Virus record (IMG/VR): IMGVR_UViG_644736359_000006 | From: a virus | Lineage: Duplodnaviria; Heunggongvirae; Uroviricota; Caudoviricetes | Reading direction: 5' to 3' (one strand) | DNA: 31,135 bases | Shown here: positions 1 to 31,135 of the stretch, one piece after another | Numbering within the stretch: the stretch's first letter is position 1 | Layout: every line of letters starts with the position of its first letter | Made by a program: the position numbers and the translations under genes | The notes under the pieces: model-generated | Seen by the model: the letters and a program-made list of their open reading frames with translations, nothing else | Databases searched by the model: none | What the model was told of the DNA's origin: nothing

Positions 1-1284
1 TTACAGACTTCTGGAAGGTTGCGCAGCTCTTACAACACGCGGTTGATCTTCCGCAGCGTCTTCCAGCGCACTTAAATCACGGTCTTTCACCTCTGGCATT
101 TTCAGCGCAGAGATTAAACCAATCACTGAATATGCCATGATCATAATGGCGATCGGATACCAGGATTCCGTCATGGTGCAGAAAATACCCGCCAGGATAG
201 GACCAAAACCGGAAGCGATAAGACCACCAATTTCTTTAGAAATAGCCATCCGGGTAAAGCGGTTTTTACAGCCGAACATTTCTGCCATGGTAATGTTTTC
301 CAGAGCAAATAATCCCAGCACCGCACAGTTATGAATCACAATCAGTGCAACCATAATGGTGCTCGGGGCATAGCTTTTATCTACAATGATAGAAAGCATT
401 GGCCATGCCAGCACAATCGCGGAGGTATTCATAATAATATACGGGATCCGGCGACCAATTTTATCGGATAACCAACCAAGGAACGGAATGGTCATAAAGC
501 CGAGAATCGAACTAATCATCAATGCATCTGTTGGAATTGCTTTGTTAAACAATAACGTCTGCACTAAATAGCCTGCAAGGAAAGTCTGAATTAACCCGGA
601 GTTACCCGCCTGACCAAAACGCAGCCCTGTTGCCAGCCAGAAGGATTTGCTCTGGAACATGCTACCAGCAGGTGCAGGTTTTGCTGTGGGTTGGTTGCTG
701 TCATTAACCTTCTCAAAGACCGGGCTTTCTTTCAGATTCATACGTAACCAGATAGCAAAGACCATCACGACAACGCTCGCCAGGAACGGTATACGCCATC
801 CCCACGCCAGCAGTTCCTCTTTACTGAGAATGAAGAACATAAAGGCCCAGATTGCCGTTGCGCTCAAGGTTCCGCAGTTAGTTCCCATAGCTACAAATGA
901 GGAGATAATTCCGCGCTTACCTTTTGGTGCATATTCCGCCAGCATCGTACCGGCACCGGAAATTTCCGCACCTGCACCCAACCCCTGAATAATACGCAGC
1001 GTCACCAGCAAGATGGGGGCAAAAACACCAATCTGTGCATAGGTCGGTAACACACCAATTAAGGTGGTACAGATCCCCATCATGGTGATGGTAATAAAGA
1101 GCACTTTTTTACGCCCTATTCTGTCGCCCATTTTGCCGAAAATAAATGCTCCGACAATACGCGCCACATAACCTGCACCGTAGGTTCCCATTGCCAAAAT
1201 TAACGCCATTGCCGTTGATGATTCAGGAAAAAATATTTCATGAAACACTAACGCTGCGCCGAGCGAATATAACTGGAAATCCAT
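1..1284 (-). CDS. ydfJ: MFS transporter YdfJ, 427-aa portion lacking the first TM helix (gene split by prophage insertion)
   Basis: 427-aa ORF with multi-TM hydrophobic profile and MFS-type loop GKMGDRIGRKK; begins at MDFQLY...EIFFP without the usual first helix; AT-rich prophage DNA starts immediately upstream (~1285). Confidence 0.8.
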   Translation of the reverse strand: MDFQLYSLGAALVFHEIFFPESSTAMALILAMGTYGAGYVARIVGAFIFGKMGDRIGRKKVLFITITMMGICTTLIGVLPTYAQIGVFAPILLVTLRIIQGLGAGAEISGAGTMLAEYAPKGKRGIISSFVAMGTNCGTLSATAIWAFMFFILSKEELLAWGWRIPFLASVVVMVFAIWLRMNLKESPVFEKVNDSNQPTAKPAPAGSMFQSKSFWLATGLRFGQAGNSGLIQTFLAGYLVQTLLFNKAIPTDALMISSILGFMTIPFLGWLSDKIGRRIPYIIMNTSAIVLAWPMLSIIVDKSYAPSTIMVALIVIHNCAVLGLFALENITMAEMFGCKNRFTRMAISKEIGGLIASGFGPILAGIFCTMTESWYPIAIMIMAYSVIGLISALKMPEVKDRDLSALEDAAEDQPRVVRAAQPSRSL

Positions 1285-2069
1285 AATTCACAGGTGTTTT
1301 TTCCCATCCTGTGGTTCCCTTGGCGTTTTCTAGGTTTTTTCAGATAGTTGCATTTTTTAAAAAGCATCCTGAGTTCGATCTCAGTGTCTATCTGGGGCCT
1401 ATTTCTGTCCCATATATGCCCCAAAAAAACTCCCCAACAGATAAGTGGTTTTTTCATGGATTTATGCGTAAAATCAAGAACGGCTGGAAATCATTCAATA
1501 CACACACTATCGAAAAATTTACCAGCCAACCGCAGCACGTTCTTGCATAAGGCGTGTCTGCGGTTTTTCAACTATTCAGATACATCACTCCCATCACATT
1601 CATTCCTCCGCATCAAAGGCATATAGGCTATATCACCTTGATATTTTTCTTCTTCAGATAAAAACTGTTATCTATGTATACTTTTAAACCCAATCCGTGT
1701 AGAGTCTCTGCATAAGATAGTTTGCAGTTGCCGCTTCAGCTTGCGCCATAAACCGCCTGATTTTTGCTGCCACCTGTTAGCATTCCTGTATACCTGAAAC
1801 GACAATGTTTATCTACGAACTTTAAGAACACCCAAGATAAAAATCGTCAACTATATCATATATAACACATTAATAATTCGAGGCTATATGAACAGCATAC
1901 TGATAATCACTTCTCTCCTTATCATATTCAGCATTTTTAGTCATGCCCTAATAAAATTAGGGATTGGCATATCCAATAACCCAGACAAAACCGATGTATA
2001 AGTCAACATATTCTGAATCAGACATACAATATCGCAATGAAAATCAATAATATTTTAAGGAATATCTTC

Positions 2070-2303
2070 ATGAAATCAAAAGACACCCTAAAGTGGTTCC
2101 CTGCGCAGCTTCCTGAAGTAAGAATTATCCTAGGGGATGCTGTAGTGGAAGTAGCAAAACAGGGAAGACCTATCAATACCAGAACATTGCTTGATTACAT
2201 TGAAGGAAACATAAAGAAAAAATCATGGCTGGATAACAAAGAATTATTACAAACAGCGATATCAGTTCTTAAAGACAACCAAAATTTAAATGGTAAAATG
2301 TAA
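2070..2303 (+). CDS. ydfK: YdfK/YnaE-family small cold-shock-associated protein
   Basis: 77-aa ORF MKSKDTLKWFPAQLPEVRIILGDAVVEVAKQGRP...; AAGGAA Shine-Dalgarno about 8 nt upstream of ATG at 2070. Confidence 0.8.
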   Translation: MKSKDTLKWFPAQLPEVRIILGDAVVEVAKQGRPINTRTLLDYIEGNIKKKSWLDNKELLQTAISVLKDNQNLNGKM

Positions 2304-2618
2304 TATAATTAACTTACTTTTTTATCATTTTCCACTTTAACAACATTTTGCTCCACTTTTCCACGACCAAACAACTTGAAATCTGGTTAAAATAACACGC
2401 AACACTATTCTTCTTCCTTGAGTCCGCCTGGAACTCGAAAAACAAACCGAGTTAAAGCCATTTTTCACAAAATCGATTTTGGGTCTCACCAAAATTACGG
2501 GGTTGCATACGCATTCGTTTATTTTCGAACGTGTACATACAAATATGCACAAAAATAATCAAAATTATTTTCTGAGATGCATTATGATATGAACACCAAT
2601 TTCGTATAGAGTCTCACT

Positions 2619-3209
2619 ATGTCTCGAATTTTTGCTTACTGTCGGATATCAACGCTGGATCAGACCACCGAAAATCAACGCCGGGAAATCGAAAGTGCAG
2701 GTTTTAAAATCAAACCTCAGCAAATAATCGAAGAACACATTAGCGGCTCAGCAGCAACCAGTGAGCGTCCTGGTTTTAACCGGTTGCTTGCTCGCCTGAA
2801 ATGTGGTGATCAATTGATTGTGACAAAATTGGATCGCCTTGGTTGTAATGCAATGGATATCAGGAAAACAGTGGAACAACTGACCGAAACAGGTATCAGA
2901 GTGCATTGCTTAGCATTGGGGGGCATTGACCTGACCAGTCCAACAGGAAAAATGATGATGCAAGTAATTTCAGCAGTCGCTGAATTTGAACGAGACCTTT
3001 TACTTGAACGCACTCATTCCGGGATAGTAAGAGCCCGGGGCGCAGGGAAACGTTTTGGTCGACCACCTGTGTTAAATGAAGAACAGAAACAGGTGGTATT
3101 CGAACGGATTAAGTCAGGTGTAAGTATAAGTGCCATTGCCCGGGAATTCAAAACCTCGCGGCAAACCATTTTAAGAGCCAAAGCAAAACTTCAGACACCT
3201 GACATATAA
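2619..3209 (+). CDS. pinQ: Serine recombinase / DNA invertase Pin
   Basis: 196-aa [23 protein letters not shown]... with resolvase-type catalytic N-domain and C-terminal HTH; sits between ydfK and the tail-fibre genes as in Qin. Confidence 0.85.
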
Positions 3210-3436
3210 AAAATAATCTCGGTGTGAGATGCTTTACGTCTTCCAAGCCCCCTTCCTTGCCGTAAATGGAAAGATACATCTAATTATAGAATTTATATGT
3301 TTTACCCTACGGCAGTGCTGGCCATTCAATATCCTGTGCAGTTGACGTATCAACACGGTTCAGCAACACCCGATACTTTTTCCTGGCTTCCAGCAACGGG
3401 GTTTCTTCCTCCGTTGCATATACAGCTCACCTTTTT

Positions 3437-3730
3437 TCACCCACGATTAACCAACAGCCAGATCAGCAGACACGCCACCACCGGCACAGCAAAATCCATC
3501 AGGCTTGCCACATCCCAAACACGCGGATCAAAACCGCCCCACCACGGCATGTTAATCCGCTTGCCATGCCCGAACATTTCAATCCAGCGATATTCTGCCT
3601 GGGTGTGTTCACGCGCAATGAAGAACGTACAACCAGCTATCGCCCCATAAGCCCAGTTTCCGGTAAAAAGACCAACCAGTGTCTGCGCAGCCACAGCACA
3701 AAGCGCATGAAGAAAAGGTGTTATATCCAT
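3437..3730 (-). CDS. Hypothetical small membrane protein
   Basis: 97-aa ORF with two hydrophobic segments; AGGAGG Shine-Dalgarno directly upstream of ATG at 3730; family not recognised. Confidence 0.45.
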   Translation of the reverse strand: MDITPFLHALCAVAAQTLVGLFTGNWAYGAIAGCTFFIAREHTQAEYRWIEMFGHGKRINMPWWGGFDPRVWDVASLMDFAVPVVACLLIWLLVNRG

Positions 3731-3740
3731 TACTCCTCCT

Positions 3741-4445
3741 TTATCTAATATCGCTTCGGGAAGTTAATAACAACTTTAATTCTGACTCAAGTTCATCAAC
3801 TCTTTCAGTCAGTTTCTGGATATGGTGAATCAGTGGAACAACCAGACGTTCGTACATTACACCTTCGGCAACAAGGCCATTGCTGGAAATAGCTTCAGGA
3901 GCATCATCTTCGTTAGCTGGTCGCCAGTGTACAAACTGAGGAGCAATTTCTCCTACTTCCTCGGCAATCAATCCGTAGAATCCCCAGTCACGCCTGTCAT
4001 TTTCGCATTGCGACCTGTACCACACAGGGCGCATCCTGAAAATGAGATCGGCGTGCTCTGAATCTATTGTCTCTACTGAATGTTTATAGCGGATAGACGA
4101 TGTTGACCGCAGCACAGACGAAATTGCAGGGTCAGGATTAAGATAAAGGTTTGCCGCCGCTGTAGTCGTGGCCAAATTCCATAAATAAAACGCTTCACGA
4201 CCTGTCAGTGGATAAAAATCTCCGCCATAACGACCACTTTCCAGATCGTTCACTTCCACTTTGTTTTTCAGCTTATTATCAACTTCAGTTTTTGTGTATC
4301 TGGAGCTGATATCCTGCTTTGCACTGGTCATCTCAGTCTGAAGCGTTGATACTTTTCTGCTAATTGATGAAATATCTTCCTTAGCTTTACTGACATCCCC
4401 CTTTAGCTTGGTGATATCTCCTGGAATTACTGTCGATGTAGCCAT
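3741..4445 (-). CDS. Tail-fibre-associated protein with C-terminal intramolecular-chaperone (peptidase S74-like) domain
   Basis: 234-aa ORF; N-terminal coiled-coil-like K/S/T-rich stretch; C-terminal motif SSIRYKHSVE...GLIAEEVGEIAPQFV...GVMYERLVVPLIHHIQKL resembles the endosialidase/tail-spike chaperone domain. Confidence 0.45.
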   Translation of the reverse strand: MATSTVIPGDITKLKGDVSKAKEDISSISRKVSTLQTEMTSAKQDISSRYTKTEVDNKLKNKVEVNDLESGRYGGDFYPLTGREAFYLWNLATTTAAANLYLNPDPAISSVLRSTSSIRYKHSVETIDSEHADLIFRMRPVWYRSQCENDRRDWGFYGLIAEEVGEIAPQFVHWRPANEDDAPEAISSNGLVAEGVMYERLVVPLIHHIQKLTERVDELESELKLLLTSRSDIR

Positions 4446-4454
4446 TTTCCTGCC

Positions 4455-4736
4455 TCACATCCAGCCACGAAGTTGATGCTCAACAACAACCGCGTATTTA
4501 TCGAATATTGACGATTTTTTTGCATCATTAATGATGCGCACGTTTACAAAATATCCGTCTTCCTTAACACATACCGGCTCGCCATCTTCAGTAAGTTCTC
4601 CGGTTTCTTTGTACACGTTACCTATCACGTCAATAAGAATATCATCCTGCATCGACTCGTCATCATAATAGCCAGCACTCTTCATAAAGGCCGAAAAGTC
4701 GGCCTTGTCTGTGAATTTGATAATTAAATCTCGCAT
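4455..4736 (-). CDS. Hypothetical protein translationally coupled to stf
   Basis: 93-aa ORF whose ATG overlaps the stf stop (TAATG); acidic, no recognisable motif. Confidence 0.4.
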   Translation of the reverse strand: MRDLIIKFTDKADFSAFMKSAGYYDDESMQDDILIDVIGNVYKETGELTEDGEPVCVKEDGYFVNVRIINDAKKSSIFDKYAVVVEHQLRGWM

Positions 4737-7114
4737 TATATTATCTCTCCCATTTGCGCATCGGTTAATTCTTTATGCCATATTCTAAAATTCCTGATAT
4801 AACCAAATAAATGACGTAAGCCGGCTGTAGTCTGGCCTCCAATCCTTATACCTGTAGCACCACTAACACTCTTCCACGTTGTTGATGCTGGTGTTGATAA
4901 AACCCCATTGCAGCCAGCCTGAAACTTGCCATCGCTTTTTATTCTATATACAGCGATAATCTTTCTTGGGTAATTTCCAGGTGGAAATGATATTGGATTA
5001 CCAAATTGAACATATGGAGTTCCTACACTACCTGCTGTATTTCTGAATGCAAAAACAAAAGCGTCGTCTTTTGTTTTAAATCCTGTTATATCATAAATTC
5101 TAGGCGCGGAATTTGGTGCTATAGACCAATTTTTATTCACTTCAACCATGCAGGTTAAAGGTTTGCTGGCCATGTTATTTTTACAAGGCAATGTAACAAT
5201 ATCGCTTGCTCGCGTTGATGCAACTGTATCGGAAATGATAAAAGATGATGCGCATGAGCCGCCTTCAAATTGTGGTGTCGTAACATCCAAATATTCCCCG
5301 CCCAAATAAGTTCCAGGTGAAACAGGTGGAGCAATTTGGATCTGAGAGCCAACCATATTATCAATAGCTTCAGATTGATATGTAACCTCGAAATAAATCC
5401 ATCCATTAGATTCTTTCTCCGCTCGGGCGGTTATTCTTGCAGCCCCTCCTCCCGTTTTCCTAATGGACATATCTGTTATATTAAGATATGCATCTGCCAG
5501 ATAAAAATATGCGGACCCGTCATATCTTTCAAATCTTATACGACATTGTATATTAGCACTATCGCTTTTTACACGACATGATGTTGTAACATACTTTTCA
5601 GTTCCAGTAACATCGACACCTCTTCCTCCTGAAACCGCAGCGATATTCATTGTCGTATTTGTCCCAATTTTTTCGTCCTTTATTTGAAACCGCCCATAAG
5701 TAAAGCCAAACTCATCAACACCACTTTCTGTTATAGTTACACTTGTTGTAGCTCCCCACTTAGATGGCGTAAGTGAATTAAGATGATAGTTGGTTCTTTG
5801 TCCTTCAATCAGCAAACCTTCTCGTTCAAATCGCGGTTCGTCAACTTCAGCAACGGTTAATACTCCTGATTTATTAATGTATGTTGCACCTGATGCGCGT
5901 TTGAAGCTAACAACCTTATCGGATGGCATTTTAATAACATCATCACCTACAGTTATTTGCTTATAACCAGGCGAAAAGCCAGCAAGCATATCCAGTGAAT
6001 CGTTAAACGGTATCCACACATCGGGAAGCGGCTGCAAAACTTGTTTATACGGCTCCGCAGCCTGGCTTGCATACTCTCTGGCTGCGTCTTCACTTGCTTT
6101 TGCAGCCGTCTGGCTTGCAGCGGATGCTTTCGCCGAGTTAGCCGCCGCAGTCTCGCTCGCCTTTGCGTTGGTTTCACTGGTTTTTGCAGCTTTTTGACTG
6201 TTGGCTGATGCAGTGGCAGAAGAAGCCGCCGCACTTGCAGAACCAGCTGCGGCACTCTCGCTTTGGGCCGCTGCATCCTGACTGTTTTTCGCCGCAGTTT
6301 CGCTGGCTTTGGCATTCGTTTCGCTGGTCTTCGCTGCCGTCTGGCTGGACTTTGCGTTAGTTTCGCTCGTCTTCGCTGCTTTCTGGCTGTTAGCTGCAGC
6401 AGTTGCTGATCCAGCTGCTGAAGTCGCAGAACCGGCTGCCGCACTCTCGCTTTCGGCTGCTGCAGCCTGACTGCTTTTCGCCGCAGTTTCACTGGTTTTG
6501 GCATTCGTTTCGCTTGTTTTCGCTGCCGCCTGGCTGGACTTTGCGTTGGTTTCGCTCGTCTTTGCTGCTGTCTCGCTATTTTTCGCGTTGTTTTCTGATT
6601 TTTTAGCTGCTGTCGCGGAGTTTGCCGATGCAGTCTGCGAGGCCGCTGCCGCCTGTGCGCTGTTAGCTGCATGCGTTTCTGAGGTTTTCGCCGCGTTCTT
6701 CGATGATGCCGCTGCTGTTTCTGATTTCTTTGCTGCCGCTGCGCTCTGAGAGGCGGCTTCAGCGTTGCGTGCTGCTTCTTCCACCATTGCCTCAAAACGA
6801 CGCAATGCCTCCGGCATGACATCATCTTCCGTCATGGCACCGAGAAAATCATTCAGCGTACCAGGTCTGGAACCTTCATAGACGGTAATGGTTCCGGCAT
6901 GTGAAGGCGGAAAACCTTCAACCAGCAGGGTGACGCTGTACTGGCCATACTCGACATCCATGCTGTAACGCCCGGCTTCATCCGGATTTTCAGAGGCTAC
7001 CGTGTTCACCAGTACCGTGGTGCTGTTACGCTTTGCCTTCAGTTGAATAGTGCAGTTCTGTATTGGTTTTCCCGCACCATCTTTCAGCACACCTGAGATT
7101 TTTACTGCTGCCAT
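4736..7114 (-). CDS. stf: Side tail fibre protein, lambda Stf-like N-terminus, Ala/Ser/Thr-rich repeat shaft, LamG/ConA-like C-terminal domain
   Basis: N-terminus MAAVKISGVLKDGAGKPIQNCTIQLKA... matches lambda Stf; GGAG RBS before ATG 7114 (ORF track starts at upstream GTG 7120); C-terminal ...LFGYIRNFRIWHKELTDAQMGEII resembles the LamG jelly-roll end motif. Confidence 0.85.
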   Translation of the reverse strand: MAAVKISGVLKDGAGKPIQNCTIQLKAKRNSTTVLVNTVASENPDEAGRYSMDVEYGQYSVTLLVEGFPPSHAGTITVYEGSRPGTLNDFLGAMTEDDVMPEALRRFEAMVEEAARNAEAASQSAAAAKKSETAAASSKNAAKTSETHAANSAQAAAASQTASANSATAAKKSENNAKNSETAAKTSETNAKSSQAAAKTSETNAKTSETAAKSSQAAAAESESAAAGSATSAAGSATAAANSQKAAKTSETNAKSSQTAAKTSETNAKASETAAKNSQDAAAQSESAAAGSASAAASSATASANSQKAAKTSETNAKASETAAANSAKASAASQTAAKASEDAAREYASQAAEPYKQVLQPLPDVWIPFNDSLDMLAGFSPGYKQITVGDDVIKMPSDKVVSFKRASGATYINKSGVLTVAEVDEPRFEREGLLIEGQRTNYHLNSLTPSKWGATTSVTITESGVDEFGFTYGRFQIKDEKIGTNTTMNIAAVSGGRGVDVTGTEKYVTTSCRVKSDSANIQCRIRFERYDGSAYFYLADAYLNITDMSIRKTGGGAARITARAEKESNGWIYFEVTYQSEAIDNMVGSQIQIAPPVSPGTYLGGEYLDVTTPQFEGGSCASSFIISDTVASTRASDIVTLPCKNNMASKPLTCMVEVNKNWSIAPNSAPRIYDITGFKTKDDAFVFAFRNTAGSVGTPYVQFGNPISFPPGNYPRKIIAVYRIKSDGKFQAGCNGVLSTPASTTWKSVSGATGIRIGGQTTAGLRHLFGYIRNFRIWHKELTDAQMGEII
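6120..6600. repeat. Tandem 189-bp (63-codon) repeats inside stf
   Basis: Unit beginning gcactctcgcttt at 6252 recurs at 6441 (period 189 bp, ~90% identity) with a degenerate copy upstream; encodes repeated ...SESAAAGSA...ANSQKAAKTSETNAK... blocks; explains the shadow ORFs on both strands. Confidence 0.7.
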
Positions 7115-7125
7115 ATCCACTCCAC

Positions 7126-7151
7126 AAAAAAGCCCGCCTGAACCGGCGGGC
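7126..7151 (-). terminator. Rho-independent terminator after lom
   Basis: Stem gcccgcc/ggcgggc (7132-7138, 7145-7151) followed on the minus strand by a run of six U. Confidence 0.55.
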
Positions 7152-7178
7152 TGTCATAACACTGTGTTACCTGGCTAA

Positions 7179-7778
7179 TCAGAATTTATAACCGACACCC
7201 ACGATGAAACCGTCAGTGCGCCAGTCACCACTGCCGGAACCTTCATAAGCAAGGTCAATGGCCACGGATTCGGTCGGGTTAAACTGCACGCCAGCCCCCC
7301 ACGCCAGAGACGTGTTGCTGTGGCGACCGTCATCACTTCCGGTCAGCACATCGTGCGTTTTCCCCTTGTTGTCAGTTACGCGGAGATAATCCCCGGAGAA
7401 GGTCGACACACGGCTGTAAGCCATACCCGCCATCGCATACGCGCTGAACCATTCATTCACGCGCACAGACGGCCCCGCCATCACGCTGAACCAGCGGTTA
7501 CGCACGGAATCTTCATGCCAGCGGGTATCGCTGTAATGCGTTTTTTGCTCATCTTTGGCATTGGCATAACTGAATGACGTCACCAGCCCCAGCGTGTCCG
7601 TAAACTCATAACGGTATTTCACGTTAATCCCGTTCAGATCATCGCTGCCGGGAACGTTCGTCGAGGCATGAAGATACCCCGCGCTCAGCGTGGACTGATG
7701 TTCAGACGCCCATGCAGGCGCACCGGATACGGCCAGACAAATGGCTACGGACAAAATGGCGGCATAAAGTTTACGCAT
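7179..7778 (-). CDS. lom: Lom/Ail/OmpX-family outer-membrane protein
   Basis: 199-aa ORF with signal peptide, alternating beta-strand pattern and C-terminal ...GVGYKF; located between J and stf as in lambda; GAGAGG RBS. Confidence 0.8.
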   Translation of the reverse strand: MRKLYAAILSVAICLAVSGAPAWASEHQSTLSAGYLHASTNVPGSDDLNGINVKYRYEFTDTLGLVTSFSYANAKDEQKTHYSDTRWHEDSVRNRWFSVMAGPSVRVNEWFSAYAMAGMAYSRVSTFSGDYLRVTDNKGKTHDVLTGSDDGRHSNTSLAWGAGVQFNPTESVAIDLAYEGSGSGDWRTDGFIVGVGYKF

Positions 7779-7802
7779 AATTACCTCTCGCTTTTCTGCA
7801 AT

Positions 7803-7826
7803 AAAAAAGGCGTCATTTCTGACGCC
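7803..7826 (-). terminator. Rho-independent terminator after J fragment
   Basis: Stem ggcgtca/tgacgcc with tttc loop, followed on the minus strand by UUUUUU. Confidence 0.55.
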
Positions 7827-7844
7827 CGTTATGGGTTATAAAAT

Positions 7845-9148
7845 TCAGCTAATCATGATGCCTGCAGTGGCTTTCTTCATCACCACAACCAGCAAATCGC
7901 TGATACTTGCTGTGGGATACCAGCCATTTACCAGCCATGCCGATACAGAAAATTCCAGTGTCATTACACCACTGCCTGCAGGCATATCAATAACACCCGT
8001 ATATATCAGCGTATTATCCAGAGCCGTTCGGTTATAAATTTCAGCACCGTTTTTTCGTACTATCAGACGGCATGAGGAGTAGATATCAGTATGATCTTGC
8101 TCATGTTTAGCGCCACTGAATGCCACCGCCGGAATAACAATTTGCCGGTCAAACGGCTGATCGTCATAAACCCTGACGGTAATGGTCCCTGATGGCCACC
8201 GCTCCGGTGCACGGGAGTCCCGGGGGAAAGCTTTGCCCACTGTTTTAACGAGATCGCCTTCAATCTGGTTCGCGGACAGTTTTCCCAGAACCCGGCAGTT
8301 CTCGTTAATCGTGACGTTGTTGAGCGTCCCGGAGTTCGCATTCACGTTACCGCTAATATCGGCATTTTTCGCCGTCAGCCGCCCGTCCGGTGTCAGGGAA
8401 AATGCCGGAGGATTACCGCCGCTGGTAATGGTGGGAGCCGTCAGATATTTCAGGAACACTTCGTTCATGAATATCTGATCGCCCTGACCAACAAACATCG
8501 GCTTTGTGTTGCCATTCGCAGGATTAATCATCGCAATCCTGTCCGCCGCCAGCAGCACCTGACTCTGCATACCGTCAGGGGTATTCTCAATACCGGCACC
8601 AATACCCGCGATATAAAGGCGTCCGTCCTGCATCTGCTGCAGCTTCACAGCCCACATGCTGTTCAGGTTATTATTTGTATCAACCTGAACCTTCTGTATC
8701 TGCTGGATTGCCGCACTCTGGTCTTCCAGTTTCTTATTGACGGTCTGCGTGATTTCATTACTGACATCCGTGATGGACGTTCTGATTTCCGCCAGGTCAG
8801 GCGCAAGCTGACCGTTATCAATCTGCGTCCACAACTCCTGAGCCAGATGGGTTTTCCCTATCTCTCCTTTGAAAAAATTCAGATAGCCGGATGCATCATC
8901 ACTCGGCTGGCCAACAGCCTCCACGAATGCCGATTTGCCAACGGTGTTCACACTGCGGATGTAAAAATAATAATCATGGCCCGGTTTGATATTGATACTG
9001 GCGGCTATCCAGTACAGCGCCGTGCCAAGATAGCGTGCTGTGGTTTCAACCTGCCTGATATCCGCAATCCGCTTTTCCGAGAACCAGAACTCAAACTGTA
9101 CCGTCGGATCATAAACCGCAAGATGCGGCGTGGCGGTTATCTGAAAAT
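7845..9148 (-). pseudogene. Host-specificity protein J (tail tip), C-terminal ~434 codons only, 5' end removed by IS3
   Basis: Long ORF runs without a native start straight into the IS3 left end at 9149; position upstream of lom matches lambda J. Confidence 0.7.
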
Positions 9149-9204
9149 TGATCTTACCCAGCAATAGTGGACACGCGGCTAAGTGAGTAAACTCTCAGTC
9201 AGAG

Positions 9205-9513
9205 GTGACTCACATGACAAAAACAGTATCAACCAGTAAAAAACCCCGTAAACAGCATTCGCCTGAATTTCGCAGTGAAGCCCTGAAGCTTGCTGAACGC
9301 ATCGGTGTTACTGCCGCAGCCCGTGAACTCAGCCTGTATGAATCACAGCTCTACAACTGGCGCAGTAAACAGCAAAATCAGCAGACGTCTTCTGAACGTG
9401 AACTGGAGATGTCTACCGAGATTGCACGTCTCAAACGCCAGCTGGCAGAACGGGATGAAGAGCTGGCTATCCTCCAAAAGGCCGCGACATACTTCGCGAA
9501 GCGCCTGAAATGA
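9205..9513 (+). CDS. insE: IS3 OrfA (InsE), HTH transposase component
   Basis: ORF ...[31 protein letters not shown]... with C-terminal leucine-zipper-like region; first ATG at 9205, conventional start a few codons later. Confidence 0.85.
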
Positions 9514-10376
9514 AGTATGTCTTTATTGAAAAACATCAGGCTGAGTTCAGCATCAAAGCAATGTGCCGCGTGCTCCGGGTGGCCCGCAGCGGCTGGTATA
9601 CGTGGTGTCAGCGGCGGACAAGGATAAGCACGCGTCAGCAGTTCCGCCAACACTGCGACAGCGTTGTCCTCGCGGCTTTTACCCGGTCAAAACAGCGTTA
9701 CGGTGCCCCACGCCTGACGGATGAACTGCGTGCTCAGGGTTACCCCTTTAACGTAAAAACCGTGGCGGCAAGCCTGCGCCGTCAGGGACTGAGGGCAAAG
9801 GCCTCCCGGAAGTTCAGCCCGGTCAGCTACCGCGCACACGGCCTGCCTGTGTCAGAAAATCTGTTGGAGCAGGATTTTTACGCCAGTGGCCCGAACCAGA
9901 AGTGGGCAGGAGACATCACGTACTTACGTACAGATGAAGGCTGGCTGTATCTGGCAGTGGTCATTGACCTGTGGTCACGTGCCGTTATTGGCTGGTCAAT
10001 GTCGCCACGCATGACGGCGCAACTGGCCTGCGATGCCCTGCAGATGGCGCTGTGGCGGCGTAAGAGGCCCCGGAACGTTATCGTTCACACGGACCGTGGA
10101 GGCCAGTACTGTTCAGCAGATTATCAGGCGCAACTGAAGCGGCATAATCTGCGTGGAAGTATGAGCGCAAAAGGTTGCTGCTACGATAATGCCTGCGTGG
10201 AAAGCTTCTTTCATTCGCTGAAAGTGGAATGTATCCATGGAGAACACTTTATCAGCCGGGAAATAATGCGGGCAACGGTGTTTAATTATATCGAATGTGA
10301 TTACAATCGGTGGCGGCGGCACAGTTGGTGTGGCGGCCTCAGTCCGGAACAATTTGAAAACAAGAACCTCGCTTAG
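9510..10376 (+). CDS. insF: IS3 OrfB (InsF), DDE transposase catalytic domain, in -1 frame relative to orfA
   Basis: 288-aa ORF overlapping the orfA stop (ATGA) in the -1 frame; DDE-type core ...HTDRGGQY... Confidence 0.85.
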
Positions 10377-10529
10377 GCCTGTGTCCATATTACGTGGGTA
10401 GGATCAATTCACCTAAATACGAGGCATTGCTGTAGTTGAATTGCATTGCTGTATTAGCCTGACAGTGACAGAATACGATATTGACTCTGTCACTTGTGAA
10501 ATGGTCAGAATGGTTAGCAGTTATGGTGA

Positions 10530-10736
10530 TCAGTCAACCACCAGGGAATAATCCTTCGTATTCTTATCGTGCTTTACTAACGCGGCCTCAATTGCCCTGA
10601 ATGCTTCCAGAGACACTTGATGTTCTATACATGCAATTACAACATCCGGGTAACCCATCGAAATGGTGCTATTAAGCATAGTTTTTACACGAACCTGCTC
10701 CTGGGAGGGGGCATCAGTGTATTGATCTTTATGCAT
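10530..10736 (-). CDS. Hypothetical protein
   Basis: 68-aa ORF only; no motif recognised. Confidence 0.3.
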
Positions 10737-11031
10737 TTTGTCGCTCCATGCGTTTGCTCTTCACTTACGGCTAAAAATATAACGTCAAATCACTCAGCAT
10801 GAAAGAGTGAAAGATTCAGCGCGTTTCCCTTACATAATCTGTCGTTTGTATTCTCTTCAGGCATACCGGAAAGACTAGGTATTGTCACACAACCAATACC
10901 ATCGACAATCGAGATTTATACCTATTCGGTAATGTTTAAATATAACAAAACCCCGTAAAAACGAGGTTTATGGGTAATTTGTATTGTTGAATAGCATCTG
11001 ATGAGAAATTGATGCTAATACTATAAACAGA

Positions 11032-11205
11032 CTAGATTAAATCAATCTTGATATCATAGCTTTCAAGACCAGTCATTTTTTCCCGTGCAGTAAACTGGAT
11101 ACTGGTAACTTCTTTCCCGGTCTTTTTCTTAAGCTCAATGATTTTTTTTGTTATATATTCAGAAATATCTGCTTCTGTTTTTGTTTTTAACTCTTCAATG
11201 TTCAT
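11032..11205 (-). CDS. gnsB: GnsA/GnsB-family small protein
   Basis: 57-aa product MNIEELKTKTEADISEYITKKIIELKKKTGKEVTSIQFTAREKMTGLESYDIKIDLI; GAGG RBS; start set at the second ATG. Confidence 0.75.
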   Translation of the reverse strand: MNIEELKTKTEADISEYITKKIIELKKKTGKEVTSIQFTAREKMTGLESYDIKIDLI

Positions 11206-11377
11206 CATTTCCTCTTTTAGTCTGTTATGACTTTCCTGGTACACAGTAGTGTCAATTATATGGAGCAAACGTATAAAAGATAAGATGAAACATCGCAATA
11301 ATCAACATACGACGGTCTAAATTTCACACAAACAGATAAAGATGATTATCATTTATTATCAATGCATTAGAATCAAA

Positions 11378-11647
11378 TCAATTCAAGAGTCTCATTGCTG
11401 CTTCCAGAATTTCTTCTGAAGTTACATGTCGATCCGCTGCTACATAAATGACTTTATGATCTCCGGTCAGAGATGGAAACCCTGCAGCCATTACAGTGAG
11501 GTGTGTTGTTTCGCCATTTGGATATTCACGCATGATGGTGTTAACTCCGGTCATCACTGGCACTACCATTGCTGGTTCAGAGTTAAAAAAAACTATTATT
11601 TTTTTCATAATGTTACCGTAATATGTGAGTATCCATCGACTAGACAC
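11378..11647 (-). CDS. Hypothetical protein at the ynfN position
   Basis: ORF only; start codon uncertain (internal MKKIIVFF... possible); no strong RBS. Confidence 0.3.
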   Translation of the reverse strand: MSSRWILTYYGNIMKKIIVFFNSEPAMVVPVMTGVNTIMREYPNGETTHLTVMAAGFPSLTGDHKVIYVAADRHVTSEEILEAAMRLLN

Positions 11648-11652
11648 TAAGC

Positions 11653-11672
11653 AAAAAAGCTCCCGAAGGAGC
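11653..11672 (-). terminator. Candidate rho-independent terminator downstream of cspI
   Basis: Stem gctcc/ggagc with cgaa loop, followed on the minus strand by UUUUUU. Confidence 0.4.
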
Positions 11673-11879
11673 CTTCATTTTCACTTTCTTAAATCTAACG
11701 ACAGACGGCTAACATTTAAGTATTGTGAAATATTATCAAATGTAATCATCATTGATTTACAAAAGATACATTTTGCCCCGAAAGGATTCCTGTCAGAAAC
11801 ATCAAAAGATGATGTTCTATACTGAGAACCATGGCAACACGGGCATCTAAAGTGAATATGGTTTGTAATATTTTCTACC

Positions 11880-12092
11880 TCAAAGTGCCACAACATGAAC
11901 AGCCGCGGGGCCTTTAGGTCCGTTCTCAATACCAAATTCGACTTCCTGATTCTCAGTTAACGTTTTGAAATCGTTGCTCTGAATAGCTGAGAAATGGACA
12001 AACACATCTTTGCTACCATCTTTCGGCGTGATGAAACCAAAACCTTTTTCAGGGTTAAACCATTTCACTAAACCAGTCATTTTGTTAGACAT
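11880..12092 (-). CDS. cspI: CspA-family cold shock protein
   Basis: 70-aa product [38 protein letters not shown]... with RNP1/RNP2 motifs; long AT-rich 5' leader upstream. Confidence 0.85.
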
Positions 12093-12455
12093 CATTATTA
12101 CCTTTTGAAGAAGTTAGCCCTTGGGCAGAATGGTCCGAAAAAAAATATCAGAGAGAAAAACCAACAAGGAAATCTCAAGAGGTACAAATAATAAAATTAT
12201 AACAATGACTGCTTCAGATAATTTTGTAACAAACCAGAACACCATTAACGCATGATTAACCAACCATAGCAAGGATTACTTTTGTAAAGAAAAACACACG
12301 AATGAAACAATAGCTTTATTTATTAATAAAACGTGTCATTCTGTCTAATGACCTTTTATCTTACCCTTAAGATTTCAAGGATTTTGACTCATGGAAGAGT
12401 CCTTTTTATTTAAATTTCACATTCAGCGCTAAAAATAATCCGATTTAATATTAAT

Positions 12456-13483
<1,028 letters not shown>

Positions 13484-13596
13484 GGATATTTATCAGGATT
13501 TATCGGCTTCAAATCCCCGGATATGTTAAATCTTACCTCATCAGTGATGGGCACTGGCGGGAGGAGGATGTCAATCTGATAAACACAGAGGCGACT

Positions 13597-13857
13597 ATGG
13601 ATTACACAAATCTACCAAAACAAACTTTTGCTGATTTAATCGCACTCAGGCAAGCAGTCGTAGCTCTAATCAACTTGTTGCCGGAGAAGGAAAAGGAATT
13701 AGTTAAAGCGCTTCTTAACAGAACTGCCGCCGATTTTTCATCATATCCACTGACAGATGACCTTGCGGACCTTCCTGAATTAATTGCAGCGTCCGCCAAT
13801 AAGCTTACTGAAGAGATTTACCCTCCTCAAAAATCTTCACAAAATTCCTGCGAGTAA
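13597..13857 (+). CDS. Hypothetical protein, opposite strand to the lysis genes
   Basis: 86-aa ORF with GAGG RBS 6 nt upstream of ATG; 3' end overlaps the convergent 183-aa gene; could be a shadow ORF. Confidence 0.3.
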   Translation: MDYTNLPKQTFADLIALRQAVVALINLLPEKEKELVKALLNRTAADFSSYPLTDDLADLPELIAASANKLTEEIYPPQKSSQNSCE

Positions 13858-14356
13858 CTTCAATGCAATAATCGTAAAACGCCGCAAACTGCTCATCGCG
13901 GCGTTTTTTTTCATCTTCAGAAGGAATCAGCACCGACAATTTTTTATTCAGATCAGCGACGCTGCCCTCCAGTTTTTCAATGGGCGATTCAATATCATCT
14001 TTTTCTGACCGCAATGCCGTCGGTGGCGTCTTCAGAGAACCAGTAATTCTTCCCGGTAGCTTTCCTTTGTAGGTTATCCACACATTCTGCGCCTCTAAAA
14101 TTATGGGGCGCTTTTCCGGCGACTGCTCATCCCCTTCACATAACCCGGCAGCAACATCCAGGAAGACCTGTCTGATGCTCCTTCTGGCTGCTGCCTCATA
14201 AAACTCCAGCGCAGCTCCTTCAACACGGTCCATGGCGACATCCAGGCCAAAAATTTCACCGTCAAAGCGTTCTTTGTCCTGTAAGGCTACAGTTACCGTA
14301 ACTTTATTCTCAAAATTACGGACTCCTTTCACAACCAGTTCATAGTCTTGAGTCAT
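13805..14356 (-). CDS. Uncharacterised protein between holin and endolysin (ydfR position)
   Basis: 183-aa acidic ORF; GAGGAGAG RBS; starts 5 nt after the holin stop; no TM segment or signal peptide. Confidence 0.5.
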   Translation of the reverse strand: MTQDYELVVKGVRNFENKVTVTVALQDKERFDGEIFGLDVAMDRVEGAALEFYEAAARRSIRQVFLDVAAGLCEGDEQSPEKRPIILEAQNVWITYKGKLPGRITGSLKTPPTALRSEKDDIESPIEKLEGSVADLNKKLSVLIPSEDEKKRRDEQFAAFYDYCIEVTRRNFVKIFEEGKSLQ

Positions 14357-14360
14357 TGGA

Positions 14361-14576
14361 TTACTCTCCTCTCGCAGCCTTACGCCTGTCTTCTTTAATC
14401 TTGAAATAAAGATTTGTCAGATACGTCAGCATGCCAAATACCAGACTACCCAATACACCTATTGCCGCCCACTGTGAGGGCGTGACTTTATCGAGCAACT
14501 GTAAAAACCAGTAGCCAGCACTGCCTGCAGAGGTGCTGTAGGCGATGCCCGTTGTTAACTTATCCATGGATTTCAT
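14361..14576 (-). CDS. essQ: Class II pinholin, phage 21 S-like
   Basis: 71-aa product [71 protein letters not shown] with dual-start motif MKSM; GGAGGTGA RBS. Confidence 0.85.
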
Positions 14577-14666
14577 AGCCTCACCTCCGCAGATAACGGA
14601 TGGTGTACACGGTTTGGTTCGAAGAAGGAAAGAAGTTACATTAGCGTAAGGCCCGAACATCTATTC

Positions 14667-14697
14667 AAAAAGAAAAACGCCAGCAATTATTCTGGCG
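14667..14697 (-). terminator. Rho-independent terminator between AraC-family gene and holin
   Basis: Stem cgccag/ctggcg with 8-nt loop, followed on the minus strand by UUUUUCUUUUU. Confidence 0.55.
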
Positions 14698-14766
14698 TAG
14701 CTAAAAATATCGTATAATCTTACACTTCAAAAAATAACTTTATAAAATGCCATCACATCATATCTT

Positions 14767-15489
14767 CTAAGAAAATCTTGATAAATATTGGTGCGGAGGC
14801 ACACCAAAATATCCTCTAAAAACACTTACAAAATATGATGCATTGTCATACCCGCATATTCCCGCCACCTTGCCGACAGTATGGTTACTGTAGATCAATA
14901 ATCTTTGCGCCATCATCATTCGTTCTTCAAGAATTAATTTACTAAACGATAACCCTTCGTCTTTTAATTTTCTTTTTAACAAACTCTCGCTCATATATAA
15001 TCTTGAAGATATATCACAAAGTCTCCATGACGCTGAGATATCCGAGTGAATAATAGCCTTAACTTTACAACCTAAGCTATTAAGACTTCCGAACAAAAAA
15101 CTTTGCACTATTTTCTCTGAAGATAAGACAGCAAGACATGCAAGTGATATTTGATTTCTAACTACATCCACGGTTTTGCTATCACAATTCAAGCATGCAA
15201 CCAAGTTCTTTAACAATGAAAAATCTTCACATTCTACTATCAAGTATGACGGATAAAACCTTCTTACAGAAAAAGGTGAGAGTGTGTAGTTTTTAAAGAA
15301 ATCATTAACTGTTTTCTCCTCAACATCTACGATCATTAGATGATCTGTATTTGACGAAAAAAGATCTTTTAAATTGTATTCAATGAGGACAGCATTTCCT
15401 TTTTTAAACAAAATATCTTCTTTACCAATTCGGACACCAAACGAGTTCAACACCAAAATGATAGAACATATGTATGGCATATTATCCAC
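14767..15489 (-). CDS. AraC/XylS-family transcriptional regulator, AppY/Rns-like
   Basis: 240-aa ORF with C-terminal AraC-type HTH (...GKVAGICGYDNASYFVSVFRGYFGVPPHQY); AT-rich coding sequence suggests foreign origin. Confidence 0.75.
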   Translation of the reverse strand: MDNMPYICSIILVLNSFGVRIGKEDILFKKGNAVLIEYNLKDLFSSNTDHLMIVDVEEKTVNDFFKNYTLSPFSVRRFYPSYLIVECEDFSLLKNLVACLNCDSKTVDVVRNQISLACLAVLSSEKIVQSFLFGSLNSLGCKVKAIIHSDISASWRLCDISSRLYMSESLLKRKLKDEGLSFSKLILEERMMMAQRLLIYSNHTVGKVAGICGYDNASYFVSVFRGYFGVPPHQYLSRFS

Positions 15490-16758
15490 CTGATATCATT
15501 GGGGTTACACCAGGTAAGTATAGGTGGAAAATCAATATTCGCCAGTTCAACAATAAGGAAAATCTCATTGCATCACAACTATAAAACCATGTGTTTAACT
15601 CACAAAAAACAAATCATTAAACTAATCTGTTATATTATAATAGCTGCGTGCAATAATAATATTATATGCTCTTAATATTCACTTGAAATATCTTCATATA
15701 AAAACAGATTGAATAAAATCTTTTGGGGCTGGTATGTTTACCAACATTAAATTGCATCTCAATGTTTTCTTTAGCGTGAACAGGATTTTTATAAAAACTG
15801 ACACTATGAGCATCATAGCGTAGTTTTTACGATTGTAAATATCCTGCATACAGGAACTCATCACTTTCAGATGATATCGCATACAGTTAATTCACCATCA
15901 GTCTTAGAGCCAGTTCTTCCGGATAGGGATCGAAGTAATTCTGTGTAAGCAAGTAATCATTAGGATACTCACCCAGATAATGCTTCAGCAGAGTCAACGG
16001 CGCAAGAAGAGGCAATGTGCCAAAGCGATAGTTAAGTATAACCTCGCTCAACTCTTTACGCTGGCGTGTGCTTAAGTAATTACTAAAATACCCCTGTATA
16101 TGCATCAGCACATTCGTGTGATTTTTACGTGATGCTGGTTTTCTGAGAATCGCCATCAGATTATCACGATACACCTCAAAGTATGATTCAAGGTCCGCCC
16201 ACTCGTGTATTGCAGCCACAAATGGTCCCATATCTTTATAGCCTGCCTGGCTATGCGCCAACAACTGAAGCTTATAACGACTATGAAAAGCTAATAACTC
16301 TCTTCTTGATAATTTCTCCTTGTAAAGGTGATTGAGCTCATCCAAAGCAAAAACTCTTTCAATAAAATTCTCACGAAGCACTGGATCATGTAATCGCCCA
16401 TCCTCTTCAACCGGTAGCCAGGAAAACTTTTCCATCAAAGTGCTCGTAAATAGTCCCACTCCATCTTTACGACCTCGATTACCATTTTCATCATAGACAC
16501 GCACGCGCTCCATGCCACAGCTGGGAGATTTAGCACAAACCACAAACCCCGATACATCCTTTAATTTGTCCATATAAGAACGACTAAACTCTGTCATTCT
16601 CTCTGTCACATCCTCATTCTGGTCGTGGCTGAAACACATCCGTATATTTCCTTGCTTCGAGCGCACAAGTCGTAGAGCAGGACGCGGAACTGGCAGCCCT
16701 ATTGATCTTACCCAGCAATAGTGGACACGCGGCTAAGTGAGTAAACTCTCAGTCAGAG

Positions 16759-17067
16759 GTGACTCACATGACAAAAACAGTATCAACCAGTAAAAAACCC
16801 CGTAAACAGCATTCGCCTGAATTTCGCAGTGAAGCCCTGAAGCTTGCTGAACGCATCGGTGTTACTGCCGCAGCCCGTGAACTCAGCCTGTATGAATCAC
16901 AACTCTACAACTGGCGCAGTAAACAGCAAAATCAGCAGACGTCTTCTGAACGTGAACTGGAGATGTCTACCGAGATTGCACGTCTCAAACGCCAGCTGGC
17001 AGAACGGGATGAAGAGCTGGCTATCCTCCAAAAGGCCGCGACATACTTCGCGAAGCGCCTGAAATGA
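16759..17067 (+). CDS. insE: IS3 OrfA (InsE)
   Basis: Identical product to copy 1 orfA. Confidence 0.85.
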
Positions 17068-17930
17068 AGTATGTCTTTATTGAAAAACATCAGGCTGAGT
17101 TCAGCATCAAAGCAATGTGCCGCGTGCTCCGGGTGGCCCGCAGCGGCTGGTATACGTGGTGTCAGCGGCGGACAAGGATAAGCACGCGTCAGCAGTTCCG
17201 CCAACACTGCGACAGCGTTGTCCTCGCGGCTTTTACCCGGTCAAAACAGCGTTACGGTGCCCCACGCCTGACGGATGAACTGCGTGCTCAGGGTTACCCC
17301 TTTAACGTAAAAACCGTGGCGGCAAGCCTGCGCCGTCAGGGACTGAGGGCAAAGGCCTCCCGGAAGTTCAGCCCGGTCAGCTACCGCGCACACGGCCTGC
17401 CTGTGTCAGAAAATCTGTTGGAGCAGGATTTTTACGCCAGTGGCCCGAACCAGAAGTGGGCAGGAGACATCACGTACTTACGTACAGATGAAGGCTGGCT
17501 GTATCTGGCAGTGGTCATTGACCTGTGGTCACGTGCCGTTATTGGCTGGTCAATGTCGCCACGCATGACGGCGCAACTGGCCTGCGATGCCCTGCAGATG
17601 GCGCTGTGGCGGCGTAAGAGGCCCCGGAACGTTATCGTTCACACGGACCGTGGAGGCCAGTACTGTTCAGCAGATTATCAGGCGCAACTGAAGCGGCATA
17701 ATCTGCGTGGAAGTATGAGCGCAAAAGGTTGCTGCTACGATAATGCCTGCGTGGAAAGCTTCTTTCATTCGCTGAAAGTGGAATGTATCCATGGAGAACA
17801 CTTTATCAGCCGGGAAATAATGCGGGCAACGGTGTTTAATTATATCGAATGTGATTACAATCGGTGGCGGCGGCACAGTTGGTGTGGCGGCCTCAGTCCG
17901 GAACAATTTGAAAACCAGAACCTCGCTTAG
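17064..17930 (+). CDS. insF: IS3 OrfB (InsF)
   Basis: As copy 1 but ...EQFENQNLA instead of ...EQFENKNLA. Confidence 0.85.
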
Positions 17931-18299
17931 GCCTGTGTCCATATTACGTGGGTAGGATCATATAGCCATTTCCGGACATACTGGTCTGAATGTTACCCAT
18001 TCCACTAATTTGTCCATTAAAAAGTCATCTCTTTTGTGACCACCATCAAAACGAACAGCAGAACCGCCCAAACAACCGCTGATCCCAATCACAGGTTTTT
18101 TTATCATTTCCTCCCCCTTGACTAATTCATTAACACATAAACTTTGTAGTGCACGGACTAAATTGCCTTTCTGGCTTCATCACTGACAATTTTTCTGTTA
18201 TTGACTATTCCTAATATAGTAGGAAAGTTCTTTAAGTGATCGGTCGTACTCATCTATCTTTCATACTTACTCTCAACTATCAAAAGTACAGGATTTATT

Positions 18300-18824
18300 A
18301 TGAAGTTATGGCCTGTGTTGACTGGCATTGCACTCTCTTTCACTCTTATAGCATGTAAGGCTCCGACACCACCTAAAGGTGTGCAGCCGATTACAAATTT
18401 TGACGCCAACCGCTACCTCGGAAAATGGTATGAAATAGCTCGCCTCGAGAACTGGTTCGAACGTGGTCTGGAACAGGTCAGCGCTACTTATGAAAAACGG
18501 AACGACGGAGGGATTCGCGTACTTAACCGTGGATACGATCCAACGAAAAACAAATGGAGCGAGAGCGAAGGTAAAGCATACTTTACTGGAGATACTAAAA
18601 CTGCAGCGTTGAAAGTTTCGTTTTTTGGCCCCTTCTATGGTGGCTATAATGTAATCAAACTGGATGATGAGTATAAGTATGCTCTTGTCAGTGGTCCGAA
18701 CAGAGAATACCTATGGATTCTGGCAAGGACCCAAACTATTCCAGATAATGTAAAAGCAGACTATGTGCGTACCGCTCAAAAGTTGGGATTCAATGTCAAT
18801 GAACTATTATGGGTTAAACAATAA
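18300..18824 (+). CDS. blc: Bacterial lipocalin Blc-like outer-membrane lipoprotein
   Basis: 174-aa ORF with lipoprotein signal (LIAC) and lipocalin motifs ...FDANRYLGKWYEIARLE...KVSFFGPFYGGYNVI...; diverged from chromosomal Blc (judged from memory, not aligned). Confidence 0.8.
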   Translation: MKLWPVLTGIALSFTLIACKAPTPPKGVQPITNFDANRYLGKWYEIARLENWFERGLEQVSATYEKRNDGGIRVLNRGYDPTKNKWSESEGKAYFTGDTKTAALKVSFFGPFYGGYNVIKLDDEYKYALVSGPNREYLWILARTQTIPDNVKADYVRTAQKLGFNVNELLWVKQ

Positions 18825-18979
18825 AATCCCCACCCGAAATGATACTTATTAGAAAAAAACCAGCCTTTGGGGAGGCTGGCTAAATCAGGAAATAAGCTGT
18901 TATATGATAATAACTACGTTGCGATTCCAACATTTAAAATGTTAGACTAATGAAAATCAGACAGCAACTTTTCCTTTAA

Positions 18980-19372
18980 TTATTTCGAACAATCAGCATC
19001 CATCTCCAATCGGAGATCCAACACCATCAGCATGCCCTCCACTACGCCCTCAGCTTTCTGGAGCATCCTGCCAACCCAACAATCAGATCGCCCATGCTTA
19101 CGTGCAAGCGCCATAAAAGTCATGCCGCCGACATAATAGTCCACCAATAAATCATGTAAATCGCTGTTGTTTTTTTTCAGGCGAGCCATACATTCACAAA
19201 TGATCATCGCGTCATCGTCACAGCATTGCGGACGAGATCTTACTTTTGAAGGAATTAATCCCTTAAAACCGGCGGCAATGGACGACCAGGTCACATCTTC
19301 ATGATTATTAGCCGCCCATGCCCCCCAACGCTCAAGAACCATCTGAATATCACGCATCAACTTACTCCACAA
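18980..19372 (-). CDS. quuQ: Late-gene antiterminator Q (QuuD/QuuQ family)
   Basis: ORF ...[75 protein letters not shown]...; alternative start at 19357. Confidence 0.7.
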
Positions 19373-19374
19373 AA

Positions 19375-20025
19375 TTAGGCCAGCACACCAATTGCCAGCG
19401 CGCGATCGATAAATCGAAAAATCAGCTCCAGTTGGGAGCCATACTTCTCTTCAAATGCCACGGTATCCGTATGCAACTCGTCGTGATGCTTTCTGCACAA
19501 AGGCAAAACAAAGAGATCATGTGCTTTGGTTCCCATTCCGCCCTGCCCGTGACCAATCAGATGATGCGGATCGTCGGCTGGCATACCGCAGCAAGCACAC
19601 GGCTGTGTCTTAACCCAGCGTGTGTATTTCTCCTTAACCCACCGGTGACGTTTAGGCAGCTTCATGAAAGATTCCGGAGACTCTGGATCAACGGTGATGC
19701 TTACCACCGTCTTTTCCTGTGATGGGTTTTGTTGCTGGTGGGCGTGAGGCAACGGTGCAAGATTTTTTGTGCGCTGTTTCAATATGCTGGTGGCGGTCTG
19801 CTCTCCCGGTACGATGTCGCTTTCGCGGTACACCGAGCAGATTTTTTCCGCTGGTAATCCCAGCGAGCGACGTAATACCGCTTCCGGTAGCGCGTCCGCC
19901 AGCTGATTGCGGACCGCCCACCAGGATACCCGGGTATTGTGGAATACCGGCATGGATTCACGGCCCGGCTTAACGACCACCAGCCCAAGTTCCGGTACCA
20001 GAACAGGTCGAAGTAATACCCGCAC
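19375..20025 (-). CDS. DUF968-like nuclease-domain protein (YdfU-like)
   Basis: C-terminal ...[46 protein letters not shown]...; N-terminal half unrecognised; GC-rich with several overlapping shadow ORFs. Confidence 0.5.
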
Positions 20026-20026
20026 G

Positions 20027-20305
20027 TTACCTCCAGATGCGTTGCTGGAATGTACGGGACGGACGCGGTGGGCGTTCGGAGTAAGGCAATCTGACTGAGA
20101 TTATCCAGTGACGGTAGTCGAGACTAAGGGCTTTCTTAACCTCGTATCCGCGCCTGCGGTAACACTGAATTATCCATTCAGCCTGCTCTTCAGTGCATGG
20201 AGGGTGTTGGAACCATTCAGACTTGAATGCGTGAGAATACCGCTCGTGCGTGCAGACAAGAACGGGCGAATTATCAGAATTGTAATATTTTACGTTGCGT
20301 GCCAT
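20027..20305 (-). CDS. Hypothetical nin-region protein
   Basis: 92-aa ORF, stop 2 nt before the DUF968 start (operon coupling). Confidence 0.4.
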   Translation of the reverse strand: MARNVKYYNSDNSPVLVCTHERYSHAFKSEWFQHPPCTEEQAEWIIQCYRRRGYEVKKALSLDYRHWIISVRLPYSERPPRPSRTFQQRIWR

Positions 20306-20371
20306 CGGTTTTCTCCGGTGGCACGGTGTTACTCAGCGGGAGTTCAGCCCCGCGCAAGATTGTAGATGAGT

Positions 20372-20623
20372 TTATTCTTCTGCAAAAGCTGAAAAGCCTG
20401 CTTTTATTCCGATCTCTTTCAGTGCCTGTAATGAAGTGACAAACTCACCTTCGCGCAAGATAAATCCGTCTGTCACTCGACCATCCACAAAATTAATTAA
20501 CGCAGCCCCATTCTTTCGCAAACACATAATGCGGTAATGACTAACAAGATTTCCATTTTCAACGCACACAGCATAGAGGCCATCTTCACAAAAATTTTTA
20601 CGCAGTTCTTCGATGTTCATCAT
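20372..20623 (-). CDS. Hypothetical protein at the rem position
   Basis: 83-aa ORF; length and position relative to hok match rem of Qin, but sequence not verified. Confidence 0.4.
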   Translation of the reverse strand: MMNIEELRKNFCEDGLYAVCVENGNLVSHYRIMCLRKNGAALINFVDGRVTDGFILREGEFVTSLQALKEIGIKAGFSAFAEE

Positions 20624-20740
20624 CAGAATCCTTCCGGATAATTAGCTCTCCCCTTTAAGGGACCATCCCTCTTATCCCTGCGCGCTACTTAAGTATTTTT
20701 GATTCTATTCCGGCACCGTCCAGAACTTCAAACGCGTTGA

Positions 20741-20769
20741 AAATAAAAACAAAAACCCGCCGAAGCGGG
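20741..20769 (-). terminator. Rho-independent terminator downstream of hok
   Basis: Stem cccgc/gcggg with cgaa loop, followed on the minus strand by UUUUUGUUUUUAUUU. Confidence 0.6.
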
Positions 20770-20839
20770 TTAAGTGCGAGTGCGTTGAGGATGCCTGCCA
20801 CATCAGAGGTGGCGAGGGATTTCTCCCTCGCCGGGTCTC

Positions 20840-20995
20840 TTACTCCTCAGGTTCGTAAGCTGTGAAGACAGCGACCTCCGTCTGGCCGGTTCGGATTCGT
20901 ACCTCGCAGAGGTCTTTCCTCGTTACCAGTGCCGTCACTATGACGGTTAAACAGATGACGATCAGGGCGATTAACATCGCCTTTTGCTGCTTCAT
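20840..20995 (-). CDS. hokD: Hok-family type I toxin
   Basis: 51-aa product MKQQKAMLIALIVICLTVIVTALVTRKDLCEVRIRTGQTEVAVFTAYEPEE; in-frame upstream extension (mok-like) in the ORF track; AAGGAGAAG RBS. Confidence 0.85.
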   Translation of the reverse strand: MKQQKAMLIALIVICLTVIVTALVTRKDLCEVRIRTGQTEVAVFTAYEPEE

Positions 20996-21607
20996 AGCCT
21001 GCTTCTCCTTGCCTTTCGGCACGTAAGAGGCTAACCTACATGTGTCTAGCATGAAATTGGCCTCAGATTAATGTTAAGCGTCTTGCAGGACGCGTAATGT
21101 TAACTGGGGCTTTTCTCTATCTGCCGTTGGTGTTCATGCCCGAGGCAGATAGCCTCAAGCACCCGCAGCCATTCTACTTAACTACCGTTACCTCTCCAAT
21201 ATGAAATCAATCAGAAAGGTGATCCATAAGAACAATAACAAGACAATAAATTGCCATTACAGCCACAATAGCCAGCGTGCATTTGAGAACCAGCACATAA
21301 ATCTCCTGCTCTTGACGTATACAGGCACTGATAAATATGTGTCTTCGTGCTCGTTACTTCAATACGTAAGCGTCAGTTGCGCGTAATCAAATCAGACAAC
21401 CGACTTTAAACCAGGGACAAACAGCAGGTAAAATAATCAAACGTTATTTTAAGCCATATCATGGCTGCAAGATTTCCTCTAATTTCAACAAGATGAGCAG
21501 GTCATTGCTTGCACTGATGACCTGCTCATTAATCATGATTATTTGAAAATTAAGGTAGGCGTACTATATATAGAAACACTGCTACGCTCCGTTGGCATAA
21601 TATAAAA

Positions 21608-22294
21608 TCATTCCTGGCCTTCTTTACCGTAGTGGAGTTGACCAATTTTGATTAGAGGGCGTCCCTGAGATTTGCGGTGTAGATTGGTATCGCGCAGTGA
21701 ATACACGCAGCCACAATATTCCTGCTGATAGAATTGTTCGCGCTTGCTGATTTCAATCATGCGGGAAGAGCCGCCCTGCTTTCGCCAGTTATAATCCCAG
21801 TACACCATGCCCGGATAATACGCGACGGCTCGCCGTCCACAGTCGTTAACCTGCTGCATATTTTTCCAGCGTGAAATGCCCAGTGAGCTACTGATCACAC
21901 TGAAACCATTTTCAGCGGCATACAGCGCAGTCCGCTCAAAACGCATGTCAAAACACATGGTACAACGGATCCCTCGTTCAGGCTCCCATTCCATTCCTTT
22001 GGCTCGCTCAAACCAGTTGTCTGTGTCGTAATCAGCATCAATAAATGGCACGCCGTGTTGTTTAGCAAAGCGAATATTCTCATCCTTACGAATTAAATAC
22101 TCTTTCTGAGGATGAATGTTCGGGTTGTAGAAAAAGATGGTGTAGTCGATTCCCGAGGCCTGAAGCGCCTCCATCACTTCACCGGAACATGGAGCACAGC
22201 AAGAGTGCAGTAATAGTTTTTTTGCCCCGTTTGGGAGCTCCAATTTGGGGCGTTTGAAATCAGCAACAGTCATAAATGTGTTTATGAGGTTCAT
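21608..22294 (-). CDS. QueH-like (DUF208) epoxyqueuosine reductase homologue
   Basis: Motifs [12 protein letters not shown] near the N-terminus and [10 protein letters not shown] near the C-terminus; start codon uncertain (ATG 22294 or 22273, or GTG 22387), none with a clear RBS. Confidence 0.5.
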
Positions 22295-22326
22295 GAAAAT
22301 AGCAAAAAGTGTAGCATCAGAACGGG

Positions 22327-22560
22327 CTATCGGAAACAGATGTCTAAATCTGGTAATGTCTGCTTTTGATGCAAAGCAGACAACCACGGCAGCGCACGAA
22401 AATCAGCTATAATGTCGGGATTAATAATCGGGTGACGTCCATCACATAGCGAATGTTCCTCTTTCCTGATATCGCTAAATATCGACCATTCGTCATTCTT
22501 ATCGAACCAGAGCATGCGACTGCCACAGCACATGTCGAGAATGGTAGCCGATGTACTCAC
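22327..22560 (-). CDS. Small ORF with DMCCGS motif, possibly 5' part of a frameshift-split gene
   Basis: GTG start overlapping the upstream stop (GTGA) with GAGGTGA RBS; product ...[19 protein letters not shown]...; frame overlaps the QueH-like frame by ~60 nt. Confidence 0.3.
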
Positions 22561-22979
22561 AGCATCACCTCCCGATAATTCCCCTGATAAAACGTCAGAA
22601 CACGCTGCATAACTTCGCTCTTCCGGCACTCGCGACAGATTATGTTTAGACGACTGTCGTAGCGGCGTATTTCTCCATCAGGTAATGACCAGATAAGGTC
22701 CGGATCAACCACAGCAGGTTTCTTCACCTTTGCCCTCGAGAGTTTTTTGCGGGCGTTTTGCCAGTCCTTACGCGCCTGTTCAGACGGGAATAACCCGTAG
22801 CCGGAGTTGTATACATCGCCACTGGCTACCAGCTCTCTGGCAAGAACGCTCATCAGATATCTAGTCGCACCTGTTTTAGCTTCCAGTTGCCGTAACGTCT
22901 CACGACCGCTCTGGCGCACGAGTTCCACCACCTGCCCTTTAATTTTTTCCCGCTCTTCTTGTGTAAAAACTTTTGCCAC
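22557..22979 (-). CDS. Hypothetical protein, possible DNA-binding
   Basis: 140-aa basic ORF with C-terminal ...ICRECRK... cysteine pair; family not recognised. Confidence 0.45.
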   Translation of the reverse strand: MAKVFTQEEREKIKGQVVELVRQSGRETLRQLEAKTGATRYLMSVLARELVASGDVYNSGYGLFPSEQARKDWQNARKKLSRAKVKKPAVVDPDLIWSLPDGEIRRYDSRLNIICRECRKSEVMQRVLTFYQGNYREVML

Positions 22980-23019
22980 AACTCCCCCTTAAAATTACCT
23001 CATGACCTGAAATCAACAC

Positions 23020-24039
23020 TTATCCTCTGAAACCAGGCGGAATTTCTGTATCCGGTTCAGAAATATGATTAACACAACGCTGTACAGGTGAACGTCCCAG
23101 GCGGATGACCAGTTCGTCCCATTTTTCGCGGAGCTTTGACGGGCTCATGATGTTTTTTACCCAGAATGGATCTCGCTGAACCCGACCAAACATTTCGCAA
23201 ATTTGTCTGTGGCTTCTGCCATCCAGCATCCGCATTGTGCGCACGTCATTGGCCCAGGCAGTCCAGTTAGGCTCTTTTGGTCGCATGATCTCGCCATCAT
23301 CACTGGCTGCCTGTTCGTAGAGACCCACGATCCGCCCCCAGATCCACTGCGCACACGCCAAATCCTCCCTGCTACCCCACTGGCGTTTTTTCGCACTAAA
23401 CACAACCGCGTCGGAGTTCCGGGTTAAAAAATCCTGTTCAGTCGTCTGCGGGTCCGGTTGCGAAGCTTCCGGACGAAAAGTGTTTTTATTCTCTGTAGTA
23501 ATCTCTGTTGTATTCTCTGTAAGATCATCAGGCCATTTTGACCCGATGACATTGGATCGTTTTGAACCAATGGAGCGTTTCATTTTGACCTCTTCCATCG
23601 TGTCATTTTGACCTGATGGAGCGGCGCATTTTGAACCGATGGATTCGTTCAATTTGCCACCATCTAAAAGCTCGCTCCCATAGTTGATCGTGTAGAAATT
23701 GGTCATATCGCGCTTTGATTTATTGAGCTTTTCACAACGCAAAAGCCCCAGCGTTTTCAGACTTGCAAACGCGCGCTTTAACGTTGACTCTGACCAGAAT
23801 GGGAACTGTTCCAGCCATTGTTCCGTTGTGTTATAAATCCAGCGAACACCATCACATTCCATACCGGAGTTGGTATCTCTCAACCAGTAGTGCAGTTGTT
23901 GCAAAACAATGGCTTCGTTTAAGCCGATTTTCATTGCCAGCTGCGTGTTTATAACCAGTGGGCGTTCAGCAAAAAGAAGACTCATAATTCCATCCAGCTT
24001 TTTGTTGGTATTGCTGTCGATACGCAAGCTTGAAAGCAA
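23020..24039 (-). CDS. Phage replication initiator (O-like / replisome organiser)
   Basis: 339-aa ORF; N-terminal ...PLVINTQLAMKIGLNEAIVLQQLHYWL... HTH region; central SIGSK repeats encoded by iterons; likely start at internal MSLLFAERP (23985). Confidence 0.6.
   Translation of the reverse strand: MLSSLRIDSNTNKKLDGIMSLLFAERPLVINTQLAMKIGLNEAIVLQQLHYWLRDTNSGMECDGVRWIYNTTEQWLEQFPFWSESTLKRAFASLKTLGLLRCEKLNKSKRDMTNFYTINYGSELLDGGKLNESIGSKCAAPSGQNDTMEEVKMKRSIGSKRSNVIGSKWPDDLTENTTEITTENKNTFRPEASQPDPQTTEQDFLTRNSDAVVFSAKKRQWGSREDLACAQWIWGRIVGLYEQAASDDGEIMRPKEPNWTAWANDVRTMRMLDGRSHRQICEMFGRVQRDPFWVKNIMSPSKLREKWDELVIRLGRSPVQRCVNHISEPDTEIPPGFRG
23534..23661. repeat. Origin-like iterons inside the replication gene
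   Basis: 5-6 copies of CATTTTGA(C/A)C...ATGGAGCG with ~23-bp period; adjacent 23490-23520 has three TCTCTGT repeats and AT-rich DNA. Confidence 0.65.
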
Positions 24040-24487
24040 TTGCTTTTTCTATAAGTTCGTCAGTTTCACGATCTACAACGGCAGGATCTGCAAAAAGCAG
24101 TCCGGATTCCACCACATCGCCATATTCTTTATTTAACCCGGCGATCATGTACGTAATACTTTTTCCATCACTGATCTCACGATACAACCTGAAATCACTA
24201 ATCCGGATAGCCTCCATAATTGCAGGCACTAGCGCTGTGAACTTTTCACGCTTATCCCTGGTGTCGATAGCCTTCCAGCGTTCGAATATCTTCACTCGAT
24301 TAACGCTAAGCGCTCGCTGATCAACCGCGCCACCTTCATATGTGACACGCTGAACATCGATGTTCGGGCGCTCTTTCAAAGCCCAGAATGCTTCAGTGAT
24401 TAATATCGTCGCCTGCTCCTGTGTCATTCCTGGTCGACATATCCAGGCATCCAGAGCCTCACGAGCCTGTTCAGGAGTGATTTTCAT
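23966..24487 (-). CDS. Hypothetical protein at the cII position
   Basis: 173-aa ORF overlapping both neighbours (operon coupling); possibly YdaT-like, not verified. Confidence 0.4.
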   Translation of the reverse strand: MKITPEQAREALDAWICRPGMTQEQATILITEAFWALKERPNIDVQRVTYEGGAVDQRALSVNRVKIFERWKAIDTRDKREKFTALVPAIMEAIRISDFRLYREISDGKSITYMIAGLNKEYGDVVESGLLFADPAVVDRETDELIEKAIAFKLAYRQQYQQKAGWNYESSFC

Positions 24488-24701
24488 TGTTCAACCGCCC
24501 CGCCCGCTTCGTCTTACGATATTCGTCATAAACTTTGGGATCATACTGAAGCTCCCCGCCAGATGCCTCCTGTAGACGCATCGCGCGACCTTCAGGAACC
24601 AGTATCCCCCAAGCAGCAACACTTGCCAGTCTCACTCCTGCGGCATTGGCAAGCTTTGTTTTGCTGCCAAAAAAAGTAATTGCGTCAACTTTAAGCATCA
24701 A
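24471..24701 (-). CDS. dicC: DicC-like (Cro-like) regulator
   Basis: 76-aa ORF MMLKVDAITFFGSKTKLANAAGVRLASVAAWG... with HTH; divergent from dicA across a 77-bp operator region. Confidence 0.65.
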   Translation of the reverse strand: MMLKVDAITFFGSKTKLANAAGVRLASVAAWGILVPEGRAMRLQEASGGELQYDPKVYDEYRKTKRAGRLNNENHS

Positions 24702-24710
24702 AGCCCCCTC

Positions 24711-24730
24711 TTGTTAGACTTTTCTAACAT
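24711..24730. promoter_or_regulatory. Operator palindrome in dicC-dicA intergenic region
   Basis: TTGTTAGA-cttt-TCTAACA inverted repeat. Confidence 0.55.
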
Positions 24731-24778
24731 TATTGTGCGCGGGATACCTAAGTCAAGAAAAATTAGAATTACCTAACT

Positions 24779-25186
24779 ATGGATACAAGAACCCTAGGCC
24801 AGCGAGTTCTGGCGCGACGAAAAGAATTACGCTTAACACAACGAGAAGCTGCGCGCCTCGCTGGAGTTGCTCACGTCACAATTTCACAATGGGAAAGAGA
24901 CGAAACCCAGCCAGTCGGAAAACGATTGTTTGCTTTAGCGGATGCTCTGAAGTGCTCACCTACATGGCTAATGTTTGGTGACGAAGACAAGGCACCAGTG
25001 CCTGCACAAGAACTTCATGTGGAAACAGAGCTAACTCCCAACCACAAAGAATTGATCGAATTATTCGATGCTCTTCCATCTTCCGAGCAGGAAGCCTTGC
25101 TGTCTGAAATGCGCGCAAGAGTAGAAAACTTCAACAAACTCTTCGAAGAAATGCTTAAAGCGCGTAAAAATAAATCAATAAAATAA
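24779..25186 (+). CDS. dicA: DicA-family XRE HTH repressor
   Basis: 135-aa ORF with motifs ...LTQREAARLAGVAHVTISQWERDETQP...SPTWLMFGDEDK...MRARVENFNKLFEEMLKARK. Confidence 0.85.
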   Translation: MDTRTLGQRVLARRKELRLTQREAARLAGVAHVTISQWERDETQPVGKRLFALADALKCSPTWLMFGDEDKAPVPAQELHVETELTPNHKELIELFDALPSSEQEALLSEMRARVENFNKLFEEMLKARKNKSIK

Positions 25187-25221
25187 CATTCTTTTCAAGT
25201 GATTAGTTGCGCCCACCCTTT

Positions 25222-25278
25222 TTGTTAGATCAATCTAACAAAAAACACTTGCCTCTCATGTTAGGTTATTCTAAATTA
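25222..25278 (+). promoter_or_regulatory. Putative DicA-repressed promoter/operators of the dicB operon
   Basis: Second copy TTGTTAGA-tcaa-TCTAACAA (25222-25241), candidate -35 TTGCCT (25250-25255) and -10 TAAATT (25273-25278) at 17-bp spacing, degenerate third half-site pair TGTTAGG..TCTAAAT over the spacer. Confidence 0.5.
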
Positions 25279-25354
25279 CTTTCCATCAAGACACCGCACG
25301 GTGTTCTCAGCAAACAGTTCCGCTACCCCGGCGTTAAGGGGAAATGAGGTCAGC

Positions 25355-25507
25355 ATGGATACTATCGATCTTGGCAACAGCGAATCTCTGGTATGTGGCG
25401 TGTTCCCCAACCAGGACGGTACGTTCACCGCGATGACATATACCAAAAGCAAAACGTTTAAAACCGAATCTGGCGCGCGTTGCTGGTTAGCCAGAAACAC
25501 TGACTGA
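25355..25507 (+). CDS. ydfA: YdfA-like small protein
   Basis: 50-aa product MDTIDLGNSESLVCGVFPNQDGTFTAMTYTKSKTFKTESGARCWLARNTD; GAGG RBS. Confidence 0.6.
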   Translation: MDTIDLGNSESLVCGVFPNQDGTFTAMTYTKSKTFKTESGARCWLARNTD

Positions 25508-25884
25508 TGAGGCTGACGATGGAATTTAAAGATTTACCGTCTGATGTACAGAAAACAGCAGCTCATACATTGCATTCTGTGCTGCGAGAAATCGGGAAAG
25601 ATATTGCAAGCGAGCCAGCAAAAGATCTGGCCCGGAAAATCAAGACCGCTTTCGTTGAGCTTTATAATGTTGGCACTGACTCTGAAACTGTCGAGACCAA
25701 GACCGTAAGTTCACCAATATTCTCACTTGAGCCAGGCGTATTATCAGGTGAAATATGCACCGAGATTTCCAGCGAACTGCTTCCGGTAATACGAGAAGCA
25801 ATTTGCCGTCGCGGTTTGGATGGAAGTTACGATCATGACGTCCTGCAAGTTCTCAGGACAATGGTGACTTCACTGGGGATTTGA
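25507..25884 (+). CDS. YdfB/YdfC-like protein (single 125-aa ORF)
   Basis: Start overlaps the ydfA stop (TGATG); family assignment from position only. Confidence 0.5.
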   Translation: MRLTMEFKDLPSDVQKTAAHTLHSVLREIGKDIASEPAKDLARKIKTAFVELYNVGTDSETVETKTVSSPIFSLEPGVLSGEICTEISSELLPVIREAICRRGLDGSYDHDVLQVLRTMVTSLGI

Positions 25885-26053
25885 TCCCTGCGTCCTCTAA
25901 CCTTTTGATATAGCGGTCCTCCAAGAAGCGGTAAATTTTGTCGAAATCATCTTTCCCCTCTGGTTTATTCAGAGGATTACAGGACCCGTAAGTAGCGGCA
26001 TACATTTCAACCGTTTTATCAAAAATATAAGAGACAAATTCTTCTTTAGTCAT
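25853..26053 (-). CDS. Candidate antisense small protein inside the dicB operon
   Basis: 66-aa ORF MTKEEFVSYIFDKTVEMYAATYGSC... with AAGGAA RBS 6-7 nt upstream of ATG; convergent overlap with the 125-aa gene. Confidence 0.35.
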   Translation of the reverse strand: MTKEEFVSYIFDKTVEMYAATYGSCNPLNKPEGKDDFDKIYRFLEDRYIKRLEDAGIKSPVKSPLS

Positions 26054-26327
26054 ATAGATTTCCTTCTTGGTTATTCGGGATAAGAAGGATACCACCTCGC
26101 CTGACGTGGTTAAAAGCAGGCACACAACACGAAAGCGCACGGCGAAGTTCGTCTCACTGTACGGTGTCGTTAAATTTAATTCGACCGTGCGCTTCCGGTT
26201 GTGGCAACCCGCGAAATGGCGCGGCGGTAAGTATGGCGGGGTTATTCCTTCCCCGTTGAGGACACCGAGTTGTCAGGTTGACCATACGCTTAAGTGACAA
26301 CCCCGCTGCAACGCCCTCTGTTATCAA

Positions 26328-26380
26328 TTTTCTGGTGACGTTTGGCGGTATCAGTTTTACTCCGTGACTGCTCTGCCGCC
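26328..26380 (+). ncRNA. dicF: DicF small RNA
   Basis: Sequence tttctggtgacgtttggcggtatcagttttactccgtgactgctctgccgcc followed by gttttt matches the 53-nt DicF with its 3' terminator hairpin. Confidence 0.85.
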
Positions 26381-26555
26381 GTTTTTAAAGTGAATTTTGT
26401 GATGCGGTGAATGCGGCTAAGCGCACGCGGAACAGTTAAAACCAAAAACAGTGTTATGGGTGGATTCTCTGTATCCGGCGTTAATTGTTAACTGGTTAAC
26501 GTCACCTGGAGGCACCAGGCACTGCATCACAAAATTCATTGTTGAGGACGCGATA

Positions 26556-26744
26556 ATGAAAACGTTATTACCAAACGTTAATACGTCTGAAGGTTGTTTT
26601 GAAATTGGTGTCACTATCAGTAACCCTGTATTTACTGAAGATGCCATTAACAAGAGAAAACAAGAACGGGAGCTATTAAATAAAATATGCATTGTTTCAA
26701 TGCTGGCTCGTTTACGTCTGATGCCAAAAGGATGTACACAATGA
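26556..26744 (+). CDS. dicB: Cell division inhibitor DicB
   Basis: 62-aa product MKTLLPNVNTSEGCFEIGVTISNPVFTEDAINKRKQERELLNKICIVSMLARLRLMPKGCTQ; GAGGA RBS. Confidence 0.85.
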   Translation: MKTLLPNVNTSEGCFEIGVTISNPVFTEDAINKRKQERELLNKICIVSMLARLRLMPKGCTQ

Positions 26745-26932
26745 ATTCAGCATTTGCGCTTGTTCTGACAGTTTTTCTTGTTTCCGGAGAGCCAGTTGAT
26801 ATTGCAGACAGTGTTCACAGGACAATGCAGGAGTGTATGACTGCAGCAACCGAACAGAAAATTCCCGGTAACTGTTACCCGGTCGATAAAGTTATTCACC
26901 AGGATAATATCGAAATCCCGGCAGGTCTTTAA
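26741..26932 (+). CDS. ydfD: YdfD-like small membrane (lysis-associated) protein
   Basis: 63-aa product with N-terminal hydrophobic helix; ATG overlaps the dicB stop (ATGA). Confidence 0.75.
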   Translation: MNSAFALVLTVFLVSGEPVDIADSVHRTMQECMTAATEQKIPGNCYPVDKVIHQDNIEIPAGL

Positions 26933-27025
26933 AACAGTTCCGTAATAAATATCCGGTTTCATTCTTATATGCCAGCAATGGCAGGGATTTGTTCATCCTT
27001 AAATCTGTCATGAGGTTAAAACAAA

Positions 27026-29497
27026 ATGAGTAAAGTCTTTATTTGCGCCGCTATTCCTGACGAACTGGCAACAAGGGAAGAAGGCGCTGTGGCTGTAGCC
27101 ACAGCCATTGAAGCTGGCGACGAACGCCGTGCTCGAGCAAAATTTCACTGGCAGTTCCTGGAACATTATCCGGCTGCTCAGGACTGCGCTTATAAATTTA
27201 TTGTCTGCGAGGATAAACCTGGCATACCCCGCCCTGCCCTCGATTCATGGGATGCTGAATATATGCAGGAAAACCGCTGGGATGAGGAGTCTGCTTCTTT
27301 TGTCCCGGTTGAGACTGAATCCGATCCGATGAACGTCACTTTTGACAAGCTGGCCCCTGAAGTACAGAACGCTGTCATGGTTAAGTTCGACACATGTGAA
27401 AACATCACCGTTGATATGGTTATTAGCGCACAGGAATTGTTGCAGGAAGACATGGCAACATTCGACGGACATATCGTTGAAGCGTTGATGAAAATGCCAG
27501 AAGTTAACGCCATGTATCCGGAGCTTAAGTTGCACGCCATTGGGTGGGTTAAGCATAAATGTATTCCTGGTGCTAAATGGCCCGAAATTCAGGCAGAGAT
27601 GCGCATCTGGAAAAAACGTCGCGAAGGTGAACGCAAGGAAACCGGAAAATACACGTCTGTTGTTGATCTCGCCCGCGCCAGAGCCAATCAACAGTACACT
27701 GAAAATTCAACAGGAAAAATCAGCCCGGTCATTGCTGCCATTCATCGCGAATACAAGCAGACATGGAAAACACTGGATGACGAACTGGCCTACGCTCTCT
27801 GGCCTGGTGATGTGGATGCCGGAAACATTGACGGCAGCATCCATCGCTGGGCAAAAAAAGAAGTTATCGACAACGACCGCGAAGACTGGAAGCGTATCTC
27901 GGCATCAATGCGCAAACAGCCTGATGCCCTTCGCTACGACCGCCAAACTATTTTTGGCCTTGTCCGTGAGCGTCCGATCGACATTCACAAAGATCCCGTA
28001 GCACTGAACAAATATATCTGCGAATACCTGACGACAAAGGGCGTGTTTGAGAATGAAGAAACAGACCTGGGCACTGTTGATGTTCTCCAGTCATCAGAAA
28101 CACAAACTGATGCAGTGGAAACTGAGGTATCTGATATCCCAAAAAATGAAACCGCGCCGGAAGCTGAACCATCTGTAGAGCGTGAGGGGCCGTTCTATTT
28201 CCTCTTCGCAGATAAGGACGGAGAAAAATACGGTCGCGCAAACAAACTTTCTGGTCTGGATAAGGCACTGGCTGCTGGCGCCACTGAAATCACAAAAGAA
28301 GAATATTTTGCCCGAAAAAATGGCACATACACGGGCTTACCGCAAAATGTAGATACCGCTGAAGATTCAGAACAACCAGAGCCGATAAAAGTTACCGCTG
28401 ACGAAGTAAACAAAATTATGCAGGCAGCCAATATCAGCCAGCCTGACGCCGATAAGTTGCTTGCTGCATCACATGGTGAATTTGTTGAAGGGATTAGTGA
28501 CCCGAATGATCCGAAATGGGTTAAGGGGATCCAGACCCGCGATTCTGTGAACCAGAACCAGCATGAATCGGAACGGAACTACCAAAAAGCGGAACAAAAC
28601 AGCCCAAATGCGTTACAAAACGAGCCAGAAACGAAACAGCCTGAACCAGTGGCGCAACAGGAAGTGGAAAAAGTCTGCACCGCCTGCGGTCAGACCGGCG
28701 GCGGCAACTGCCCTGATTGTGGCGCGGTGATGGGCGACGCAACATACCAAAAAACATTCGATGAAGAGTATCAGGTTGAAGTTCAGGAAGATGATCCGGA
28801 GGAAATGGAAGGCGCTGAACATCCACACAAGGAGAACACTGGCGGCAATCAGCATCACAATAGCGATAATGAAACTGGCGAGACGGCAGATCACTCAATT
28901 AAGGTGAACAGTCATCACGAAATCACATCCACCAGCAGGACGTGTGACCATCTAATGATCGACCTTGAAACCATGGGAAAAAATCCTGATGCACCGATCA
29001 TCTCAATAGGTGCAATATTTTTCGATCCGCAAACCGGAGATATAGGACCGGAATTTAGTAAGACTATCGATCTGGAAACTGCTGGCGGAGTCATTGATCG
29101 GGACACCATTAAATGGTGGCTTAAGCAATCACGCGAAGCACAATCTGCCATTATGACCGATGAAATCCCGCTAGATGATGCACTGTTACAATTGCGGGAA
29201 TTTATCGACGAAAACTCCGGTGAATTTTTTGTTCAGGTTTGGGGAAATGGAGCCAACTTCGACAACACGATTTTGCGCCGTTCATACGAACGGCAGGGGA
29301 TCCCCTGCCCGTGGCGTTACTACAACGATCGCGATGTACGCACAATCGTTGAGCTGGGGAAAGCCATAGATTTCGATGCCAGAACGGCTATTCCATTCGA
29401 AGGTGAGCGCCATAATGCACTTGATGACGCCCGTTACCAAGCAAAATACGTTTCAGTTATCTGGCAAAAACTGATCCCGAGTCAGGCTGATTCTTAA
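27026..29497 (+). CDS. ydfE: Full-length YdfE-type exonuclease: RecE-like N-terminal region, zinc ribbon, C-terminal DnaQ-like DEDDh 3'-5' exonuclease domain
   Basis: 823-aa ORF; ...ADKLLAASHGEFVEGISDPNDPKWVKGIQTRDSV... ; CTACGQ...CPDCG; C-terminal MIDLETMGKNPDAPIISIGAIFFD...HNALDDARYQAKY. Confidence 0.75.
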   Translation: MSKVFICAAIPDELATREEGAVAVATAIEAGDERRARAKFHWQFLEHYPAAQDCAYKFIVCEDKPGIPRPALDSWDAEYMQENRWDEESASFVPVETESDPMNVTFDKLAPEVQNAVMVKFDTCENITVDMVISAQELLQEDMATFDGHIVEALMKMPEVNAMYPELKLHAIGWVKHKCIPGAKWPEIQAEMRIWKKRREGERKETGKYTSVVDLARARANQQYTENSTGKISPVIAAIHREYKQTWKTLDDELAYALWPGDVDAGNIDGSIHRWAKKEVIDNDREDWKRISASMRKQPDALRYDRQTIFGLVRERPIDIHKDPVALNKYICEYLTTKGVFENEETDLGTVDVLQSSETQTDAVETEVSDIPKNETAPEAEPSVEREGPFYFLFADKDGEKYGRANKLSGLDKALAAGATEITKEEYFARKNGTYTGLPQNVDTAEDSEQPEPIKVTADEVNKIMQAANISQPDADKLLAASHGEFVEGISDPNDPKWVKGIQTRDSVNQNQHESERNYQKAEQNSPNALQNEPETKQPEPVAQQEVEKVCTACGQTGGGNCPDCGAVMGDATYQKTFDEEYQVEVQEDDPEEMEGAEHPHKENTGGNQHHNSDNETGETADHSIKVNSHHEITSTSRTCDHLMIDLETMGKNPDAPIISIGAIFFDPQTGDIGPEFSKTIDLETAGGVIDRDTIKWWLKQSREAQSAIMTDEIPLDDALLQLREFIDENSGEFFVQVWGNGANFDNTILRRSYERQGIPCPWRYYNDRDVRTIVELGKAIDFDARTAIPFEGERHNALDDARYQAKYVSVIWQKLIPSQADS

Positions 29498-29569
29498 TGT
29501 TCAACTGTCGCCGGTTGTGACTGGTATTCTGCAACCGGCGCTCGTCTGATGTAAGAGATAAAGAAATCG

Positions 29570-29821
29570 ATGAGCGAAGTAATCATGATTGTCTCTCCCG
29601 GCAAATGGGTATCCGAAGAGCAGTTAATTGCGCTGAAAGGAATAAAAAAAGGTACGTTAAAAAAGGCCCGGGAAAAATCGTTTATGGAAGGAAGGGAATA
29701 TAAGCATGTCGCTCATGACGGTATGCCATGGGATAACAGTCCATGCTTTTACAACCTGGAAGAAATTGATCGCTGGATTGAGCGCCAGGCATCAGCGAGA
29801 CCAAGACGTCATCTTACTTGA
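29570..29821 (+). CDS. xis: Excisionase-like protein
   Basis: 83-aa ORF immediately upstream of int; basic, small; family recognition moderate. Confidence 0.55.
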   Translation: MSEVIMIVSPGKWVSEEQLIALKGIKKGTLKKAREKSFMEGREYKHVAHDGMPWDNSPCFYNLEEIDRWIERQASARPRRHLT

Positions 29822-29840
29822 CTAAAAGCCACACTAACTA

Positions 29841-31135
29841 ATGAGAGAAGTTGAAATGAAATATCCGACAGGCGTGGAAAACCATGGAGGGAAATTACGT
29901 ATCTGGTTTGTTTATAAAGGCGTAAGAGTCAGGGAAAATCTGGGGGTTCCTGACACAGCAAAAAACAGGCGCGTTGCAGGTGAACTACGCGCCTCTGTTT
30001 GTTACGCAATAAAAACTGGTGTTTTCGACTATGCAAAACAGTTTCCCTCCTCACGCAATCTGGAAAAATTTGGTGAGGCCCGACAAGATTTAACCATAAA
30101 AGAACTGGCTGAAAAATTTCTGGCACTAAAAGAAACTGAAGTCGCCAAAACATCACTCAACACATACCGTGCCGTCATCAAAAATATCCTGAGCATAATC
30201 GGTGAAAAAAATCTTGCCTCATCGATTAATAAAGAAAAATTACTGGAGGTTCGTAAAGAGCTACTGACTGGATACCAGATCCCCAAAAGTAACTATATTG
30301 TTACACAACCAGGGAGATCGGCTGTAACTGTAAATAATTACATGACAAATCTTAACGCCGTGTTCCAGTTTGGTGTTGATAACGGTTACCTGGCAGATAA
30401 TCCGTTTAAGGGGATCTCGCCATTAAAGGAATCAAGAACCATTCCGGATCCTCTTTCGCGGGAGGAATTTATCCGTCTTATCGATGCGTGCAGAAATCAG
30501 CAAGCAAAAAATTTATGGTGTGTTTCTGTTTATACTGGCATTCGCCCTGGTGAGCTGTGTGCACTTGGATGGGAGGACATAGATCTGAAAAATGGAACAA
30601 TGATGATCAGGAGAAATTTAGCAAAAGACCGTTTCACGGTACCAAAAACACAGGCGGGAACCAATCGGGTCATTCATCTTATTAAGCCAGCAATCGACGC
30701 TCTCCGGAGTCAGATGACATTAACGAGACTGAGCAAAGAGCATATCATTGATGTTCACCTCAGAGAGTATGGCAGAACAGAAAAACAAAATGCACCTTTG
30801 TTTTTCAACCTGAAGTGTCAGCGAGAGTAAAAAATTATGGTGACCATTTTACCGTTGACTCAATAAGGCAGATGTGGGACGCAGCGATAAAACGTGCCGG
30901 ACTCCGCCATCGAAAATCATATCAGTCGAGACATACTTATGCCTGCTGGTCGCTGACAGCTGGTGCTAACCCGGCATTTATAGCAAACCAGATGGGCCAT
31001 GCAGATGCGCAAATGGTATTTCAGGTATACGGAAAATGGATGTCTGAAAACAATAATGCACAGGTAGCTTTGTTAAATACACAGTTAAGCGAGTTTGCCC
31101 CAACCATGCCCCATAACGAAGCAATGAAAAATTAA
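29841..31135 (+). pseudogene. intQ: Tyrosine integrase, lambda-type, split by a frameshift near 30812-30830
   Basis: ORF 29841-30830 (N-terminal/core-binding part ...TGIRPGELCALGWEDIDL...) continues in another frame from 30815 (...HTYACWSLTAGANPAFIANQMGH..YGKWM..) containing the catalytic R/H/Y region. Confidence 0.75.

Follow-up and report, generated by a model that had tools for sequence, protein, structure and literature searches.

What is the short open reading frame that closes the tail-fibre genes of a lambdoid prophage, and what might its product do for the phage or for the cell that carries it? Genes beside receptor-binding proteins decide who infects whom and matter for the engineering of phage host range, and the present frame, of 97 codons, lies immediately behind such genes in a viral stretch of 31,135 nucleotides (IMG/VR record IMGVR_UViG_644736359_000006), which we refer to in its whole length as the window. 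A preliminary description, made from the letters of the window, had read it as a small membrane protein with a strong AGGAGG ribosome-binding site, two transmembrane helices and no recognisable family, wedged between the fibre genes and pin, and had likened it to the morons of lambdoid phages that affect the cell surface through exclusion or serum resistance.

The gene, its surroundings and its family

The region is 100% identical to the chromosome of Escherichia coli B (NZ_CP115178.1), where it forms part of a defective Qin-like lambdoid prophage inserted beside ydfJ. The gene order on the minus strand runs from a J remnant cut by IS3 through lom, stf, p93 and the Peptidase_S74 (S74) fibre gene to the 97-aa ORF (Table 1), with stf being the first gene of a run that can be written as stf, p93, (fibre), 97-aa gene. 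Ala/Ser/Thr-rich repeats are present in the stf product, whose C-terminus weakly resembles Laminin_G_3 (E=5.9e-05, a value that misses the Pfam cut-off). Read on the minus strand, the TAA stop of the 234-aa fibre gene (3743-3741) is followed at once by AGGAGG (3740-3735), AGTA and the ATG (3730-3728), leaving an intergenic gap of 10 nt that is filled by the ribosome-binding site. Both the strong Shine-Dalgarno sequence and the placement between the fibre genes and pin are as the preliminary description had them, with the remnant of a tail-fibre-assembly gene (tfa) intervening before pinQ; this remnant is the downstream edge of a conserved block, and the context beyond it differs among prophages. 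A location of the gene inside an invertible Pin segment was considered and rejected, there being no pair of crossover sites and no suitable inverted repeats.

Table 1. Features of the window in the neighbourhood of the 97-aa gene.
Feature	Coordinates	Strand	Description and basis
97-aa ORF	3437..3730	-	start ATG; 97 codons; intact; ~10.8-kDa product; ORF call
Shine-Dalgarno AGGAGG	3735..3740	-	4 nt before ATG; abuts the upstream fibre TAA; read from sequence
234-aa tail fibre, C-terminal Peptidase_S74 intramolecular chaperone domain	3741..4445	-	Pfam PF13884, E=3.9e-06; PHROG tail-fibre matches
p93, acidic 93-aa protein	4455..4736	-	PHROG 1361, annotated unknown function
stf, side tail fibre, 794 aa	4736..7120	-	prophage tail-fibre N-terminal domain PF08400, E=1e-66
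Tail-fibre-assembly gene, 3' remnant	3308..3418	-	PGAP pseudogene annotation; between the 97-aa ORF and pinQ
pinQ	2619-3209	+	beyond the tfa remnant
lom	7179-7778	-	~3.5 kb from the 97-aa gene; terminator-like hairpins on both sides

The frame is a genuine gene under purifying selection, a judgement based on its full-length family match, the number of its homologues, its prevalence in E. coli and its substitution pattern. The protein matches PHROG 1443, a catalogued phage protein family annotated as of unknown function, with E=2.7e-58 and with residues 1-96 aligned to profile positions 1-96 of 97. Homologues fall into 579 clusters at 90% identity in a single-sequence search and into 2215 in a profile search. 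Among 5426 complete E. coli genomes the gene is present in 1899, with a median of two copies and as many as seven, and the plaque-forming phages 21 and HannyBb carry it as well. Across 41 distinct Escherichia alleles the dN/dS ratio is 0.13, and the variable sites are distributed over the three codon positions as 12/7/36, third positions thus accounting for 36 of 55. The two outcomes that the preliminary description would have counted against a real gene, namely lack of conservation or identity as a piece of a larger gene, did not materialise: in an exhaustive profile search all 431 family representatives at 50% identity were stand-alone proteins of about 60-146 aa, which rules out a fragment.

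The claim that the protein belongs to no recognisable family was correct for Pfam and NCBIfam, where it has no match, and for the PADLOC defence-system HMMs, of which none matched at E<=1; it failed for PHROG, as the homology search above makes plain. When 71 diverse members were searched against Pfam at E<=10, no more than sporadic noise (PhoR and VirB3, for example) appeared; no PDB sequence matched in a profile search, and fold comparison gave no informative match to any solved structure. In RefSeq the protein is the hypothetical protein WP_000355603.1, and its UniRef name is 'Ybl63'. The orthologue in phage 21, CPT_21_24, is annotated as a 'putative membrane protein' and is not discussed in the announcement of that genome, and a literature search for WP_000355603, Ybl63 or phrog_1443 found nothing relevant.

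The family extends over phages of gamma-, beta-, alpha- and delta-proteobacteria, including homologues in Aeromonas phages that also match PHROG 1443, and is common in sphingomonads; between Escherichia and Comamonas phages its members are 55-65% identical. It is also found outside phages. Among 67 loci from contigs sampled at one genome per species, roughly a quarter to a third had phage-like neighbours, and the remainder were single genes in ordinary chromosomal neighbourhoods. The Aeromonas copy has a pirin gene on one side and, on the other, a convergent RIO1-like kinase with two lipid A acyltransferase-like genes, in an arrangement that is syntenic across five species; the Leclercia copy adjoins a MetE-like gene and a urea transporter; and in sphingomonads and other alphaproteobacteria its neighbours include LigA, FtsZ and PNPase, with no recurring partner. 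The family thus also comprises stand-alone chromosomal genes without a conserved partner gene, and from the unrelated housekeeping character of these surroundings it follows that the protein acts without a dedicated partner gene.

Predicted architecture of the protein

The prediction that the product is a membrane protein stands, and the helix count of two does not. Hydropathy gives three hydrophobic stretches, in agreement with an AlphaFold model built on a 29-sequence alignment (pLDDT 91.7), which places helices at residues 4-23, 26-52 and 74-96, and with a second AlphaFold model of a distant homologue, built on a disjoint alignment of 33 sequences (pLDDT 97.1), which has the same three helices. 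Helices 1 and 2 are modelled as a hairpin with a conserved Gly-Asn/Asp turn between them. The GenBank record of phage 21 quotes a TMHMM result of '2 TMDs', in which these two helices are merged; the preliminary count of two is the same as that figure.

Conservation was assessed in 71 sequences that are 28-63% identical to the protein of the window. Residues H8, R40, E41, Q44, A45, E46, W72 and P83 are invariant or nearly so, and D79, R48, R58 and an MPWWGGF stretch are strongly conserved. H8 is carried by helix 1, R40, E41, Q44 and E46 lie where helix 2 leaves the membrane, D79 and P83 are on helix 3, and helices 2 and 3 are connected by an aromatic loop that is likewise conserved, R58..MPWWGGF..W72. 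Judged from the secondary structure of the helical hairpin, H8 would be level with R40 and E41 and D79 would lie near the start of helix 3, so that the polar residues appear to cluster at one face of the membrane.

The distribution of positive charge in the same 71 sequences (on average 5.7 K+R in the N-terminal tail plus loop 2, as against 0.58 in loop 1 plus the C-terminal tail) predicts, by the positive-inside rule, that the N-terminus, the conserved loop 2 and the conserved polar residues face the cytoplasm and that the C-terminus, a tail of 3-5 residues with a mean of 0.5 K+R, lies outside. This topology call applies a single rule and disagrees with the TMHMM result cited in the phage 21 record. 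Lipoprotein status was tried and rejected: the lipobox pattern [LVI][ASTVI][GAS]C is absent, C11 being preceded by H-A-L and being replaced by I, V or L in most members. The product may be described as a small three-helix protein that, at low confidence, inserts in the inner membrane and whose function is predicted from context.

Position behind receptor-binding genes and candidate roles

That context was examined in three sets of loci: 81 Escherichia viral loci, prophages of other genera, and 80 environmental viral contigs with distant homologues. In the Escherichia set lom is followed by stf, p93, a second fibre gene in some loci, and finally the 97-aa gene; where the second fibre is present, it is either of the 227-234-aa S74 type or of a type with 345-346 aa. 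With few exceptions the 97-aa gene starts 10-13 or 36-39 nt after its upstream neighbour, and only two of the loci (L015 and L068, which are without the stf-p93 run) do not have p93 placed between stf and the 97-aa gene. Across the set the 97-aa protein is 94-100% identical, as against 37-100% for stf and 29-100% for p93; because it remains so nearly constant while the fibres diverge and the middle fibre comes and goes, the gene does not co-vary with fibre type and is independent of fibre specificity. Downstream there are at least eight different contexts, including tfa'-pin and sitDCBA. The 97-aa gene hence closes a conserved block of the late operon as the last gene of the tail-fibre run.

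The same placement recurs in other hosts. The gene follows the last fibre in prophages of Comamonas, Acidovorax, Chelativorans, Halomonas, Desulfovibrio, Leclercia and others, some of which retain a LamG-type fibre together with a p93-like gene (PHROG 18574); the p93 homologue of a Comamonas prophage, likewise of PHROG 18574, is in the same place. In the Comamonas, Chelativorans, Acidovorax, Halomonas and Desulfovibrio prophages the stop and start codons overlap or the genes directly abut, and many unrelated phages show an overlap of the gene with the stop of the fibre or spike gene before it, with the start of the gene after it, or with both. At 74 environmental loci the domains carried by the upstream neighbour were Pect-lyase_RHGA_epim (in 50), Beta_helix (12), End_N_terminal (8), Peptidase_S74 (5) and Peptidase_G2 (2). 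The rule that emerges, and that recurs in very different phages, is that the gene lies directly 3' of whatever fibre or spike the phage carries.

This constancy bears on the moron label. A moron of the lambda type brings its own promoter and terminator and is thereby autonomous. A lysogenic-conversion gene of this kind, transcribed independently in the lysogen and benefiting the host through serum resistance, surface alteration or exclusion, would fit several properties of the locus: the gene stands at the boundary where variable cargo begins (sitDCBA comes next in phage 21), it is intact in defective prophages such as that of E. coli B and occurs in as many as seven copies per genome, and its GC3 of 0.51 exceeds that of the upstream S74 fibre gene (0.39), p93 (0.43) and stf (0.37). 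The GC3 excess is the one moron-like trait in the composition of the gene, and it marks a mosaic boundary. Against these points, a consensus scan, which is weak evidence, found no sigma-70-like promoter on the minus strand from 3731 to about 4700, with one weak candidate at 4768-4740 before p93; no terminator-like hairpin was found on the minus strand downstream of 3437, the only two between 2500 and 8000 both flanking the nearby lom, which does look like such a moron. The 10-nt spacing and the frequent overlaps of stop and start codons with structural genes elsewhere indicate translational coupling, conservation across phages of four proteobacterial classes is unlike that of lineage-specific morons, and the protein resembles neither Lom/Ail nor Bor and, as noted above, lacks a lipobox. 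Because promoter- and terminator-like sites are missing, the gap is short, overlaps are seen elsewhere and the position is conserved across classes, the 97-aa gene is an integrated terminal gene of the late operon and not an autonomous moron in the lambda style, contrary to the label first given to it; we regard a role in lysogenic conversion as improbable. The copy in E. coli B is probably a relic with weak or no expression, since the prophage is defective and its late operon is broken by the IS3 insertion in J and by large deletions; its head and lysis genes are missing, and no endolysin gene was found in it.

The neighbours on the downstream side raise another explanation, in which the protein is an accessory of the lysis cassette, such as an antiholin, a timing regulator or an extra holin-like component, that would tune the timing or manner of inner-membrane permeabilisation, and its proximity to fibres merely reflects the order of tail genes followed by lysis genes. 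In beta-proteobacterial prophages a holin (PHROG 920), an endolysin (PHROG 7) and an Rz-like spanin (PHROG 6197) come after the gene, and in the environmental loci it is followed by PHROG 1544 (25 loci) or by a holin of PHROG 2359 (18 loci), usually with overlaps of 4 or 13 nt. The protein also resembles the class I holins, such as lambda S105, in its size of about 100 aa, in its three hydrophobic helices and in often adjoining holin and endolysin genes. Other features do not accord with lysis. Holins are without a conserved polar loop of 35 residues such as is found here, and they usually have a charged C-terminal tail, which this protein does not; wherever a lysis cassette was seen, it contained a separate holin; and the stable, single-copy orthologues on chromosomes are hard to square with a protein that makes lethal membrane lesions.

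Phages in which fibres and lysis genes lie apart separate the two linkages. The lambda-type lysis cassette S-R-Rz lies next to the late-gene activator Q, in keeping with the genome organisation of lambda, and in lambdoid phages the 97-aa gene keeps to the fibre genes at the distal end of the operon, far downstream of that cassette and away from Q. The fibre and the gene form a pair within the tail module, with no lysis gene nearby, in Chelativorans L109 and in L179, a viral contig nearly identical to it; the Halomonas and Desulfovibrio prophages likewise have the gene between tail genes, in several environmental contigs further tail genes follow it, and in the virulent phage HC6 its decayed remnant still sits behind the S74 fibre. 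Aeromonas phage 62AhydR11PP presents the opposite case, the gene being co-oriented with PHROG 3108 and PHROG 1544 and the tailspike lying on the opposite strand. The separating cases thus mostly favour the fibres over lysis, with 62AhydR11PP as one that favours lysis, and we consider a lysis function rather unlikely.

Tight coupling to fibre genes in many phages could also be taken to mean that the protein serves the fibres themselves, as a membrane-anchored docking or maturation aid in their folding, trimerisation or joining to the tail on the inner side of the membrane, occupying the genomic place of a Tfa-type chaperone. The gene does lie at the usual site of tail-fibre assembly genes, with the tfa remnant just downstream, and the prediction puts its conserved loop on the side of the cytoplasm, the site of fibre assembly. 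We nevertheless find such an assembly factor very doubtful. The protein is invariant across at least four unrelated classes of fibre (LamG-type, S74, pectate-lyase beta-helix spikes and endosialidase-type), several of which carry an intramolecular chaperone of their own; it is hydrophobic, not soluble, and shows no similarity to Tfa/Caudo_TAP, having no match in Pfam or NCBIfam; its chromosomal orthologues lie far from phage genes; and the virulent phage HC6 keeps its S74 fibre even though the gene has decayed to a 51-aa remnant right after it. The Tai/Ati tail-assembly-interference system, a prophage moron tied to tail proteins, was also considered and set aside, as it lies upstream of the packaging module and is unrelated.

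Of the roles considered we rank first a function in envelope remodelling or exclusion, a form of masking linked to the receptor-binding genes yet not dependent on fibre type, while holding it tentatively, at a likelihood well short of even. It is placed first because the gene travels with all classes of receptor-binding gene, because the protein acts alone, and because there are precedents: envelope-modifying or receptor-blocking genes lie beside receptor-binding genes in T5 (llp), phi80 (cor), P22 (gtrABC), Sf6 (oac), epsilon15 (gene 21) and D3 (iap). The protein would insert into the inner membrane, with its N-terminus and conserved loop on the cytoplasmic face (itself a low-confidence step), and would act alone on a broadly conserved membrane component, for which a polyprenyl-phosphate-linked precursor of envelope glycans or a conserved inner-membrane protein may be candidates. 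Produced along with the fibres in the late phase of infection, or in lysogens through read-through, it could remodel the envelope of the producing cell. Sibling and competing phages would then find that cell and its debris less suitable for adsorption or entry, which would amount to exclusion or receptor masking irrespective of fibre specificity. The occurrence of the family in sphingomonads and other hosts implies a target common to bacteria with very different outer surfaces. Lipid A, suggested by the LpxL-like neighbours in Aeromonas, was rejected as that target: the family is common in sphingomonads, which lack classical LPS, the Aeromonas genes are convergent and not co-transcribed, and the other chromosomal contexts consist of unrelated housekeeping genes.

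A number of observations speak against the exclusion role. No homology to exclusion, seroconversion or defence proteins was detected, and fold comparison offered no informative match. Exclusion proteins are usually fast-evolving and narrow in distribution, and the identity retained between Escherichia and Comamonas phages is not of that pattern; the Aeromonas synteny looks more like housekeeping than like an arms race. Expression confined to the late phase would come too late to exclude superinfecting DNA, the predicted topology has the single-rule basis and the differing TMHMM answer described above, the presence of the family in sphingomonads means that lipid A cannot be the common target, and the gene abuts a holin cassette in many phages, which leaves room for a role in lysis. 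Unusually deep conservation, vertically inherited chromosomal copies and late timing are the weak points of the exclusion reading. With respect to the preliminary description, its suggestion of a cell-surface role survives to the extent that envelope remodelling or exclusion is still the leading guess; nothing supports serum resistance specifically.

A bolder proposal, which we think rather improbable, is that the family, so far overlooked in this role, accompanies receptor-binding proteins almost universally among the phages of Proteobacteria. As a minimal inner-membrane enzyme or inhibitor of three helices, the protein would act on a conserved intermediate of envelope biogenesis and thereby switch off the display of surface-glycan receptors in the producing cell, or else gate the holin, and it may have been borrowed from, or lent to, bacterial chromosomes. 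If true, this would constitute a new functional class of late phage gene.

Comparison with known systems

Before this analysis the gene was known as a member of the catalogued PHROG 1443, as a set of hypothetical proteins and as CPT_21_24 of phage 21, and no study of it was found. The three-helix model, the invariant motif, the rule, valid across phyla, that the gene follows the receptor-binding genes whatever their type, and its second life as a chromosomal singleton are new. The family is carried by about one third of complete E. coli genomes, by phage 21 and by hundreds of uncultured phages, and is a fixed chromosomal gene in several genera; a positional rule that holds irrespective of fibre type, combined with an invariant polar motif, makes it a well-defined target for further work.

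The closest known counterparts are the members of PHROG 1443, among them CPT_21_24, an orthologue of more than 90% identity that occupies the same position, behind J, stf and a 92-aa gene. Nothing substantial sets the phage 21 gene apart; around it, the S74 fibre cassette is absent and the sitDCBA cargo follows in place of tfa'-pin.

Superinfection-exclusion proteins of the inner membrane that are small, phage-encoded and act alone are also known, in T4 Imm, P22 SieA and HK97 gp15, and the 97-aa protein resembles them in these respects. They bear no sequence relation to it; their distribution is narrow and they are made early or by the prophage, whereas the 97-aa gene is embedded in a late structural operon and is conserved across proteobacterial classes. 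P22 SieA is a phage-encoded inner-membrane protein that mediates superinfection exclusion (PMC10883804).

With the small hydrophobic factors D3 Iap and epsilon15 gp21, and also with the gtrABC and oac modules of P22 and Sf6, the gene shares the inner-membrane location (here predicted) and the place directly after a glycan-binding spike, pectate-lyase spikes being the upstream neighbour in 50 of the 74 environmental loci. These seroconversion factors act on the assembly of surface glycans, are specific to a serotype and are accompanied by a gene for a polymerase, glycosyltransferase or acetyltransferase. No accompanying gene of these three kinds was found in the window or in related loci, where the neighbours are fibres, p93, the invertase, holins or unrelated cargo, and the 97-aa family, in contrast to those factors, is conserved across hosts with unrelated glycans.

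T5 Llp and the Cor proteins of phi80, N15 and T1 offer a further parallel, for they too are small envelope proteins encoded beside receptor-binding genes, and protection of the producing cell or lysogen and of the progeny is plausible in both cases. As outer-membrane lipoproteins that carry a signal peptide and a lipobox, Llp and Cor block one receptor (FhuA) and travel with the matching receptor-binding protein, whereas the 97-aa protein has no lipobox, is predicted to be a polytopic inner-membrane protein, is independent of fibre type and shares no similarity of sequence or fold with them. The 97-aa gene is best placed in the niche of small envelope proteins encoded beside receptor-binding genes.

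Fibre-gene surroundings of the 97-aa gene

In the window, stf forms a single uninterrupted reading frame of 794 codons, the Ala/Ser/Thr-rich repeats of which give rise to a large number of long but spurious ORFs in alternative frames; in the RefSeq record of strain B the same gene is broken up into several CDS and pseudogenes. The stf stop codon is overlapped by the start of p93. With two exceptions, the 81 Escherichia loci all have p93 placed between stf and the 97-aa gene, and a Comamonas prophage (L094, 5714-6001) carries a homologue, PHROG 18574, in the equivalent position. We consider that p93 may be a fibre chaperone.

Features around the 97-aa gene, in window coordinates
Feature	Position	Strand	Description
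pinQ	2619-3209	+	invertase
tfa'	3308-3418	-	3' remnant of a tail-fibre-assembly gene, between the 97-aa gene and pinQ
p93	4455-4736	-	acidic protein, 93 aa, PHROG 1361, function unknown
stf	4736-7120	-	single ORF
stf repeats	about 5950-6830		Ala/Ser/Thr-rich
Hairpin	7131-7152	-	intrinsic-terminator-like, flanking lom
Hairpin	7808-7827	-	intrinsic-terminator-like, flanking lom on the other side

Relatives of the family and their neighbours

In phage 21 (L239, OL657228; 6386-9835), 92 nt separate the stop codon of the 97-aa orthologue from the start of sitDCBA, an iron/manganese transporter operon convergent with it, and the variable cargo therefore starts exactly at the 3' end of the gene. In the virulent siphophage HC6 (L157, 3965-4120), all that is left of the family gene is a degraded 51-aa remnant that lacks annotation and lies immediately after the S74-type tail fibre; this suggests that the fibre end and the family gene were gained jointly and that the gene decayed later. 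On the Aeromonas rivipollensis chromosome (L004, 8473-11645) the orthologue adjoins a convergent RIO1-like kinase gene and also has two lipid A acyltransferase-like genes beside it, with synteny across five species; these neighbours are a weak hint of a connection between the family and envelope lipids, to which the sphingomonad copies lend no support.

Another recurrent neighbour is PHROG 1544, a protein of approximately 160 aa with two hydrophobic helices at its C-terminal end (e.g., L171, 5270-5752; L155, 2993-3496), which adjoins the family gene in 25 environmental loci and, with the gene order reversed, in Aeromonas phage 62AhydR11PP, and which may be a holin-like partner. Within the family itself, three representatives (P0145, P0195, and P0258) have approximately 45 extra residues, many of them charged or aromatic, inserted in the loop that leads from helix 2 to the MPWWGGF motif; this loop thus tolerates an additional soluble module.

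pinQ, lom, and the state of the prophage

The search for inverted crossover sites yielded no pair, and pinQ therefore appears to be an orphan invertase, the invertible segment of which is gone. More than 25 viral loci, among them that of the plaque-forming phage HannyBb, share with the window the junction that runs from the 97-aa gene through tfa' to the pin gene. The window prophage is defective (about 7845-10400 and the remainder to about 24000): an IS3 element truncates J, and genes for the head, the tail shaft, and lysis are absent; the Q antiterminator, dicB, dicC, hokD, rem, and a frameshifted integrase are still present. With an intrinsic-terminator-like hairpin on each side, lom has the layout expected of an autonomous moron, in contrast to the 97-aa gene.

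Follow-up and report, generated by a model that had tools for sequence, protein, structure and literature searches.

A lateral tail-fibre cassette with lectin-type domains, a small partner gene and a putative S74-matured distal subunit in a defective lambda-like prophage

The stretch of viral DNA analysed here (IMG/VR record IMGVR_UViG_644736359_000006; 31,135 nucleotides, hereafter the window) carries, as judged from sequence comparison, a complete cassette for a lateral (side) tail fibre, of a type that lambda-like, T1-like, Nonagvirus and T5-like coliphages exchange. We propose, with a probability of about 0.65 for the model as a whole, that the cassette encodes a two-part fibre, in which Stf forms the proximal part and a 234-aa protein the distal part, together with a small partner protein of 93 aa. 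The cassette is of a known kind, common and widely exchanged, and the window copy is another member of it. Within the window it is an ordinary, well-preserved relic inside a defective prophage. The features of the locus are collected in Table 1.

Table 1. Features of the tail-fibre locus, in the order of transcription of stf (positions are those of the window)
Feature	Position	Strand	Basis
Stf N-terminal collar/attachment domain, aa 1-132	6719..7114	(-)	Pfam PF08400
Stf shaft, aa 106-357, 36 uninterrupted Ala/Ser/Thr/Glu-rich heptads	6044..6799	(-)	heptad layout
189-bp tandem repeat, 2.3 copies, unit of 63 aa (nine heptads)	6143..6577	(-)	TRF
Stf domain C1, aa ~362-640, beta-sandwich homologous to RcGTA head-spike fibre	5195..6031	(-)	
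Stf domain C2, aa 641-792, ConA-like lectin/LamG/pentraxin-type jelly roll, most variable part	4739..5194	(-)	
93-aa conserved partner gene	4455..4736	(-)	start overlaps Stf stop (TAATG)
234-aa protein, predicted mature part, aa 1-116: MATSTVIPGDITKLK N-terminal peptide, helical stretch, short tip	4098..4445	(-)	
Peptidase-S74 intramolecular chaperone domain, aa 117-234, and stop codon	3741..4097	(-)	Pfam PF13884
97-aa predicted membrane protein	3437..3730	(-)	PHROG 1443 match
Tfa remnant, last 36 codons	3307..3417	(-)	pseudogene in RefSeq

On the minus strand, a truncated J gene and lom were followed by the genes for Stf, the 93-aa protein, the 234-aa protein and a 97-aa protein. The prophage in the window is defective, lambda-like and Qin-like, and because its J gene is truncated at an adjacent IS3, the cassette cannot build virions alone; it is nevertheless intact and still available for recombination into incoming phages. 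The gene for the 97-aa protein has a strong AGGAGG ribosome-binding site after the stop codon of the 234-aa gene, and near-identical versions of its product were found in phage 21 (annotated with two TMDs) and in IdasGreatGrand. No counterpart was detected after the fibre genes in the inspected T1-like, Nonagvirus and T5-like loci, and we regard this gene as co-transcribed cargo, which among the loci inspected stands behind the fibre genes of lambda-like phages alone. None of the three proteins downstream of Stf matched the Tfa families (Caudo_TAP) in Pfam or NCBIfam, and only a 36-codon remnant of a Tfa gene was left, in agreement with the sequence-only reading, which had noted that no lambda-type Tfa follows Stf. 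In the region of this remnant, phage 21 and the window have their DNA in common from position 3361 of the window onward.

A Pin-family invertase gene is located at 2619-3209, about 100 bp from the Tfa remnant, and the same locus of E. coli K-12 has the order pinQ-tfaQ-stfQ. Such a neighbourhood would fit a Pin-invertible segment that switches fibre tips, as the Mu G, P1 C and e14 P segments do. All four genes are, however, on the Stf strand with no inverted alternative copy, and the pin-proximal region shares no long inverted repeats with stf. The crossover core AAACCNNGGTTT is absent from the region, its single one-mismatch match in the window being at 10958 against a chance expectation of 1.3, and the same gene order was observed in phages that carry no invertase in the stretches inspected. 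Given the lack of inverted repeats or a crossover core near pinQ or inside stf, we rejected the invertible segment as having next to no chance of being correct.

Stf itself, which homology shows to be a fibre protein, has 792 aa and is encoded by an intact ORF (a 794-aa ORF was used for the profile search). From the sequence alone, its N-terminus had been described as lambda-like and its shaft as built from 189-bp tandem repeats, the number of which might vary between strains; all three descriptions were upheld. Residues 5-134 matched Pfam PF08400 ('Prophage tail fibre N-terminal') with 223.5 bits against a cut-off of 26.6 (E 1e-66). In Ur-lambda Stf, the homologous residues 1-91 form a 12-copy collar on the tail tip (PMC12617516). 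The tandem repeat was detected by TRF (score 597, 83% matches) and agreed with that found by a repeat search (family D2). Relative to the window Stf, IdasGreatGrand carries one repeat unit fewer and the 854-864-aa homologues carry one more, and the differences in shaft length among relatives were −105, −63, −7, 0 and +63 aa, always whole heptads. No phase break was present anywhere in the shaft heptads. We infer that the shaft is a trimeric alpha-helical coiled coil: the equivalent region 102-393 of lambda Stf is a coiled coil (PMC12617516), as is the shaft of DT57C LtfA (PMC4728585, PMC10713586), and the window shaft is homologous to that of the IrisVonRoten lateral fibre. By standard coiled-coil geometry, one 189-bp repeat unit would span roughly 9 nm.

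The tip of Stf had been predicted to be of a LamG/ConA type and not of the lambda type that depends on Tfa. The latter point was confirmed, as Stf ends instead in two lectin-type domains, C1 and C2. The LamG/ConA assignment of C2 stood as far as profile matches and fold are concerned, but the score for Laminin_G_3 (PF13385), 23.7 bits (E 5.9e-5) and limited to the last 70 residues, was below the Pfam gathering score of 27.6. The predicted fold of C2, a beta-sandwich of the jelly-roll type, can be superposed on LamG, pentraxin or CBM40 domains. For C1, the NCBIfam model of the GTA head-spike fibre (NF048003) matched Stf residues 437-638 with 51.7 bits against a cut-off of 36, and the profile match to Rcc01080 gave an E value of 9.7e-43. 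Both C-terminal domains are globular lectin folds, which were modelled confidently as a monomer. They are hypervariable and mosaic, beside an N-terminus and shaft of at least 95% identity among relatives, a pattern that usually marks receptor-binding domains. Capsular polysaccharide is the ligand of the RcGTA homologue of C1, which occurs as a single subunit (PMC7296036, PMC10218006). The fold, the hypervariability and this relative of C1 altogether suggest that C1 and C2 bind surface glycans (LPS, O-antigen or capsule), and that they would do so without a Tfa-type chaperone. Gifsy-1 Stf is known to bind LPS core Gal II (PMC12312913); it was not used as ligand evidence, because no Gifsy record was present among the matches listed for the C-terminal tblastn search (60 of 215 records).

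The 93-aa gene had been described as coupled to stf, and the overlap of its ATG with the Stf stop codon (TAATG) is in accord with this description. The fibre was always accompanied by the small protein in the loci inspected, a homologue of about 92 aa being encoded directly after the fibre gene with an overlap of 1 or 4 nt (seven of seven loci). Across six comparison loci, the identity of the 93-aa protein tracked none of C1, C2 and the third protein. It matched PHROG 1361, annotated as 'unknown function', and gave no match in Pfam, NCBIfam, PADLOC or PDB profiles, which leaves its consideration as a Tfa-like protein unsupported. Without detectable relatives of known function, any role given to it is a guess. 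It might act on or with the C-terminal region of Stf, and the chances that it does so as an assembly factor appear evenly balanced; that it does so as a retained adaptor is doubtful. A bolder proposal, to be taken as tentative, is that the 93-aa protein is a virion-retained universal connector at the end of the lectin-tipped proximal fibre, where it captures the peptide MxTxTVIPxDITxLK, or else that it represents a new, non-Tfa class of assembly chaperone. If the connector were real, it would work as a plug and socket, by which distal receptor-binding proteins could be swapped among lambda-like, T1-like, Nonagvirus and T5-like phages without involving the other parts of the fibre.

The C-terminus of the 234-aa protein had been likened to the S74-type chaperone of tail spikes, and this likeness proved sound on the basis of profile, residues and fold. 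Pfam PF13884 matched residues 116-172 with 27.5 bits against a gathering score of 22, and an alignment of 35 homologues, 28-96% identical to the window protein, showed no change at Ser116 or Lys121. The profile of the S74 domain matched the last 124 residues of PDB chain 8hqz_d, a 1076-aa protein named 'L-shaped tail fiber assembly', with an E value of 3.7e-7. By Foldseek search with the model of this domain (confidence 78-90), MyRF ICA 7dc3 was the top match (E 1.4e-5, TM 0.57 on target), followed by weak matches to GA-1 3gud and endoNF 3gw6 (E 0.07-0.3). The protein is predicted to be cleaved after Ser116. In the part preceding this site, the monomer prediction gave a helix at residues 11-47, within a stretch that is probably a coiled coil, and low confidence at residues 71-116, as would be expected if the tip of an interdigitated trimer were modelled as a monomer. 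This predicted tip is short and well conserved, with 56-96% identity between lambda-like and T1-like versions. Since typical receptor-binding tips are variable, it may serve as a structural cap and not as an adhesin.

The 234-aa protein aligned to positions 1147-1383 of the 1385-position PHROG 3299, its tip and chaperone part are also found at the C-terminus of longer fibre proteins, and the prophage is clearly defective, all of which would suit the 3′ remnant of a longer fibre gene, displaced and left without function by recombination in a decaying prophage. A displaced end of another fibre gene is also what the sequence-only reading had named as evidence against itself. The ORF is, however, unbroken and has an ATG and a purine-rich ribosome-binding site of its own, 9 nt downstream of the preceding stop codon, and a stand-alone gene of 231-234 codons with the same N-terminus is present in isolated phages of two families (IdasGreatGrand and PeterMerian). 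The closest cluster of the protein comprises 2,928 member sequences, and its N-terminal motif is common to distal fibre proteins of 231-574 aa from four phage groups. We therefore consider a displaced fragment very improbable; the gene was found to be a conserved, stand-alone one.

The order of a lectin-tipped fibre, a protein of about 92 aa and a protein with the N-terminal motif M-x-T-x-T-V-I-P-x-D-I-T-x-L-K was observed in lambda-like, T1-like, Nonagvirus and T5-like phages. In IdasGreatGrand, PeterMerian, JenP1 and IrisVonRoten, a C1-C2 fibre is followed by an overlapping gene for about 92 aa and by a protein in which M(A/V)TxT(V/I)IPxDITxLK is combined with the chaperone domain. The coordinates of further T5-like matches were consistent with the same three-gene order, and a more distant version of the cassette was found in rV5-like phages. 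The module had been called atypical, which holds only relative to lambda itself, for it is otherwise a common cassette across phage families. Among temperate phages with complete sequences, all four genes are present in IdasGreatGrand and all but the third in phage 21. By tblastn, homologues of the 93-aa protein were found in 181 phage records and those of the 234-aa protein in only 53. Parts of the module are also carried by the 'PhiR' lambda-like phages (GenBank PV3405xx), on which our literature search found no descriptive paper.

This distribution bears on the possibility that the 234-aa protein is a trans-acting chaperone, which replaces Tfa, folds or trimerises Stf and stays outside the virion. 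A chaperone-of-endosialidase domain, the absence of a Tfa gene and the curators' label for the T1-like homologues, 'putative lateral tail fiber chaperone', all agree with such a role. Phage 21, however, has Stf and the 92-aa gene in the absence of the third gene, indicating that Stf does not need the 234-aa protein, and the excess of records with the 93-aa homologue over those with the 234-aa homologue points the same way. The position and N-terminal motif of the 234-aa protein are those of receptor-binding proteins of 351-574 aa in T5-like and Nonagvirus phages. The confident monomeric models of the Stf lectin folds and the single-subunit state of the RcGTA relative also speak against a trimerising chaperone. 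Furthermore, S74 domains, as known from endoNF, T5 pb1 and GA-1, act on their own polypeptide and then get cleaved off. A chaperone acting in trans is thus unlikely; a short distal subunit of the fibre, with a chaperone domain acting on itself, is the likelier identity of the 234-aa protein.

In the proposed two-part fibre with its small partner, Stf would form a homotrimer, the N-terminal domain of which would join the collar at the tail tip, by homology with lambda. The coiled-coil shaft of 36 heptads would change its length in whole-heptad steps, and each Stf chain would end in two globular beta-sandwich domains, C1 and then C2. The 93-aa protein would be made in step with Stf through the start/stop overlap. 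The 234-aa protein would form a short trimeric distal fibre, its N-terminal peptide docking onto the Stf/93-aa end, while its S74 domain would fold the tip of the same protein before cleaving itself off after Ser116, leaving a mature piece of about 12.5 kDa. The docking onto Stf is suggested by synteny, by the shared 16-residue N-terminal motif and by a published prediction for a relative: in the AlphaFold-Multimer model of IrisVonRoten, the third protein Gp24 is attached to the proximal fibre Gp22, the C-terminus of which is a 'galectin-like' domain (PMC11990801).

The cassette is among the commonest side-fibre solutions of E. coli siphoviruses. IdasGreatGrand and phage 21 are tractable systems for the targets of the lectin domains, for the role of the small protein and for the swapping of distal fibres through the N-terminal peptide. 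Such knowledge would be useful for host-range engineering of lambda-based delivery particles; a published paper on lambda Stf chimeras contained nothing on the lectin-tipped fibre type.

Among known systems, the lateral fibre of IrisVonRoten (Bas32) has the same gene order with overlapping stop and start codons, that is, the proximal fibre Gp22, Gp23 of 92 aa and Gp24 (PMC11990801), and shares the Ala-rich heptad shaft. Its third protein combines, as the 234-aa protein does, the N-terminal motif MxTxTVIPxDITKLK with a C-terminal chaperone domain. Identities to the window were 93% for C1, 46% for C2 and 40% for the small protein, and the value for C1, between a prophage and a virulent T5-like phage, indicates a recent exchange of a receptor-binding domain between temperate and virulent phages. 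The two systems differ at both ends: IrisVonRoten has a T5-type N-terminal attachment domain that needs LtfC, whereas that of the window is of the lambda collar type, and Gp24 is a T-shaped distal receptor-binding protein of 574 aa with two receptor-binding domains, of which the 234-aa protein is a minimal version. The 92-aa protein is not discussed in the published account (PMC11990801).

LtfA and LtfB of DT57C and DT571/2 also make up a two-protein fibre, of which the second protein enters the virion only through the first (PMC4728585, PMC10713586), and they share with the window a coiled-coil shaft and self-cleaving S74 domains with a predictable cleavage motif. In DT57C both LtfA and LtfB end in S74, whereas the window Stf ends in lectin domains without S74. 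LtfB was proposed to dock by a phiEco32 gp15-like N-terminus onto a phiEco32 gp14-related region in the middle of LtfA, which differs from the motif in the window, and a small third gene is not described. The K1F endosialidase, the L-shaped fibre pb1 of T5 and the GA-1 neck appendage resemble the 234-aa protein in the S74 Pfam match, the Ser-x4-Lys pair and the fold, but in these proteins S74 ends large fibres or spikes, whereas only 116 aa precede it in the 234-aa protein. Rcc01080 of RcGTA, a clear sequence homologue of C1 as noted above and a binder of capsular polysaccharide, is in contrast a single subunit anchored to the capsid pentons by a Leu-Gly repeat; it stands outside any trimeric tail fibre and has neither a C2 domain nor partner genes. 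Finally, Ur-lambda Stf/Tfa shares with the window the homologous PF08400 collar domain, the proximal coiled-coil shaft and the position after J and lom (PMC12617516). It differs in having a hinge, a T4 gp37-like distal domain that binds OmpC, and the assembly protein Tfa (PMC12617516); in place of these distal parts, the window carries C1-C2 and the genes for the 93-aa and 234-aa proteins, with 36 codons of Tfa left behind.

The side tail fibre gene stf, the 93-aa gene directly after it and the third gene, encoding a 234-aa protein, form a fibre cassette that is widespread and horizontally exchanged across phage families. In the temperate lambda-like phage IdasGreatGrand, an Stf of 731 aa, with one repeat unit less, is followed by proteins of 93, 234 and 95 aa. 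The same gene order was found in T1-like PeterMerian (655, 92 and 231 aa), the Nonagvirus JenP1 (703, 92 and 351 aa) and T5-like IrisVonRoten (796, 92 and 574 aa), and rV5-like CarlMeissner carries a 1479-aa fibre ending in C1 and C2, the C-terminal domains of Stf, followed by a 110-aa small-protein homologue. The fibre stop and the small gene share 1 or 4 nt in all five phages. The third proteins of the first four are wholly different in their middle parts; each starts with M-(A/V)-T-x-T-(V/I)-I-P-x-D-I-T-x-L-K and ends in a chaperone domain. By tblastn with the first 36 residues, this motif was found to open the third gene in many more T1-like, Nonagvirus and T5-like records, at positions consistent with where the fibre and the small gene matched. 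Phage 21 carries a fibre, a 92-aa gene and a 97-aa membrane protein, without the third gene. The C1-C2 module was detected in 215 phage records, the small protein in 181 and the 234-aa-like protein in 53. The sequence-only reading had proposed an atypical tail-fibre module; its observation and most of its interpretation hold, but the module is not unusual, as the same order recurs in other phage families.

Features of the fibre region and its surroundings (window coordinates)
Feature	Position	Strand	Remarks
pinQ	2619-3209	plus	beyond Tfa remnant
Tfa remnant	3307-3417	minus	36 codons of the gene's 3' end
97-aa gene	3437-3730	minus	strong AGGAGG site in front
234-aa gene	3741-4445	minus	purine-rich ribosome-binding site
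93-aa gene	4455-4736	minus	ATG overlaps Stf stop as TAATG
Stf	4736-7114	minus	792 aa, counted from the ATG used by homologues
C1 of Stf	5195-6031		
189-bp tandem repeat	6143-6577		2.3 copies, 83% matches, TRF score 597
Hairpin, lom/stf gap	7131-7152	minus	terminator-like, strong, with T-run
lom	7179-7778	minus	after J remnant
Hairpin, J/lom gap	7808-7827	minus	terminator-like, strong, with T-run
J remnant	7845-9164	minus	
IS3, first copy	~9147-10406		
CspI-like cold-shock gene	11880-12095		
IS3, second copy	~16701-17960		

Residues 1-132 of Stf matched Pfam PF08400 (E 1e-66); of the Ur-lambda equivalents, residues 1-91 form a collar around the tail tip and residues 102-393 a trimeric coiled coil (PMC12617516). 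Residues 106-357 consist of 36 consecutive heptads of the AAKTSET / NAKSSQA type in unbroken phase, and exactly nine heptads make up one 189-bp repeat unit, corresponding to roughly 9 nm of fibre by standard coiled-coil geometry. Shaft length was measured between two conserved landmarks, one on either side of the shaft, in 119 E. coli homologues and in IdasGreatGrand and phage 21; relative to the window it differed by -105, -63, -7, 0 or +63 residues, whole heptads throughout. Fibre length thus varies without disturbing the coiled coil, and the variable repeat number suggested earlier was observed between these relatives.

The departure of Stf from lambda lies in its C-terminal 420 residues, for which 1,333 relatives, 282 of them below 1e-10, were found among 1.84 billion representative proteins. 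In the listed matches with full query coverage, which are proteins of 438-1481 aa, the aligned segment reached the C-terminus or stopped a few residues short of it. The AlphaFold model of this part, made with 64 diverse sequences, is confident and contains two beta-sandwich domains (mean pLDDT 90.7, pTM 0.88), C1 (residues ~362-640) and C2 (641-792), and no catalytic domain was matched there. C1 scored above the cut-off of the NCBIfam model for gene-transfer-agent head-spike fibre domains and, as a profile, matched the Rhodobacter capsulatus head-spike fibre Rcc01080 with an E value of 9.7e-43. Rcc01080, which occurs as a single subunit, binds capsular polysaccharide (PMC7296036, PMC10218006).

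The Stf tip is a hypervariable mosaic. In the best 120 E. coli homologues, identity was mostly at least 95% over the N-terminus and shaft, about 55% for C1 and about 45% for C2. C1 and C2 were 99% and 46% identical in one homologue and 94% and 100% in another, and such opposite identities within single homologues indicate that the two domains recombine independently. Such variation is typical of receptor-binding domains subject to diversifying exchange. C1 shares 93% protein identity with the lateral fibre protein of virulent IrisVonRoten (locus L003, 2614-5004), C2 only 46%; the shaft and C2 flanking C1 are far more diverged than C1, implying a recent swap of just this domain between temperate and virulent lineages.

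The Pfam S74 'chaperone of endosialidase' model matched residues 116-172 of the 234-aa protein above its cut-off. Ser116 and Lys121 were invariant in an alignment of 35 homologues, and in the profile this conserved pair coincides with the catalytic Ser/Lys pair of endosialidase. The predicted model of the C-terminal half matched the chaperone structures of MyRF, GA-1 and endoNF, in agreement with the S74-like C-terminus noted from the sequence. The family profile also matched PDB chain 8hqz_d, 'L-shaped tail fiber assembly', over the last 124 of its 1076 residues; this chain is presumably DT57C LtfA. If cut after Ser116, the 234-aa protein would yield a mature piece of 116 residues, composed of the conserved N-terminal peptide, a helix and a short tip; helix 11-47 is probably a coiled coil, and the tip was not resolvable in the monomer model. 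That the 234-aa protein serves as a trans-acting chaperone is made less likely by phage 21, which has the fibre and small gene without the third gene, and by the large receptor-binding proteins that hold the same slot and motif elsewhere. Conservation of the stand-alone 234-aa gene in isolated phages likewise weakens its interpretation as the displaced 3' end of another fibre gene.

The cassette is set in a Qin-like defective prophage, adjoining ydfJ, ydfK and pinQ. The last 439 codons of the tip-attachment gene J are left, beside an IS3 element, and the prophage integrase is frameshifted according to its annotation. Window positions 3300-7200 were identical (100%) in many E. coli chromosomes, several strain B derivatives among them, and positions 1-10406 were 99.98% identical to the strain B record NZ_CP115178. 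At least 80% of the exact 3.9-kb stretch was present in 72 of 5,426 complete E. coli genomes, and parts of it in 5,287. The two IS3 copies, the first abutting the truncated end of J, flank about 6.3 kb containing the CspI-like gene; NZ_CP115178 lacks this 6.3 kb and one IS3 copy, consistent with deletion via recombination between the copies. RefSeq annotation of the identical stf sequence varies by genome: where some records have a single intact fibre gene, others, including NZ_CP115178, list a 417-aa 'head spike fiber domain' protein and a 'phage tail protein', together with a pseudogene for the N-terminal part and two short ORFs on the opposite strand. Despite the split annotations, the 792-aa reading frame is unbroken. 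Terminator-like hairpins precede both stf and lom, so fibre expression would need antiterminated late transcription; phage 21 has an annotated terminator in the matching gap upstream of stf.

Between the cassette and pinQ, the Tfa remnant encodes the C-terminus of a tail-fibre assembly protein (25 protein letters not shown). The DNA here is common to phage 21 from 3361 onward and to IdasGreatGrand only from 3452, and the remnant has the look of a scar, left on the right-hand side when the fibre cassette replaced stf-tfa long ago. The Pin-family invertase gene pinQ is intact and apparently orphaned. The possibility that the genes beside it form an invertible segment fails, since gene orientation contradicts it and neither inverted repeats nor crossover-core sequences defining such a segment were found beside pinQ. 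In phage 21 (locus L004, 1-2485), sitBCD iron/manganese transporter genes are the cargo after the cassette, in the position of pinQ in the window. The 97-aa predicted membrane protein belongs to PHROG 1443, annotated 'unknown function', and is near-identical in phage 21 and IdasGreatGrand. In lambda-like phages its gene always comes directly after the fibre genes; the T1-like, Nonagvirus and T5-like loci inspected had no counterpart at that place. A defence-system match was sought and none was found; the protein may be lysogen-expressed cargo.

From these observations, we propose that Stf trimers would attach via the lambda-type collar domain and display three pairs of lectin-like domains, binding a surface glycan without a Tfa chaperone. 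The 234-aa protein would form a short trimer, its S74 domain folding its own tip before being cut off; the N-terminal peptide would then attach the mature piece to the far end of Stf. Synthesis of the 93-aa protein is tied to that of Stf, and this protein may either assist assembly of the Stf C-terminus or stay in the fibre as an adaptor; a role on Stf itself is favoured, given that phage 21 has retained the small gene but has no third gene. The published text consulted on these fibres does not discuss the 92-aa protein.

The architecture of the cassette has already been outlined for a T5-like phage. In the complex predicted for IrisVonRoten by the BASEL collection authors, the proximal fibre Gp22 carries the third protein, Gp24, which is T-shaped and has two receptor-binding domains; a 'galectin-like domain' projecting from the C-terminal end of Gp22 was noted as a possible extra receptor-binding domain (PMC11990801). 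For DT57C, branched two-protein lateral fibres have been demonstrated genetically (PMC4728585; PMC10713586).

Follow-up and report, generated by a model that had tools for sequence, protein, structure and literature searches.

Beyond IS3, transposase-mediated adjacent deletions are also made by IS1, IS10 and IS903. When an insertion sequence is found without its target-site duplication, the loss normally stems from recombination between IS copies or from an adjacent deletion (PMC11708052). All 14 IS150-associated deletions in three E. coli B lines from long-term evolution came after an earlier insertion of the element (PMC11708052), and deletions strike prophage remnants, the Qin-like locus among them, more often than chance would predict (PMC4173774). 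For IS3 itself, orfAB fusion raises adjacent deletions, according to the work of Sekine, Eisaki and Ohtsubo (1994) in the part cited in PMC11708052. Here we describe a junction between a truncated tail-tip gene (J') and IS3 in the Qin-like prophage of E. coli B, which very probably records a deletion anchored at the insertion sequence. The kind of event is already known, being a textbook IS-promoted deletion of adjacent DNA in a well-known genome; in the literature searched, we found no published description of the J'::IS3 junction.

The stretch of DNA analysed (hereafter the window; 31,135 bp) is 100% identical, without gaps, to the sequence of E. coli B ATCC 11303 (NZ_CP140008.1), and it covers exactly the whole of a Qin-like defective lambdoid prophage, bounded by the host gene ydfJ, here truncated (1-1284), and by an integrase that is frameshifted and adjoins rspB. 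In window orientation, the left part runs through pinQ, tail-fibre genes, lom, J', IS3 and a 207-bp ORF, and is followed by the accessory and lysis genes gnsB, ynfN, ynfQ, cspI, rzpQ, rrrQ, ydfR' and essD. The middle part holds a second IS3 (in a ybgA-like gene), Q, DUF968', rem and hokD, and the right part consists of the immunity/replication region, dicB, an exonuclease gene, xis and int. The prophage is thus of the defective lambdoid (Qin) type in its ydfJ/rspB locus, its immunity region, Q, lysis genes and tail-fibre remnants, and its missing structural genes (by comparison with strain N51, below). A reading of these letters made from the sequence alone, without database searches, had noted that terminase, capsid and tail genes are missing, and the RefSeq annotation of ATCC 11303 agrees: it lists no terminase, portal, capsid or tail-shaft gene between ydfJ' and the integrase. 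One tail-fibre ORF of 794 codons (4736-7120, minus strand) contains a 189-bp tandem duplication at 6143-6622, with 81% identity and 21-bp-periodic units; this ORF is fragmented in the RefSeq annotation of ATCC 11303 and a single gene in the annotation of E. coli C. The features around the two IS3 copies are as follows.

7845-9148, minus strand, J', the C-terminal 433 codons (1,304 bp) of a lambdoid tail-tip/host-specificity gene J
9146-9148, AAT, left flank of IS3 copy 1, J sequence
9149-10406, plus strand, IS3 copy 1, complete, 1,258 bp, TGATC...GGATCA
9149-9188 and 10367-10406, terminal inverted repeats of copy 1, imperfect, 28 of 40 positions matching
9214-9513, orfA of copy 1, Pfam HTH_Tnp_1
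9510-10376, orfB of copy 1, Pfam HTH_21, rve and rve_2 (DDE core)
10407-10409, ATT, right flank of copy 1, the right-hand remainder of the 3-bp target duplication made at insertion
10410-12095, minus strand, accessory (moron) gene block, the original right-hand neighbourhood of IS3 (RefSeq annotation of the identical ATCC 11303 sequence)
10530-10736, minus strand, 207-bp hypothetical ORF
11032-11205, minus strand, gnsB, followed by ynfN and ynfQ/ymcF
11880-12092, minus strand, cspI, with the lysis genes next
16703-17960, plus strand, IS3 copy 2, in the same orientation as copy 1, with TAT at 16700-16702 and 17961-17963

By its length, its termini and its predicted two-ORF organisation, copy 1 is assigned to IS3 (IS3 family, IS3 group). 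It is 99.8-99.9% identical to copies that RefSeq labels 'IS3-like element IS3 family transposase', and a candidate motif for a -1 frameshift, CCAAAAGG (A-AAA-G type), lies near 9474 in the overlap of the two ORFs; RefSeq labels the element with 'programmed frameshift'. The absence of a target duplication bears on the history of this copy, not on its identity as IS3. Whether a duplication is absent depends on where the element ends. With TG...CA ends, the only flank match of copy 1 is AT/AT (2 bp, with a chance expectation of 1/16). Shifting either end by 1 nt produces an apparent 3-bp repeat, AAT or ATT, in which a terminal T or A of the element is miscounted as flank. Such shifted ends were rejected because the TG...CA ends are fixed by copy 2 (TAT/TAT), by the single TAT at the corresponding place in strain EC931, and by the filled and empty states of the ATT site described below. 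With the ends so placed, AAT (9146-9148) faces ATT (10407-10409), and copy 1 lacks a target-site duplication, as had been proposed.

The two flanks come from unrelated parts of the phage genome. On the left, J' has Pfam matches to Ig_J_second (entered at profile position 13), Phage_Tail_Tip and Ig_GpJ_C, and is called 'phage tail tip protein, missing N-terminus' in RefSeq, which places the AAT flank inside J, where the sequence-only reading had put it. A full-length J protein has roughly 1,130-1,160 residues, of which the 433 C-terminal ones are kept here. The gene is cut at 9148, at the junction with the left end of IS3, where the T is ambiguous by 1 nt and could belong either to J or, as its last T, to the old left flank. 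On the right, ATT lies next to the gnsB/cspI region, also as proposed, the RefSeq genes that follow being the 207-bp ORF, gnsB, ynfN, ynfQ/ymcF and cspI.

Comparison of these junctions with related prophages shows which of the two flanks is the original one. IS3 sits at the identical right-hand nucleotide and in the same orientation in strains EC931, BKQ37E and N51, with ATT on both sides of the element (ACGATATTGTAAATT/IS3/ATTCACCTAAATACG; duplication coordinates 6530-6532 and 7791-7793 in L001, 21228-21230 and 22489-22491 in N51, L006). The site is uninterrupted in EC190486, which has a single ATT (...GATATTGTAAATTCACCTAAATACG...). In the filled-site strains, the DNA to the left of IS3 consists of about 430 bp of non-coding sequence, then a DUF1441 gene, then the large terminase gene; cos would lie in the non-coding stretch, and DUF1441 would be small-terminase-like. 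The right junction, IS3/ATTCACCTAAATACG, is the same in the window, EC931, BKQ37E and N51. At the other breakpoint, J is uninterrupted in EC190486 (...GGTTATCTGAAAAT/AGCCCGGCG...), and with a chimeric query it was found to read through in more than 4,100 genomes. The best read-through J, that of EC20 (98.9%), was considered and rejected as a proxy for the ancestor: it belongs to a lambda-type prophage that occupies a different locus and has another kind of head module.

Since the right junction is unchanged and the left terminus of IS3 stands against J, the right flank is ancestral and the left flank was brought in by a deletion. The proposal that copy 1 reflects deletion or recombination rather than simple insertion is borne out by this arrangement, in which the original right junction is kept while the left terminus abuts J. 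The ATT-site IS3 spans three prophage backgrounds, namely the EC931 type, the remnant type of BKQ37E and the intact N51 prophage with its different integrase. It is shared among them either because recombination carried it from prophage to prophage or because the site is an IS3 hot spot.

We consider it highly probable that copy 1 is the ATT-site IS3 and that it anchored a deletion running from its left terminus into J. In this scheme, IS3 would first have inserted normally, with duplication of ATT, in a lambdoid phage genome of Qin type, at a point between the cos/DUF1441/large terminase end of the structural operon and the hyp-gnsB-ynfN-cspI block. In the lineage leading to E. coli B, C and Crooks, a deletion anchored at the left terminus of IS3 would then have removed the left ATT, cos, DUF1441, the terminase, portal, capsid and tail genes, together with ~64% of J on its N-terminal side. 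J' abuts a complete left inverted repeat at 9148/9149, so that the deletion is precise to the terminal nucleotide of IS3, with an ambiguity of 1 nt. This terminus-precise junction of the B type differs in kind from the deletions that cut into IS3 elsewhere.

The extent of the loss can be measured on N51, in which a complete head/tail module stands to the left of IS3 at ATT. Its tail genes are J (3,399 bp), I, K, L, M, the tape measure gene, T, G, V, U and a Z-like gene, and its head side comprises two small genes, a protease/capsid fusion, the portal gene, a small ORF, terL (2,103 bp) and DUF1441. The breakpoint of the window corresponds to position 3707 of N51 (L006) and the left end of IS3 to position 21231, with J and the ATT site collinear. 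Relative to N51, which is a mosaic relative (J ~92% identical where aligned, different integrase), 17,523 bp (17.5 kb) are absent, a stretch with 18 genes that also takes in the left copy of ATT, the cos region and 64% of J at the N-terminal side. A genome combining IS3 at ATT, a B-type J and an intact module was not found.

How much of this module went in the IS3-anchored event is a separate matter. The nearest relative, EC931, has no mismatch over 1,041 bp of J', is 99.9% identical on the right side and has its prophage at the same chromosomal locus. It keeps IS3 with the duplication, DUF1441 and 1,521 bp of terL, and it has a junction of its own, J'(1041)/terL'(1521), which is free of any IS and leaves a J' shorter than that of the window (1,041 vs 1,304 bp). 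Taken together, the two prophages imply that the module was lost independently in the two lineages and that their common ancestor carried IS3 at ATT alongside DUF1441, no less than 1,521 bp of terL and no less than 1,304 bp of J. The simplest reading is that this ancestor was intact and that all 17.5 kb were lost in the event of the B lineage, which we favour with some reserve. The sequence-only reading had taken copy 1 to mark deletion of the whole head/tail module: the IS3-anchored deletion stands, and removal of the entire module in a single step is the part that we hold less firmly.

The alternative that survives best, although we think it unlikely, is that the module had already been largely deleted without any IS and that the IS3 event trimmed a remnant of a few kb (part of J', terminase/DUF1441 fragments and cos), in which case IS3 would mark the present junction and not the cause of structural-gene loss. 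IS-free J'/terL' junctions with two different endpoint pairs do exist. Besides that of EC931, the strains EC190486, H2 and BKQ37E share the remnant J'(2445)/terL'(339)/DUF1441'(156), and BKQ37E pairs this IS-free remnant with IS3 at ATT, an arrangement from which an IS3-anchored deletion of ~2 kb would yield a B-like structure; a remnant-only deletion in the B lineage would have measured ~2-3 kb. However, the J' of this remnant type is 4-9% divergent from that of the window, and the J' of EC931 is identical but shorter, so that neither known remnant type can be the direct ancestor. An earlier deletion would also have to fit inside both of the later ones, which requires an extra event. Loss of the intact module in the B lineage remains our preferred reading.

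If the intervening DNA had been moved rather than lost, the reciprocal flanks should still be joined to IS3 somewhere, and a search for them was run on 5,426 complete genomes. The junction of the old left flank with the left end of IS3 is present in six (EC931, PK8276, QML220614, TUM17668, DAX4, there in two pieces, and N51), none of them B-type, and the junction of the right end of IS3 with the continuation of J is present in none of the 5,426. Neither reciprocal product thus occurs in any B-type genome, and the structural DNA has been lost, neither inverted nor translocated. Both of the checks suggested with the sequence-only reading, the junction comparison and this search, therefore speak for it. 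A chimeric query made of the right end of IS3, AAT and the continuation of J was used for the intermediate of a two-step route, the right end of IS3 followed by AATAGCCCGGCGTCAGC being the junction expected for an IS3 inserted in J. This intermediate (IS3 in J, flanked by AAT) was found in 0 of 5,426 genomes, the sole match with at least 80% coverage being a two-piece, unrelated arrangement; its absence is to be expected if it was short-lived. An IS-free J'(1304)/ATT junction (GAAAAT-TCACCTAAATACG) does not occur among the matches listed, and every genome seen with J'(1304) has IS3 attached to it.

Two routes could lead to the observed junction. In the two-step route, which we regard as the likeliest and give an even chance, a second IS3, oriented like the first, would have landed at AAT within J by a local hop, and homologous recombination across the pair would then have excised the DNA between them. 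In the one-step route, which is plausible but falls short of even, the transposase would have made an adjacent deletion from the left end of the resident element; anything else is improbable. Both routes would leave the same product, one intact IS3 with unrelated flanks. Among the IS3 copies compared, only IS positions 200 and 1214 vary, and a test for hybrid elements can use these two alone. At 1214, copy 1 has A, the base also present in the ATT-site IS3 of the EC931-type strains PK8276 and TUM17668.

Copy 2, a simple insertion in a ybgA/DUF1722-like gene (2-thiouracil desulfurase family), differs from copy 1 at positions 200 and 1214. It is absent from EC931, where the ybgA-like gene is uninterrupted (single TAT) and both DUF968 and the integrase are intact; the ATT-site IS3 is therefore older than copy 2 and than the lesions of DUF968 and the integrase. 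The two copies have since recombined with each other. In E. coli C (CP029371) and a B subline (CP115178), just one IS3 remains, flanked on the left as copy 1 is and on the right as copy 2 is (L010, L011 4500-5757), and both strains lack the 7,554 bp between the copies, with gnsB, cspI and the lysis genes. The IS3 of E. coli C is a hybrid, with G200 from copy 1 and C1214 from copy 2, whereas that of CP115178 is of copy-2 type throughout, which points to two independent crossovers. Recombination between IS3 copies thus demonstrably operates in this same prophage.

Other deletions on the left side of the ATT-site IS3 are of a different kind. In BL21(DE3), window positions 1-6665, ending in the tail-fibre gene, are joined to about position 34 of IS3 (window 9182), and the sequence then continues into the right flank of copy 2; the junction (L013 46957-46964) leaves no stf N-terminus, lom, J' or IS3 left inverted repeat. 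This illegitimate deletion did not stop precisely at the IS terminus and left IS3 one-ended. In HCM-25C-3 and 300490 (L014, L015, about 4364), the IS3-right-end::ATT junction is kept and a left-truncated IS3 is joined to lom'; in F11 (L016, about 4484), the same right junction is kept and a left-truncated IS3 is joined to stf'. These are further independent left-side deletions at the ATT-site IS3. In HCM-25C-3 and 300490, the tail-fibre gene contains an additional IS3, which is inverted. In QML220614 (L007 7234-8361), the ATT-site IS3 is identical to copy 2 over its first 1,129 bp, is cut at about position 1128 and is joined to the equivalent of window position 21397, just upstream of queH, which suggests recombination with copy 2 followed by a further rightward deletion. 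DAX4 has another copy of IS3 (L008 7706-8963), with flanks GTA/CAG and no duplication, which replaces the gnsB region (the equivalent of window 10883-11467) and adjoins an otherwise intact terminase/portal/capsid block, another IS3-associated deletion in this prophage family.

The J'::IS3 junction itself is present in 27 complete genomes, among them those of E. coli B, C and Crooks/ATCC 8739 and of human, poultry and seawater isolates. Its spread over laboratory strains and such varied isolates marks it as an old natural event, not a laboratory artefact. In all, the order of events runs from IS3 at ATT through the IS3-anchored deletion and the insertion of copy 2 to the losses in sublines and in BL21.

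A broader reading gives IS3 a still larger part. The ATT site would be an IS3 hot spot or an ancient shared insertion, the insertion would be the first 'grounding' lesion, and IS3 would be the main driver of domestication in this prophage family. Insertion at this point would separate the late promoter/lysis region from the terminase/structural operon, and the element would then anchor in turn the J'::IS3 deletion, the deletion between copies 1 and 2 and the deletions that truncate IS3 (BL21 and others). From the arrangement in N51, the IS3 insertion itself may have been an earlier handicap. As a whole, we find this broader reading doubtful.

The truncating deletions bear on a further alternative, in which a microhomology or end-joining deletion, independent of IS3 activity or homology, ended at the edge of IS3 by chance. 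Illegitimate events plainly do occur here, as the junctions of BL21(DE3), HCM-25C-3, 300490 and F11 all cut into IS3, and the one ambiguous T at the junction could be microhomology. However, all the IS-independent deletions in the relatives end inside IS3 or far away, and the endpoint in the window lies within 1 nt of the IS3 terminus with the inverted repeat complete, for which the random chance is roughly 1 in 1,000 (for a region of several kb); we regard this explanation as very improbable. Hardly credible at all is an independent simple insertion of IS3 into a pre-existing junction of J' with the gnsB side, with a 2-bp AT duplication or a misdefined end, as the AT/AT match and the apparent 3-bp repeat after a 1-nt shift might suggest, since it would need a second hit on the very nucleotide, and with the orientation, that EC931, BKQ37E and N51 share at the right flank, the TG...CA ends are fixed by copy 2 and two empty sites, and the IS-free J'(1304)/ATT junction that it presupposes is absent from the matches listed.

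The ATT-site IS3 as anchor of a deletion into J thus remains the preferred account, and an IS3-associated deletion had been offered earlier as the explanation of why this prophage is cryptic. Loss of the structural genes does suffice to block particle formation, but it is not the sole lesion: the prophage also has a frameshifted integrase, the second IS3 and truncated DUF968 and methyltransferase genes. The integrase (29841-31135) is present as two ORFs, labelled 'frameshifted' in RefSeq, and is intact at 1,281 bp in EC931. The DUF968 gene lacks ~390 bp that are present in EC931, and the alignment blocks of the two strains share an 11-bp overlap (19918-19928), which suggests a deletion between short direct repeats.

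These comparisons account for how the Qin-like prophage of the laboratory strains B, C and Crooks is built and give the order of its events. They add one more natural example of insertion sequences speeding the decay of a prophage and have little import beyond bookkeeping. The locus makes a clean teaching case, as public genomes offer the site both filled and empty, together with an intact relative and the later recombinants.

Among described systems, the deletions by IS150, an IS3-family element, at the rbs operon and as 'IS-Del' in E. coli B (PMC4173774, PMC11708052) likewise start from a pre-placed element and run outward from it. They also leave one intact IS without a target duplication, in the same species and strain background. 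Unlike those cases, the present one involves IS3 itself, is an ancient natural event found in 27 genomes, and concerns ~17.5 kb of genes for phage structure instead of a metabolic operon; the IS150 cases have time series, whereas the intermediate stage of the J'::IS3 event is not visible. The transposase-mediated adjacent deletions of IS3 (Sekine, Eisaki and Ohtsubo 1994), as far as the account cited in PMC11708052 goes, resemble it in starting at the IS end, in keeping the IS and in losing the duplication on the deleted side. Recombination between two IS3 copies yields an identical product and is documented in the same prophage, in the hybrid of E. coli C. Qin of E. coli K-12 and other 'grounded' lambdoid prophages (PMC6379469) offer the remaining comparison, with the same ydfJ-rspB locus, the module lost and the integrase damaged. 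The gene types kept in common with K-12 Qin are cspI, gnsB, ynfN, rzpQ, rrrQ, hokD, rem, dicB and pinQ. K-12 Qin presumably retains a nohA-like gene and has no IS3 at the corresponding junction. Compared with K-12, the endpoints of the deletion are lineage-specific, and the prophage of E. coli B is set apart by its J'::IS3 junction and its two copies of IS3.

Follow-up and report, generated by a model that had tools for sequence, protein, structure and literature searches.

Two copies of the insertion sequence IS3, inserted separately and in the same orientation on either side of the lysis and cold-shock genes of a prophage, very probably (probability about 0.9) form a substrate for homologous recombination that has yielded the one-IS3 deletion observed in other Escherichia coli genomes. 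This reading was drawn from comparison of the window, the whole stretch of 31,135 nucleotides that was analysed, with sequenced genomes. The window is a decayed, Qin-like cryptic prophage of an E. coli B-type chromosome, and is 100% identical to the corresponding DNA of ATCC 11303, NCTC10537 and B-DolR. The predicted product, in which the remnant of a tail gene (J'), one IS3 and a DUF523 remnant follow one another and 7,554 bp are lost, was found in 21 of 5,426 complete E. coli genomes.

A repeat search of the window revealed a direct repeat whose two units, at 9147-10406 and 16701-17960, begin 7,554 bp apart. IS3 proper, with the ends TGATC...GATCA, occupies 9149-10406 (copy A) and 16703-17960 (copy B), each 1,258 bp long; the two additional matching bases (AT) at the start of the repeat are flanking DNA outside the element. 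Both copies lie on the + strand, and no inverted repeats were found when the window was searched for them. The sequence-only reading had thus placed the outer limits (9149-17960), the shared orientation and the spacing of about 7.5 kb correctly, and the inverted arrangement that it had named as counter-evidence did not appear upon realignment. Pairwise comparison showed the copies to be identical at 1,256 of 1,258 positions (99.84%), which makes a chance origin of the repeat impossible. Where at least two substitutions had been claimed, there are exactly two. One, at IS3 position 200 (window 9348, G in copy A; 16902, A in copy B), is silent in InsE (CAG/CAA, both Gln). The other, at position 1214 (10362, A; 17916, C), changes InsF by K285Q. 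The Lys/Gln difference noticed earlier in InsF is therefore real, while the Ser/Asn difference reported with it exists only in a spurious overlapping reading frame (9290-9508).

By their length, ends and coding content, both repeats are intact copies of IS3. The InsE frame (orfA, 9214-9513, + strand) matched the Pfam family HTH_Tnp_1 (5e-10), and the InsF frame (orfB, 9510-10376, + strand) matched rve (E=5e-28), rve_2 (5e-22) and HTH_21 (2e-12). The two frames share the bases ATGA, orfB being read in the −1 frame relative to orfA, and RefSeq annotation of identical DNA predicts a programmed frameshift giving a fusion transposase. The terminal inverted repeats are imperfect, matching at 28 of 40 positions, and the ends are TG...CA. 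Copy A is 100% identical to elements annotated as IS3 in many genomes, and the same element is present in 4,685 of the 5,426 E. coli genomes.

We then delineated what the two copies enclose, using RefSeq annotation of identical DNA together with Pfam. The bracketed segment (10407..16702, 6,296 bp) is encoded on the − strand except for a small + strand ORF at 13597-13857. It contains a 68-aa hypothetical protein (10530-10736), gnsB (11032-11205), ynfN (11378-11608), ymcF (11681-11869), cspI (11880-12092), rzpQ (DUF2514; 12456-12953), the rrrQ lysozyme gene (12950-13483), a ydfR pseudogene (14021-14356), the essD holin gene (14361-14576), a gene for an AraC-type HTH protein (14767-15480) and the 3' part of a DUF523-DUF1722 gene (15887-16702). 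The last of these is split by copy B, its 5' part (2-thiouracil desulfurase/YbgA-like) lying beyond the element at 17961..18107, also on the − strand. To the left of copy A lies J', a 3' remnant of about 1.3 kb of the tail-tip gene J (7845..9148, − strand), annotated in RefSeq on identical DNA as a phage tail tip domain-containing protein with a missing N-terminus. The annotation of holin, lysozyme, RzpQ, cspI and gnsB within the segment agrees with the earlier proposal that the copies bracket a lysis cassette and cold-shock genes. The holin-lysozyme-Rz cassette is still intact, and it is accompanied by a protein of the GnsB toxin family as well as the cold-shock genes.

The flanks of the elements indicate that copies A and B arose by independent insertions, in separate transposition events. 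Copy B is flanked by a clean 3-bp duplication, TAT, at 16700-16702 and 17961-17963. Removal of the element with one TAT gives an intact ORF of 319 aa with Pfam hits to 2-thiour_desulf and DUF1722, and strain 127 and EC931 have this site unoccupied, with TAT present once. Copy B would thus have produced the TAT duplication on entering the DUF523-DUF1722 cargo gene, which has the Q antiterminator on one side and the lysis cassette on the other. The triplets beside copy A are AAT (left) and ATT (right), hence no target-site duplication in the window, and J' adjoins its left end directly. In EC931 an IS3 shares this right junction exactly, is bounded by a duplicated ATT and has DUF1441/terminase genes on the left; relative to this genome, the B lineage lacks the terminase-to-tail region, the deletion stopping precisely at the left end of copy A. 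Copy A would originally have had a terminase-small-subunit-like gene on its left and the gnsB side of the prophage on its right, with an ATT duplication made on insertion; a later loss, flush with the end of the IS, would have taken all the DNA on the left as far as the interior of tail gene J.

Two full-length IS copies in the same orientation, with intact outer ends around a cargo segment, could also be read as a composite transposon that was inserted as one piece with the lysis and cold-shock genes as its cargo. We consider this highly improbable. The left outer flank is AAT and the right one TAT, leaving no duplication around the whole unit, whereas each IS has an insertion signature of its own, TAT/TAT for copy B and, in EC931, ATT/ATT for copy A. 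Moreover, the same cargo occupies the same prophage position with no IS3 in strain 127 and with one in EC931 and GF4. No IS3-flanked cargo was found at other loci in the E. coli genomes or on plasmids. Together with the unoccupied sites in relatives and the failure to find the unit at any other place, the target-site duplications effectively refute an origin as a composite transposon. An assembly artefact was likewise ruled out, since a search of E. coli genomes found the two-copy form in six independent assemblies; the same two distinguishing SNPs occur in B-lineage genomes.

To find the deletion product, 1 kb from the left of copy A was joined to 1 kb from the right of copy B, and the 5,426 complete E. 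coli genomes were queried with it. In 20 genomes the two flanks were separated by exactly one IS3 (span 3,258 bp), and EC24, in which an IS1 lies inside the surviving IS3, is the 21st. Over 9,258 nt, the laboratory strain 'E. coli B' CP115178 showed 0 differences from the predicted product. About 78% of the 27 genomes with the J'-IS3 junction have lost the bracketed segment. The claim that recombination between the copies would delete this segment is thus borne out by the 21 genomes, by the exact match of CP115178 and by hybrid alleles of the surviving element. At positions 200 and 1214, surviving elements carry (A,C), (G,C), (G,A) or (A,A), spread over two flank backgrounds that are defined by the SNP w8313. 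In strain C and E100341 the survivor combines G at 200, as in copy A, with C at 1214, as in copy B. For comparison, AS19 has (A,A) in both of its IS3 copies, and the site-A copy of EC931 has (G,C).

With 1,258 bp of near identity in the same orientation, 7,554 bp apart, the two copies provide a substrate for homologous recombination. A single crossover anywhere inside the IS would leave one IS3, sometimes a hybrid, and remove the 6,296-bp segment with gnsB, ynfN, ymcF, cspI, the Rz, lysozyme and holin genes, the AraC-type regulator and part of the DUF523-DUF1722 gene. The hybrid survivors require a crossover inside the IS, and the four allele combinations point to more than one crossover. The number of independent deletions is bounded only from below, at two or more, because gene conversion with the other IS3 copies of each genome or polishing artefacts may have contributed to the alleles. 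The exchange would presumably depend on RecA and may release a 7.55-kb circle, and any effect on fitness is likewise an extrapolation. The circle is one possible route; unequal sister-chromatid exchange, slippage or single-strand annealing could give the same deletion circle-free.

Transposase-mediated adjacent deletion, by intramolecular transposition of one IS3 end, would generate single-IS3 genomes with no homologous recombination. The locus does show losses flush with an IS3 end: in the window, one such loss borders copy A on the left, and in TUM10008 147 bp are missing right up to the left end of copy B. However, all 21 deletion genomes share exactly the same A-left and B-right junctions, so that an attacking end would have had to strike the same base each time, and the hybrid alleles need an exchange inside the element. 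We therefore regard adjacent deletion as an improbable source of these genomes. Still less credit can be given to the reverse order of events, in which the single-IS3 arrangement is ancestral and later gave rise to the two-copy form, whether through an IS3-bearing circle that re-integrated, through recombination with DNA from outside or in some similar way. Single-copy genomes do outnumber two-copy genomes (21 versus 6), but copy B has a perfect 3-bp duplication and its removal restores a gene found uninterrupted in relatives. In addition, the cargo stands in the normal lambdoid order (Q, cargo genes, holin, lysozyme, Rz), as it does in the IS-free strain 127. Homologous recombination between two separately inserted copies remains the reading that we prefer.

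Deletions other than IS3-by-IS3 recombination have also affected the locus, in the BL21 family, GF4, TUM10008 and 300490. The BL21 family (28 genomes) carries a different, 10,070-bp microhomology deletion that also removed the left end of copy B. Its left breakpoint lies at 6664..6665, with a 2-nt TA microhomology and the junction present in all 28 genomes, and its right end lies inside copy B at IS3 nt 32-33 (window 16734-16735). A match of the J' flank at about 549 kb in BL21 had raised a first suspicion of an inversion or translocation; this was rejected, as the match is a near-identical J' remnant in DLP12, and the real structure of Qin in BL21 is the 10,070-bp deletion. Counting IS3-by-IS3 crossovers, the BL21-type microhomology deletion and the truncations in 300490 and GF4, at least three deletion routes strip parts of the segment. 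Repeated selection for its loss, as opposed to neutral decay, is conceivable, although we think it unlikely; were it true, the IS3 pair would amount to a ready-made device for ejecting a hazardous prophage module.

The significance of these results is mostly practical: the locus varies among laboratory strains of E. coli B. Both IS3 copies are retained, along with the lysis and cold-shock genes of Qin, in ATCC 11303, NCTC10537, AS19 and B-DolR. The 7.55-kb recombination deletion is carried by at least one stock of 'E. coli B' and the strains derived from it, and the BL21 family is without 10.07 kb that include cspI, gnsB and the genes for holin, lysozyme and Rz. These differences matter for the choice of a reference genome, for reading coverage drops or apparent deletions in resequencing and for tracing strain pedigrees, where the three alleles would offer a useful marker for laboratory E. 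coli B stocks. One puzzle remains: the CP115178 'E. coli B' parent and five derivatives carry the deletion, whereas the sibling B-DolR does not, a discrepancy that needs a heterogeneous stock or a mislabelled ancestry. A literature search for this specific polymorphism found no description of it, only Qin deletions in a REL606-derived evolution experiment that end at this IS3 (insE-3) (PMC5419217).

The phenomenon itself is ordinary and well understood, a textbook case of IS-mediated genome decay; it offers a clean worked example of IS elements driving stepwise prophage decay and opens no new question. Deletions by homologous recombination between direct IS repeats are established for IS1, IS150 and IS3 from laboratory evolution of E. 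coli and from comparisons of E. coli B strains. The present case resembles them in its repeats of about 1.3 kb, in the one, sometimes hybrid, IS that is kept, in the loss of the interval and in recurrence in independent lineages, and differs in that the interval is a prophage lysis and cold-shock segment. Of the features of a direct-repeat substrate, the same orientation, long near-identity and an observed one-repeat product with both outer flanks are seen here. The elements share with IS3 of E. coli (IS3 family, IS3 group; insE/insF) the 1,258-bp length and TG...CA ends, an orfA (HTH_Tnp_1) and an overlapping orfB (rve DDE domain) in the 0 and −1 frames, and target duplications of 3 bp; thousands of genomes contain annotated IS3 elements to which they are 99.8-100% identical. 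No substantive difference was found; copy B has the common InsF K285Q variant (WP_085947598.1), and the left target duplication is gone from copy A. The host prophage has its closest known counterpart in the Qin cryptic prophage of E. coli K-12, which carries gnsB, ynfN, cspI, rzpQ, rrrQ, essQ/essD, the Q antiterminator, hokD and dicB. According to RefSeq annotation of window-identical DNA, on which the likeness rests, the two share gene names and the chromosomal neighbourhood (ydfJ, ydfK, pinQ ... dicB). The B-type version would differ in having two IS3, tail-gene remnants (stf, lom, J') and, as its cargo genes, a blc-like lipocalin, DUF523-DUF1722 and the AraC-type regulator.

A repeat scan of the window revealed a single long direct repeat, whose copies start 7,554 bp apart; inverted repeats were absent. 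This agrees with the sequence-only reading, which had placed two IS3 copies in the same orientation about 7.5 kb apart. Base-by-base extension set the limits of the repeat at 9147-10406 and 16701-17960; identity collapses beyond them on both sides, and only two mismatches occur across the extended repeat. Since the element ends are TGATCTTACCC (5') and GGGTAGGATCA (3'), IS3 proper occupies 9149-10406 (copy A) and 16703-17960 (copy B), 1,258 bp each, and the outer coordinates 9149 and 17960 proposed earlier coincide exactly with the base-level ends. The two additional common bases (AT) are flank, outside IS3. Both copies are intact, identically oriented and 99.84% identical, and copy A is 100% identical to the annotated 'IS3-like element IS3 family transposase' of many genomes. 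Pfam domains were detected in InsE (HTH_Tnp_1) and InsF (rve, rve_2, HTH_21). The "at least two" substitutions expected between the copies proved to be exactly two: IS3 position 200 (G in A, A in B) is silent in InsE (CAG/CAA), and position 1214 (A in A, C in B) gives K285Q, the anticipated K/Q difference in InsF. The proposed S/N difference, however, falls only in a spurious overlapping ORF.

The locus is a Qin-like cryptic prophage flanked by ydfJ and rspB. Window 7000-20000 is 100% identical in E. coli B strains ATCC 11303, B-DolR and NCTC10537, and differs by two bases in AS19. Annotation of the identical DNA, together with Pfam, showed that the bracketed segment (10407-16702; 6,296 bp) holds the lysis and cold-shock genes as had been described. 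The genes, all minus-strand, are one for a 68-aa hypothetical protein, then gnsB, ynfN, ymcF and cspI; rzpQ, the lysozyme gene rrrQ, a ydfR pseudogene and the holin gene essD; and an AraC-type regulator and the 3' portion of a DUF523-DUF1722 gene. With the Q antiterminator gene (18980-19357, minus strand) on one side of it and the holin on the other, copy B has probably already uncoupled the lysis cassette from late transcription. The Q-to-holin interval carries as cargo a blc-like lipocalin (18300-18824, plus strand), the DUF523-DUF1722 (2-thiouracil desulfurase/YbgA-like) gene (15887-18107, minus strand) and the AraC-type regulator (14767-15480, minus strand). Stx phages carry their toxin genes at this position.

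Each copy bears its own insertion history. Copy B is a simple insertion, because it has TAT on its left and right, because its removal in silico with one TAT restored an intact 319-aa ORF (Pfam 2-thiour_desulf, DUF1722), and because strains 127 and EC931 have the gene unsplit with one TAT. Copy A has no target duplication (AAT on the left, ATT on the right), and lies between the last 1.3 kb of tail gene J, on its left, and the gnsB side of the prophage. EC931 has an IS3 with an identical right junction and an ATT/ATT duplication, which argues for an origin of copy A, too, by simple insertion. To the left of the EC931 element lie a DUF1441 (small-terminase-like) gene and a large-terminase fragment; so in the B lineage the DNA left of copy A, up to a point inside J, was lost later, flush with the IS end. 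That DNA may have been removed by adjacent deletion, or through recombination with a third copy, now lost. We considered whether the pair had arrived as one composite transposon. This was rejected because the outer flanks do not match, each IS has a separate signature, and no IS3-flanked copy of the cargo was found at other loci in E. coli genomes or on plasmids.

Recombination between the copies had been predicted to delete the bracketed segment. A query that fused the 1-kb flanks left of A and right of B found 20 genomes with the two halves 1,258 bp apart and one annotated IS3 between them, and EC24, with an IS1 within its remaining IS3, was the twenty-first. The laboratory 'E. coli B' CP115178 showed no differences over 9,258 nt from the prediction, in which the left and right flanks enclose an IS3 with copy-B alleles. 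The others include five drug-resistant derivatives of this strain, and isolates of human, poultry, milk, seawater and wastewater origin from several continents. The left junction between the J remnant and IS3 occurs in 27 genomes, 21 deleted and six two-copy (ATCC 11303, B-DolR, AS19, NCTC10537, TUM10008 and a record labelled ATCC 8739).

IS3 positions 200 and 1214 were then typed in the fetched loci. Parental alleles are (G,A) for copy A and (A,C) for copy B in the window, and (G,A) and (A,A) in TUM10008. Surviving elements are (A,C) in CP115178 and MIN14, (G,C) in strain C and E100341, (G,A) in H1827/12, Ec-RL2-1X and FDAARGOS_1250, and (A,A) in WP4-S18, E4 and EC6563. The (G,C) type is a hybrid that requires exchange within the IS. 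Both alleles of a flank SNP (window 8313) occur with the four combinations; therefore at least two independent crossovers, one on each side of position 200, must have occurred, and probably four or more, though gene conversion with further IS3 copies, or artefacts of polishing, could affect these counts. The site-A IS3 of EC931 is (G,C). In AS19-RrmA- (CP027430; locus 2248-3507 and 9802-11061) both elements are (A,A), each with one allele of the other, reflecting gene conversion in both directions or else an artefact of assembly polishing.

The copies thus arose independently, and the exact deletion product, with signatures of internal crossover, is present in many genomes. From established knowledge, RecA-dependent recombination between the direct repeats would free a 7,554-bp circle of the lost DNA. 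The same chromosome, but no circle, would result from unequal sister-chromatid exchange, slippage or single-strand annealing. The earlier observation is confirmed, and its interpretation by recombination between the copies is supported.

The locus is rearranged by further routes. The BL21(DE3) Qin has one IS3, lacking its first 31-33 nt and joined to the tail-fibre gene at window 6664-6665 with 2-nt (TA) microhomology. The 10,070-bp deletion (window 6666-16735) removed part of stf, lom, the J remnant, copy A, the bracketed segment in its entirety, and copy B's left inverted repeat. This junction, found in 28 genomes, is a product of illegitimate recombination, not of IS3-by-IS3 exchange. The deletion starts (6665/6666) about 40 nt downstream of a tandem repeat in the tail-fibre gene (6143-6622; 189-nt unit x2, 81% identity; 21-nt sub-period, nine related 60-nt copies). 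BL21(DE3) also lacks window 21322-22682 (1,361 bp, queH-like gene region, 2-nt microhomology) and 27521-29608 (2,088 bp in the 823-aa exonuclease ORF 27026-29497, 7-nt GTATCCG microhomology); because both are kept here, the Qin of the window strain is less decayed. The J remnant (7800-9148) matches the DLP12 J remnant of BL21(DE3) (locus 11651-13000) at 99.7% over 1,350 nt, inverted and about 1 Mb apart, an arrangement that could support inversion of a large part of the chromosome. An inversion or translocation in BL21, suspected from this match, was explained by the DLP12 remnant.

In TUM10008, 147 bp (window 16556-16702; locus 9656/9657) are deleted exactly up to the left end of copy B, which is itself intact, a signature of transposase-mediated adjacent deletion. 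Of copy A, GF4 retains just the initial 104 nt. In 300490, copy A lacks its first 160 nt and is joined to lom (locus 627-1724; window equivalents 7527/9309), and an additional, inverted IS3 lies at the 3' end of the blc-like gene (locus 8859-10113; window equivalent ~18800), an arrangement that indicates several independent IS3 hits on this interval. Qin deletions, one ending at insE-3, were reported in an evolution experiment with a REL606 derivative (PMC5419217). Together with the IS3-by-IS3 deletions, these events bear out a hotspot of structural variation, with more routes than had been proposed.

Only strain-specific facts are mildly new: three different alleles of the locus occur among laboratory E. 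coli B stocks, and one sequenced 'B' parent disagrees with a sibling. The parent (CP115178) and its five derivatives have the 7.55-kb deletion, whereas B-DolR (CP117044), reportedly derived from the same strain, keeps both IS3; because a deletion cannot revert, this points to a mixed stock or a misstated pedigree. Compared with known systems, both copies show every testable sequence-level feature that defines IS3, an element found in 4,685 of 5,426 complete E. coli genomes, and their arrangement is not that of a composite transposon. Both the stepwise decay of prophages and the deletions that IS elements mediate between direct repeats are textbook biology.

Follow-up and report, generated by a model that had tools for sequence, protein, structure and literature searches.

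What are the two genes that lie between the pinholin and the SAR endolysin of this phage, and do they serve lysis, defence or neither? In the window, that is, the whole 31,135-nt stretch of viral DNA analysed here, the minus strand encodes in order an S21-type pinholin (14361–14576; 71 codons; PF04971 (S21 holin), E = 6e-34), a 183-aa ORF (13805–14356) and a SAR-type endolysin of 177 aa (12950–13483; PF00959, E = 2.6e-24; phrog_7), with Rz (12456–12953; DUF2514) on the same strand. The pinholin, which retains the dual start MKSM, and the endolysin set the upstream and downstream limits of the insert; PGAP names the former essD in the identical ATCC 8739 locus and the latter rrrQ. The ATG of the 183-aa ORF is 4 nt past the holin stop and is preceded by GAGAGGAGAG. 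An 86-aa ORF on the plus strand, termed B below (13597–13857; phrog_2572, E = 4e-53), is convergent with it, and the 3′ ends of the two share 53 nt (13805–13857). As read from the sequence, B has its own Shine-Dalgarno, AGAGG (13587–13591, plus strand), 5 nt before the ATG. The predicted proteins have pI values of 5.0 (183 aa) and 4.6 (86 aa). The module formed by B and the C-terminal part of the 183-aa ORF (A, see below) has a GC content of 41–43%, about 9 points lower than the 50–53% of its flanks. Full-length homologues were found for both ORFs and, together with the Pfam and PHROG matches, indicate that neither is a chance ORF. The gene pair of the preliminary description is thus confirmed in its coordinates, as are the ribosome-binding site of the 86-aa ORF and the 3′ overlap.

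How unusual is this arrangement? The same order of holin, ydfR-type gene and endolysin is also seen in 80 IMG/VR loci, and 101 of the 438 phage records with an S21-type holin encode a DUF1327 protein. Cassettes with a ydfR-type gene behind S are therefore a frequent alternative rather than an oddity, and the premise of the preliminary description that R normally comes straight after S had to be corrected. The complete phage genomes PhiR63_1 and 2H10 share the arrangement at 97–98% identity. The window prophage is cryptic and carries IS3 copies between Q and S, so late expression there may be defective. As we see it, the S–R interval is probably a mosaic accessory module, made of a YdfR::A fusion and an autonomous antisense moron, rather than one insertion. 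To all appearances, the gene pair is ordinary phage cargo and no novel type of system.

The N-terminal part of the 183-aa protein is readily assigned. Residues 1–112 (14021–14356, minus strand), and only these, match YdfR/DUF1327 (PF07041, E = 1.6e-43) at 147.2 bits against a gathering cutoff of 25, and the full length matches phrog_2091 (E = 7e-109). Residues 1–74 are 92% identical to K-12 YdfR, and a 96%-identical relative is named 'YdfR family protein' by NCBI. The AF2 model of residues 1–73 consists of three strands and a helix (pLDDT 73–89). Members of the family are 103, 114, 116, 171, 176, 183, 211, 268 and 296 aa long; they have the N-domain in common, and the sequence after it varies. 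In the window, codons 113–183 and the stop (13805–14020, minus strand) form a helical, charged segment in frame with DUF1327, the A module. Elsewhere, A is a free-standing gene of 67–73 aa: 67 aa in E. coli (P0158) and 73 aa in Salmonella (P0184 and others), the window module aligning to the Salmonella protein with E = 9e-6. Judged by sequence comparison, then, the 183-aa late gene is a fusion of the YdfR/DUF1327 domain and a separate, portable A module. The protein had been described as uncharacterised, but its DUF1327 part belongs to the common YdfR family. That part is indeed a routine and conserved component of the cassette, but not one with a known structural role. In a profile search of PDB sequences, the YdfR profile also matched the PARP1 linker/BRCT (E = 1e-3) over the charged A region; we judged this match to be compositional.

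RefSeq describes such genes differently, as 'incomplete, missing C-terminus', and PGAP, in ATCC 8739 among other genomes, annotates a partial pseudogene limited to the first 336 nt. If taken literally, the 183-aa ORF would be a decayed YdfR pseudogene and its C-terminal extension meaningless read-through. We find this hardly credible. The extension is open in the 171-, 176-, 183- and 211-aa forms, which are set apart from one another by in-frame indels; it is homologous to the free-standing E. coli and Salmonella genes, its dN/dS is below 1 (0.24–0.5 between Salmonella variants of A), and it is found in complete phage genomes. Moreover, PGAP treats the intact 296-aa form likewise, which points to an annotation artefact. 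Long YdfR forms are, in other words, systematically truncated to pseudogenes in RefSeq annotation.

For the YdfR domain itself, there are experimental findings. Residues 1–72 of K-12 YdfR are sufficient to bind the N-terminal (catalytic) half of RNase E in a two-hybrid assay, and the full-length protein co-purified with Rne1-598 and with RNA, the authors not excluding a contaminant as the source of the latter (PMC13232886). Overexpression of YdfR altered few transcripts and had a small effect on RNA decay (PMC13232886). Since the 92% identity spans the sufficient segment 1–72, the N-terminal domain of the window protein should likewise bind the RNase E catalytic half, and possibly RNA. In the literature, 'DUF1327' occurred in one genomics paper, and the relevant match to 'ydfR' was a 2026 RNase E interactor screen. 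A widespread 'hypothetical' protein may thus be split into a YdfR domain, for which RNase E binding offers an experimental handle, and a portable module.

Next, is B a gene at all? The B protein is acidic, with three predicted helices (AF2 model, pLDDT 72). An exhaustive profile search recovered homologues of 89–93 aa at about 45% identity, in which the length and the N-terminal half are conserved, and Salmonella B matches phrog_2572 with E = 4e-23. B was found in 310 of 5426 E. coli genomes (about 6% of complete genomes) and in 8 of the 438 phage records with an S21 holin; together with the Salmonella homologues, these confirm the conservation of the 86-aa ORF at homologous loci. Outside the overlap, dN/dS is 0.19–0.5, and in deep comparisons 0.19–0.33. 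Among close E. coli variants it is near 0.6–1.2, with 14 synonymous and 20 non-synonymous changes; the start codon is lost in the 176-aa lineage, and one haplotype has a nonsense change. The C-terminal tail is of low complexity and overprinted on A, the last 17 codons lying inside the A gene. We conclude that B is a genuine gene, on which purifying selection is relaxed.

Two other identities of B were considered and rejected. One is that B merely mirrors, in antisense, a YdfR C-terminal domain that has decayed; tblastn with the 296- and 268-aa variants detected no remnant in the window beyond A. The other is the 'DUF1823' label that B carries in PhiR phage records, which proved irreproducible in Pfam searches at E ≤ 0.1 for the window protein and at E ≤ 1 for its homologues. 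A profile search of PDB sequences gave no match to B, and Rfam had no family within the S–R interval or over B in related loci. Literature searches did not return the RefSeq accessions of B, nor, under lysis-cassette morons, anything on this locus.

Upstream of B, on the plus strand, lies a promoter-like block, ATATTTATCAGGATTTATC (13486–13527), composed of a −35 element TTATCG (13500–13505), a 16-nt spacer and a −10 element TATGTT (13522–13527). It stands back-to-back with the endolysin start codon (13481–13483). The block is unchanged across E. coli and Salmonella modules, the spacer being divergent, and an identical block precedes unrelated convergent ORFs of 90 and 104 aa in other cassettes. 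Of three cassette types that have no convergent ORF, one has a mutated −10, one is without the whole block and one has it intact. A consensus promoter scanner scored the B promoter below threshold, the −35 agreeing with the consensus at only 3 of 6 positions; the case for the promoter therefore rests on conservation, and the block is putatively active. A small hairpin, CAGTG-ATGGG-CACTG (13542–13556, plus strand), falls in the putative 5′ UTR and is partly kept in homologous modules; its fold z-score is only −1.8. At the position equivalent to the Shine-Dalgarno of B, the Salmonella and L091 homologues have TAAGGA.

At the other end of the gene, an intrinsic terminator is predicted at 13876–13911 (plus strand): a 10-bp stem, AAAACGCCGC / GCGGCGUUUU, encloses a 12-nt loop and is followed by U8, with a free energy of −14.6 kcal/mol and a z-score of −3.8. 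It is encoded within the A codons KKRRDEQFAAF. The stem is unbroken in 62 of the 63 B-carrying loci that were read, whereas each of the three loci read that lack B has it broken or deleted. Two changes in the stem, independent of each other, yield G·U pairs, on the B strand only, and in the L091 stem a compensatory replacement of G-C by A-U modifies the A protein (R>H, A>V). The preliminary description had raised the possibility of a gene riding on late transcription. This view suits the 183-aa gene but not the 86-aa gene, which is antisense and has a promoter-like block and a terminator of its own.

Given these signals, one may ask whether the conserved element is the transcript rather than the protein, that is, an antisense RNA or roadblock that stops leaky read-through into R and Rz in the lysogen, the 86-aa ORF being incidental. 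Such a role would agree with the retention of the promoter block ahead of three unrelated ORFs, with the high dN/dS and the occasional start loss or nonsense change among close E. coli variants, and with the low-complexity, overprinted tail of B. It does not agree with the low dN/dS in deep comparisons, the preserved length and N-terminal half at about 45% identity, or the conservation of the B Shine-Dalgarno and start codon. Moreover, each of the three alternative ORFs falls in a PHROG family and has a strong Shine-Dalgarno. We consider the RNA-only reading very unlikely and continue with B as a protein-coding gene.

The A module and convergent B recur together, as one unit, in three contexts or more. 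Besides the DUF1327-fused form, A stands alone after S21 in E. coli, in the order S21 – A (67 aa) – B – R (P0158, indexed for about 400 blocks). In Salmonella prophages, the unit comes after Rz, in the order holin_8 – holin_3_7 – GH19 – Rz – A (73 aa) – convergent B (93 aa) – terminase, and there the holins and the endolysin are unrelated to S21/GH24. A 3′ overlap of 53–59 nt is kept in four divergent lineages and three genomic contexts. It seems fairly likely that A is inherited together with B, as a single interlocked cassette. Since the physical overlap partly compels this co-inheritance, co-occurrence by itself is no proof that the two are functionally linked. A-like modules also exist without B, in the 296-aa and 185-aa forms and in L103, where B is internally deleted. 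Conversely, the unrelated 90- and 104-aa ORFs that occupy other cassettes behind the same promoter block have no A-like partner. Homology among the 86-, 90- and 104-aa ORFs was rejected at the sequence level: BLASTP found none, and Smith-Waterman scores were within those of shuffled controls (p = 0.3–0.65).

Do these proteins take part in lysis? The pair, or YdfR::A alone, might tune lysis as a timing factor acting on the pinholin, the SAR endolysin or the spanins. Wherever the A–B module was seen, it adjoins lysis genes, whether it lies between S and R, directly after Rz or, as in L103, just upstream of a holin. The ydfR-type genes are translationally close-coupled to S, and the conserved N-terminal helix of B is borderline hydrophobic. 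Yet neither the 183-aa protein nor B has a clear transmembrane or SAR segment. The maximum of the Kyte-Doolittle 19-residue window is 0.69 for the former and 1.62 for the latter, and this borderline value comes from an amphipathic segment that contains D, R, Q and N. Neither protein matches any lysis-regulator profile or is similar to antiholins. In addition, the module accompanies unrelated lysis types (S21/GH24 versus holin_8/holin_3_7/GH19), which makes a specific partner unlikely; 337 of the 438 S21-type records, all of them phage genomes nonetheless, have no ydfR gene; and morons have a general hotspot where the late region begins. The lysis-timing role suggested in the preliminary description thus found no support in the tests made, and we regard lysis tuning in any form as quite unlikely.

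The same description also raised the possibility of an accessory or defence gene. The accessory part stands. As for defence, PADLOC-DB 2.0 contains no family that matches the 183-aa or the 86-aa protein at E ≤ 1, and Pfam and NCBIfam gave no domain for either A or B, so that a defence or toxin identity was rejected. The pair does not qualify as a type II toxin–antitoxin system, as the genes are convergent and without such domains, nor as a type I system, as both partners are soluble and protein-coding and Rfam gave no match; only the 53-nt 3′ overlap recalls the latter.

How, then, might the two genes be expressed? We propose that B is an autonomous moron in antisense orientation, served by a weak sigma-70-type promoter that adjoins the start of the endolysin gene, and equipped with a 5′ UTR of some 60 nt, a Shine-Dalgarno and an intrinsic terminator. 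In the lysogen, B would be the sole product of the pair, its transcript stopping at the hairpin within A. After induction, the Q-antiterminated late transcript would run S – ydfR::A – (antisense of all B) – R – Rz. It would yield YdfR::A and silence B through promoter occlusion and antisense pairing. YdfR::A and B would thus be made at opposite stages of phage life. In silico, it is established how the 183-aa protein divides into domains, that A and B are coding, that their signals are conserved and that the pair recurs in different contexts; phase-specific expression and any A–B interaction are inferred.

Expression in opposite phases, which the gene orientations predict, would suit a pair of coupled antagonists, with B acting in the lysogen as an exclusion, defence or growth modulator and A as its late neutraliser, giving self-immunity in the lytic cycle. 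The two genes are kept together with their overlap across the four lineages and three contexts, both are under purifying selection, and free-standing A retains proper starts and translational coupling. Against this, the overlap by itself would hold the genes linked, A-like modules survive without B, the 90- and 104-aa ORFs do without an A-like partner, and PADLOC, Pfam and structural comparison gave no match to defence, toxin or antitoxin proteins. Antagonism is therefore possible but, on the whole, doubtful. A more elaborate proposal, which we put forward as speculative and unlikely, is that A–B is a previously undescribed self-immunity toggle: lysogen-made B would block phage development or host physiology, late A, whether free or YdfR-tethered, would neutralise it, the embedded terminator would enforce exclusivity, and the antisense promoter would be a site at which effectors (the 86-, 90- and 104-aa ORFs) are swapped.

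Whichever reading applies, S21-type lysis cassettes have a fixed site at which a conserved, putative antisense promoter stands ahead of interchangeable small genes. Should superinfection, prophage stability or host RNA metabolism be influenced by the lysogen-phase products, this locus would make a compact, testable model of how temperate phages separate lysogenic from lytic functions by overlapping convergent genes. Without such effects, it would be an ordinary moron locus.

Finally, the locus can be set against known systems. The closest is K-12 Qin YdfR (P76160; DUF1327/PF07041), which belongs to the same family as the 183-aa protein and lies in the same place, directly after an S21-type holin. 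The ydfR position proposed in the preliminary description is thereby borne out, along with the greater length of the window protein (183 aa versus 103 aa). K-12 YdfR diverges past residue 74, overlaps rrrQ and has no convergent gene; the window protein, in contrast, keeps the conserved 75–112 segment and has the extra 71-residue A module. In L091, a K-12-like middle region runs into an A′–B pair, so K-12 YdfR looks like a deletion derivative.

T7 gp0.7 and phiKZ Dip are phage-encoded RNase E modulators and would be functional analogues if the YdfR domain modulates RNase E late in infection. YdfR has no sequence or fold similarity to them, and it binds the catalytic N-terminal half rather than the C-terminal scaffold. 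The txpA/ratA and bsrG/SR4 loci of Bacillus subtilis are convergent prophage type I toxin–antitoxin loci with 3′-overlapping transcripts. Like these, A and B form convergent prophage units with a 3′ overlap of tens of nucleotides, and antisense control is possible. The likeness is architectural only, as A and B are soluble proteins of about 70–90 aa and include no small hydrophobic toxin.

The lambdoid morons are autonomously transcribed genes in late operons; bor of lambda lies beside the lysis genes and is oriented against the late operon. B resembles them in its antisense position between two late genes, in its own promoter-like block and terminator, in a GC content below that of its flanks and in being missing from many otherwise similar cassettes. 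Unlike bor, it encodes a cytoplasmic, acidic, helical protein and no lipoprotein. Unlike known morons, moreover, it has its terminator and last 17 codons embedded in a neighbouring gene and a fixed partner in A, and its promoter block serves three unrelated ORFs.

The lysis genes of the window lie on the minus strand: an S21-type pinholin gene (S, 14361–14576; PF04971, dual start MKSM), a 183-aa ORF (13805–14356), a SAR-type endolysin gene (R, 12950–13483; PF00959) and Rz (12456–12953; DUF2514). The plus strand carries an 86-aa ORF, here termed B (13597–13857; phrog_2572, E=4e-53), with AGAGG 5 nt 5′ of its ATG. The 183-aa ORF starts 4 nt past the holin stop with a strong Shine-Dalgarno site in front, and its 3′ end overlaps that of B by 53 nt. 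The preliminary description was therefore correct in reporting a gene pair inserted between pinholin and SAR endolysin; positions, Shine-Dalgarno sites and convergent overlap were all found.

The window corresponds to the Qin-like prophage carried by E. coli ATCC 8739 and by the E. coli B lineage, with 100% identity in the S–R interval and 99.7% over 19 kb. The window's prophage is cryptic. IS3 copies sit between the late antiterminator gene Q and S; one of them (about 16701–17960) splits a YbgA/DUF1722 + 2-thiouracil-desulfurase gene (15887–16666, minus strand) in this interval, and a further copy lies in the tail region (about 9147–10408). In ATCC 8739, IS3 splits Q itself, whereas the window is free of that copy. 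Just 5′ of the holin, a 31–35% GC island contains a further low-GC cargo gene (14767–15489, minus strand), encoding a 240-aa AraC-family HTH regulator (PF12833/PF00165) that presumably resembles the AraC-like regulators encoded by EHEC prophages (Psr/PatE). Directly 3′ of Rz are the cold shock genes cspI and ymcF, together with ynfN and gnsB (11880–12095, minus strand, and neighbors), as in K-12 Qin.

An accessory or defense role had been proposed for the 183-aa protein, along with a correspondence to ydfR. An HMM search upheld the latter, with a DUF1327 match restricted to residues 1–112 (E=1.6e-43), and returned no defense-system match. By both sequence and position, the protein belongs to the YdfR/DUF1327 family. 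Its homologs have discrete lengths (103, 114, 116, 171, 176, 183, 211, 268 and 296 aa), share the N-domain and diverge after the motif GSLKTPP; K-12 YdfR is 92% identical over residues 1–74. In the AF2 model, residues 1–73 form three strands and a helix (pLDDT 73–89), residues 74–127 are of low confidence, and the C-terminus folds into two helices. Residues 74–112 (window 14021–14137), EGDEQSPEKRPIILEAQNVWITYKGKLPGRITGSLKTPP, are among the family's most conserved parts, are modeled at pLDDT around 30 and are absent from K-12 YdfR; this segment may be a motif for partner-dependent binding. A DUF1327 gene is also present in 101 of the 438 phage-collection records that have an S21-type holin.

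[quoted passage not shown] In the same study, Strep-YdfR co-purified Rne1-598, the eluate contained DNase-resistant nucleic acid, and YdfR overexpression altered few transcripts (PMC13232886).

The C-terminal 71 residues (113–183), here termed A, exist as a separate gene outside the window locus, and the 183-aa protein is a fusion of a YdfR/DUF1327 domain with the A module (YdfR::A). Profile searches detected free-standing A as a 67-aa E. coli protein with its own N-terminus, MNPEEMNRR... (P0158), and as 73-aa Salmonella proteins (P0184, P0203, P0213, P0172). In E. coli, the genes run S21–A(67)–convergent 86-aa gene–R, and DUF1327 is absent. The Salmonella prophages have a wholly different lysis set (holin_8, holin_3_7, GH19 endolysin, DUF2514 Rz); there, the A(73) start coincides with the Rz stop, A shares 59 nt at its 3′ end with a convergent 93-aa gene, and terminase genes come next. 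Other combinations include DUF1327 + A-like + a further C-domain (296 aa), A + C-domain (185 aa, O157:H7) and DUF1327 + C-domain (268 aa, Stx2 phage 86). K-12 ydfR (103 aa; Qin, ydfR–rrrQ, L087) diverges past residue 74 and has a 4-nt overlap with rrrQ. Since in a metagenomic contig (L091) a K-12-like middle region runs on into an A′ module, followed by a convergent 89-aa B homolog ahead of R, the K-12 form looks like a deletion derivative. In locus L103 (750–850), an A′-type protein with a different N-terminal domain lies 5′ of a holin_8 gene, and the B that comes after it has an internal deletion that joins its 3′ third to the promoter block, so the A–B module also decays by deletion.

RefSeq/PGAP reduces the long YdfR forms (183, 211 and 296 aa) to 336-nt pseudogenes labeled "missing C-terminus", with no annotation for A, both at 13805–14356 and in homologous loci L001, L005, L006 and L104. 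In-frame indel variants, free-standing homologs and a dN/dS of 0.24–0.5 for A contradict this label, which looks like a systematic artifact of taking short YdfR as the reference. That the C-terminal extension is pseudogene read-through, as the annotation would have it, is hardly credible.

Judging from its sequence, B is a real gene with its own signals. When 1.84 billion representatives were searched exhaustively with a profile, only 13 proteins were recovered, including 93-aa and 89-aa homologs with about 45% identity and a conserved N-terminal half; the Salmonella 93-aa protein also falls in phrog_2572 (E=4e-23). B is carried by 310 of 5426 complete E. coli genomes and by eight phage records, among them the complete genomes of phages PhiR63_1, 2H10, PhiR5_1 and PhiR12. 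Its diversity is narrow, spanning E. coli, Salmonella and a small number of metagenomic contigs. Its AF2 model has three helices (pLDDT 72), and neither structural nor sequence searches found relatives of known function. Outside the overlap, dN/dS is 0.19–0.29 in deep and 0.45–0.6 in close comparisons; 19 E. coli haplotypes show 14 synonymous and 20 non-synonymous changes, with the start codon lost in one lineage and a nonsense change in another. The constraint is therefore real but relaxed. Weighing this constraint together with the lesions, we find it quite improbable that B is an antisense RNA only.

The block 5′ of B, ATATTTATCAGGnTTTATC plus GGnTATnnTnA, is invariant across E. coli and Salmonella modules, while its spacer has diverged. 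Conservation points to a candidate −35 (TTATCG, 13500–13505) and, after a 16-nt spacer, a candidate −10 (TATGTT, 13522–13527), and suggests promoter activity; a generic promoter scanner did not call the block. In E. coli it adjoins the endolysin start codon, but in Salmonella and L103 no gene start is adjacent, so the block belongs to the A–B module. The module has a GC content of 41–43%, lower than both flanks (50–53%). The same block precedes a 90-aa convergent gene paired with a 114-aa YdfR (phrog_2411; L052, IMG/VR) and a 104-aa one paired with a 268-aa YdfR (phrog_1853, orf6 of Stx2 phage 86; L004). Each has a strong Shine-Dalgarno site, and by sequence comparison they resemble neither B nor each other. 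In cassettes lacking a convergent ORF, the block is intact (L085), mutated at the −10 (L054, the common 116-aa type) or entirely absent (L076). On these comparisons, the site in S21 cassettes is evidently a swap point for convergent genes. Two Rfam sRNAs also occur near lysis cassettes: isrI 5′ of the holin in a Salmonella prophage (L092, 3018–3115) and STnc100 in the late region of an E. coli Stx-like prophage (L097, 149–341).

Within A, 19 nt past the B stop, lies the terminator signal of B, a hairpin with a 10-bp stem followed by U8 (13876–13911; −14.6 kcal/mol, z=−3.8), overlying the A codons KKRRDEQFAAF. Of the 63 loci read that carry B, 62 retain the full stem; the three loci read that lack B have it mismatched or with the 5′ arm deleted. 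The covariation evidence consists of a handful of independent changes: two substitutions giving G·U pairs on the B strand, where the late strand would have C·A mismatches, and a compensatory G-C to A-U change in L091 that alters the A protein (R>H, A>V).

The in silico evidence establishes the domain architecture, that both A and B are coding, and the conserved transcription and translation signals of B, as well as the inheritance of A and B as a single interlocked unit across contexts. We consider it probable that the locus combines a YdfR::A fusion with an autonomous antisense gene B, the two being expressed in opposite phases. In the lysogen, B alone would be expressed from its putative promoter, its transcript stopping at the hairpin within A. 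Upon induction, antiterminated late transcription would traverse the whole of B in antisense, making YdfR::A and silencing B by occlusion and pairing. By analogy with its K-12 ortholog, the YdfR domain would contact the catalytic half of RNase E.

The joint inheritance of A and B could also reflect a functionally coupled antagonistic pair, yet the two do not conform to type I or type II toxin-antitoxin systems, or to known defense systems, and we regard this as rather unlikely. The lysis-timing role raised in the preliminary description is more doubtful still: the pair lies within the lysis cassette but lacks the defining features of membrane lysis regulators. The closest parallel to B is the lambdoid moron, which it resembles in its terminator, base composition and patchy distribution, with a promoter candidate supported by conservation and uncalled by the scanner. 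B behaves as a classical moron, presumably expressed in the lysogen. Three features set it apart from known morons: its terminator and C-terminal tail lie inside a partner gene, it travels with that partner (A), and it sits behind a promoter-like block common to interchangeable alternative ORFs.

Follow-up and report, generated by a model that had tools for sequence, protein, structure and literature searches.

The window analysed here, a stretch of 31,135 nucleotides, is 100% identical to the Qin-type cryptic prophage of E. coli B REL606 (REL606 1613068-1618168), a defective element whose integrase is frameshifted and whose tail genes are truncated. The interval 14767-18824 lies in the cargo slot of this prophage, which is bordered upstream by the gene for antiterminator Q (18980-19357, minus strand; PF06530, E = 8e-51; RefSeq WP_001204787.1, 'antiterminator Q family protein') and downstream by the class II (P21-type) holin gene essD/essQ (14361-14576, minus strand; PF04971, E = 6e-34; RefSeq essD). 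These borders bear out the initial annotation, which had placed accessory genes between Q and holin in a lambdoid prophage of the Qin type, and the three genes that it listed were recovered at its coordinates. Domain searches upheld all three calls, namely Lipocalin_2, 2-thiouracil desulfurase (DUF523) with DUF1722, and an AraC helix-turn-helix (HTH). What had been overlooked is an IS3 element that makes up 31% of the interval 14767-18824 and splits the desulfurase gene, rudS. RefSeq already covers the locus in REL606, where both rudS fragments are annotated as pseudogenes. We note that the E-values of the Q, lipocalin, AraC and holin domain matches are far beyond chance.

The plus-strand gene at 18300-18824 encodes a Blc-type lipocalin lipoprotein of 174 amino acids, and its ORF is intact in the window. 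It matches Lipocalin_2 (PF08212) with an E-value of 7.5e-43 and the Blc structure 3mbt in the PDB with an E-value of 8e-67, and with 312.6 bits it exceeds the cut-off of 267 set for the NCBIfam Blc subfamily model NF007786. The N-terminus, MKLWPVLTGIALSFTLIAC-K, carries a signal peptide with the lipobox L-I-A-C, in which the cysteine is Cys19, and the product is predicted from its sequence to be an outer-membrane Blc-type lipoprotein. E. coli Blc (b4149; PDB 1qwd, 2aco, 3mbt) shares the Lipocalin_2 fold, the length and the Cys19 lipobox, but identity to the K-12 protein is only 58.6%, versus a median of 78.7% to the lipocalins that accompany rudS in other enterobacteria. Indeed, the lineage to which the window lipocalin belongs (~79%) adjoins rudS divergently in Enterobacter, Leclercia, Citrobacter sedlakii and others, whereas E. 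coli blc adjoins ampC. The lipocalin gene converges with Q and runs antisense to the late operon, as Q, rudS, araC and the lysis genes are all encoded on the other strand. According to the literature, over 50% of gut lambda phages carry blc as a moron (PMC6969025).

The IS3 element measures 1258 bp (16703-17960, plus strand) and is inserted after codon 49 of rudS. It is bounded by imperfect 39-nt inverted repeats (16703-16741 and 17922-17960) and by a 3-bp TAT target duplication (16700-16702 and 17961-17963), and encodes a DDE transposase as orfA and orfB (16768-17930; HTH_Tnp_1 and rve), which are connected by a programmed frameshift. In its size of ~1.26 kb, its ends, its duplication and its frameshift it agrees with IS3 (IS3 family, IS3 group), without any unusual feature, and RefSeq names it 'IS3-like element IS3 family transposase'. 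A second copy elsewhere in the window is 99.84% identical. The empty site, CTGGCAGCCCTATAGCCATTTCCGG, with a single TAT, is found at the same rspB-side locus of E. coli FDAARGOS_1077 and also in phage IdasGreatGrand. The rudS-splitting insertion is shared by approximately 58 of the 5426 complete E. coli genomes, and since these genomes are independent, an assembly artefact is unlikely.

Both remnants of rudS lie on the minus strand. The 5' fragment (17961-18107; codons 1-49) matches PF04463 over residues 1-45 (E = 8.7e-12), holds Cys12, Cys44 and Glu46, and ends in ATA (Ile49), which is itself one copy of the target duplication; RefSeq describes it as a pseudogene 'missing C-terminus'. The 3' fragment (15887-16699; codons 50-319, i.e. 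270 codons, plus the stop) retains the rest of the TudS domain (PF04463 positions 64-141), including Arg55, Ser107, Ser109 and Cys110, together with the entire DUF1722 (E = 5.8e-40), and is described as a pseudogene, 'YbgA family, missing N-terminus'. When IS3 is removed in silico, a rudS ORF of 319 amino acids is restored, which differs by one residue from the intact 319-residue RudS of FDAARGOS_1077 and is 97.2% identical to the IdasGreatGrand protein and 91.5% identical to RudS_vir of Escherichia phage 1H12 (gp66, H3V29_gp66).

RudS_vir belongs to the RudS family of Jamontas et al. (2024), a family already published as tRNA s4U desulfidases (PMC11417400). When expressed in E. coli, RudS_vir reduced tRNA s4U, and relative to protein level its desulfidation was the lowest of all RudS enzymes tested (PMC11417400). 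The restored ORF shares with it the TudS (PF04463) plus DUF1722 (PF08349) architecture and the three cluster cysteines Cys12, Cys44 and Cys110, and also carries Glu46, Arg55, Ser107 and Ser109, the equivalents of the catalytic Glu/Arg/Ser/Ser of RudS_KT, at positions that agree with those given for RudS_vir in Table 1 of that work (PMC11417400). The RudS_vir gene occupies the same position between Q and holin and has the same lipocalin and AraC genes as neighbors. Unlike it, rudS in the window is interrupted, and the two domains are not found in one uninterrupted polypeptide. Since the insertion parts Cys12, Cys44 and Glu46 from Arg55, Ser107, Ser109 and Cys110, no active RudS enzyme can be encoded by this copy, which is a pseudogene. 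Thus, of the 'DUF523/DUF1722 fusion' described initially, both domains stand, but the single gene does not, as it consists here of two fragments on either side of IS3.

The third gene (14767-15480, minus strand; 33.6% GC) encodes an intact AraC/XylS-family regulator of 237 amino acids (HTH_18, E = 3e-16; HTH_AraC), for which the ATG at 15480, matching RefSeq and the phage orthologues, is a more likely start than the GTG at 15489. The protein combines a C-terminal double helix-turn-helix with an N-terminal domain and can be aligned over its full length with the PatE/GadW/AppY/YdeO subgroup; BLASTP identities are 48% to Sakai ECs_0287, 33% to GadW, 30% to AppY and 29% to YdeO. The AlphaFold2 (AF2) model (pLDDT 85) has CsvR, Rns and ToxT as its best full-length PDB matches in Foldseek, with TM values of 0.5-0.6. 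The AppY/Rns-like label of the initial annotation is therefore apt, the former by sequence and the latter by predicted fold. Among the relatives compared, namely ECs_0287, GadW, AppY and YdeO, the closest characterized protein is probably PatE of O157 (48%), ECs_0287 being equated with PatE by its position in prophage Sp1 at thrW and by a review (PatE = z0321, OI-8) rather than through a sequence labelled PatE. The equivalog cut-offs of NCBIfam for YdeO (112 versus 348 bits) and GadX (90 versus 500 bits) are missed by a wide margin, so that targets cannot be transferred from these proteins with confidence. PatE, PsrA and PsrB of EHEC, AppY of DLP12 and the chromosomal GadW, GadX and YdeO have the same size and two-domain layout, and like the prophage-encoded PatE/AppY-type regulators the gene in the window is AT-rich and prophage-borne. 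It differs from the latter in its position, which is the Q-holin slot and not a prophage end, and it forms a separate orthologous group, phrog_1450, that is restricted to E. coli prophages and comprises three allele groups at 99%, 85% and 76%.

We also examined the spacers and signals around these genes. A GC-rich hairpin followed by a T-run (18858-18881, minus strand) was located by a terminator scan approximately 100 nt downstream of Q, just beyond where the convergent lipocalin gene ends, and is a candidate tR'-type terminator of a short late leader transcript; the segment from the Q stop codon to this hairpin is near-identical in phages IdasGreatGrand and 1H12. A second terminator-like hairpin with a T-run (14677-14698, minus strand), conserved in the phage copies, lies between the AraC gene and the holin gene. 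The divergent lipocalin/rudS intergenic region (18108-18299; 34% GC) presumably harbors the putative promoters of both genes; it is conserved among the cassette phages and unalignable with the Citrobacter chromosomal spacer. The 406-bp rudS-AraC spacer (15481-15886; 31% GC) contains only an ORF of 62 amino acids without a family match. A promoter scan did not rise above background (15 hits versus 10.5 ± 3.0 in shuffled sequences) and gave no match of at least 9/12 for rudS. The rudS and AraC genes share the orientation of the late operon and, we infer, would be read by Q-modified RNA polymerase upon induction; the lipocalin gene would be transcribed from a putative promoter of its own, antisense to that operon. 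A scheme in which all three genes come under Q-dependent late transcription thus fails for the lipocalin gene, which is antisense, and for rudS, which is inactivated by IS3.

Identical gene order and orientation between Q and holin are found in phages IdasGreatGrand and 1H12, and the cassette is also carried by ten Lambda_* isolates; its lipocalin, RudS and AraC proteins each match PHROG families. The slot is fixed and its content variable, as expected of a moron that is present or absent among related viable phages: the place of the cassette is taken by cspB/cspF in K-12 Qin, by nmpC in DLP12 and by other cargo in an ST131 prophage, while an ompC-like porin or a methyltransferase is found in other strains. 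In Stx phages, stx is the cargo of the Q-to-S slot. All these systems share a slot that runs from Q and a downstream terminator to the holin, and differ in what it holds, a regulator, a lipocalin and an enzyme that reverses a tRNA modification here, and toxin, porin or cold-shock genes elsewhere. The gene set is therefore not universal among Qin-like prophages, in agreement with the initial annotation, but neither is it the unusual combination proposed there, since the cassette is present in its entirety, from Q to holin, in 954 of the 5426 complete E. coli genomes and is also found in isolated phages. The rudS and lipocalin pair was found in 1048 of these genomes (~19%), a number that refers to at least 80% coverage, includes the ~58 IS3-split copies and is not a count of intact rudS; the AraC gene was found in 996 (~18%). 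The AraC gene co-occurs with rudS and the lipocalin gene in approximately 95% of carriers.

The three genes are also less independent of each other than had been supposed. A divergent upstream lipocalin gene is present at 40 of the 62 enterobacterial chromosomal rudS loci examined, and the lipocalin is closer to these partners than to Blc, which contradicts the view of three unrelated accessory genes. At the E. cloacae loci, rudS and the lipocalin gene are separated by a MerR/MlrA-like and a transthyretin-like gene. The chromosomal pair usually comes with such a MerR/MlrA-like regulator, which is absent from the phage cassette. No AraC homologue was found beside any of the 62 chromosomal loci. 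Lipocalin and rudS were probably captured jointly from an enterobacterial chromosomal locus, and the AT-rich AraC gene probably had a separate origin.

Taken together, we consider it highly probable that the interval is a recurrent lambdoid moron cassette between Q and the lysis genes, of which the E. coli B Qin-type prophage holds a decayed copy. As such it is an ordinary locus of a known kind, annotated before and partly dead. In intact alleles, the rudS product would be a [4Fe-4S] enzyme in which TudS is fused to DUF1722 and which reverts 4-thiouridine at position 8 of tRNA to uridine. The entry of IS3 after codon 49 inactivated this gene and left those for the lipocalin and the AraC regulator intact, the latter most likely acting in trans on chromosomal acid-resistance-type stress genes; PatE and PsrB are known to activate hdeA and gadE (PMC10877973).

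The reading put forward initially, in which three independent, intact and functional genes are expressed from Q or their own promoters and form, with QueH, an unusual nucleobase-modification set, is right in its domain calls and in the intact lipocalin and AraC ORFs, and QueH is indeed encoded in the same prophage (21608-22273). It is nevertheless very improbable, and for rudS it is already refuted by the sequence, since that gene is split by IS3 and is a RefSeq pseudogene; in addition, lipocalin and rudS form a conserved syntenic pair and the lipocalin gene is antisense to late transcription. QueH, found in 995 genomes, is encoded by phage HannyBb and by an ST131 prophage that both lack the cassette, and a search of the cassette phages gave no QueH match, which argues against a link between QueH and the cassette: QueH is an independent prophage module. 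Equally remote, in our estimate, is a new product made from the 3' fragment, whose GTG-initiated frame of 259 amino acids (15887-16666) could specify a putative stand-alone YbgA-like DUF1722 protein. The frame is open, its DUF1722 is complete (48% identical to the corresponding part of YbgA), and natural stand-alone DUF1722 proteins exist (PMC11417400), but only part of its TudS domain remains, with just one of the three cluster cysteines, RefSeq treats it as a pseudogene, and overexpression of YbgA left s4U unchanged (PMC11417400).

Two further proposals concern what the cassette is for. It might mainly serve the phage, RudS stripping s4U8 from host tRNA after UV/SOS induction, so that near-UV cross-linking, growth delay and the stringent response would be averted and translation of late proteins would continue, with the lipocalin, captured from the same photo-stress locus, as a partner that protects the membrane. 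Consistent with this are the late orientation of rudS in viable phages, where it immediately follows Q and the associated terminator, the MerR/MlrA-like regulator at the chromosomal rudS-lipocalin locus, the lessening of UVA-triggered growth delay in E. coli by RudS overexpression and the location of chromosomal rudS genes in light-responsive operons (PMC11417400). However, the MerR-type regulator was lost from the phage copy, RudS_vir activity is comparatively low (PMC11417400), and persistence in many cryptic prophages, including the window, fits host benefit or neutrality equally well; we regard the proposal as distinctly unlikely. Alternatively, the AraC protein could be a local regulator of rudS and/or the lipocalin gene that has replaced the MerR/MlrA-like one, instead of acting in trans on acid-resistance genes. 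Its association with both genes in ~95% of carriers, the absence of a MerR-type gene from the phage cassette and the lack of a good sigma-70 promoter for rudS, as might be seen if an activator were required, speak for this reading. On the other hand, its GC content differs, it has no chromosomal linkage to rudS and lies downstream of it rather than divergently, and its nearest characterized relatives (probable PatE, GadW, AppY and YdeO) act on chromosomal stress regulons (PMC10877973; PMC10057817). Local regulation therefore appears doubtful to us. A combined scenario, in which lambdoid phages captured the photo-stress pair, placed rudS in the late operon, strip s4U8 upon UV/SOS induction so that late translation escapes UVA arrest, and put AraC in place of MerR-type control, is likewise a long shot; if true, rudS would be an auxiliary phage gene for editing the tRNA epitranscriptome of the host, carried by ~19% of E. 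coli genomes.

For the recurrent moron cassette that we favor, the value of the analysis is mostly one of housekeeping, in that a well-known part of the genome is now read correctly. It also goes modestly beyond existing annotation, since the presence of rudS in ~19% of E. coli genomes (1048/5426) contradicts the literature, in which RudS is said to be missing from E. coli, and this carriage should be taken into account when tRNA s4U, UVA growth delay or the stringent response is studied in natural isolates. The inactivation of rudS by IS3 in BL21 and REL606 explains why, in published assays of s4U, B strains act as hosts devoid of RudS. The AraC regulator, as a relative of PatE and AppY, is a candidate prophage input to acid and stress regulons in ~18% of strains. 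A modest new point is the divergent lipocalin-rudS linkage in Enterobacteriaceae, apparently captured jointly by phages, which offers a testable lead on the poorly understood function of bacterial lipocalins.

Between antiterminator Q and the holin lies a phage cargo cassette that recurs and has been annotated before. A phage orthologue of its central enzyme, RudS, has been characterised experimentally in published work, and in the window strain the rudS gene is dead. What the initial annotation had observed was thus partly confirmed, and its interpretation was partly supported. Positions 14300-19400 are 100% identical to NC_012967.1 1613068-1618168 of E. coli B REL606 and to other B-lineage genomes, and the RefSeq annotation describes a Qin-type cryptic lambdoid prophage adjoining rspB, with late genes on the minus strand of the window, a frameshifted integrase and truncated tail genes. 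Profile matches were found for Q (18980-19357, minus strand; PF06530, E 8e-51), the lipocalin (18300-18824, plus strand; Lipocalin_2, E 7.5e-43), the AraC-type regulator (minus strand, ending at 14767; HTH_18, E 3e-16) and a P21-type holin (14361-14576, minus strand; E 6e-34), so that the proposed ORFs are present and the domain calls (lipocalin, desulfurase/DUF1722, AraC) are sound. Other cargo occupies this slot elsewhere: cspB/cspF in K-12 Qin, nmpC in DLP12, and a methyltransferase, tRNAs, IraM and an esterase in an ST131 prophage. A tRNA scan of the window slot found no tRNA genes, in contrast to Stx-type late regions.

The gene described as TudS-like/DUF1722 does match both domains, but it is present in the window as two separate fragments rather than one gene. 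The 5' fragment (17961-18107, minus strand; 49 codons) aligns to the 2-thiouracil desulfurase model over positions 1-45; the 3' fragment (15887-16699, minus strand) aligns over positions 64-141 of that model and also holds a complete DUF1722 domain (E 5.8e-40). Both are pseudogenes in the RefSeq annotation. A domain search showed that they are separated by two ORFs carrying HTH_Tnp_1 and rve integrase domains, which belong to a complete IS3 of 1258 bp (16703-17960) with 39-nt imperfect terminal inverted repeats, bracketed by a direct TAT duplication (16700-16702 and 17961-17963). This element, which the initial annotation did not mention, accounts for 31% of the interval described there. Since in-silico deletion of IS3 and one TAT restores a single ORF of 319 aa, the insertion is secondary and the sole lesion in the window rudS. 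Indeed, the predicted empty site, CTGGCAGCCCTATAGCCATTTCCGG, was found at the same chromosomal locus of E. coli FDAARGOS_1077, whose rudS is intact (319 aa, one residue different), and in phage IdasGreatGrand.

The restored RudS shares 97.2% identity with its IdasGreatGrand counterpart and 91.5% with gp66 of Escherichia phage 1H12, which is the RudS_vir of Jamontas et al. 2024 (PMC11417400). In that work TudS-DUF1722 fusions were shown experimentally to be tRNA 4-thiouridine desulfidases, and expression of RudS_vir lowered tRNA s4U in E. coli. The three cluster cysteines reported there for RudS_vir (Cys12, Cys44 and Cys110) are all present in the restored protein, and its E46, R55, S107 and S109 correspond to the Glu, Arg, Ser and Ser that are catalytic in RudS_KT. 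IS3 lies after Ile49 and parts E46 from R55; judging from the sequence, an active RudS cannot come from the window copy. The same study, which used BL21(DE3) as host, states that E. coli is devoid of RudS (PMC11417400), and as far as function in B strains goes, that statement is correct; yet among 5426 complete E. coli genomes, 1048 contain the rudS-lipocalin pair (at least 80% coverage). E. coli plasmids of approximately 300 kb (NZ_CP067312.1 119329-120274; NZ_LR890350.1 206932-207872) bear rudS-like ('YbgA family') genes that are more distant, with 66-68% nucleotide identity, and RudS therefore also enters E. coli via plasmids.

With the same coverage threshold and genome set, the AraC gene was detected in 996 genomes, the whole Q-to-holin cassette in 954, and IS3 at the rudS site in about 58. 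The three genes thus travel together in about 95% of carriers. Phages IdasGreatGrand and 1H12 display the same order and orientation (Q, opposite-strand lipocalin, rudS, AraC gene, holin), and the rudS-araC segment is matched by ten further 'Lambda_*' isolates. These occurrences in genomes and phages do not bear out the description of the cassette as an unusual combination; blc, moreover, is already listed as a moron in more than 50% of gut lambda phages (Mathieu et al. 2020, PMC6969025). The lipocalin, RudS and AraC proteins all fall into PHROG families of unknown function. A reading of the cassette as a defence system was dropped, as PADLOC matched neither these three proteins nor QueH to any known defence system. 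In E. coli C, the match (NZ_CP029371.1 502171-503034; 100% identity) covers just the lipocalin and the 5' fragment of rudS and stops at the IS3 insertion point, a pattern suggesting that the remainder of the cassette was lost by an IS3-adjacent deletion. The window holds a second IS3 (9149-10406; 99.84% identity and same orientation as the copy in rudS), which directly adjoins a truncated tail-tip gene. Between these direct copies lie about 6.3 kb comprising gnsB, cspI, the lysis genes, the AraC gene and the rudS 3' fragment, and this segment could therefore undergo IS-mediated deletion or composite transposition.

The window lipocalin carries an L-I-A-C lipobox and scores above the cut-off of the NCBIfam Blc subfamily (312.6 versus 267), despite being only 58.6% identical to K-12 Blc. 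A survey of rudS neighbourhoods, with the restored RudS as query and one genome per species, yielded 62 chromosomal rudS loci (66-75% protein identity) in genera that include Citrobacter, Enterobacter, Leclercia, Lelliottia, Kluyvera, Klebsiella and Pectobacterium, among others. In 40 of these loci a full-length lipocalin gene lies upstream of rudS on the opposite strand (for example 4021-6960 in locus L030 and 5292-6957 in locus L014 of the scan); the rudS-linked lipocalins have a median identity of 78.7% to the window protein and of 66% to K-12 Blc. Because the lipocalin accompanies rudS so often and resembles these chromosomal partners, the two genes are a captured syntenic pair, with the lipocalin being no stray Blc copy, and the initial view of three unrelated accessory genes is not upheld for these two. 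In Citrobacter sedlakii the lipocalin directly adjoins rudS, an arrangement shared with the phage. In Enterobacter cloacae the two genes are separated by a MerR/MlrA-like regulator and a transthyretin-like gene, which is the usual chromosomal arrangement. The lipocalin-rudS spacer could not be aligned with its counterpart in either Citrobacter sedlakii or Citrobacter sp. JGM124; it is without a conserved operator, and no inference of a MerR site is possible. The word 'lipocalin' does not occur in the RudS paper (PMC11417400), where the pairing with rudS is not mentioned, and searching the literature on LitR or light regulons for a lipocalin gave nothing usable. Two short contigs binned as 'Candidatus Nanosynbacter' (JARKOR010000151.1 and JARKOR010000135.1) carry Q, lipocalin, rudS, AraC and holin genes of the E. 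coli phage cassette at 85-98% protein identity, and almost certainly result from misbinning of E. coli or phage DNA.

The AraC gene was acquired separately from lipocalin-rudS, since none of the 62 chromosomal rudS loci carries a homologue and its GC content is 33.6%, versus about 43.6% for the other two genes. Its start is likely the ATG at 15480, the start also used in RefSeq and in phage orthologues. Close homologues were found only in E. coli, in three allele groups (about 99%, 85% and 76% identity), followed by relatives at 60% and around 48% identity. The latter and Sakai ECs_0287 are one and the same protein, encoded by the AraC-type gene of Sp1, a prophage at thrW that we take to be OI-8/CP-933H. 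A review locates PatE (z0321) in O-island 8 (PMC10877973), and we infer from its position in Sp1, not from a sequence labelled PatE, that ECs_0287 is PatE. On this positional assignment, PatE is the nearest characterised relative by sequence among ECs_0287 and the K-12 proteins compared. Full-length identities to K-12 proteins are 33% for GadW, 30% for AppY and 29% for YdeO, and NCBIfam equivalog thresholds were not reached. The AlphaFold model (pLDDT 85.4) has CsvR, Rns and ToxT as best full-length solved folds in Foldseek (TM 0.5-0.6), which makes the label 'AppY/Rns-like' a fair one at the level of the fold. PatE and PsrB activate gadE and hdeA (PMC10877973), and by analogy the window protein might do so. 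Reasonable but modest leads are the targets of this regulator, the reason for the lipocalin-rudS pairing, and a possible benefit from phage RudS in post-UV lytic growth.

The epoxyqueuosine reductase gene queH (21608-22273, minus strand), beside which the initial annotation had set the TudS-like gene as a second nucleobase-modification-type enzyme, lies in the early region of the prophage, at the place taken by relBE in K-12 Qin. Of the 5426 genomes, 995 carry it; in an ST131 prophage without the cassette, it occupies the same early-region position. Within the phage collection, it is 99.5% identical in HannyBb and absent from the cassette phages. A functional linkage was rejected, as each occurs without the other; the presence of both in the window reflects mosaic assortment rather than a linked pair. 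QueG is already present in E. coli.

On the late strand, a GC-rich hairpin followed by a T-run (18881-18858) lies about 100 nt 3' of Q, and a second one (14698-14677) lies 3' of the AraC gene; both are kept in the phage copies of the cassette. Judged from lambdoid late regions in general, the first hairpin would stop a short late leader transcript when the polymerase is not modified by Q. After modification, rudS and araC would be read through along with the lysis genes; relative to that transcript, the lipocalin would be antisense. Promoter scan hits did not exceed the shuffled background, and therefore no promoter is claimed. The segments downstream of Q and upstream of the holin did not show conservation in an alignment with DLP12, so that the DLP12/K-12 context cannot place the late promoter here. 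In 1H12, the Bor-like gene lies antisense in the same way as the lipocalin.

Rfam searches of the whole window at gathering thresholds returned nothing inside the interval; the only hits, all outside, were the sok antitoxin RNA beside hokD (20990-21164, minus strand), a cspA-type thermoregulator leader 5' of cspI (11834-12250, minus strand) and the DicF sRNA (26330-26381, plus strand). Past the holin lies a DUF1327 (YdfR-family) ORF (13805-14356, minus strand) of 183 aa, versus 103 aa in K-12, which RefSeq lists as a truncated pseudogene. Its 3' end is overlapped on the opposite strand by an 86-aa ORF (13597-13857, plus strand) annotated as hypothetical.

Follow-up and report, generated by a model that had tools for sequence, protein, structure and literature searches.

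Simple IS3 insertion into a predicted rudS gene of the Qin prophage in Escherichia coli B

The Qin moron block and its interrupted gene

We analysed a 31,135-nt stretch of DNA from a tailed-virus record (IMG/VR record IMGVR_UViG_644736359_000006), hereafter the window. Positions 6100–31000 of the window (24.9 kb) are 100% identical to Escherichia coli B strains ATCC 11303, B-DolR, AS19, and NCTC10537, and annotation identifies the region as the Qin cryptic prophage of E. coli B, located between ydfJ and rspB. Read along its minus strand, the window has the gene order of the live phages 1H12 and IdasGreatGrand: Q, blc (on the opposite strand), rudS, an AraC-like gene, holin, endolysin, and Rz (Table 1). 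In particular, the AraC-like gene adjoins rudS downstream in the direction of the late operon, while blc is the divergently oriented moron neighbour of rudS. Because the same Q-blc-rudS-AraC-like-holin order is found in live phages, rudS is a prophage moron occupying the slot between Q and the lysis genes.

Lambdoid phages carry morons in the Q-to-holin slot, an example being stx of Stx phages. The block described here is likewise accessory, AT-rich (30–43% GC, vs 45.5% across the window), and inserted between Q and the lysis genes, with rudS co-oriented with the late genes. It differs from the stx moron in comprising a tRNA-demodification enzyme, a lipocalin, and an AraC-type regulator, and no toxin.

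Table 1. Features of the rudS locus in window coordinates, and IS3 insertions of other genomes mapped onto the same coordinates
Feature	Position	Strand	Basis or remarks
IS3 copy 1	9149..10406	+	same orientation as copy 2; adjoins truncated tail-tip gene
AraC-family HTH regulator	14767..15480	-	Pfam HTH_18/HTH_AraC; annotation; same order in phages 1H12 and IdasGreatGrand
rudS C-terminal fragment	15887..16699	-	codons 50-319 and stop; excision translation, Pfam PF04463 and PF08349, PGAP pseudogene
Left TAT target-site duplication copy	16700..16702		duplicate of codon 49, ATA on minus strand
IS3 copy 2	16703..17960	+	1258 bp; length and inverted repeats, Pfam, PGAP
orfA of IS3 copy 2	16768-17067	+	Pfam HTH_Tnp_1 (PF01527)
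AAAAG frameshift motif, IS3 copy 2	17030-17034		motif position
orfB of IS3 copy 2	17064-17930	+	Pfam rve PF00665, rve_2 PF13333, HTH_21 PF13276
rudS N-terminal fragment	17958..18107	-	49 codons (18107..17961) and TGA from IS3; PGAP pseudogene
Right TAT target-site duplication copy	17961..17963		codon 49 (Ile) of rudS N-terminal fragment
Blc-like lipocalin	18300..18824	+	Pfam Lipocalin_2, E=7.5e-43; annotation
Late antiterminator Q	18980..19357	-	PGAP 'antiterminator Q family protein'; order as in phage 1H12
IS3 insertion, other genome	14480		duplication GCG; holin
IS3 insertion, other genome	15200		duplication ACC; AraC-like gene
IS3 insertion, other genome	15882		duplication TAC; 3 nt past rudS stop
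IS3 insertion, other genome	16208		duplication TAT; rudS, DUF1722 part
IS3 insertion, other genome	18328		duplication TTG; blc, IS inverted
IS3 insertion, other genome	18441		duplication CGC; blc
IS3 insertion, other genome	18511		duplication GGA; blc
IS3 insertion, other genome	19287		duplication CAG; Q antiterminator

The rudS gene lies in two pieces on either side of an IS3 element, IS3 copy 2. The N-terminal fragment reads MIKKPVIGISGCLGG...PVCPEMAI, and the C-terminal fragment reads GLPVPRPALRL...SPSCG...MVN followed by a stop codon (15887–15889). PGAP annotates both as pseudogenes: the C-terminal fragment of ATCC 11303 as 'YbgA family protein, missing N-terminus' and the N-terminal fragment as '2-thiouracil desulfurase family protein, missing C-terminus'. 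A preliminary description of the locus had predicted that the two would join in frame into a gene of ~320 aa with DUF523 and DUF1722 domains. In silico excision of 16703–17960 plus one TAT yields the expected stop-free ORF, with an exact length of 319 codons. The translated ORF matches PF04463 at residues 7–149 (E=5.8e-40) and PF08349 (DUF1722) at residues 192–309 (E=9.4e-40), in each case over the full profile. Both domain labels of the preliminary description hold, the first of them under a new name: PF04463, formerly DUF523, has since been assigned a function and is now 2-thiouracil desulfurase/TudS. Since a 3-bp duplication preserves the reading frame automatically, the in-frame joining is not independent evidence for the insertion.

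RudS, described in 2024, combines a TudS domain with DUF1722 and acts as a [4Fe-4S] desulfidase on tRNA, from which it removes 4-thiouridine (s4U) (PMC11417400). Since the fusion of a TudS domain to DUF1722 defines RudS, the reconstructed protein is assigned to this family, and we identify the interrupted gene, from its predicted product, as rudS of the tRNA 4-thiouridine desulfidase family. Across its full 319 residues, the reconstructed protein shares 91.5% identity with gp66 of Escherichia phage 1H12 (RudS_vir), a protein that has been assayed and lowers tRNA s4U (PMC11417400). It is 97% identical to the homologue of phage IdasGreatGrand. Its length equals that of Salmonella LT2 RudS_ST/ORF319, and its Cys12, Cys44, and Cys110 are at the positions listed for the cluster ligands of RudS_vir and RudS_ST (PMC11417400, Table 1). 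Glu46, Arg55, Ser107, and Ser109 correspond, as assigned from motif offsets, to RudS_KT Glu51, Arg60, Ser111, and Ser113. Mutants of RudS Cys, Glu, Ser, and Arg residues, including those four of RudS_KT, essentially lose activity, while one RudS_TT Cys-to-Ala variant is still active (PMC11417400).

When the B allele is aligned with two intact E. coli alleles and the two phage proteins, the active-site Cys, Glu, Arg, and Ser residues are invariant. At position 169 the B allele has Asp; both phages examined and the common E. coli allele have His. Searched against solved structures, the sequence matched only the distant TudS (E=8e-4), a match useful for motif alignment only; CPE and SPSCG can be aligned with the corresponding motifs of TudS crystal structure 6z92.

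The gene thus shares with RudS_vir and RudS_ST the two-domain architecture, the 319-aa length, the Cys12/Cys44/Cys110 set, and the CPE and SPSCG motifs, and with RudS_vir an identical genomic slot, Q - blc - rudS - AraC-like - holin; it differs from both in being interrupted and presumably dead. DUF1722 is also found in E. coli K-12 YbgA (b0707), and PGAP calls the intact gene 'YbgA family protein'. However, K-12 YbgA is a chromosomal, stand-alone DUF1722 protein without a TudS domain, whereas the gene here encodes a fusion and is prophage-borne. K-12 YbgA has no effect on tRNA s4U (PMC11417400).

The inserted element and the empty site

IS3 copy 2 begins with 5' TGATCTTACCC... and ends with ...GGGTAGGATCA 3'. 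Its terminal inverted repeats, TGATC...GATCA, pair imperfectly across ~40 nt. The overlap of orfA and orfB is ATGA, at 17064–17067, with orfB in the -1 frame, and PGAP/RefSeq labels the element 'IS3-like element IS3 family transposase, programmed frameshift'. The element is inserted in the orientation opposite to that of rudS.

Copy 2 thus has each of the features that mark the IS3 family: a length of ~1.2–1.3 kb, TG...CA ends, overlapping orfA and orfB, and a 3-bp target duplication together with an empty site. It is the same as IS3 of E. coli in length, TG...CA repeats, orfA/orfB organisation, AAAAG -1 frameshift, and 3-bp duplication. It differs by two bases from the commonest IS3 variant, having transposase WP_085947598.1 and not WP_085947771.1, and is 99.8–99.9% identical to other mapped IS3 copies in E. 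coli genomes. Copy 2 is a canonical IS3, and nothing material sets it apart. IS3-like sequence is matched in 4793 of 5426 genomes.

Both ends of the element are present and are flanked by a perfect TAT duplication, for which the odds of a chance TAT/TAT match are 1/64. The preliminary description had called the insertion clean, which agrees with these features, and its coordinates are exact throughout.

The decisive evidence for the insertion is a natural empty site. E. coli PK8276 carries an uninterrupted allele that is annotated as an intact CDS and is identical to the reconstructed gene at 960/960 nt. Its junction, ...GGCAGCCCTAT|AGCCATTTCC, contains a single TAT, exactly as a simple transposition predicts. 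The uninterrupted allele also bears out the earlier proposal that the gene was intact before the insertion, the two fragments together being the intact coding sequence with all catalytic residues conserved. The gene is uninterrupted in 1063 of 5426 complete E. coli genomes, and 1063 of the 1135 rudS-carrying genomes keep it intact.

The preliminary description had further proposed that these features date the insertion as a simple transposition. The empty-site allele bears out the simple transposition; the target duplication reveals the mode of insertion and gives no timing. The pseudogene fragments have zero differences from the intact PK8276 allele, implying that no pseudogene decay has occurred since the insertion.

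Origin of the insertion and IS3 activity around rudS

A second IS3, copy 1, lies in the same prophage and differs from copy 2 by 2 nt (IS positions 200 and 1214). In the window its flanks are AAT and ATT, with no target duplication, whereas in PK8276 copy 1 is flanked by an ATT/ATT duplication. The duplication in PK8276, compared with the AAT/ATT flanks and truncated tail-tip gene in B, shows an IS-adjacent deletion in B.

The junctions of copy 2 are shared widely. With the right junction (the IS end and the N-terminal stub) as a 240-nt query, at least 80% of the query is covered in 64 genomes; at least two of the 60 right-junction matches listed have another arrangement, in two pieces. Among the carriers are the entire BL21 family, stocks of E. 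coli B, ATCC 8739, and isolates from humans, poultry, and seawater. Since the junction is common to ~60 genomes that include wild isolates, the insertion is older than laboratory strain B. The left junction is found in one piece in only seven genomes, indicating that DNA to the left of the insertion was often lost afterwards. Specifically, in a BL21(DE3) derivative a deletion with 2 nt of microhomology extends from window position 6666 to 16733, so that copy 2 lacks its first 31 nt, and IS3 copy 1, the lysis genes, and the C-terminal fragment of rudS are gone.

We mapped the IS3 copies of twelve other genomes onto window coordinates. Eight further independent IS3 insertions are located in the region, each with its own 3-bp duplication (Table 1). 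At four additional IS3 ends in the region, a deletion adjoins the element and there is no duplication. Nearly all of the mapped insertions are on the + strand; this apparent orientation bias was rejected as an ascertainment artefact, as the search joins only same-strand pieces.

A same-strand IS3 lies within ~1.6 kb of rudS in 49 of 1135 rudS-carrying genomes, compared with 4 of 1847 genomes for a control segment of 960 nt taken from the replication region of this prophage; the enrichment near rudS looks real, on the basis of one crude control and of genome counts that are phylogenetically non-independent.

The presence of two nearly identical direct IS3 copies, 7554 bp apart, could be read as a composite transposon spanning 9149–10406 to 16703–17960 with the split gene as cargo. 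This reading is effectively refuted. The outer flanks, AAT to the left of copy 1 and TAT to the right of copy 2, do not match, and each copy has a target duplication of its own: copy 2 the perfect TAT/TAT duplication, and copy 1 the ATT/ATT duplication seen in PK8276. Moreover, the intervening DNA is native to the prophage: it is collinear, at 99.95% identity, with PK8276, which is without copy 2, and has the normal Qin lysis and moron gene order, found in strains and live phages that have no IS at either site. We rejected the composite transposon on the flank mismatch and on the native DNA between the copies; a composite element would share one target duplication at its outer ends, have none at its inner ends, and enclose DNA foreign to the locus. 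The 'cargo' of the preliminary description therefore holds for rudS as an accessory gene (moron) of the prophage and not as the cargo of a transposon, which the IS3 pair does not form. A different objection concerns common descent: the TAT could be a site-specific IS3 hot spot hit independently in different strains, so that the shared junction would not reflect inheritance. Many independent IS3 insertions lie in the surrounding 5 kb, the second insertion in rudS (strain 58-3) duplicated a TAT too, and BKQ37E has an IS3 end 8 bp from the site. However, the independent insertions examined are all at other positions, with none a second hit at 16700–16702; many carriers match the junction query at 100%, including the diagnostic IS variant base 17916; and most carriers are known pedigree relatives of B and BL21. 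We regard independent hits at this TAT as very unlikely, although less far-fetched than the composite transposon. The shared junction would follow from one ancestral insertion passed down to the E. coli B/BL21 lineage and ~60 sequenced genomes.

The clustering of IS3 near rudS bears on whether the insertion was neutral. Selection for loss of rudS, or of its late operon, would explain repeated IS3 hits, and both the excess over the control segment and the occurrence of insertions in rudS, blc, the AraC-like gene, holin, and Q are in line with it. However, rudS is intact in most module-bearing genomes (1063/1135), and the insertions are scattered over the module genes and intergenic DNA without concentration in rudS. 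The module is AT-rich and dispensable even for live phages, such that target preference or tolerance fits equally well, and the excess itself is subject to the single control segment and the phylogenetic non-independence of the genome counts. Selection is accordingly an improbable explanation of the cluster. We consider it possible, tentatively, that the Q-to-holin moron block (AraC-like - rudS - blc) of Qin-type prophages is a true preferred target region of IS3; possible causes are DNA structure, binding of nucleoid proteins, or short-range hopping from copy 1. If the block is a preferred target, the E. coli B insertion would be one of many recurrent events, and prophage rudS would be unusually prone to loss.

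Predicted consequences and meaning of the insertion

IS3 copy 2 interrupts the conserved CPEMAI|GLPVPRP motif, entering it between Ile49 and Gly50, and separates the elements of the active site. In particular, the 49-aa N-terminal stub retains Cys12, Cys44, and Glu46 and terminates at a TGA made by the last three bases of IS3 (17958–17960), while the C-terminal fragment retains Arg55, Ser107, Ser109, Cys110, and the whole of DUF1722. Missing from the C-terminal fragment are two of the three ligands of the cluster and the start codon, and its translation could begin no earlier than at an internal GTG, at 16666. A translational fusion from the IS into the C-terminal fragment is excluded by an in-frame IS stop 13 codons upstream. 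A search of the IS ends for outward promoter-like sites that could serve the C-terminal fragment or blc found none, the region having 4 consensus sites vs 4.4 expected.

Because the three-Cys cluster site cannot form in either fragment, rudS is, as predicted from these fragments, almost certainly inactivated by the insertion. The case is unlike that of the active RudS_TT variant: there a single Cys is replaced by Ala, whereas here a whole 49-residue segment is separated, and the C-terminal fragment is without an obvious promoter. A polar effect of the IS on the downstream late genes is also plausible, because the IS lies between Q and the lysis genes, facing against late transcription.

We propose that a single IS3 transposed by the copy-out/paste-in route usual for IS3 into codon 49/50 of an intact prophage rudS, where a staggered 3-bp cut would have led to duplication of TAT. 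The insertion splits the gene and would thereby have destroyed it, and loss of RudS activity and late-gene polarity would probably have followed from the disruption. We are highly confident in this explanation as a whole: one simple IS3 transposition into the rudS gene of Qin, inactivating it.

The event itself is a textbook simple IS3 insertion and is already on public record, the RefSeq entries of E. coli B and BL21 showing two pseudogene fragments. When the literature was searched for an account of this particular insertion, the matches mentioned IS3 only in general terms or concerned deletions of Qin in lines derived from REL606; the primary genome papers on E. coli B were not among them. 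New in the present analysis are the naming of the RudS function, the split of the active site, the natural empty-site allele, the rejection of a composite transposon, and the finding that intact rudS is common. The insertion would explain why E. coli B and BL21(DE3) behave as rudS-null hosts; the published RudS assays used BL21(DE3). E. coli has been stated to lack RudS (PMC11417400), and the presence of intact prophage rudS in ~20% of complete E. coli genomes qualifies that statement.

rudS in E. coli genomes

TudS/RudS homologues have been stated to be absent from E. coli in a study that used BL21(DE3) as the assay host (PMC11417400). In contrast to that statement, an uninterrupted, prophage-borne rudS is present in 1063 of 5426 complete E. 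coli genomes. In BL21, the gene survives as a 49-codon stub. Residue 169 of the reconstructed RudS, located in the linker preceding DUF1722, is Asp in E. coli B and in the allele of strain PK8276 (which has the empty site), and is His in the common E. coli allele and in both phage homologues. The prophage that carries rudS also contains, in its early region, a second tRNA-modification-related accessory gene, which encodes the epoxyqueuosine reductase QueH; a 1361-bp segment holding this gene is missing from the BL21 derivative.

Coordinates of features in the window and in compared E. coli loci
Feature	Window	Strand	Other locus
Large tail/spike fibre ORF	4736-7120	minus	
Tandem repeat array within the fibre ORF	6143-6622		
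BL21-lineage deletion	6666-16733		
IS3 copy 1	9149-10406	plus	L001 (PK8276) 2263-3520
Q-to-holin region	14480-19290		
Reconstructed rudS	15887-16702 + 17964-18107	minus	
Segment missing from BL21 derivative	21322-22682		
QueH gene	21608-22273		L003 21709-22374

IS3 insertions from Q to the holin gene

Sites mapped from loci L001 and L004-L013 of other E. coli genomes place at least nine independent IS3 insertions in the Q-to-holin region, including the window's own, each with its own 3-bp duplication, together with four further IS3 ends flanked by deletions. The targets vary by strain and comprise the holin gene, the AraC-like gene, rudS, blc, and Q. IS3 copies are far rarer near a control segment of the same prophage (4 of 1847 genomes) than near rudS (49 of 1135 genomes). 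This clustering may reflect a hot region for IS3 or a simple tolerance of insertions.

Deletions in E. coli B and BL21

The fibre ORF encloses an array with a 21-nt period and with higher-order units of 189 nt that are 81% identical; in the annotation of E. coli B strain ATCC 11303 by the NCBI pipeline PGAP, the ORF is divided among several partial pseudogenes labelled "phage tail protein". The deletion of ~10.07 kb in the BL21 lineage, defined in a BL21(DE3) derivative (L002), shows 2-nt microhomology and removes part of the fibre gene, lom, the lysis cassette, the AraC-like gene, IS3 copy 1, and the C-terminal fragment of rudS. It extends 31 nt into IS3 copy 2, which is left without its left end. 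The left copy 2 junction is absent from most genomes having the right junction.

IS3 copy 1 in E. coli B is flanked by AAT/ATT, with no target duplication, and adjoins a 5′-truncated tail-tip gene, whereas in PK8276 it is flanked by ATT/ATT and lies beside DUF1441/terminase genes. Because flanks and neighbours differ in this way, it is concluded that the head and tail genes of the E. coli B prophage have been lost through an IS3-adjacent deletion.

Follow-up and report, generated by a model that had tools for sequence, protein, structure and literature searches.

The hok/sok family among type I toxin-antitoxin systems, its hokD/hokW clade, the truncation of hokD in E. coli K-12 and the enrichment of hok genes in prophages are already known from published work. 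In the plasmid-borne hok/sok (parB) locus of R1, which has a proven role in post-segregational killing, the mok reading frame differs from that of hok. Sok targets the mok start region there, as we predict below for the locus under study. The R1 elements and their refolding logic (tac/fbi, ucb, dcb and a 3' hairpin) are also the same as those predicted here, and the final stem-loop of the truncated R1 hok mRNA shields it against 3'-5' exoRNases (PMC9841398). For the hokW-sokW locus of Sakai prophage 5 (Sp5, phage VT2-Sakai; Takada et al. 2021, PMC8621323), experiments have established a type I toxin-antitoxin system, which is active in prophage induction and contributes to lysis and phage release. 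In this system, sokW neutralises HokW, which shares 44% identity with R1 Hok (PMC8621323).

The hokC/mokC/sokC (gef) locus of E. coli K-12 has the same architecture as the locus described here, and IS186 lies just past its hok stop codon. In the passages of PMC7232551 and PMC12214031 that cite Pedersen & Gerdes 1999, the inactivation of the K-12 hok loci is put down to point mutation, genetic rearrangement or IS elements, and the same two papers list hokC as inactivated by an insertion element. For the native chromosomal hokA, hokB and hokC, a statement in a preprint (bioRxiv 10.1101/2025.08.07.668861), citing Pedersen & Gerdes, mentions the lack of post-segregational killing.

Here, we describe a hok locus in a 31,135-nt stretch of viral DNA, called the window in the following. 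An initial annotation had presented it as a stand-alone hok gene without relBE, which implies a departure from the norm. Based on homology, RNA folding and the comparison of many genomes, we consider it highly likely (probability about 0.9) that positions 20745-21198 contain a complete type I toxin-antitoxin module of the hok/sok family, belonging to the hokD/hokW clade and located in a Qin-like lambdoid prophage. The features of the locus and its surroundings are listed in Table 1.

Table 1. Positions of predicted and matched features in the window
Feature	Position	Strand	Details
Candidate hok mRNA promoter	21171-21198	-	TGGAGA, 16-nt spacer, TAGAAT; consensus scan
Predicted full-length hok mRNA	20745-21164	-	~420 nt; from +1 (21164) to terminator T-run
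tac element	21144-21164	-	mRNA nt 1-21; GGGUGCUUGAGGCUAUCUGCC
5' inverted repeat	21117-21125 / 21144-21152		CTATCTGCC / GGCAGATAG
ucb / anti-Shine-Dalgarno region	21106-21125	-	3' arm of 5' hairpin; GGCAGAUAGAGAAAAGCCCC
Predicted Sok-like antisense RNA	21044-21121	+	~71-78 nt
mok Shine-Dalgarno	21061-21064	-	GAGG, 9 nt 5' of ATG
mok-like ORF	20840-21052	-	70 aa, in frame with hok, common stop
Predicted Sok promoter	21009-21037	+	TTGCCT (21009-21014), 17-nt spacer, TAACCT (21032-21037)
dcb-like box	21027-21031	-	GCCUC; pairs in silico with mok Shine-Dalgarno in 3'-truncated fold
hok Shine-Dalgarno	21005-21010	-	AAGGAG
hok toxin ORF	20840-20995	-	51 aa; HokD, RefSeq WP_000813254.1
UACG motif in hok	20854-20857	-	Tyr47 codon UAC + following G; mRNA nt 308-311
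3' hairpin	20811-20832	-	perfect 9 bp, 20811-20819 / 20824-20832; 8 nt past hok stop
fbi (fold-back inhibition) element	20778-20802	-	complementary to tac
Intrinsic terminator	20745-20771	-	7-bp GC-rich stem, 4-nt loop, T-run
Promoter-like site between hok terminator and rem	20702-20731	-	TTGAAG, 18-nt spacer, TAGAAT
rem	20372-20623
Small hydrophobic ORF	21207-21296	-	29 aa, GTG start; MLVLKCTLAIVAVMAIYCLVIVLMDHLSD
queH (epoxyqueuosine reductase)	21608-22273	-	Pfam 219.5 bits; directly 5' of hok locus
DicF small RNA	26330-26381	+	72.5 bits
cspA thermoregulator leader match	11834-12250	-	109.8 bits

The toxin gene and its in-frame mok

The 51-codon frame encodes the peptide MKQQKAMLIALIVICLTVIVTALVTRKDLCEVRIRTGQTEVAVFTAYEPEE, and alignment showed that its DNA is the same as that of K-12 hokD over the full length of the coding sequence, which bears out the earlier assignment to HokD. 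The peptide scored 81.6 bits with Pfam HOK_GEF (PF01848; cut-off 22, E = 3e-23) and 48.5 bits with the NCBIfam Hok subfamily, which is under the strict cut-off of 73 of that model. In the identical DNA of E. coli B and BL21, RefSeq annotates this coding sequence as hokD, and a HokD peptide of exactly this sequence has been found toxic upon overexpression. The coding sequence of Sp5 hokW differs from it by 8 nt. As a side observation, the Tyr47 codon and the following G form a UACG motif. In K-12 hokD mRNA, low-level (6%) A-to-I editing that turns Tyr47 into Cys has been reported at the UACG site (PMC12214031), and since the coding sequences are identical, the motif in the window corresponds to this reported site.

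The in-frame, mok-like leader that the initial annotation had proposed is indeed present as a 70-codon frame ending at the hok stop codon. Its product is 74% identical to K-12 MokC, and mokC and hokC are annotated in K-12 with the same in-frame layout and a common stop codon. The frame also matched PHROG 251, 'MokW-like host killing' (E = 8e-33), and the Sp5 locus likewise contains an in-frame mok, annotated under this same name. The mok ATG is unchanged in 7 homologues.

The hok mRNA and its predicted folding

A consensus scan detected a promoter-like site whose -10 element ends 7 nt before the predicted transcription start. This -10 element (TAGAAT, TACAAT or TAGGAT) is kept in 7 homologues, in which the sequence farther upstream diverges, and the site probably drives the hok mRNA. 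The 5' and 3' ends of this mRNA can be set by homology, which suggests a full-length transcript that runs from 21164 into the terminator. In a scan of the whole window, the Rfam model RF01794 ('sok'), with a gathering score of 59, matched over its full length at 21164..20990 on the minus strand (115.3 bits, E = 8e-26), and the start of the model coincides exactly with position 21164. This score is comparable to that of K-12 hokC (118), K-12 hokB (110) and Sp5 hokW (113.5). Despite its name, the model represents the sense strand of the hok leader, as the match in K-12 hokC falls on the strand opposite to the annotated sokC. Therefore, the match supports the leader itself and lends an antisense gene no more than indirect support, and automated annotation from RF01794 would put 'sok' on the wrong strand. 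By sequence, the match marks a canonical hok leader with predicted tac, Sok-target and mok initiation hairpins.

The minimum free energy (MFE) of the 420-nt RNA was -170.3 kcal/mol (z = -6.7 relative to 100 shuffled sequences, none of which reached the observed energy). The upstream 9-bp inverted repeat reported earlier at 21109-21153 was recovered with corrected arms (Table 1), and sits within a 20-nt imperfect repeat (21106-21125 / 21144-21163); in the Rfam consensus structure the region 21106-21125 is likewise paired with nt 1-21 of the mRNA. The tac element, which is 95-100% identical across 6 homologues, is predicted to alternate between two partners. As long as the RNA is full-length it would pair with fbi, and after 3' processing, or within the local 5' hairpin, with ucb. 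The inverted repeat formed by tac and fbi comprises 15 nt with 80% complementarity, 344 nt apart. When the full-length RNA was folded in silico, nt 1-12 paired with nt 375-387, and the mok Shine-Dalgarno sequence paired with an AAGCCCC box at ~21106-21114 (ucb). RNAduplex found the same fbi partner in 5 homologues. Thus, the comparison with the tac and fbi elements of hok/sok suggested in the initial annotation did reveal conserved mRNA fold elements. In the fold of nt 1-364 the pairing switched, with nt 1-8 now bound to nt 53-59 (tac/ucb), and nt 101-105 to nt 134-138, so that the mok Shine-Dalgarno pairs with the dcb-like box. The folds of truncated RNAs vary with the 3' end, and those of nt 1-357 and 1-360 differ from the Rfam-like open fold of nt 1-364. 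Because of this dependence on the cut site, we regard the switch as being in line with the R1 model, but not as demonstrated.

Just behind the hok stop codon, the perfect 9-bp stem-loop noted before was found at the position given for it. We roughly estimate the chance of encountering a perfect 9-bp hairpin with a loop of 3-8 nt in 650 nt at ~0.015, and in homologues the stem is retained although its sequence changes. By analogy with R1, this hairpin is probably the 3' end of the processed, translatable mRNA and a block to exonucleases. A terminator had been recognized as well, and it is there, with slightly different borders than the 20741-20769 originally given: the stem covers 20754-20771 and the T-run extends down to ~20745. 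K-12 carries an identical terminator, whereas no AACCCGCTTCGGCGGGTTTTT terminator follows fbi in the Sp5 locus.

A predicted Sok antisense RNA

The possibility of a Sok-like antisense RNA had been raised in the initial annotation, and the sequence makes its presence probable. The predicted RNA begins with a 5' tail of ~9 single-stranded nt, which complements the mok AUG and the bases just after it; a long hairpin follows, and then a U-rich CUUUUCUCU tail. Both ends agree with those of K-12 sokC: G21044 aligns with the 5' terminus annotated for sokC, and the 3' end with its GGGGCTTTTCTCTAT end. The predicted shape matches that of sokC, sokB and sokE, although the sokC hairpin is ~18-20 nt shorter. 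The fold of the 78-nt RNA has an energy of -30.5 kcal/mol (z = -6.1), which none of the shuffled sequences reached, and the region is 91% identical to that of Sp5 sokW.

A generic sigma-70 scan of the plus strand did not call the Sok promoter, which can be explained by its -10 element, TAACCT, matching the consensus at 3 of 6 positions. The promoter was located by alignment with K-12 sokC, Sp5 sokW and published mutagenesis primers, so that the promoter search proposed in the initial annotation failed with the generic scan and succeeded with the alignment. All 29 nt of the promoter are the same in Sp5 hokW-sokW. Primers YO-421/YO-422 replace exactly TAACCTA in the 'pro-less' sokW construct, which results in the loss of antitoxin activity (PMC8621323). 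The window also has identical copies of the primer sites that bound the functional pACYC184-sokW clone. The Sok -35 element overlaps the hok Shine-Dalgarno sequence of the opposite strand. At the sequence level, the locus therefore appears to possess a cis-encoded Sok with its own promoter that overlaps the mok start. A literature search for 'sokD' returned nothing relevant.

Small ORFs and hairpins can arise by chance in intergenic regions. Apart from the small size of the ORF, nothing speaks for such an origin here, and the Rfam and Pfam E values (8e-26 and 3e-23), the fold z-scores of -6.7 and -6.1 with no shuffled sequence reaching the observed energies, and the conservation in thousands of genomes leave it with essentially no probability.

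Taking R1 hok/sok and Sp5 hokW-sokW as direct models, we propose that the weak hok promoter would yield a stable mRNA of ~420 nt, in which the 5' tac is paired with the 3' fbi, and the upstream ucb box holds the mok Shine-Dalgarno sequence, so that the full-length RNA would be neither translated nor bound by Sok. Slow 3' trimming to the hairpin behind the stop codon would remove fbi, after which tac would pair with ucb and free the mok ribosome-binding site. Translation of mok, which is in frame with hok in this locus, would then permit Hok synthesis. The unstable ~71-78-nt Sok from the opposite strand would cover the mok start codon with its single-stranded 5' tail, block mok translation and trigger cleavage of the duplex; consequently, Hok would be made only once Sok synthesis stops. 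The results given here establish the sequence elements with their homology, and the predicted pairings with their conservation, and it is from the analogies that we infer transcription and processing of the locus, toxicity in its own context, and a biological role.

The K-12 hokD locus is a truncated form

In the Qin prophage of K-12, homology spans 19936-21009 of the window, from DUF968/rem through hokD, at 95.5% identity. The K-12 locus has the same downstream rem gene, and its 3' hairpin and fbi each differ by 1 nt from those in the window. The homology ends at 21009, 14 nt 5' of the hok ATG, and from there K-12 continues with relE, located 71 nt 5' of the hok ATG, whereas the window continues with the hok leader. 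This breakpoint falls within the Sok -35 element, and no Rfam sok match was obtained in the K-12 hokD region. On the basis of this end of homology and the missing Rfam match, we regard K-12 hokD as the truncated form, without hok promoter, tac, ucb, mok start, Sok gene and Sok promoter. K-12 hokD, also named relF, stands third in the relBEF operon, and any expression of it takes place within the relBE transcript.

The absence of relB and relE, as described initially, holds for the complete window: using K-12 queries, neither RelE and RelB (tblastn, E<=10) nor the relBE-ydfV-flxA DNA (blastn) gave a match in the 31 kb, so these genes are not displaced nearby either. The locus therefore does not belong to the relBEF type, as the hok leader fills the place of relB-relE. 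It could be argued that the locus derives from a K-12-like relB-relE-hokD operon that lost relBE and left a stand-alone hokD. The familiarity of K-12 as a reference, with relBE directly 5' of an identical hokD, is all that recommends this scenario. In the ~155 nt past the breakpoint, the hok leader is complete and has homologues at hokC, hokB, hokE, hokW and plasmid hok loci. A deletion could not have created a leader so typical of the family, together with a mok start and a sok gene; it is in K-12 that the leader is missing, with homology ending at 21009 and no Rfam sok match.

The distribution in E. coli points the same way. The leader-containing form, counted when a copy covered >=80% of a query that joined promoter and leader to the initial 66 nt of hok, was present in 4034 of 5426 complete genomes, and the relE-hokD junction in 1165 of 5426, making the leader form ~3.5 times commoner. 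Moreover, the literature ascribes the state of the K-12 loci to rearrangement, in the passages that cite Pedersen & Gerdes 1999 (PMC7232551, PMC12214031). We consider the loss of relBE very improbable, and conclude that the stand-alone layout is the canonical, complete hok/sok arrangement and that the K-12 relB-relE-hokD order is the rearranged, leader-less one. Thus, the initial view of the stand-alone gene as the exception has to be reversed.

Conservation and covariation

One of the closest known systems, Sp5 hokW-sokW, belongs to the same clade and is 94% identical over the mRNA region, with a tac element identical to that in the window. To examine structural conservation, 7 homologues were compared, drawn from phages, one P1-like element and one plasmid. 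With a structure that was derived from the window itself, standard pairs occurred in 91.9% of the cells, versus 35-41% when the partners were slid. Fifteen pairs were changed on both sides, compared to 6.8 ± 1.9 after shuffling (0 of 500 shuffles reached this number) and 3-7 in the slid controls. Compensatory changes were found in leader helices 2 and 5, and in helix 2, the 5' hairpin, they affected 2 of the 9 pairs. The 12 core tac-fbi pairs showed no covariation within the hokD/hokW clade, and are conserved instead. In the distant loci of pHCM1 and K-12 hokC, RNAduplex revealed a 5'-3' complementarity of different sequence. In plasmid pTB-nb1, the fbi region has been swapped for an unrelated sequence adjoining an IS421 transposase gene, which recalls the IS186 element just downstream of K-12 hokC and hokE.

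The most variable part of the locus is the 19-nt segment 21044-21062, comprising the Sok 5' tail and mok start, with 52-68% identity versus 81-95% for the whole mRNA region. The neighbouring Sok promoter and tac show 80-100% identity in the homologues compared. In Sp5 sokW, 6 of these 19 nt differ (68% identity), so that the two antisense RNAs do not share their recognition sequence. Genomes contain a median of 2 hok/sok copies, with a maximum of 9. The variability of the tail fits a diversified antisense specificity among co-resident copies, and the segment may be under diversifying selection that keeps up to 9 co-resident copies orthogonal.

Prophage context and possible activity

The hok locus is situated in a nin/Q region, with genes for the Q antiterminator, DUF968 and rem downstream, and QueH, DUF977 and YdaT/Cro/CI-type genes upstream. 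The presence of DicF, together with homology to the K-12 dicB/ydfD region, confirmed that this is a Qin-like prophage. The match to the cspA thermoregulator leader belongs to a cspB/cspI-type cold-shock gene of the prophage, and K-12 Qin has such a gene too. Both this locus and Sp5 hokW-sokW reside in lambdoid prophages, the latter near the genome end and the former between QueH and rem/Q.

Whether the locus is active in vivo is uncertain, because chromosomal hokA, hokB and hokC have been reported to lack post-segregational killing. It is conceivable, though in our estimation rather unlikely, that the module is a sequence-intact but physiologically silent relic in a decaying cryptic prophage, producing too little Hok to matter. 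The reported silence of other chromosomal hok loci would agree with this, as would the degraded surroundings, since the DUF968 gene and a methyltransferase gene are RefSeq pseudogenes in identical DNA. Against it, all known regulatory elements are there, neither an IS element nor a stop codon breaks any of them, HokD of exactly this sequence is toxic when overexpressed, and the compensatory changes and the leader form in 4034 of 5426 genomes suggest that selection maintains the RNA structure. In addition, the 94%-identical hokW-sokW is active and aids lysis and phage release (PMC8621323).

Speculatively, hokD/sok could be active in the E. coli B lineage, either as a lysis aid or prophage stabiliser like hokW-sokW, or as an abortive-infection module, with a Sok tail that is perhaps diversifying; we hold this to be possible, with odds below even. 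The region in the window recurs with 100% identity in E. coli B, BL21 and other strains, in which RefSeq labels only hokD, leaving out mok as well as the sok antitoxin RNA. With only this coding sequence labelled, a reader who has K-12 in mind would see a toxin without a partner. The finding is mainly a gain in annotation, and it corrects a bias towards the K-12 reference. BL21 and other E. coli B derivatives apparently possess an intact hokD/sok that was lost in K-12, which is a small but real difference between the two main laboratory lineages. The finding of hokD/sok resolves no open question.

Other observations around the locus

In BL21(DE3), queH is missing from the position next to hok, and DUF977 follows directly after hokD. 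The full spacer at 21190-21610 is common to only 67 of 5426 genomes. On the other side of the locus, the promoter-like sequence between the hok terminator and rem is possibly the promoter of rem.

Within the upstream spacer lies an unannotated hydrophobic ORF of 29 codons, which ends in the hok promoter region. It is preceded by a Shine-Dalgarno sequence, AGGAG, 6 nt upstream, and by a possible promoter, TTGAAG-17-CATATT, at ~21362-21334. A PHROGs search and tblastn against phages gave no PHROG match and no function for this ORF. It occurs in four phages, one of which annotates it as hypothetical. In 3 diverged relatives (phage Tritos and two E. coli chromosomes), the ORF and its Shine-Dalgarno sequence are kept and most substitutions are conservative, while the sequence farther upstream diverges. 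The product resembles a small membrane peptide, and the ORF accompanies the hok locus in a subset of prophages.

Follow-up and report, generated by a model that had tools for sequence, protein, structure and literature searches.

The conversion of epoxyqueuosine (oQ) to queuosine (Q) in tRNA is carried out in Escherichia coli by QueG, for which this species depends on imported B12 or B12 precursors. QueG is a cobalamin/[4Fe-4S]-dependent enzyme (PMC5175355), and QueH has been described as its non-orthologous, cobamide-independent replacement (PMC5372724, PMC6461909). Queuosine status tunes NAU/NAC decoding, and biofilm formation, virulence and stress phenotypes have been connected with it (PMC10570037, PMC9508795). 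Phages draw on the same pathway family in their 7-deazaguanine DNA-modification clusters, which comprise DpdA together with FolE, QueD, QueE and QueC, and lambdoid prophages carry morons, such as relBE, ydfV and flxA in the Qin prophage of K-12 or hok/sok, that bring toxin-antitoxin, exclusion and virulence functions. Here, we describe a queH gene located in a 31,135-nt stretch of viral DNA (the window). This DNA is a lambdoid prophage of the Qin type, whose 1401-nt query region matches E. coli B REL606 with 100% identity. The enzyme family, its reaction and its database name were already known, and the new element is the context and not the mechanism. In full-text searches of a literature library, no paper turned up that deals with queH carried by a phage or prophage in E. 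coli, treats it as a common gene of lambdoid prophages or considers its effect on the B12 dependence of E. coli queuosine.

A first-pass annotation had recognized a QueH homologue from the two QueH/DUF208 cysteine motifs carried by the ORF at 21608-22387 on the minus strand (259 codons counted from a GTG), and the profile search bore out this identification. Pfam QueH (PF02677, gathering score 23.5) matched the ORF with 219.5 bits (E-value 4.3e-65), residues 58-232 of the ORF aligning with positions 1-174 of the 175 positions of the profile, a family match far above chance. The crystal structure of Thermotoga maritima QueH (7LC5 chain A) matched the encoded protein with an E-value of 7.9e-22 and covered residues 20-196. 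An alignment of the window protein with its Thermotoga counterpart and 80 relatives in other species showed cysteines C25, C26, C104, C107, C187 and C189 (221-aa numbering) to be invariant in 82 out of 82 sequences, the Thermotoga enzyme sharing all six. C29 was conserved in all 81 proteobacterial sequences, a position at which the Thermotoga enzyme has Asp. An NCBIfam scan of QueH, the methyltransferase stub described below and the neighbouring DUF977 protein returned no family at E ≤ 0.01, so that the family call rests on Pfam, the PDB and RefSeq naming. In REL606, RefSeq names the 221-aa product 'epoxyqueuosine reductase QueH' (WP_021568046.1), and PHROGs holds the family as phrog_3217, listed as of 'unknown function'. 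Each of the two main E. coli queH alleles is found on at least 1000 public contigs, and NCBI and UniRef give both of them the name QueH. The window protein was 75-92% identical to the chromosomal QueH of Serratia, Erwinia, Enterobacter, Pseudomonas and Sphingomonas.

The 259-codon ORF extends beyond the gene itself (Table 1). The ATG at 22273 is the RefSeq start in REL606, and relatives from Scandinavium, Kluyvera, Enterobacter and Symbiopectobacterium start at the equivalent Met, their upstream DNA being otherwise unrelated. There is another in-frame ATG 21 nt further up, at 22294, which has been destroyed in the Klebsiella plasmid copy. Because the ATG at 22273 is conserved across genera and the upstream one is lost in the plasmid copy, we took the former as the true start. 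The TAG of the preceding ORF (22327) and this ATG are 53 nt apart; queH starting at 22273 is therefore a real coding sequence that does not overlap with the upstream ORF. No Shine-Dalgarno sequence was found before either candidate ATG (22273 or 22294). Thus, the initial remark that the ORF has no convincing start codon or RBS was right about the RBS, while for the start it was superseded by the conserved ATG that RefSeq also uses. queH is an intact, free-standing gene.

Table 1. Position of queH and surrounding features in the window.
Feature	Position	Strand	Description
queH CDS	21608..22273	-	221 aa, ATG start, TGA stop; PF02677, 219.5 bits; RefSeq CDS WP_021568046.1
5′ leader travelling with queH	22274..22388	-	115 nt; upstream part of the mobile cassette
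Extended -10 promoter-like TGcTACACT	22308..22316	-	Predicted transcription start near 22301
Extra ~372-nt segment	21230..21601	-	Between the queH stop and hok/sok; carried by the B-type prophage, lacking from the ST131/O157 type
Truncated phage DNA methyltransferase (DMCCGS ORF)	22327..22560	-	Homologous part only 22394-22560 (~56 aa, SAM-binding motif I)
Recombination joint, methyltransferase remnant/queH cassette	22389..22393		Three-way DNA alignment
DUF977/LygF (Ren-like) gene	22557..22979	-	Pfam DUF977, 101.6 bits; phrog_142; conserved upstream neighbour defining the slot

The ORF preceding queH runs from a GTG at 22560 to the TAG at 22327, codes for 77 aa and contains the sequence ILDMCCGS. 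As the first-pass annotation had pointed out, it stays open in a frame overlapping the QueH ORF for about 60 nt, and exactly 61 nt (22327-22387) are shared with the mechanical 5′ extension of that ORF in a different frame. Residues 3-61 matched phrog_954 and phrog_11564, phrog_954 being covered only at positions 50-108 of 229, and residues 6-60 matched the PADLOC profile MTase_II, again only over positions 3-64 of 169; Pfam gave no match for this ORF. In RefSeq, the ORF is recorded as a pseudogene ('methyltransferase, missing C-terminus'). In phage PhiR42_1, the same slot after the same LygF gene holds a longer methyltransferase (118 aa) in which the catalytic DPPH motif lies downstream. A tblastn search for this C-terminal half in all frames of the whole window yielded a best E-value of 0.2. 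Because the half carrying DPPH/DPPY is absent and only positions 50-108 of the 229-position profile are covered, the DMCCGS ORF is, judged from its sequence, a remnant and not a working enzyme.

A three-way DNA alignment placed the end of this remnant next to the beginning of the queH cassette. Similarity to the PhiR42_1 methyltransferase ends at ...GATTTTCGTGC (~22394; ...ADFRA in the protein), and similarity to the queH cassette begins at CGTGGTTG (22388). From this position on, the window is homologous to the DNA that precedes queH in prophages of ST131, O157:H7 and E. albertii, all of which are devoid of the methyltransferase piece; the proximal ~70 nt of the leader are also common to the Klebsiella IncF plasmid copy. 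The homology switch at the joint implies that the last ~21 codons of the DMCCGS ORF are read-through into the queH leader. The overlap between the two frames is, on this alignment, an accident of the recombination joint and involves no frameshift. We also considered a 10-bp inverted repeat at the edge of the cassette (22357-22382) as a recombination or terminator signal; the repeat is degenerate in ST131-type copies and we claim no function for it.

These data bear on an earlier proposal, namely that the DMCCGS and QueH ORFs are the halves of a single gene that a frameshift or a sequencing error within 22327-22390 has divided. Such a view would fit with the location of both ORFs on the same strand, their 61-nt overlap and the lack of a Shine-Dalgarno sequence in front of the QueH ORF. 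However, the QueH profile is matched in full (1-174 of 175) with nothing added upstream, and 71 complete genomes as well as an isolated phage show the identical arrangement, hence it is no read error. In addition, the same leader precedes queH in 958 genomes that lack the methyltransferase piece, homology to the methyltransferase ends at the joint with its DPPH half absent in every frame, and the stub is a C-terminally truncated pseudogene according to RefSeq. Among the relatives, none showed a continuous methyltransferase-QueH ORF; they begin at the equivalent Met and their upstream DNA is unrelated. Given the completeness of the QueH domain and the presence of the arrangement in 71 genomes and an isolated phage, we rejected the idea of a broken gene, which we judge highly improbable.

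We then looked at the sequences that might govern queH transcription. The block ...CCGATAGC.C.G..CTGATGCTACACT is invariant between phage and plasmid copies of queH. The motif TGCTAnnnT, located at 22316-22308 in the window, was present 39-49 nt 5′ of the start in 13 Enterobacterales relatives with otherwise unrelated flanks, and it was found upstream of the gene in 19 out of 79 loci compared to 5% of random windows. This conservation suggests that the TGcTACACT element may be queH's own promoter. A consensus scan called neither a canonical sigma-70 promoter nor a terminator for queH. The scan missed the extended -10 element because the -35 is weak, and as it called no promoter, cross-species conservation is the one line of evidence on which the promoter proposal draws. 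Position-by-position variability of the leader across phage copies is confounded by a 1-nt indel and was kept out of the evidence. The leader also includes the sequence GCUACAC, which some preQ1 riboswitches contain as well. A search of positions 20700-22700 against Rfam gave only sok and chance-level matches, and none of its families, preQ1 riboswitches included, matched the queH leader; a preQ1 riboswitch was therefore rejected. At the other end of the gene, alignment with the ST131 and O157 copies revealed the ~372-nt segment as an insertion, which is present in 117 genomes and unannotated. It contains a terminator-like hairpin (21495-21527) followed by TCTTGTTG, and RNA folding gave a 13-bp stem. 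This strong hairpin with its T-rich tail lies 80-120 nt 3′ of the queH stop and is found in the B-type prophage only; the terminator scan missed it because its loop is longer than 8 nt.

Regarding its genomic context, queH sits between the replication genes and the Q antiterminator of the Qin-type prophage, and placing it in the 'nin region', as had been done initially, is fair. We examined six chromosomal contexts (REL606, O157:H7 Z1813, ST131 MB1341, AH19B041, O104:H4 C227-11 and GPEC1356). In six out of six, queH was found directly 3′ of the DUF977/LygF gene of a Rac/Qin-type prophage, and hok, DUF968 or nin-type genes and the Q antiterminator came after it. DUF977 and queH were contiguous in 958 of the 5426 complete E. 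coli genomes. In K-12, the equivalent slot of Qin is occupied by relB, relE, ydfV and flxA, and queH is missing. Two further observations were made on the surroundings of the gene: an IS3 copy interrupts a 2-thiouracil-desulfurase/YbgA-type gene in the same prophage, and in one O157 prophage queH is followed downstream by a type II restriction-modification pair.

queH DNA was detected in 1047 of the 5426 complete E. coli genomes, 985 of which cover at least 80% of the gene. The gene is present in ~18% of complete E. coli genomes, in unrelated lineages that include ST131, O157:H7 and O104:H4. The supposition that QueH lies outside the E. coli core genome thus proved correct; on the other hand, it is not unusual for a lambdoid prophage nor new to this prophage family, as had been thought, but a common occupant of the slot in 958 genomes to which RefSeq and UniRef already give the name QueH. 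The B-type arrangement was also found in HannyBb, a 45-kb phage isolated on E. coli, with 99.6% identity and queH labelled as 'hypothetical protein', and 189 viral contigs in IMG/VR encode close QueH relatives. Furthermore, the gene is present on 302 plasmids, mostly of IncF types from Klebsiella and E. coli. On the two plasmids inspected it is situated close to iron-uptake genes, and one of the plasmid copies has decayed into a pseudogene. A gene 81-92% identical to queH stands among ordinary chromosomal genes in Scandinavium, Serratia and Enterobacter. Because these close relatives stand in such surroundings in other genera, the phage gene looks like a housekeeping gene of other Enterobacterales that has been captured. 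With respect to laboratory strains, BL21, BL21-AI, C41(DE3), Rosetta2, NEBExpress and C3029 share a single 1.36-kb deletion of window positions 21322-22682, by which DUF977 loses its end and the methyltransferase stub, queH and 286 nt beyond it are gone.

What could be the role of QueH in the lysogen? In REL606, queA and tgt are intact, so the substrate oQ-tRNA is made in the host; queG is intact as well, which makes the function of QueH redundant whenever B12 is available. We propose that Rac/Qin-type lambdoid phages captured a cassette consisting of the ~115-nt leader and the CDS at the position immediately 3′ of DUF977/LygF and that, in the E. coli B-type prophage, the cassette was joined into a phage DNA methyltransferase gene, leaving a dead 56-residue N-terminal stub. 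The product of queH would be an iron-sulfur, cobalamin-independent epoxyqueuosine reductase. In a lysogen, QueH would reduce oQ34 to Q34 on tRNA-Asp, -Asn, -His and -Tyr, the oQ34 being provided by host Tgt and QueA. It would thereby duplicate the B12-dependent QueG and render the last queuosine step independent of imported cobalamin. Transcription in the lysogen would most likely start at the gene's own extended -10 promoter, and during lytic growth queH may also be transcribed by read-through from the early rightward operon. Most likely, queH would be an accessory gene that frees the epoxyqueuosine to queuosine step on host tRNA from cobalamin. Between the two roles suggested by the first-pass annotation, a tRNA-modification moron and a 7-deazaguanine-type nucleic-acid modification function, the former is the best reading of the putative activity. 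We hold the account as a whole, comprising the captured cassette, the methyltransferase joint, B12-independent oQ reduction and a promoter of its own, to be probable.

Three other explanations for the presence of queH have to be weighed. Since QueG suffices, the captured housekeeping gene might be a passive hitch-hiker, silent or useless in E. coli. That host queG is intact, that no canonical promoter or Shine-Dalgarno sequence precedes queH and that one plasmid copy has decayed are all in line with this possibility, as is the deletion of the gene in BL21 and its derivatives, for which we know of no reported consequence. A gene without use would, however, sit uneasily with the state of the phage-borne copies: 88 out of 88 phage or prophage copies are intact, with a length of 221-222 aa, and 22 nucleotide alleles give rise to only 7 protein variants. 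Polymorphic sites in these alleles are synonymous in 50 cases and non-synonymous in 9, and pairwise dN/dS with respect to the window allele ranges between 0.03 and 0.08, which indicates strong purifying selection on the QueH protein, although part of the signal between divergent alleles could predate capture by the phage. Together with the spread of the gene over ~18% of complete E. coli genomes from unrelated lineages, these values led us to regard a useless passenger as quite unlikely. Alternatively, QueH could serve the phage and not the lysogen, being transcribed with the early-right (nin) genes after induction and keeping host tRNAs fully Q-modified during phage translation. The gene does lie on the same strand as, and inside, the replication-to-Q transcription unit, it is carried by the isolated phage HannyBb and it is kept intact in many prophages. 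Yet the conserved promoter-like element also precedes chromosomal, non-phage copies in other genera, the same cassette resides on IncF plasmids, where there is no lytic cycle, and tRNA turnover within a lytic cycle of ~1 h would presumably leave little time for an effect. A benefit to the phage is compatible with one to the lysogen and neither excludes the other; as a replacement for it, we consider the former unlikely.

The remaining explanation takes QueH as a part of a phage 7-deazaguanine DNA-modification or anti-restriction function. Phages do use early queuosine-pathway enzymes to modify their DNA (PMC6884629), a methyltransferase fragment adjoins queH, and the restriction-modification pair of the O157 prophage could be seen in the same light. 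Nevertheless, RefSeq annotation of the whole prophage and Pfam scans of its unnamed ORFs disclosed no dpdA/tgt-like, queC, queD, queE or folE gene, and a survey of phages with such systems reported no QueA, QueG or QueH in those that it analysed (PMC6884629). QueH had no match in PADLOC, and on this ground we also discarded a defence-system role for it. Moreover, an identity of 75-92% to chromosomal housekeeping QueH of other Proteobacteria would leave little room for a new substrate. The nucleic-acid modification function suggested at the outset consequently found no backing in the prophage, and we assign it a negligible probability. Overall, an enzyme acting on the tRNAs of the lysogen is the reading that we retain.

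If QueH acts on lysogen tRNAs as we propose, a consequence would be a lysogenic conversion of the translation machinery: in about one fifth of E. coli strains, a prophage-encoded QueH would make queuosine maturation B12-independent. We lean slightly towards this view. Lysogens carrying queH, such as REL606, ST131, O157:H7 and O104:H4, would then keep their tRNA fully Q-modified during cobalamin shortage or after loss of the BtuB receptor, to which phage or colicin pressure might lead, and K-12 and BL21 would accumulate oQ in the same conditions. The result would be a tRNA-modification phenotype that varies between strains and is determined by a phage. Because QueG of E. coli relies on imported cobalamin, a mobile QueH would remove a nutritional dependency of the translation apparatus, strain by strain. 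We know of no established physiological difference between oQ-tRNA and Q-tRNA. From a practical point of view, queH is present in REL606 and the classic B strains and not in BL21 derivatives or K-12, so that results on oQ and Q may not transfer between these backgrounds. QueH would also be the first enzyme from the tRNA-specific part of queuosine synthesis to be described on a phage; a tRNA-modification enzyme would join the cargo genes of lambdoid phages and a PHROG family labelled as 'unknown' would gain a function.

In comparison with the systems known so far, the enzyme shares the CCAP(C/D), CxxC and CGC cysteine motifs and a similar length with T. maritima QueH (7LC5). What sets it apart from known QueH proteins is the carrier, that is, temperate phages or prophages and IncF plasmids in hosts that already have QueG. 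QueG and QueH, both encoded in the REL606 genome, would perform the same reaction on the same tRNAs; QueG belongs to an unrelated family, needs B12 and is part of the core chromosome, whereas QueH is mobile. Unlike the enzymes of the phage 7-deazaguanine clusters, QueH would act after the base has been inserted into tRNA. The proposed logic, a cobalamin-free backup, is akin to that of B12-dependent and B12-independent pairs of the MetH/MetE type (PMC6461909), but in the case of QueH the backup would be supplied by a mobile element and vary between strains. Finally, like the morons found in other lambdoid prophages, queH is present or absent at a fixed position in otherwise syntenic prophages and forms a compact unit with a putative promoter of its own, and the gene is dispensable for phage growth; it differs from them in its cargo, which would be a tRNA-modification enzyme.

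The queH cassette begins at its 5′ boundary with a perfect 10-bp inverted repeat, beside the recombination joint with the methyltransferase stub; ST131-type copies have this repeat in degenerate form. At the other end of the gene, the segment that follows the queH stop codon was found in the B-type prophage (117 genomes) and is missing from ST131/O157-type copies. This segment holds a 13-bp hairpin (21495-21527) and then TCTTGTTG, which together may constitute the queH terminator.

Features of the window, in order of position
Feature	Position	Details
Second copy of the IS3-type ORF pair (102 aa + 288 aa)	9205-10376	
cspA-type thermoregulator 5′-UTR	11834-12250	Rfam, 109.8 bits
2-thiouracil desulfurase (PF04463) + DUF1722/YbgA gene	15887-18107	Interrupted by an IS3 copy
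IS3 copy inside the 2-thiouracil desulfurase/YbgA gene	about 16768-17930	Splits the gene
sok antitoxin RNA	20990-21164	Rfam, 115 bits; overlaps the mok/hokD 5′ region
Unannotated segment, ~372 nt	21230-21601	Separates the queH stop codon from hok/sok
Inverted repeat, perfect, 10 bp	22357-22382	TGTCTGCTTT gcatca AAAGCAGACA; lies exactly on the 5′ boundary of the cassette with queH
DicF sRNA	26330-26381	Rfam, 72.5 bits

The cassette has not been kept throughout E. coli B. A stretch of 1.36 kb (21322-22682) is deleted in BL21 and its derivatives BL21-AI, C41(DE3), Rosetta2-DE3, NEBExpress and C3029, whereas it is retained in REL606, ATCC 11303 and other B strains. The junction of the deletion shows an overlap of 2 nt. 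The deletion removed the 3′ end of the DUF977 gene, the methyltransferase stub, the whole of queH and 286 nt downstream, and the two standard B lineages therefore differ with respect to queH.

In the Z1813 prophage of O157:H7 (L004, 5851-7861), a Dcm-type cytosine methyltransferase and an NgoMIV-family restriction endonuclease are encoded directly downstream of queH, where the pair replaces hok/sok. This replacement by restriction-modification-type genes shows that the slot is a general cargo hotspot. Elsewhere in the window prophage, the interrupted 2-thiouracil desulfurase/YbgA gene is a second nucleobase/tRNA-related cargo gene besides queH. Counting Rfam matches above the gathering score, the structured RNAs in the window (sok, DicF and the cspA-type 5′-UTR) are those that a Qin-type prophage is expected to have, and the window yielded no tRNA genes.

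Mobile copies of queH are not all maintained, since the more distant copy of E. coli plasmids (~69% nucleotide identity) is a frameshifted, truncated pseudogene with IS fragments on its flanks in pZ1323HEC0393-2 (L089, 2319-2693). The non-phage copies on Klebsiella plasmid pHNGS471-3 (L006), Salmonella plasmid pCFSAN024441_02 (L088) and a Serratia chromosome (L027) adjoin iron-uptake genes (a TonB-family protein gene, fecC/fecE and tonB). This neighbourhood is suggestive, as it fits an iron-dependent enzyme, and it may hint at the donor context of the mobile queH cassette.

Follow-up and report, generated by a model that had tools for sequence, protein, structure and literature searches.

The initiator gene of a Qin-type lambdoid prophage contains a putative replication origin

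In the window, that is the whole stretch of 31,135 nucleotides that was analysed, the rightward early operon of a Qin-type lambdoid prophage lies on the minus strand. Its first gene encodes a Cro/DicC-like regulator (24471–24701, minus strand; Pfam P22_Cro, 5e-12, and annotation) and is followed by a gene for a cII-like protein of the YdaT family (23966–24487, minus strand; PF06254; PHROG 163 'CII-like', 8.7e-41), which overlaps by 20 nt the start of the initiator gene studied here. The latter (23020–23985 with its stop included, minus strand; ORF listing, RefSeq WP_000054497.1) encodes a protein of 321 aa. The first-pass annotation had placed its start at a TTG at position 24039, but the ATG at 23985, as in RefSeq, is most likely the start. 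A gene for a DicA/cI-like repressor is divergent from this operon (24779–25186, plus strand; Pfam HTH_3, 1.5e-14, and annotation) and its product would silence the initiator gene in the lysogen. Directly 3' of the initiator gene lies a DUF977/Ren-like gene (22557–22979, minus strand; Pfam, PHROG and annotation), past which the minus-strand order continues with a truncated methyltransferase gene and then QueH.

The 2.3 kb surrounding the proposed origin are 100% identical to the chromosomes of E. coli C, of ATCC 8739, of B derivatives and of others. In ATCC 8739 this copy belongs to a Qin-type prophage beside rspB/ynfA, to which the window is nearly collinear, with IS3 copies. The Qin prophage of K-12 has no homologue of the initiator; its homology to the window is interrupted from 24208 to 21009, and its gene order runs from dicC to ydfX and ydfW, then to flxA and relBE. 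The gap between 21009 and 24208 thus bears out the earlier proposal that K-12 Qin lacks a replication module which is retained here. Near-identical prophages carry IS3 insertions, pseudogenes and a frameshifted integrase; the resident prophage is degraded and the function of the origin in situ in this strain is uncertain. Our literature search found no paper describing this origin.

The initiator protein WP_000054497.1 bears the label 'hypothetical protein', or 'phage replication protein O' in some records. It matches PHROG 391, 'replication initiation O-like', at 1.4e-91, so that initiator homology was found by profile search. Neither the whole protein nor any of its domains matched a Pfam or NCBIfam family at threshold, the sole match being that of the C-terminal tail to DnaT, at 16 bits. 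The N-terminal winged-helix domain (residues 1–108; 23662–23985, minus strand), modelled by AF2 with a pLDDT of 78–91 as a helix-turn-helix and a wing, is presumed to be the iteron-binding domain. Its best PDB matches, 4pql and 5kbj, are N-terminal domains of plasmid Rep proteins and are weak (Foldseek E 0.01–0.1, TM 0.55–0.58). Neither PF04492 (Phage_rep_O), which recognized lambda O at 5.7e-36 in the same scan, nor PF06970 (RepA_N) matched this domain at E ≤ 10, and the other Pfam matches were at chance level. It is 45–75% identical to the corresponding domain of initiators from Klebsiella, Pseudomonas-type and Staphylococcus phages, and related proteins are also encoded in Bacillus and in other genomes, all without a precomputed Pfam domain.

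The N-terminal domain is followed by a predicted disordered inter-domain linker (residues 110–178; 23452–23658, minus strand; AF2 pLDDT below 50) and by a C-terminal helical domain (residues 180–300; 23086–23448, minus strand; AF2 pLDDT 76–94). The latter is homologous to lambda O: over residues 170–294 its identity with the C-terminal domain of O is 36% (E 2e-16), a result which together with the PHROG match upholds the earlier description of the protein as an O-like initiator; the fold of this domain resembles, weakly, that of DnaD. The protein ends with a DnaT-like tail, VQRCVNHISEPDTEIPPGFRG (residues 301–321; 23023–23085, minus strand), identical to DnaT 159–179 at 15 of its 21 positions. 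In a PDB sequence search this tail matched the DnaT chains 2ru8, 6aep and 9zbt, with which it shares the terminal SEPDxxIPPGFRG, and the search returned nothing else apart from a chance match to YteR. An hhalign comparison of the initiator with DnaT aligned the tail alone (E 6.9e-5), and a homology to DnaT over the entire protein was rejected, the NF002770 model, whose cut-off is 201 bits, scoring 16.4 bits, on residues 302–321 only.

Two sets of direct repeats, with about 30 nt more, make up the DNA segment that encodes the linker. The first, identified by repeat detection and enrichment, is an array of six iterons of 23–24 bp (23531–23670, minus strand), whose units are placed on the minus strand at 23670–23647 (degenerate), 23647–23624, 23624–23601, 23601–23578, 23578–23555 and 23554–23531. 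They share the core (G)GTCAAAATG, found in five good copies and one degenerate copy with the same orientation throughout, and the cores are spaced by 23, 23, 23 and 24 bp. The second set, identified by repeat detection and composition, is located 3' of the iterons in the direction of the gene and consists of three tandem 12-mers, ACAGAGAATACA, ACAGAGATTACT and ACAGAGAATAAA (23485–23520, minus strand), with the consensus ACAGAGAnTAnn. Within the gene, the iterons occupy codons 107–153 and the 12-mers codons 156–167. Repeat finders delimited an array with a period of 23 bp at 23526–23664 and one with a period of 12 bp at 23487–23522.

Both sets are strongly enriched at this place. The motif GKTCAAAAYG occurs five times in the 31-kb window against 0.54 expected from shuffles, a count reached in none of 100 shuffles, and all five matches are on the minus strand in the iteron array (23534–23636). 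The 20-mer iteron consensus occurs three times (0.06 expected), always in the array, and ACAGAGAWTA four times (0.09 expected), with three of the matches at 23487–23520. The shorter core TTTTGAMC was discarded as a marker, its seven matches over the window being not significantly above the 4.1 expected, so that longer cores were needed. A comparable periodicity was found in only two regions of the window besides the iteron array, at 6143–6577 and near 28511–28670; these were not retained as similar elements, both having a period of 21, a multiple of three, and the former lying within a tail-fibre ORF. In a composition profile of 2.1 kb around the gene, the AT-richest 60-bp stretch is found at 23480–23539, with a GC minimum of 0.33. 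The five to six iterons of about 23 bp that the first-pass annotation had seen inside the coding sequence, and the three short repeats following them in an AT-rich stretch, are therefore both recovered by these analyses. The iterons have a partial dyad symmetry only, CATC...GATG, 71–78% complementary between units. With 32 DnaA boxes against 32.4 expected, the window has no more of them than chance would give, and none is inside the origin zone, so that a dependence on DnaA is not suggested.

This arrangement has a counterpart in phage lambda, where the origin is also inside the initiator ORF and this ORF follows cro and a cII-like gene in the rightward early operon. In both cases four to six direct repeats about 20–24 bp apart are found around codons 110–150, followed by an AT-rich block and then by the C-terminal domain. 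In lambda O the annotated iterons are at codons 116–144, then comes the AT-rich stretch, just before the start of the C-domain homology; since the iterons immediately precede the homology shared by the two proteins, the layout is the same. The proposal of a lambda-like origin within an O-like gene thus holds for the order and the codon positions of the elements, but not for the O/P system itself. The N-terminal DNA-binding domain is unrelated in sequence to that of lambda O (no PF04492 match), the iteron sequence differs and lacks the clear dyad symmetry of the lambda 19-mers, three conserved 12-mers form the AT-rich block, no P gene is present, and the DnaT-like tail replaces the ...TDWIYGVDL end of lambda O. 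As the N-terminal domain is not that of lambda O and no P gene is found, the locus has the architecture of lambda without being a lambda O/P system. Internal origins are also found in the G38P gene (oriL) of the Bacillus phage SPP1 and in the 'replisome organizer' genes of lactococcal phages, which encode their own helicase and loader.

A second comparison is provided by the RepA_N plasmid pSK41, in which the N-terminal domain of Rep binds four boxes located centrally within rep, the central domain encoded by the ori is a dispensable linker, and the N-terminal domain and the ori are exchanged as a cassette of about 500 bp (PMC5703833). The present initiator has, like pSK41 Rep, a central linker encoded by the origin, and it would share with it a winged-helix N-terminal domain and a DnaD-like helical C-terminal domain, a likeness of folds that depends on structure models and weak structural scores; in both systems the N-terminal domain and the origin swap together. 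It differs from pSK41 Rep by the lack of a PF06970 match and by its place in a phage early operon instead of under the antisense-RNA control of the plasmid. Taken together, the position and organisation of these repeats indicate that a Qin-type lambdoid prophage probably has its vegetative replication origin here, within the gene for its own initiator; that this origin fires is inferred from the sequence. An origin within an initiator gene is a layout already known; it is found here in an unstudied initiator family, in an O-only module and with a DnaT-like tail.

No P, DnaC or DnaB gene is present between the initiator gene and the DUF977/Ren-like gene, and tblastn with lambda P gave no match in Qin-type loci. 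Likewise, no loader gene was found in the 3.5–6 kb on either side of the initiator in HannyBb, PhiR42_1, mEp460_4F5 and SfII. Among deposited phage genomes with this gene, the initiator of HannyBb is 99.4% identical at the protein level, with 98.8% DNA identity over 19918–24602 of the window; that of PhiR42_1 is 99.4%, that of mEp460_ev081 97.5% and that of mEp460_4F5 68.6% identical at the protein level. In mEp460_ev081, too, no loader gene adjoins the initiator. According to a 2025 survey, an O homologue alone is carried by 34 of 314 lambdoid phages, a layout described as 'not yet understood' (PMC12315714). O-only lambdoid phages such as LLS, mEp460_4F5 and SfII/SfIV resemble the present locus by their single O-like gene and by the lack of a helicase or loader gene; mEp460 and SfII also have the same C-terminal domain with a DnaT-like tail.

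The type of tail was compared with the downstream gene for unique lambda-O-type C-domains whose contig extended 1.5 kb or more downstream. When the tail was ...W..EAWENTL or the ...DWIYGVDL of lambda, a lambda-P homologue was adjacent in 35 out of 35 cases, in contrast to none out of 33 for the DnaT-like tails (...GFRG/S, and one ...GFRV). Among these 33 types, 26 are without a loader and seven, representing 20 loci, are followed by a DnaC paralogue of the IstB family, about 50% identical to the host DnaC, which starts 10 nt 3' of the initiator. The host dnaT and dnaC genes are adjacent, and the succession of initiator and DnaC paralogue in the 20 loci mirrors that operon. The same relation is found among initiators with a PF13730 N-terminal domain: Phage_lambda_P follows P0324, which has a W-type tail, but neither P0295 nor P0328, both of which have tails of the DnaT type. 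The window shows a clean absence of the DnaC-like cassette, its homology to the loci with the DnaC paralogue resuming at 23002.

On another reading the origin would be such by descent but now dead, because the DnaC-like cassette with the helicase loader had disappeared from this cryptic prophage together with other genes. The 20 related loci with a DnaC paralogue at exactly the junction that is empty here are in agreement with such a loss, as are the IS3 insertions and the frameshifted integrase of the near-identical prophages. The gene and its repeats are nevertheless intact and under purifying selection, HannyBb, PhiR42_1, mEp460 and SfII have no loader near the initiator either, and O-only modules are found in the 34 phages of the survey cited above (PMC12315714), so that a dead origin appears very unlikely.

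To describe the repeats in a wider family, 54 unique loci with this N-terminal domain, from Enterobacteria, Pseudomonas-type and Staphylococcus hosts, were surveyed. In most of them the top autocorrelation period over the 150 nt past the N-terminal domain is 22–23 nt, and in all but one of the 54 one to four ACAGAGA 12-mers then follow. E. coli and Klebsiella share the iteron core GGTCAAAATG, the other Gram-negative lineages have GGGCAAATTGCAC or GGGCAAAATGC and Staphylococcus has GGACAAAATG or GTATCAAAATGA, while the core of the 12-mer is constant across clades. The C-terminal domains joined to this N-terminal domain are varied: DnaB_2/DnaD-like in the Staphylococcus phage P954, Phg_2220_C in the Klebsiella phage MC05, and without family assignment in SopranoGao and in the Pseudomonas phage. 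The N-terminal domain and the repeats therefore move as one cassette. Conversely, initiators of the SfII type have the same C-terminal domain as the present protein with a PF13730 N-terminal domain and repeats with a period of 15 bp, instead of 23-bp iterons, and without ACAGAGA. The mEp460_4F5 initiator combines the Qin-type N-terminal domain with the SfII-type C-terminal domain, and this mix of domains places a recombination joint just after the origin.

This coupling also bears on the function of the repeats. They could be control sites, involved in autoregulation, in copy-number 'handcuffing' or in a transcription or translation pause, the true origin being elsewhere; the iterons of plasmids do serve initiation and control alike, and the 12-mers are not extremely AT-rich. 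We consider this very unlikely, since the position and order of the elements are those of the mapped lambda origin and of the pSK41 origin, no further repeat array of a non-coding type is found in the 31-kb window, and the N-terminal domain and the repeats form one cassette across different C-terminal domains.

The reading of the repeats as an origin implies a role of the DNA itself, on which the coding sequence is informative. A period of 23 nt is not divisible by three, so that the iteron core GGTCAAAATG is translated differently in successive copies, as GSK, GQN and VKM. The SIGSK peptide repeats that the first-pass annotation had attributed to the iterons are due to the common frame of copies 1, 4 and 5; the attribution is right for these three copies and fails for copies 2 and 3, which encode GQN and VKM. 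The variability of the origin zone (codons 107–167) was analysed in 48 distinct alleles out of 80 viral contigs. Variable third positions were found in 11 of the 61 codons of the zone against 139 of the 260 codons elsewhere (Fisher p = 3.6e-7), and codon positions 1 and 2 were more variable in the zone than elsewhere (p = 0.03); these p-values overstate independence, since the compared alleles and loci are phylogenetically related, but the direction of the effect is unambiguous despite this kinship. Not a single variable site was observed in the 12-mers and in the iteron adjacent to them.

The codon usage of the 12-mers in the related loci leads to the same result. For the Thr-Glu pairs of the 12-mer zone, ACA is used in 83 of 86 cases and GAG in 82 of 86, whereas in the part of these genes that encodes the N-terminal domain the two codons reach 28% and 25%. 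This bias is present in Staphylococcus, whose genes mostly use GAA, and likewise in the Pseudomonas-type clade, whose genes use ACA less than any other Thr codon; NCAGAGA is retained even at sites where the amino acid changes. The repeats are thus under selection as DNA rather than as peptide: the spacing is regular, the 23-nt period brings the core into three different frames, and conservation extends to synonymous sites, which speaks against an explanation by a protein-level repeat alone. That the repeats are a SIGSK/TETT linker acting at the protein level and devoid of a DNA role is hardly credible, for although copies 1, 4 and 5 encode (S)IGSK and the 12-mers, whose period is divisible by three, are mostly translated T-E-x-T, the 23-nt period puts a single DNA core into three reading frames, conservation is higher at third positions than at first and second ones, Thr-Glu is nearly always ACA-GAG against the host preference in the Staphylococcus and Pseudomonas-type relatives, the segment is predicted to be disordered, and the equivalent segment of pSK41 is dispensable as protein (PMC5703833).

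We therefore retain the reading of the locus as an origin, for which the following sequence of events can be proposed. Relief of the DicA-like repressor would permit rightward transcription of cro, of the cII-like gene and of the initiator gene, leading to the production of the 321-aa protein; transcription of this early operon reads through the origin. The N-terminal winged-helix domain would bind the five to six head-to-tail iterons (23531–23670), and the resulting nucleoprotein complex would destabilise the adjoining AT-rich block of three ACAGAGA 12-mers (23485–23520). The lambda-O-like C-terminal domain and the DnaT-mimicking tail could then recruit the host DnaB, via either the host DnaC or the PriA/DnaT primosome, and no phage-encoded P-type loader would take part. 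Iteron binding, the site of unwinding, the route of helicase recruitment and firing are all steps that we infer. The unwinding role of the 12-mers is a guess, because their AT-richness is moderate (GC 0.33) and their GC content reaches about 50% in the GC-rich relatives; they could alternatively be a second site for the initiator, or the primary binding sites.

The DnaT-like tail is never found beside a P gene, which suggests that it is related to the mode of recruitment of the host helicase. Outside the tail nothing in the initiator aligns with E. coli DnaT, and no binding partner of the extreme C-terminus of DnaT is described in the parts consulted of a 2026 preprimosome paper and related papers. 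On the basis of these sequence comparisons, the O-only lambdoid modules may work by molecular mimicry of the host DnaT, the SEPDxxIPPGFRG peptide may be a swappable element that specifies the partner, and the tail would dock the origin-bound initiator on the host DnaB-DnaC or on PriA, bypassing a phage loader. In addition, the ACAGAGA 12-mers, which are constant as DNA between Staphylococcus and E. coli phages where the iterons diverge, may be a sequence-specific single-strand or unwinding element recognised by the conserved part of the initiator family. Both proposals together, the mimicry by the tail in O-only modules and the 12-mers as a recognised element, constitute a tentative hypothesis, to which we give somewhat less than an even chance.

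The present analysis places an initiator and, with the strength stated above, an origin in a gene that is mostly annotated as 'hypothetical protein' in RefSeq. It indicates that a replication module lost from the Qin prophage of K-12 persists in other E. coli strains, including C, B, ATCC 8739 and many more. The combination of this winged-helix N-terminal domain, iterons of 22–23 bp and ACAGAGA 12-mers could guide the annotation of origins in phages of both Gram-negative and Gram-positive bacteria. About one in ten lambdoid phages has an O-like gene without a loader, and the anticorrelation between the DnaT-like tail and the P gene gives a concrete hypothesis for their replication. Finally, loss of the DicA-like repressor could lead to local over-replication, driven from a chromosomal origin that is repressed but still intact.

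The N-terminal winged-helix domain of the initiator (23662-23985) belongs to a family (compared proteins P0121-P0240) for which there is no Pfam model and whose members are mostly labelled "hypothetical protein". The family is widespread, with more than 1400 clusters at E < 1e-5, and is found in E. coli, Citrobacter, Salmonella, Klebsiella, Staphylococcus, Bacillus and Hydrogenimonas. At the other end of the protein, the last 21 residues (23023-23085, minus strand) form a DnaT-like tail, 15 of the 21 being identical to the C-terminus of the host DnaT. The same type of tail is carried by initiators with a different N-terminal domain (SfII type) and is also found on other C-terminal domain families (Klebsiella phage MC05, Phg_2220_C). 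Among the loci compared, the lambda P helicase loader gene and this tail type do not co-occur.

The junction between the initiator and the DUF977 gene was compared with that of related viral contigs. In 20 of them (loci L061-L088), the initiator stop and the DUF977 gene are separated by an inserted DnaC paralogue, which shares about 50% identity with the host DnaC and sits precisely at this junction; some of these contigs also have a DUF1627 gene there. The DnaC-like cassette is cleanly absent from the window at the matching junction (23002-23020). In K-12 Qin (locus L089), relBE-ydfV-flxA-ydfW stands in place of window segment 21009-24208, a stretch that comprises the greater part of the cII-like gene together with the initiator, the DUF977 gene, the methyltransferase and QueH; the K-12 ydfX is the leftover N-terminal piece of the cII-like gene.

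Directly after the 12-mers of the proposed origin lies an inverted repeat, GTCCGG-N14-CCGGAC (23449-23474, minus strand), which contains the palindrome GAAGCTTC. In the initiator gene, the low third-position variation of the repeat zone persists to about codon 180. Since the DNA of the SfII-type genes is highly similar to the window at the inverted repeat, this region may be a part of the origin or the recombination joint. Other regions of the window are also periodic. A large tandem repeat with units of 189, 42 and 21 nt (6143-6577, in the minus-strand ORF 4736-7120) gives a side-tail-fibre-like protein of 794 aa its "AAKTSETNAKSSQ" repeats, which are rich in Ala, Ser and Thr; its period is a multiple of three and it is therefore a protein-level repeat. 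A second region of strong 21-nt periodicity (about 28511-28670) falls, judged by position, within the gene for the large RecE-like exonuclease; ATCC 8739 has this gene as a pseudogene.

The nin-like region that follows the replication module holds two minus-strand genes, one for the epoxyqueuosine reductase QueH (21608-22387) and one for a truncated SAM-methyltransferase (22327-22629), an unusual cargo in a lambdoid early region. Two IS3 copies in the window (9147-10408 and 16703-17960) and the pseudogenes annotated for the near-identical prophage of ATCC 8739 (a frameshifted integrase, an exonuclease with a stop, a split Q) mark the prophage as degraded, yet its origin module is intact.
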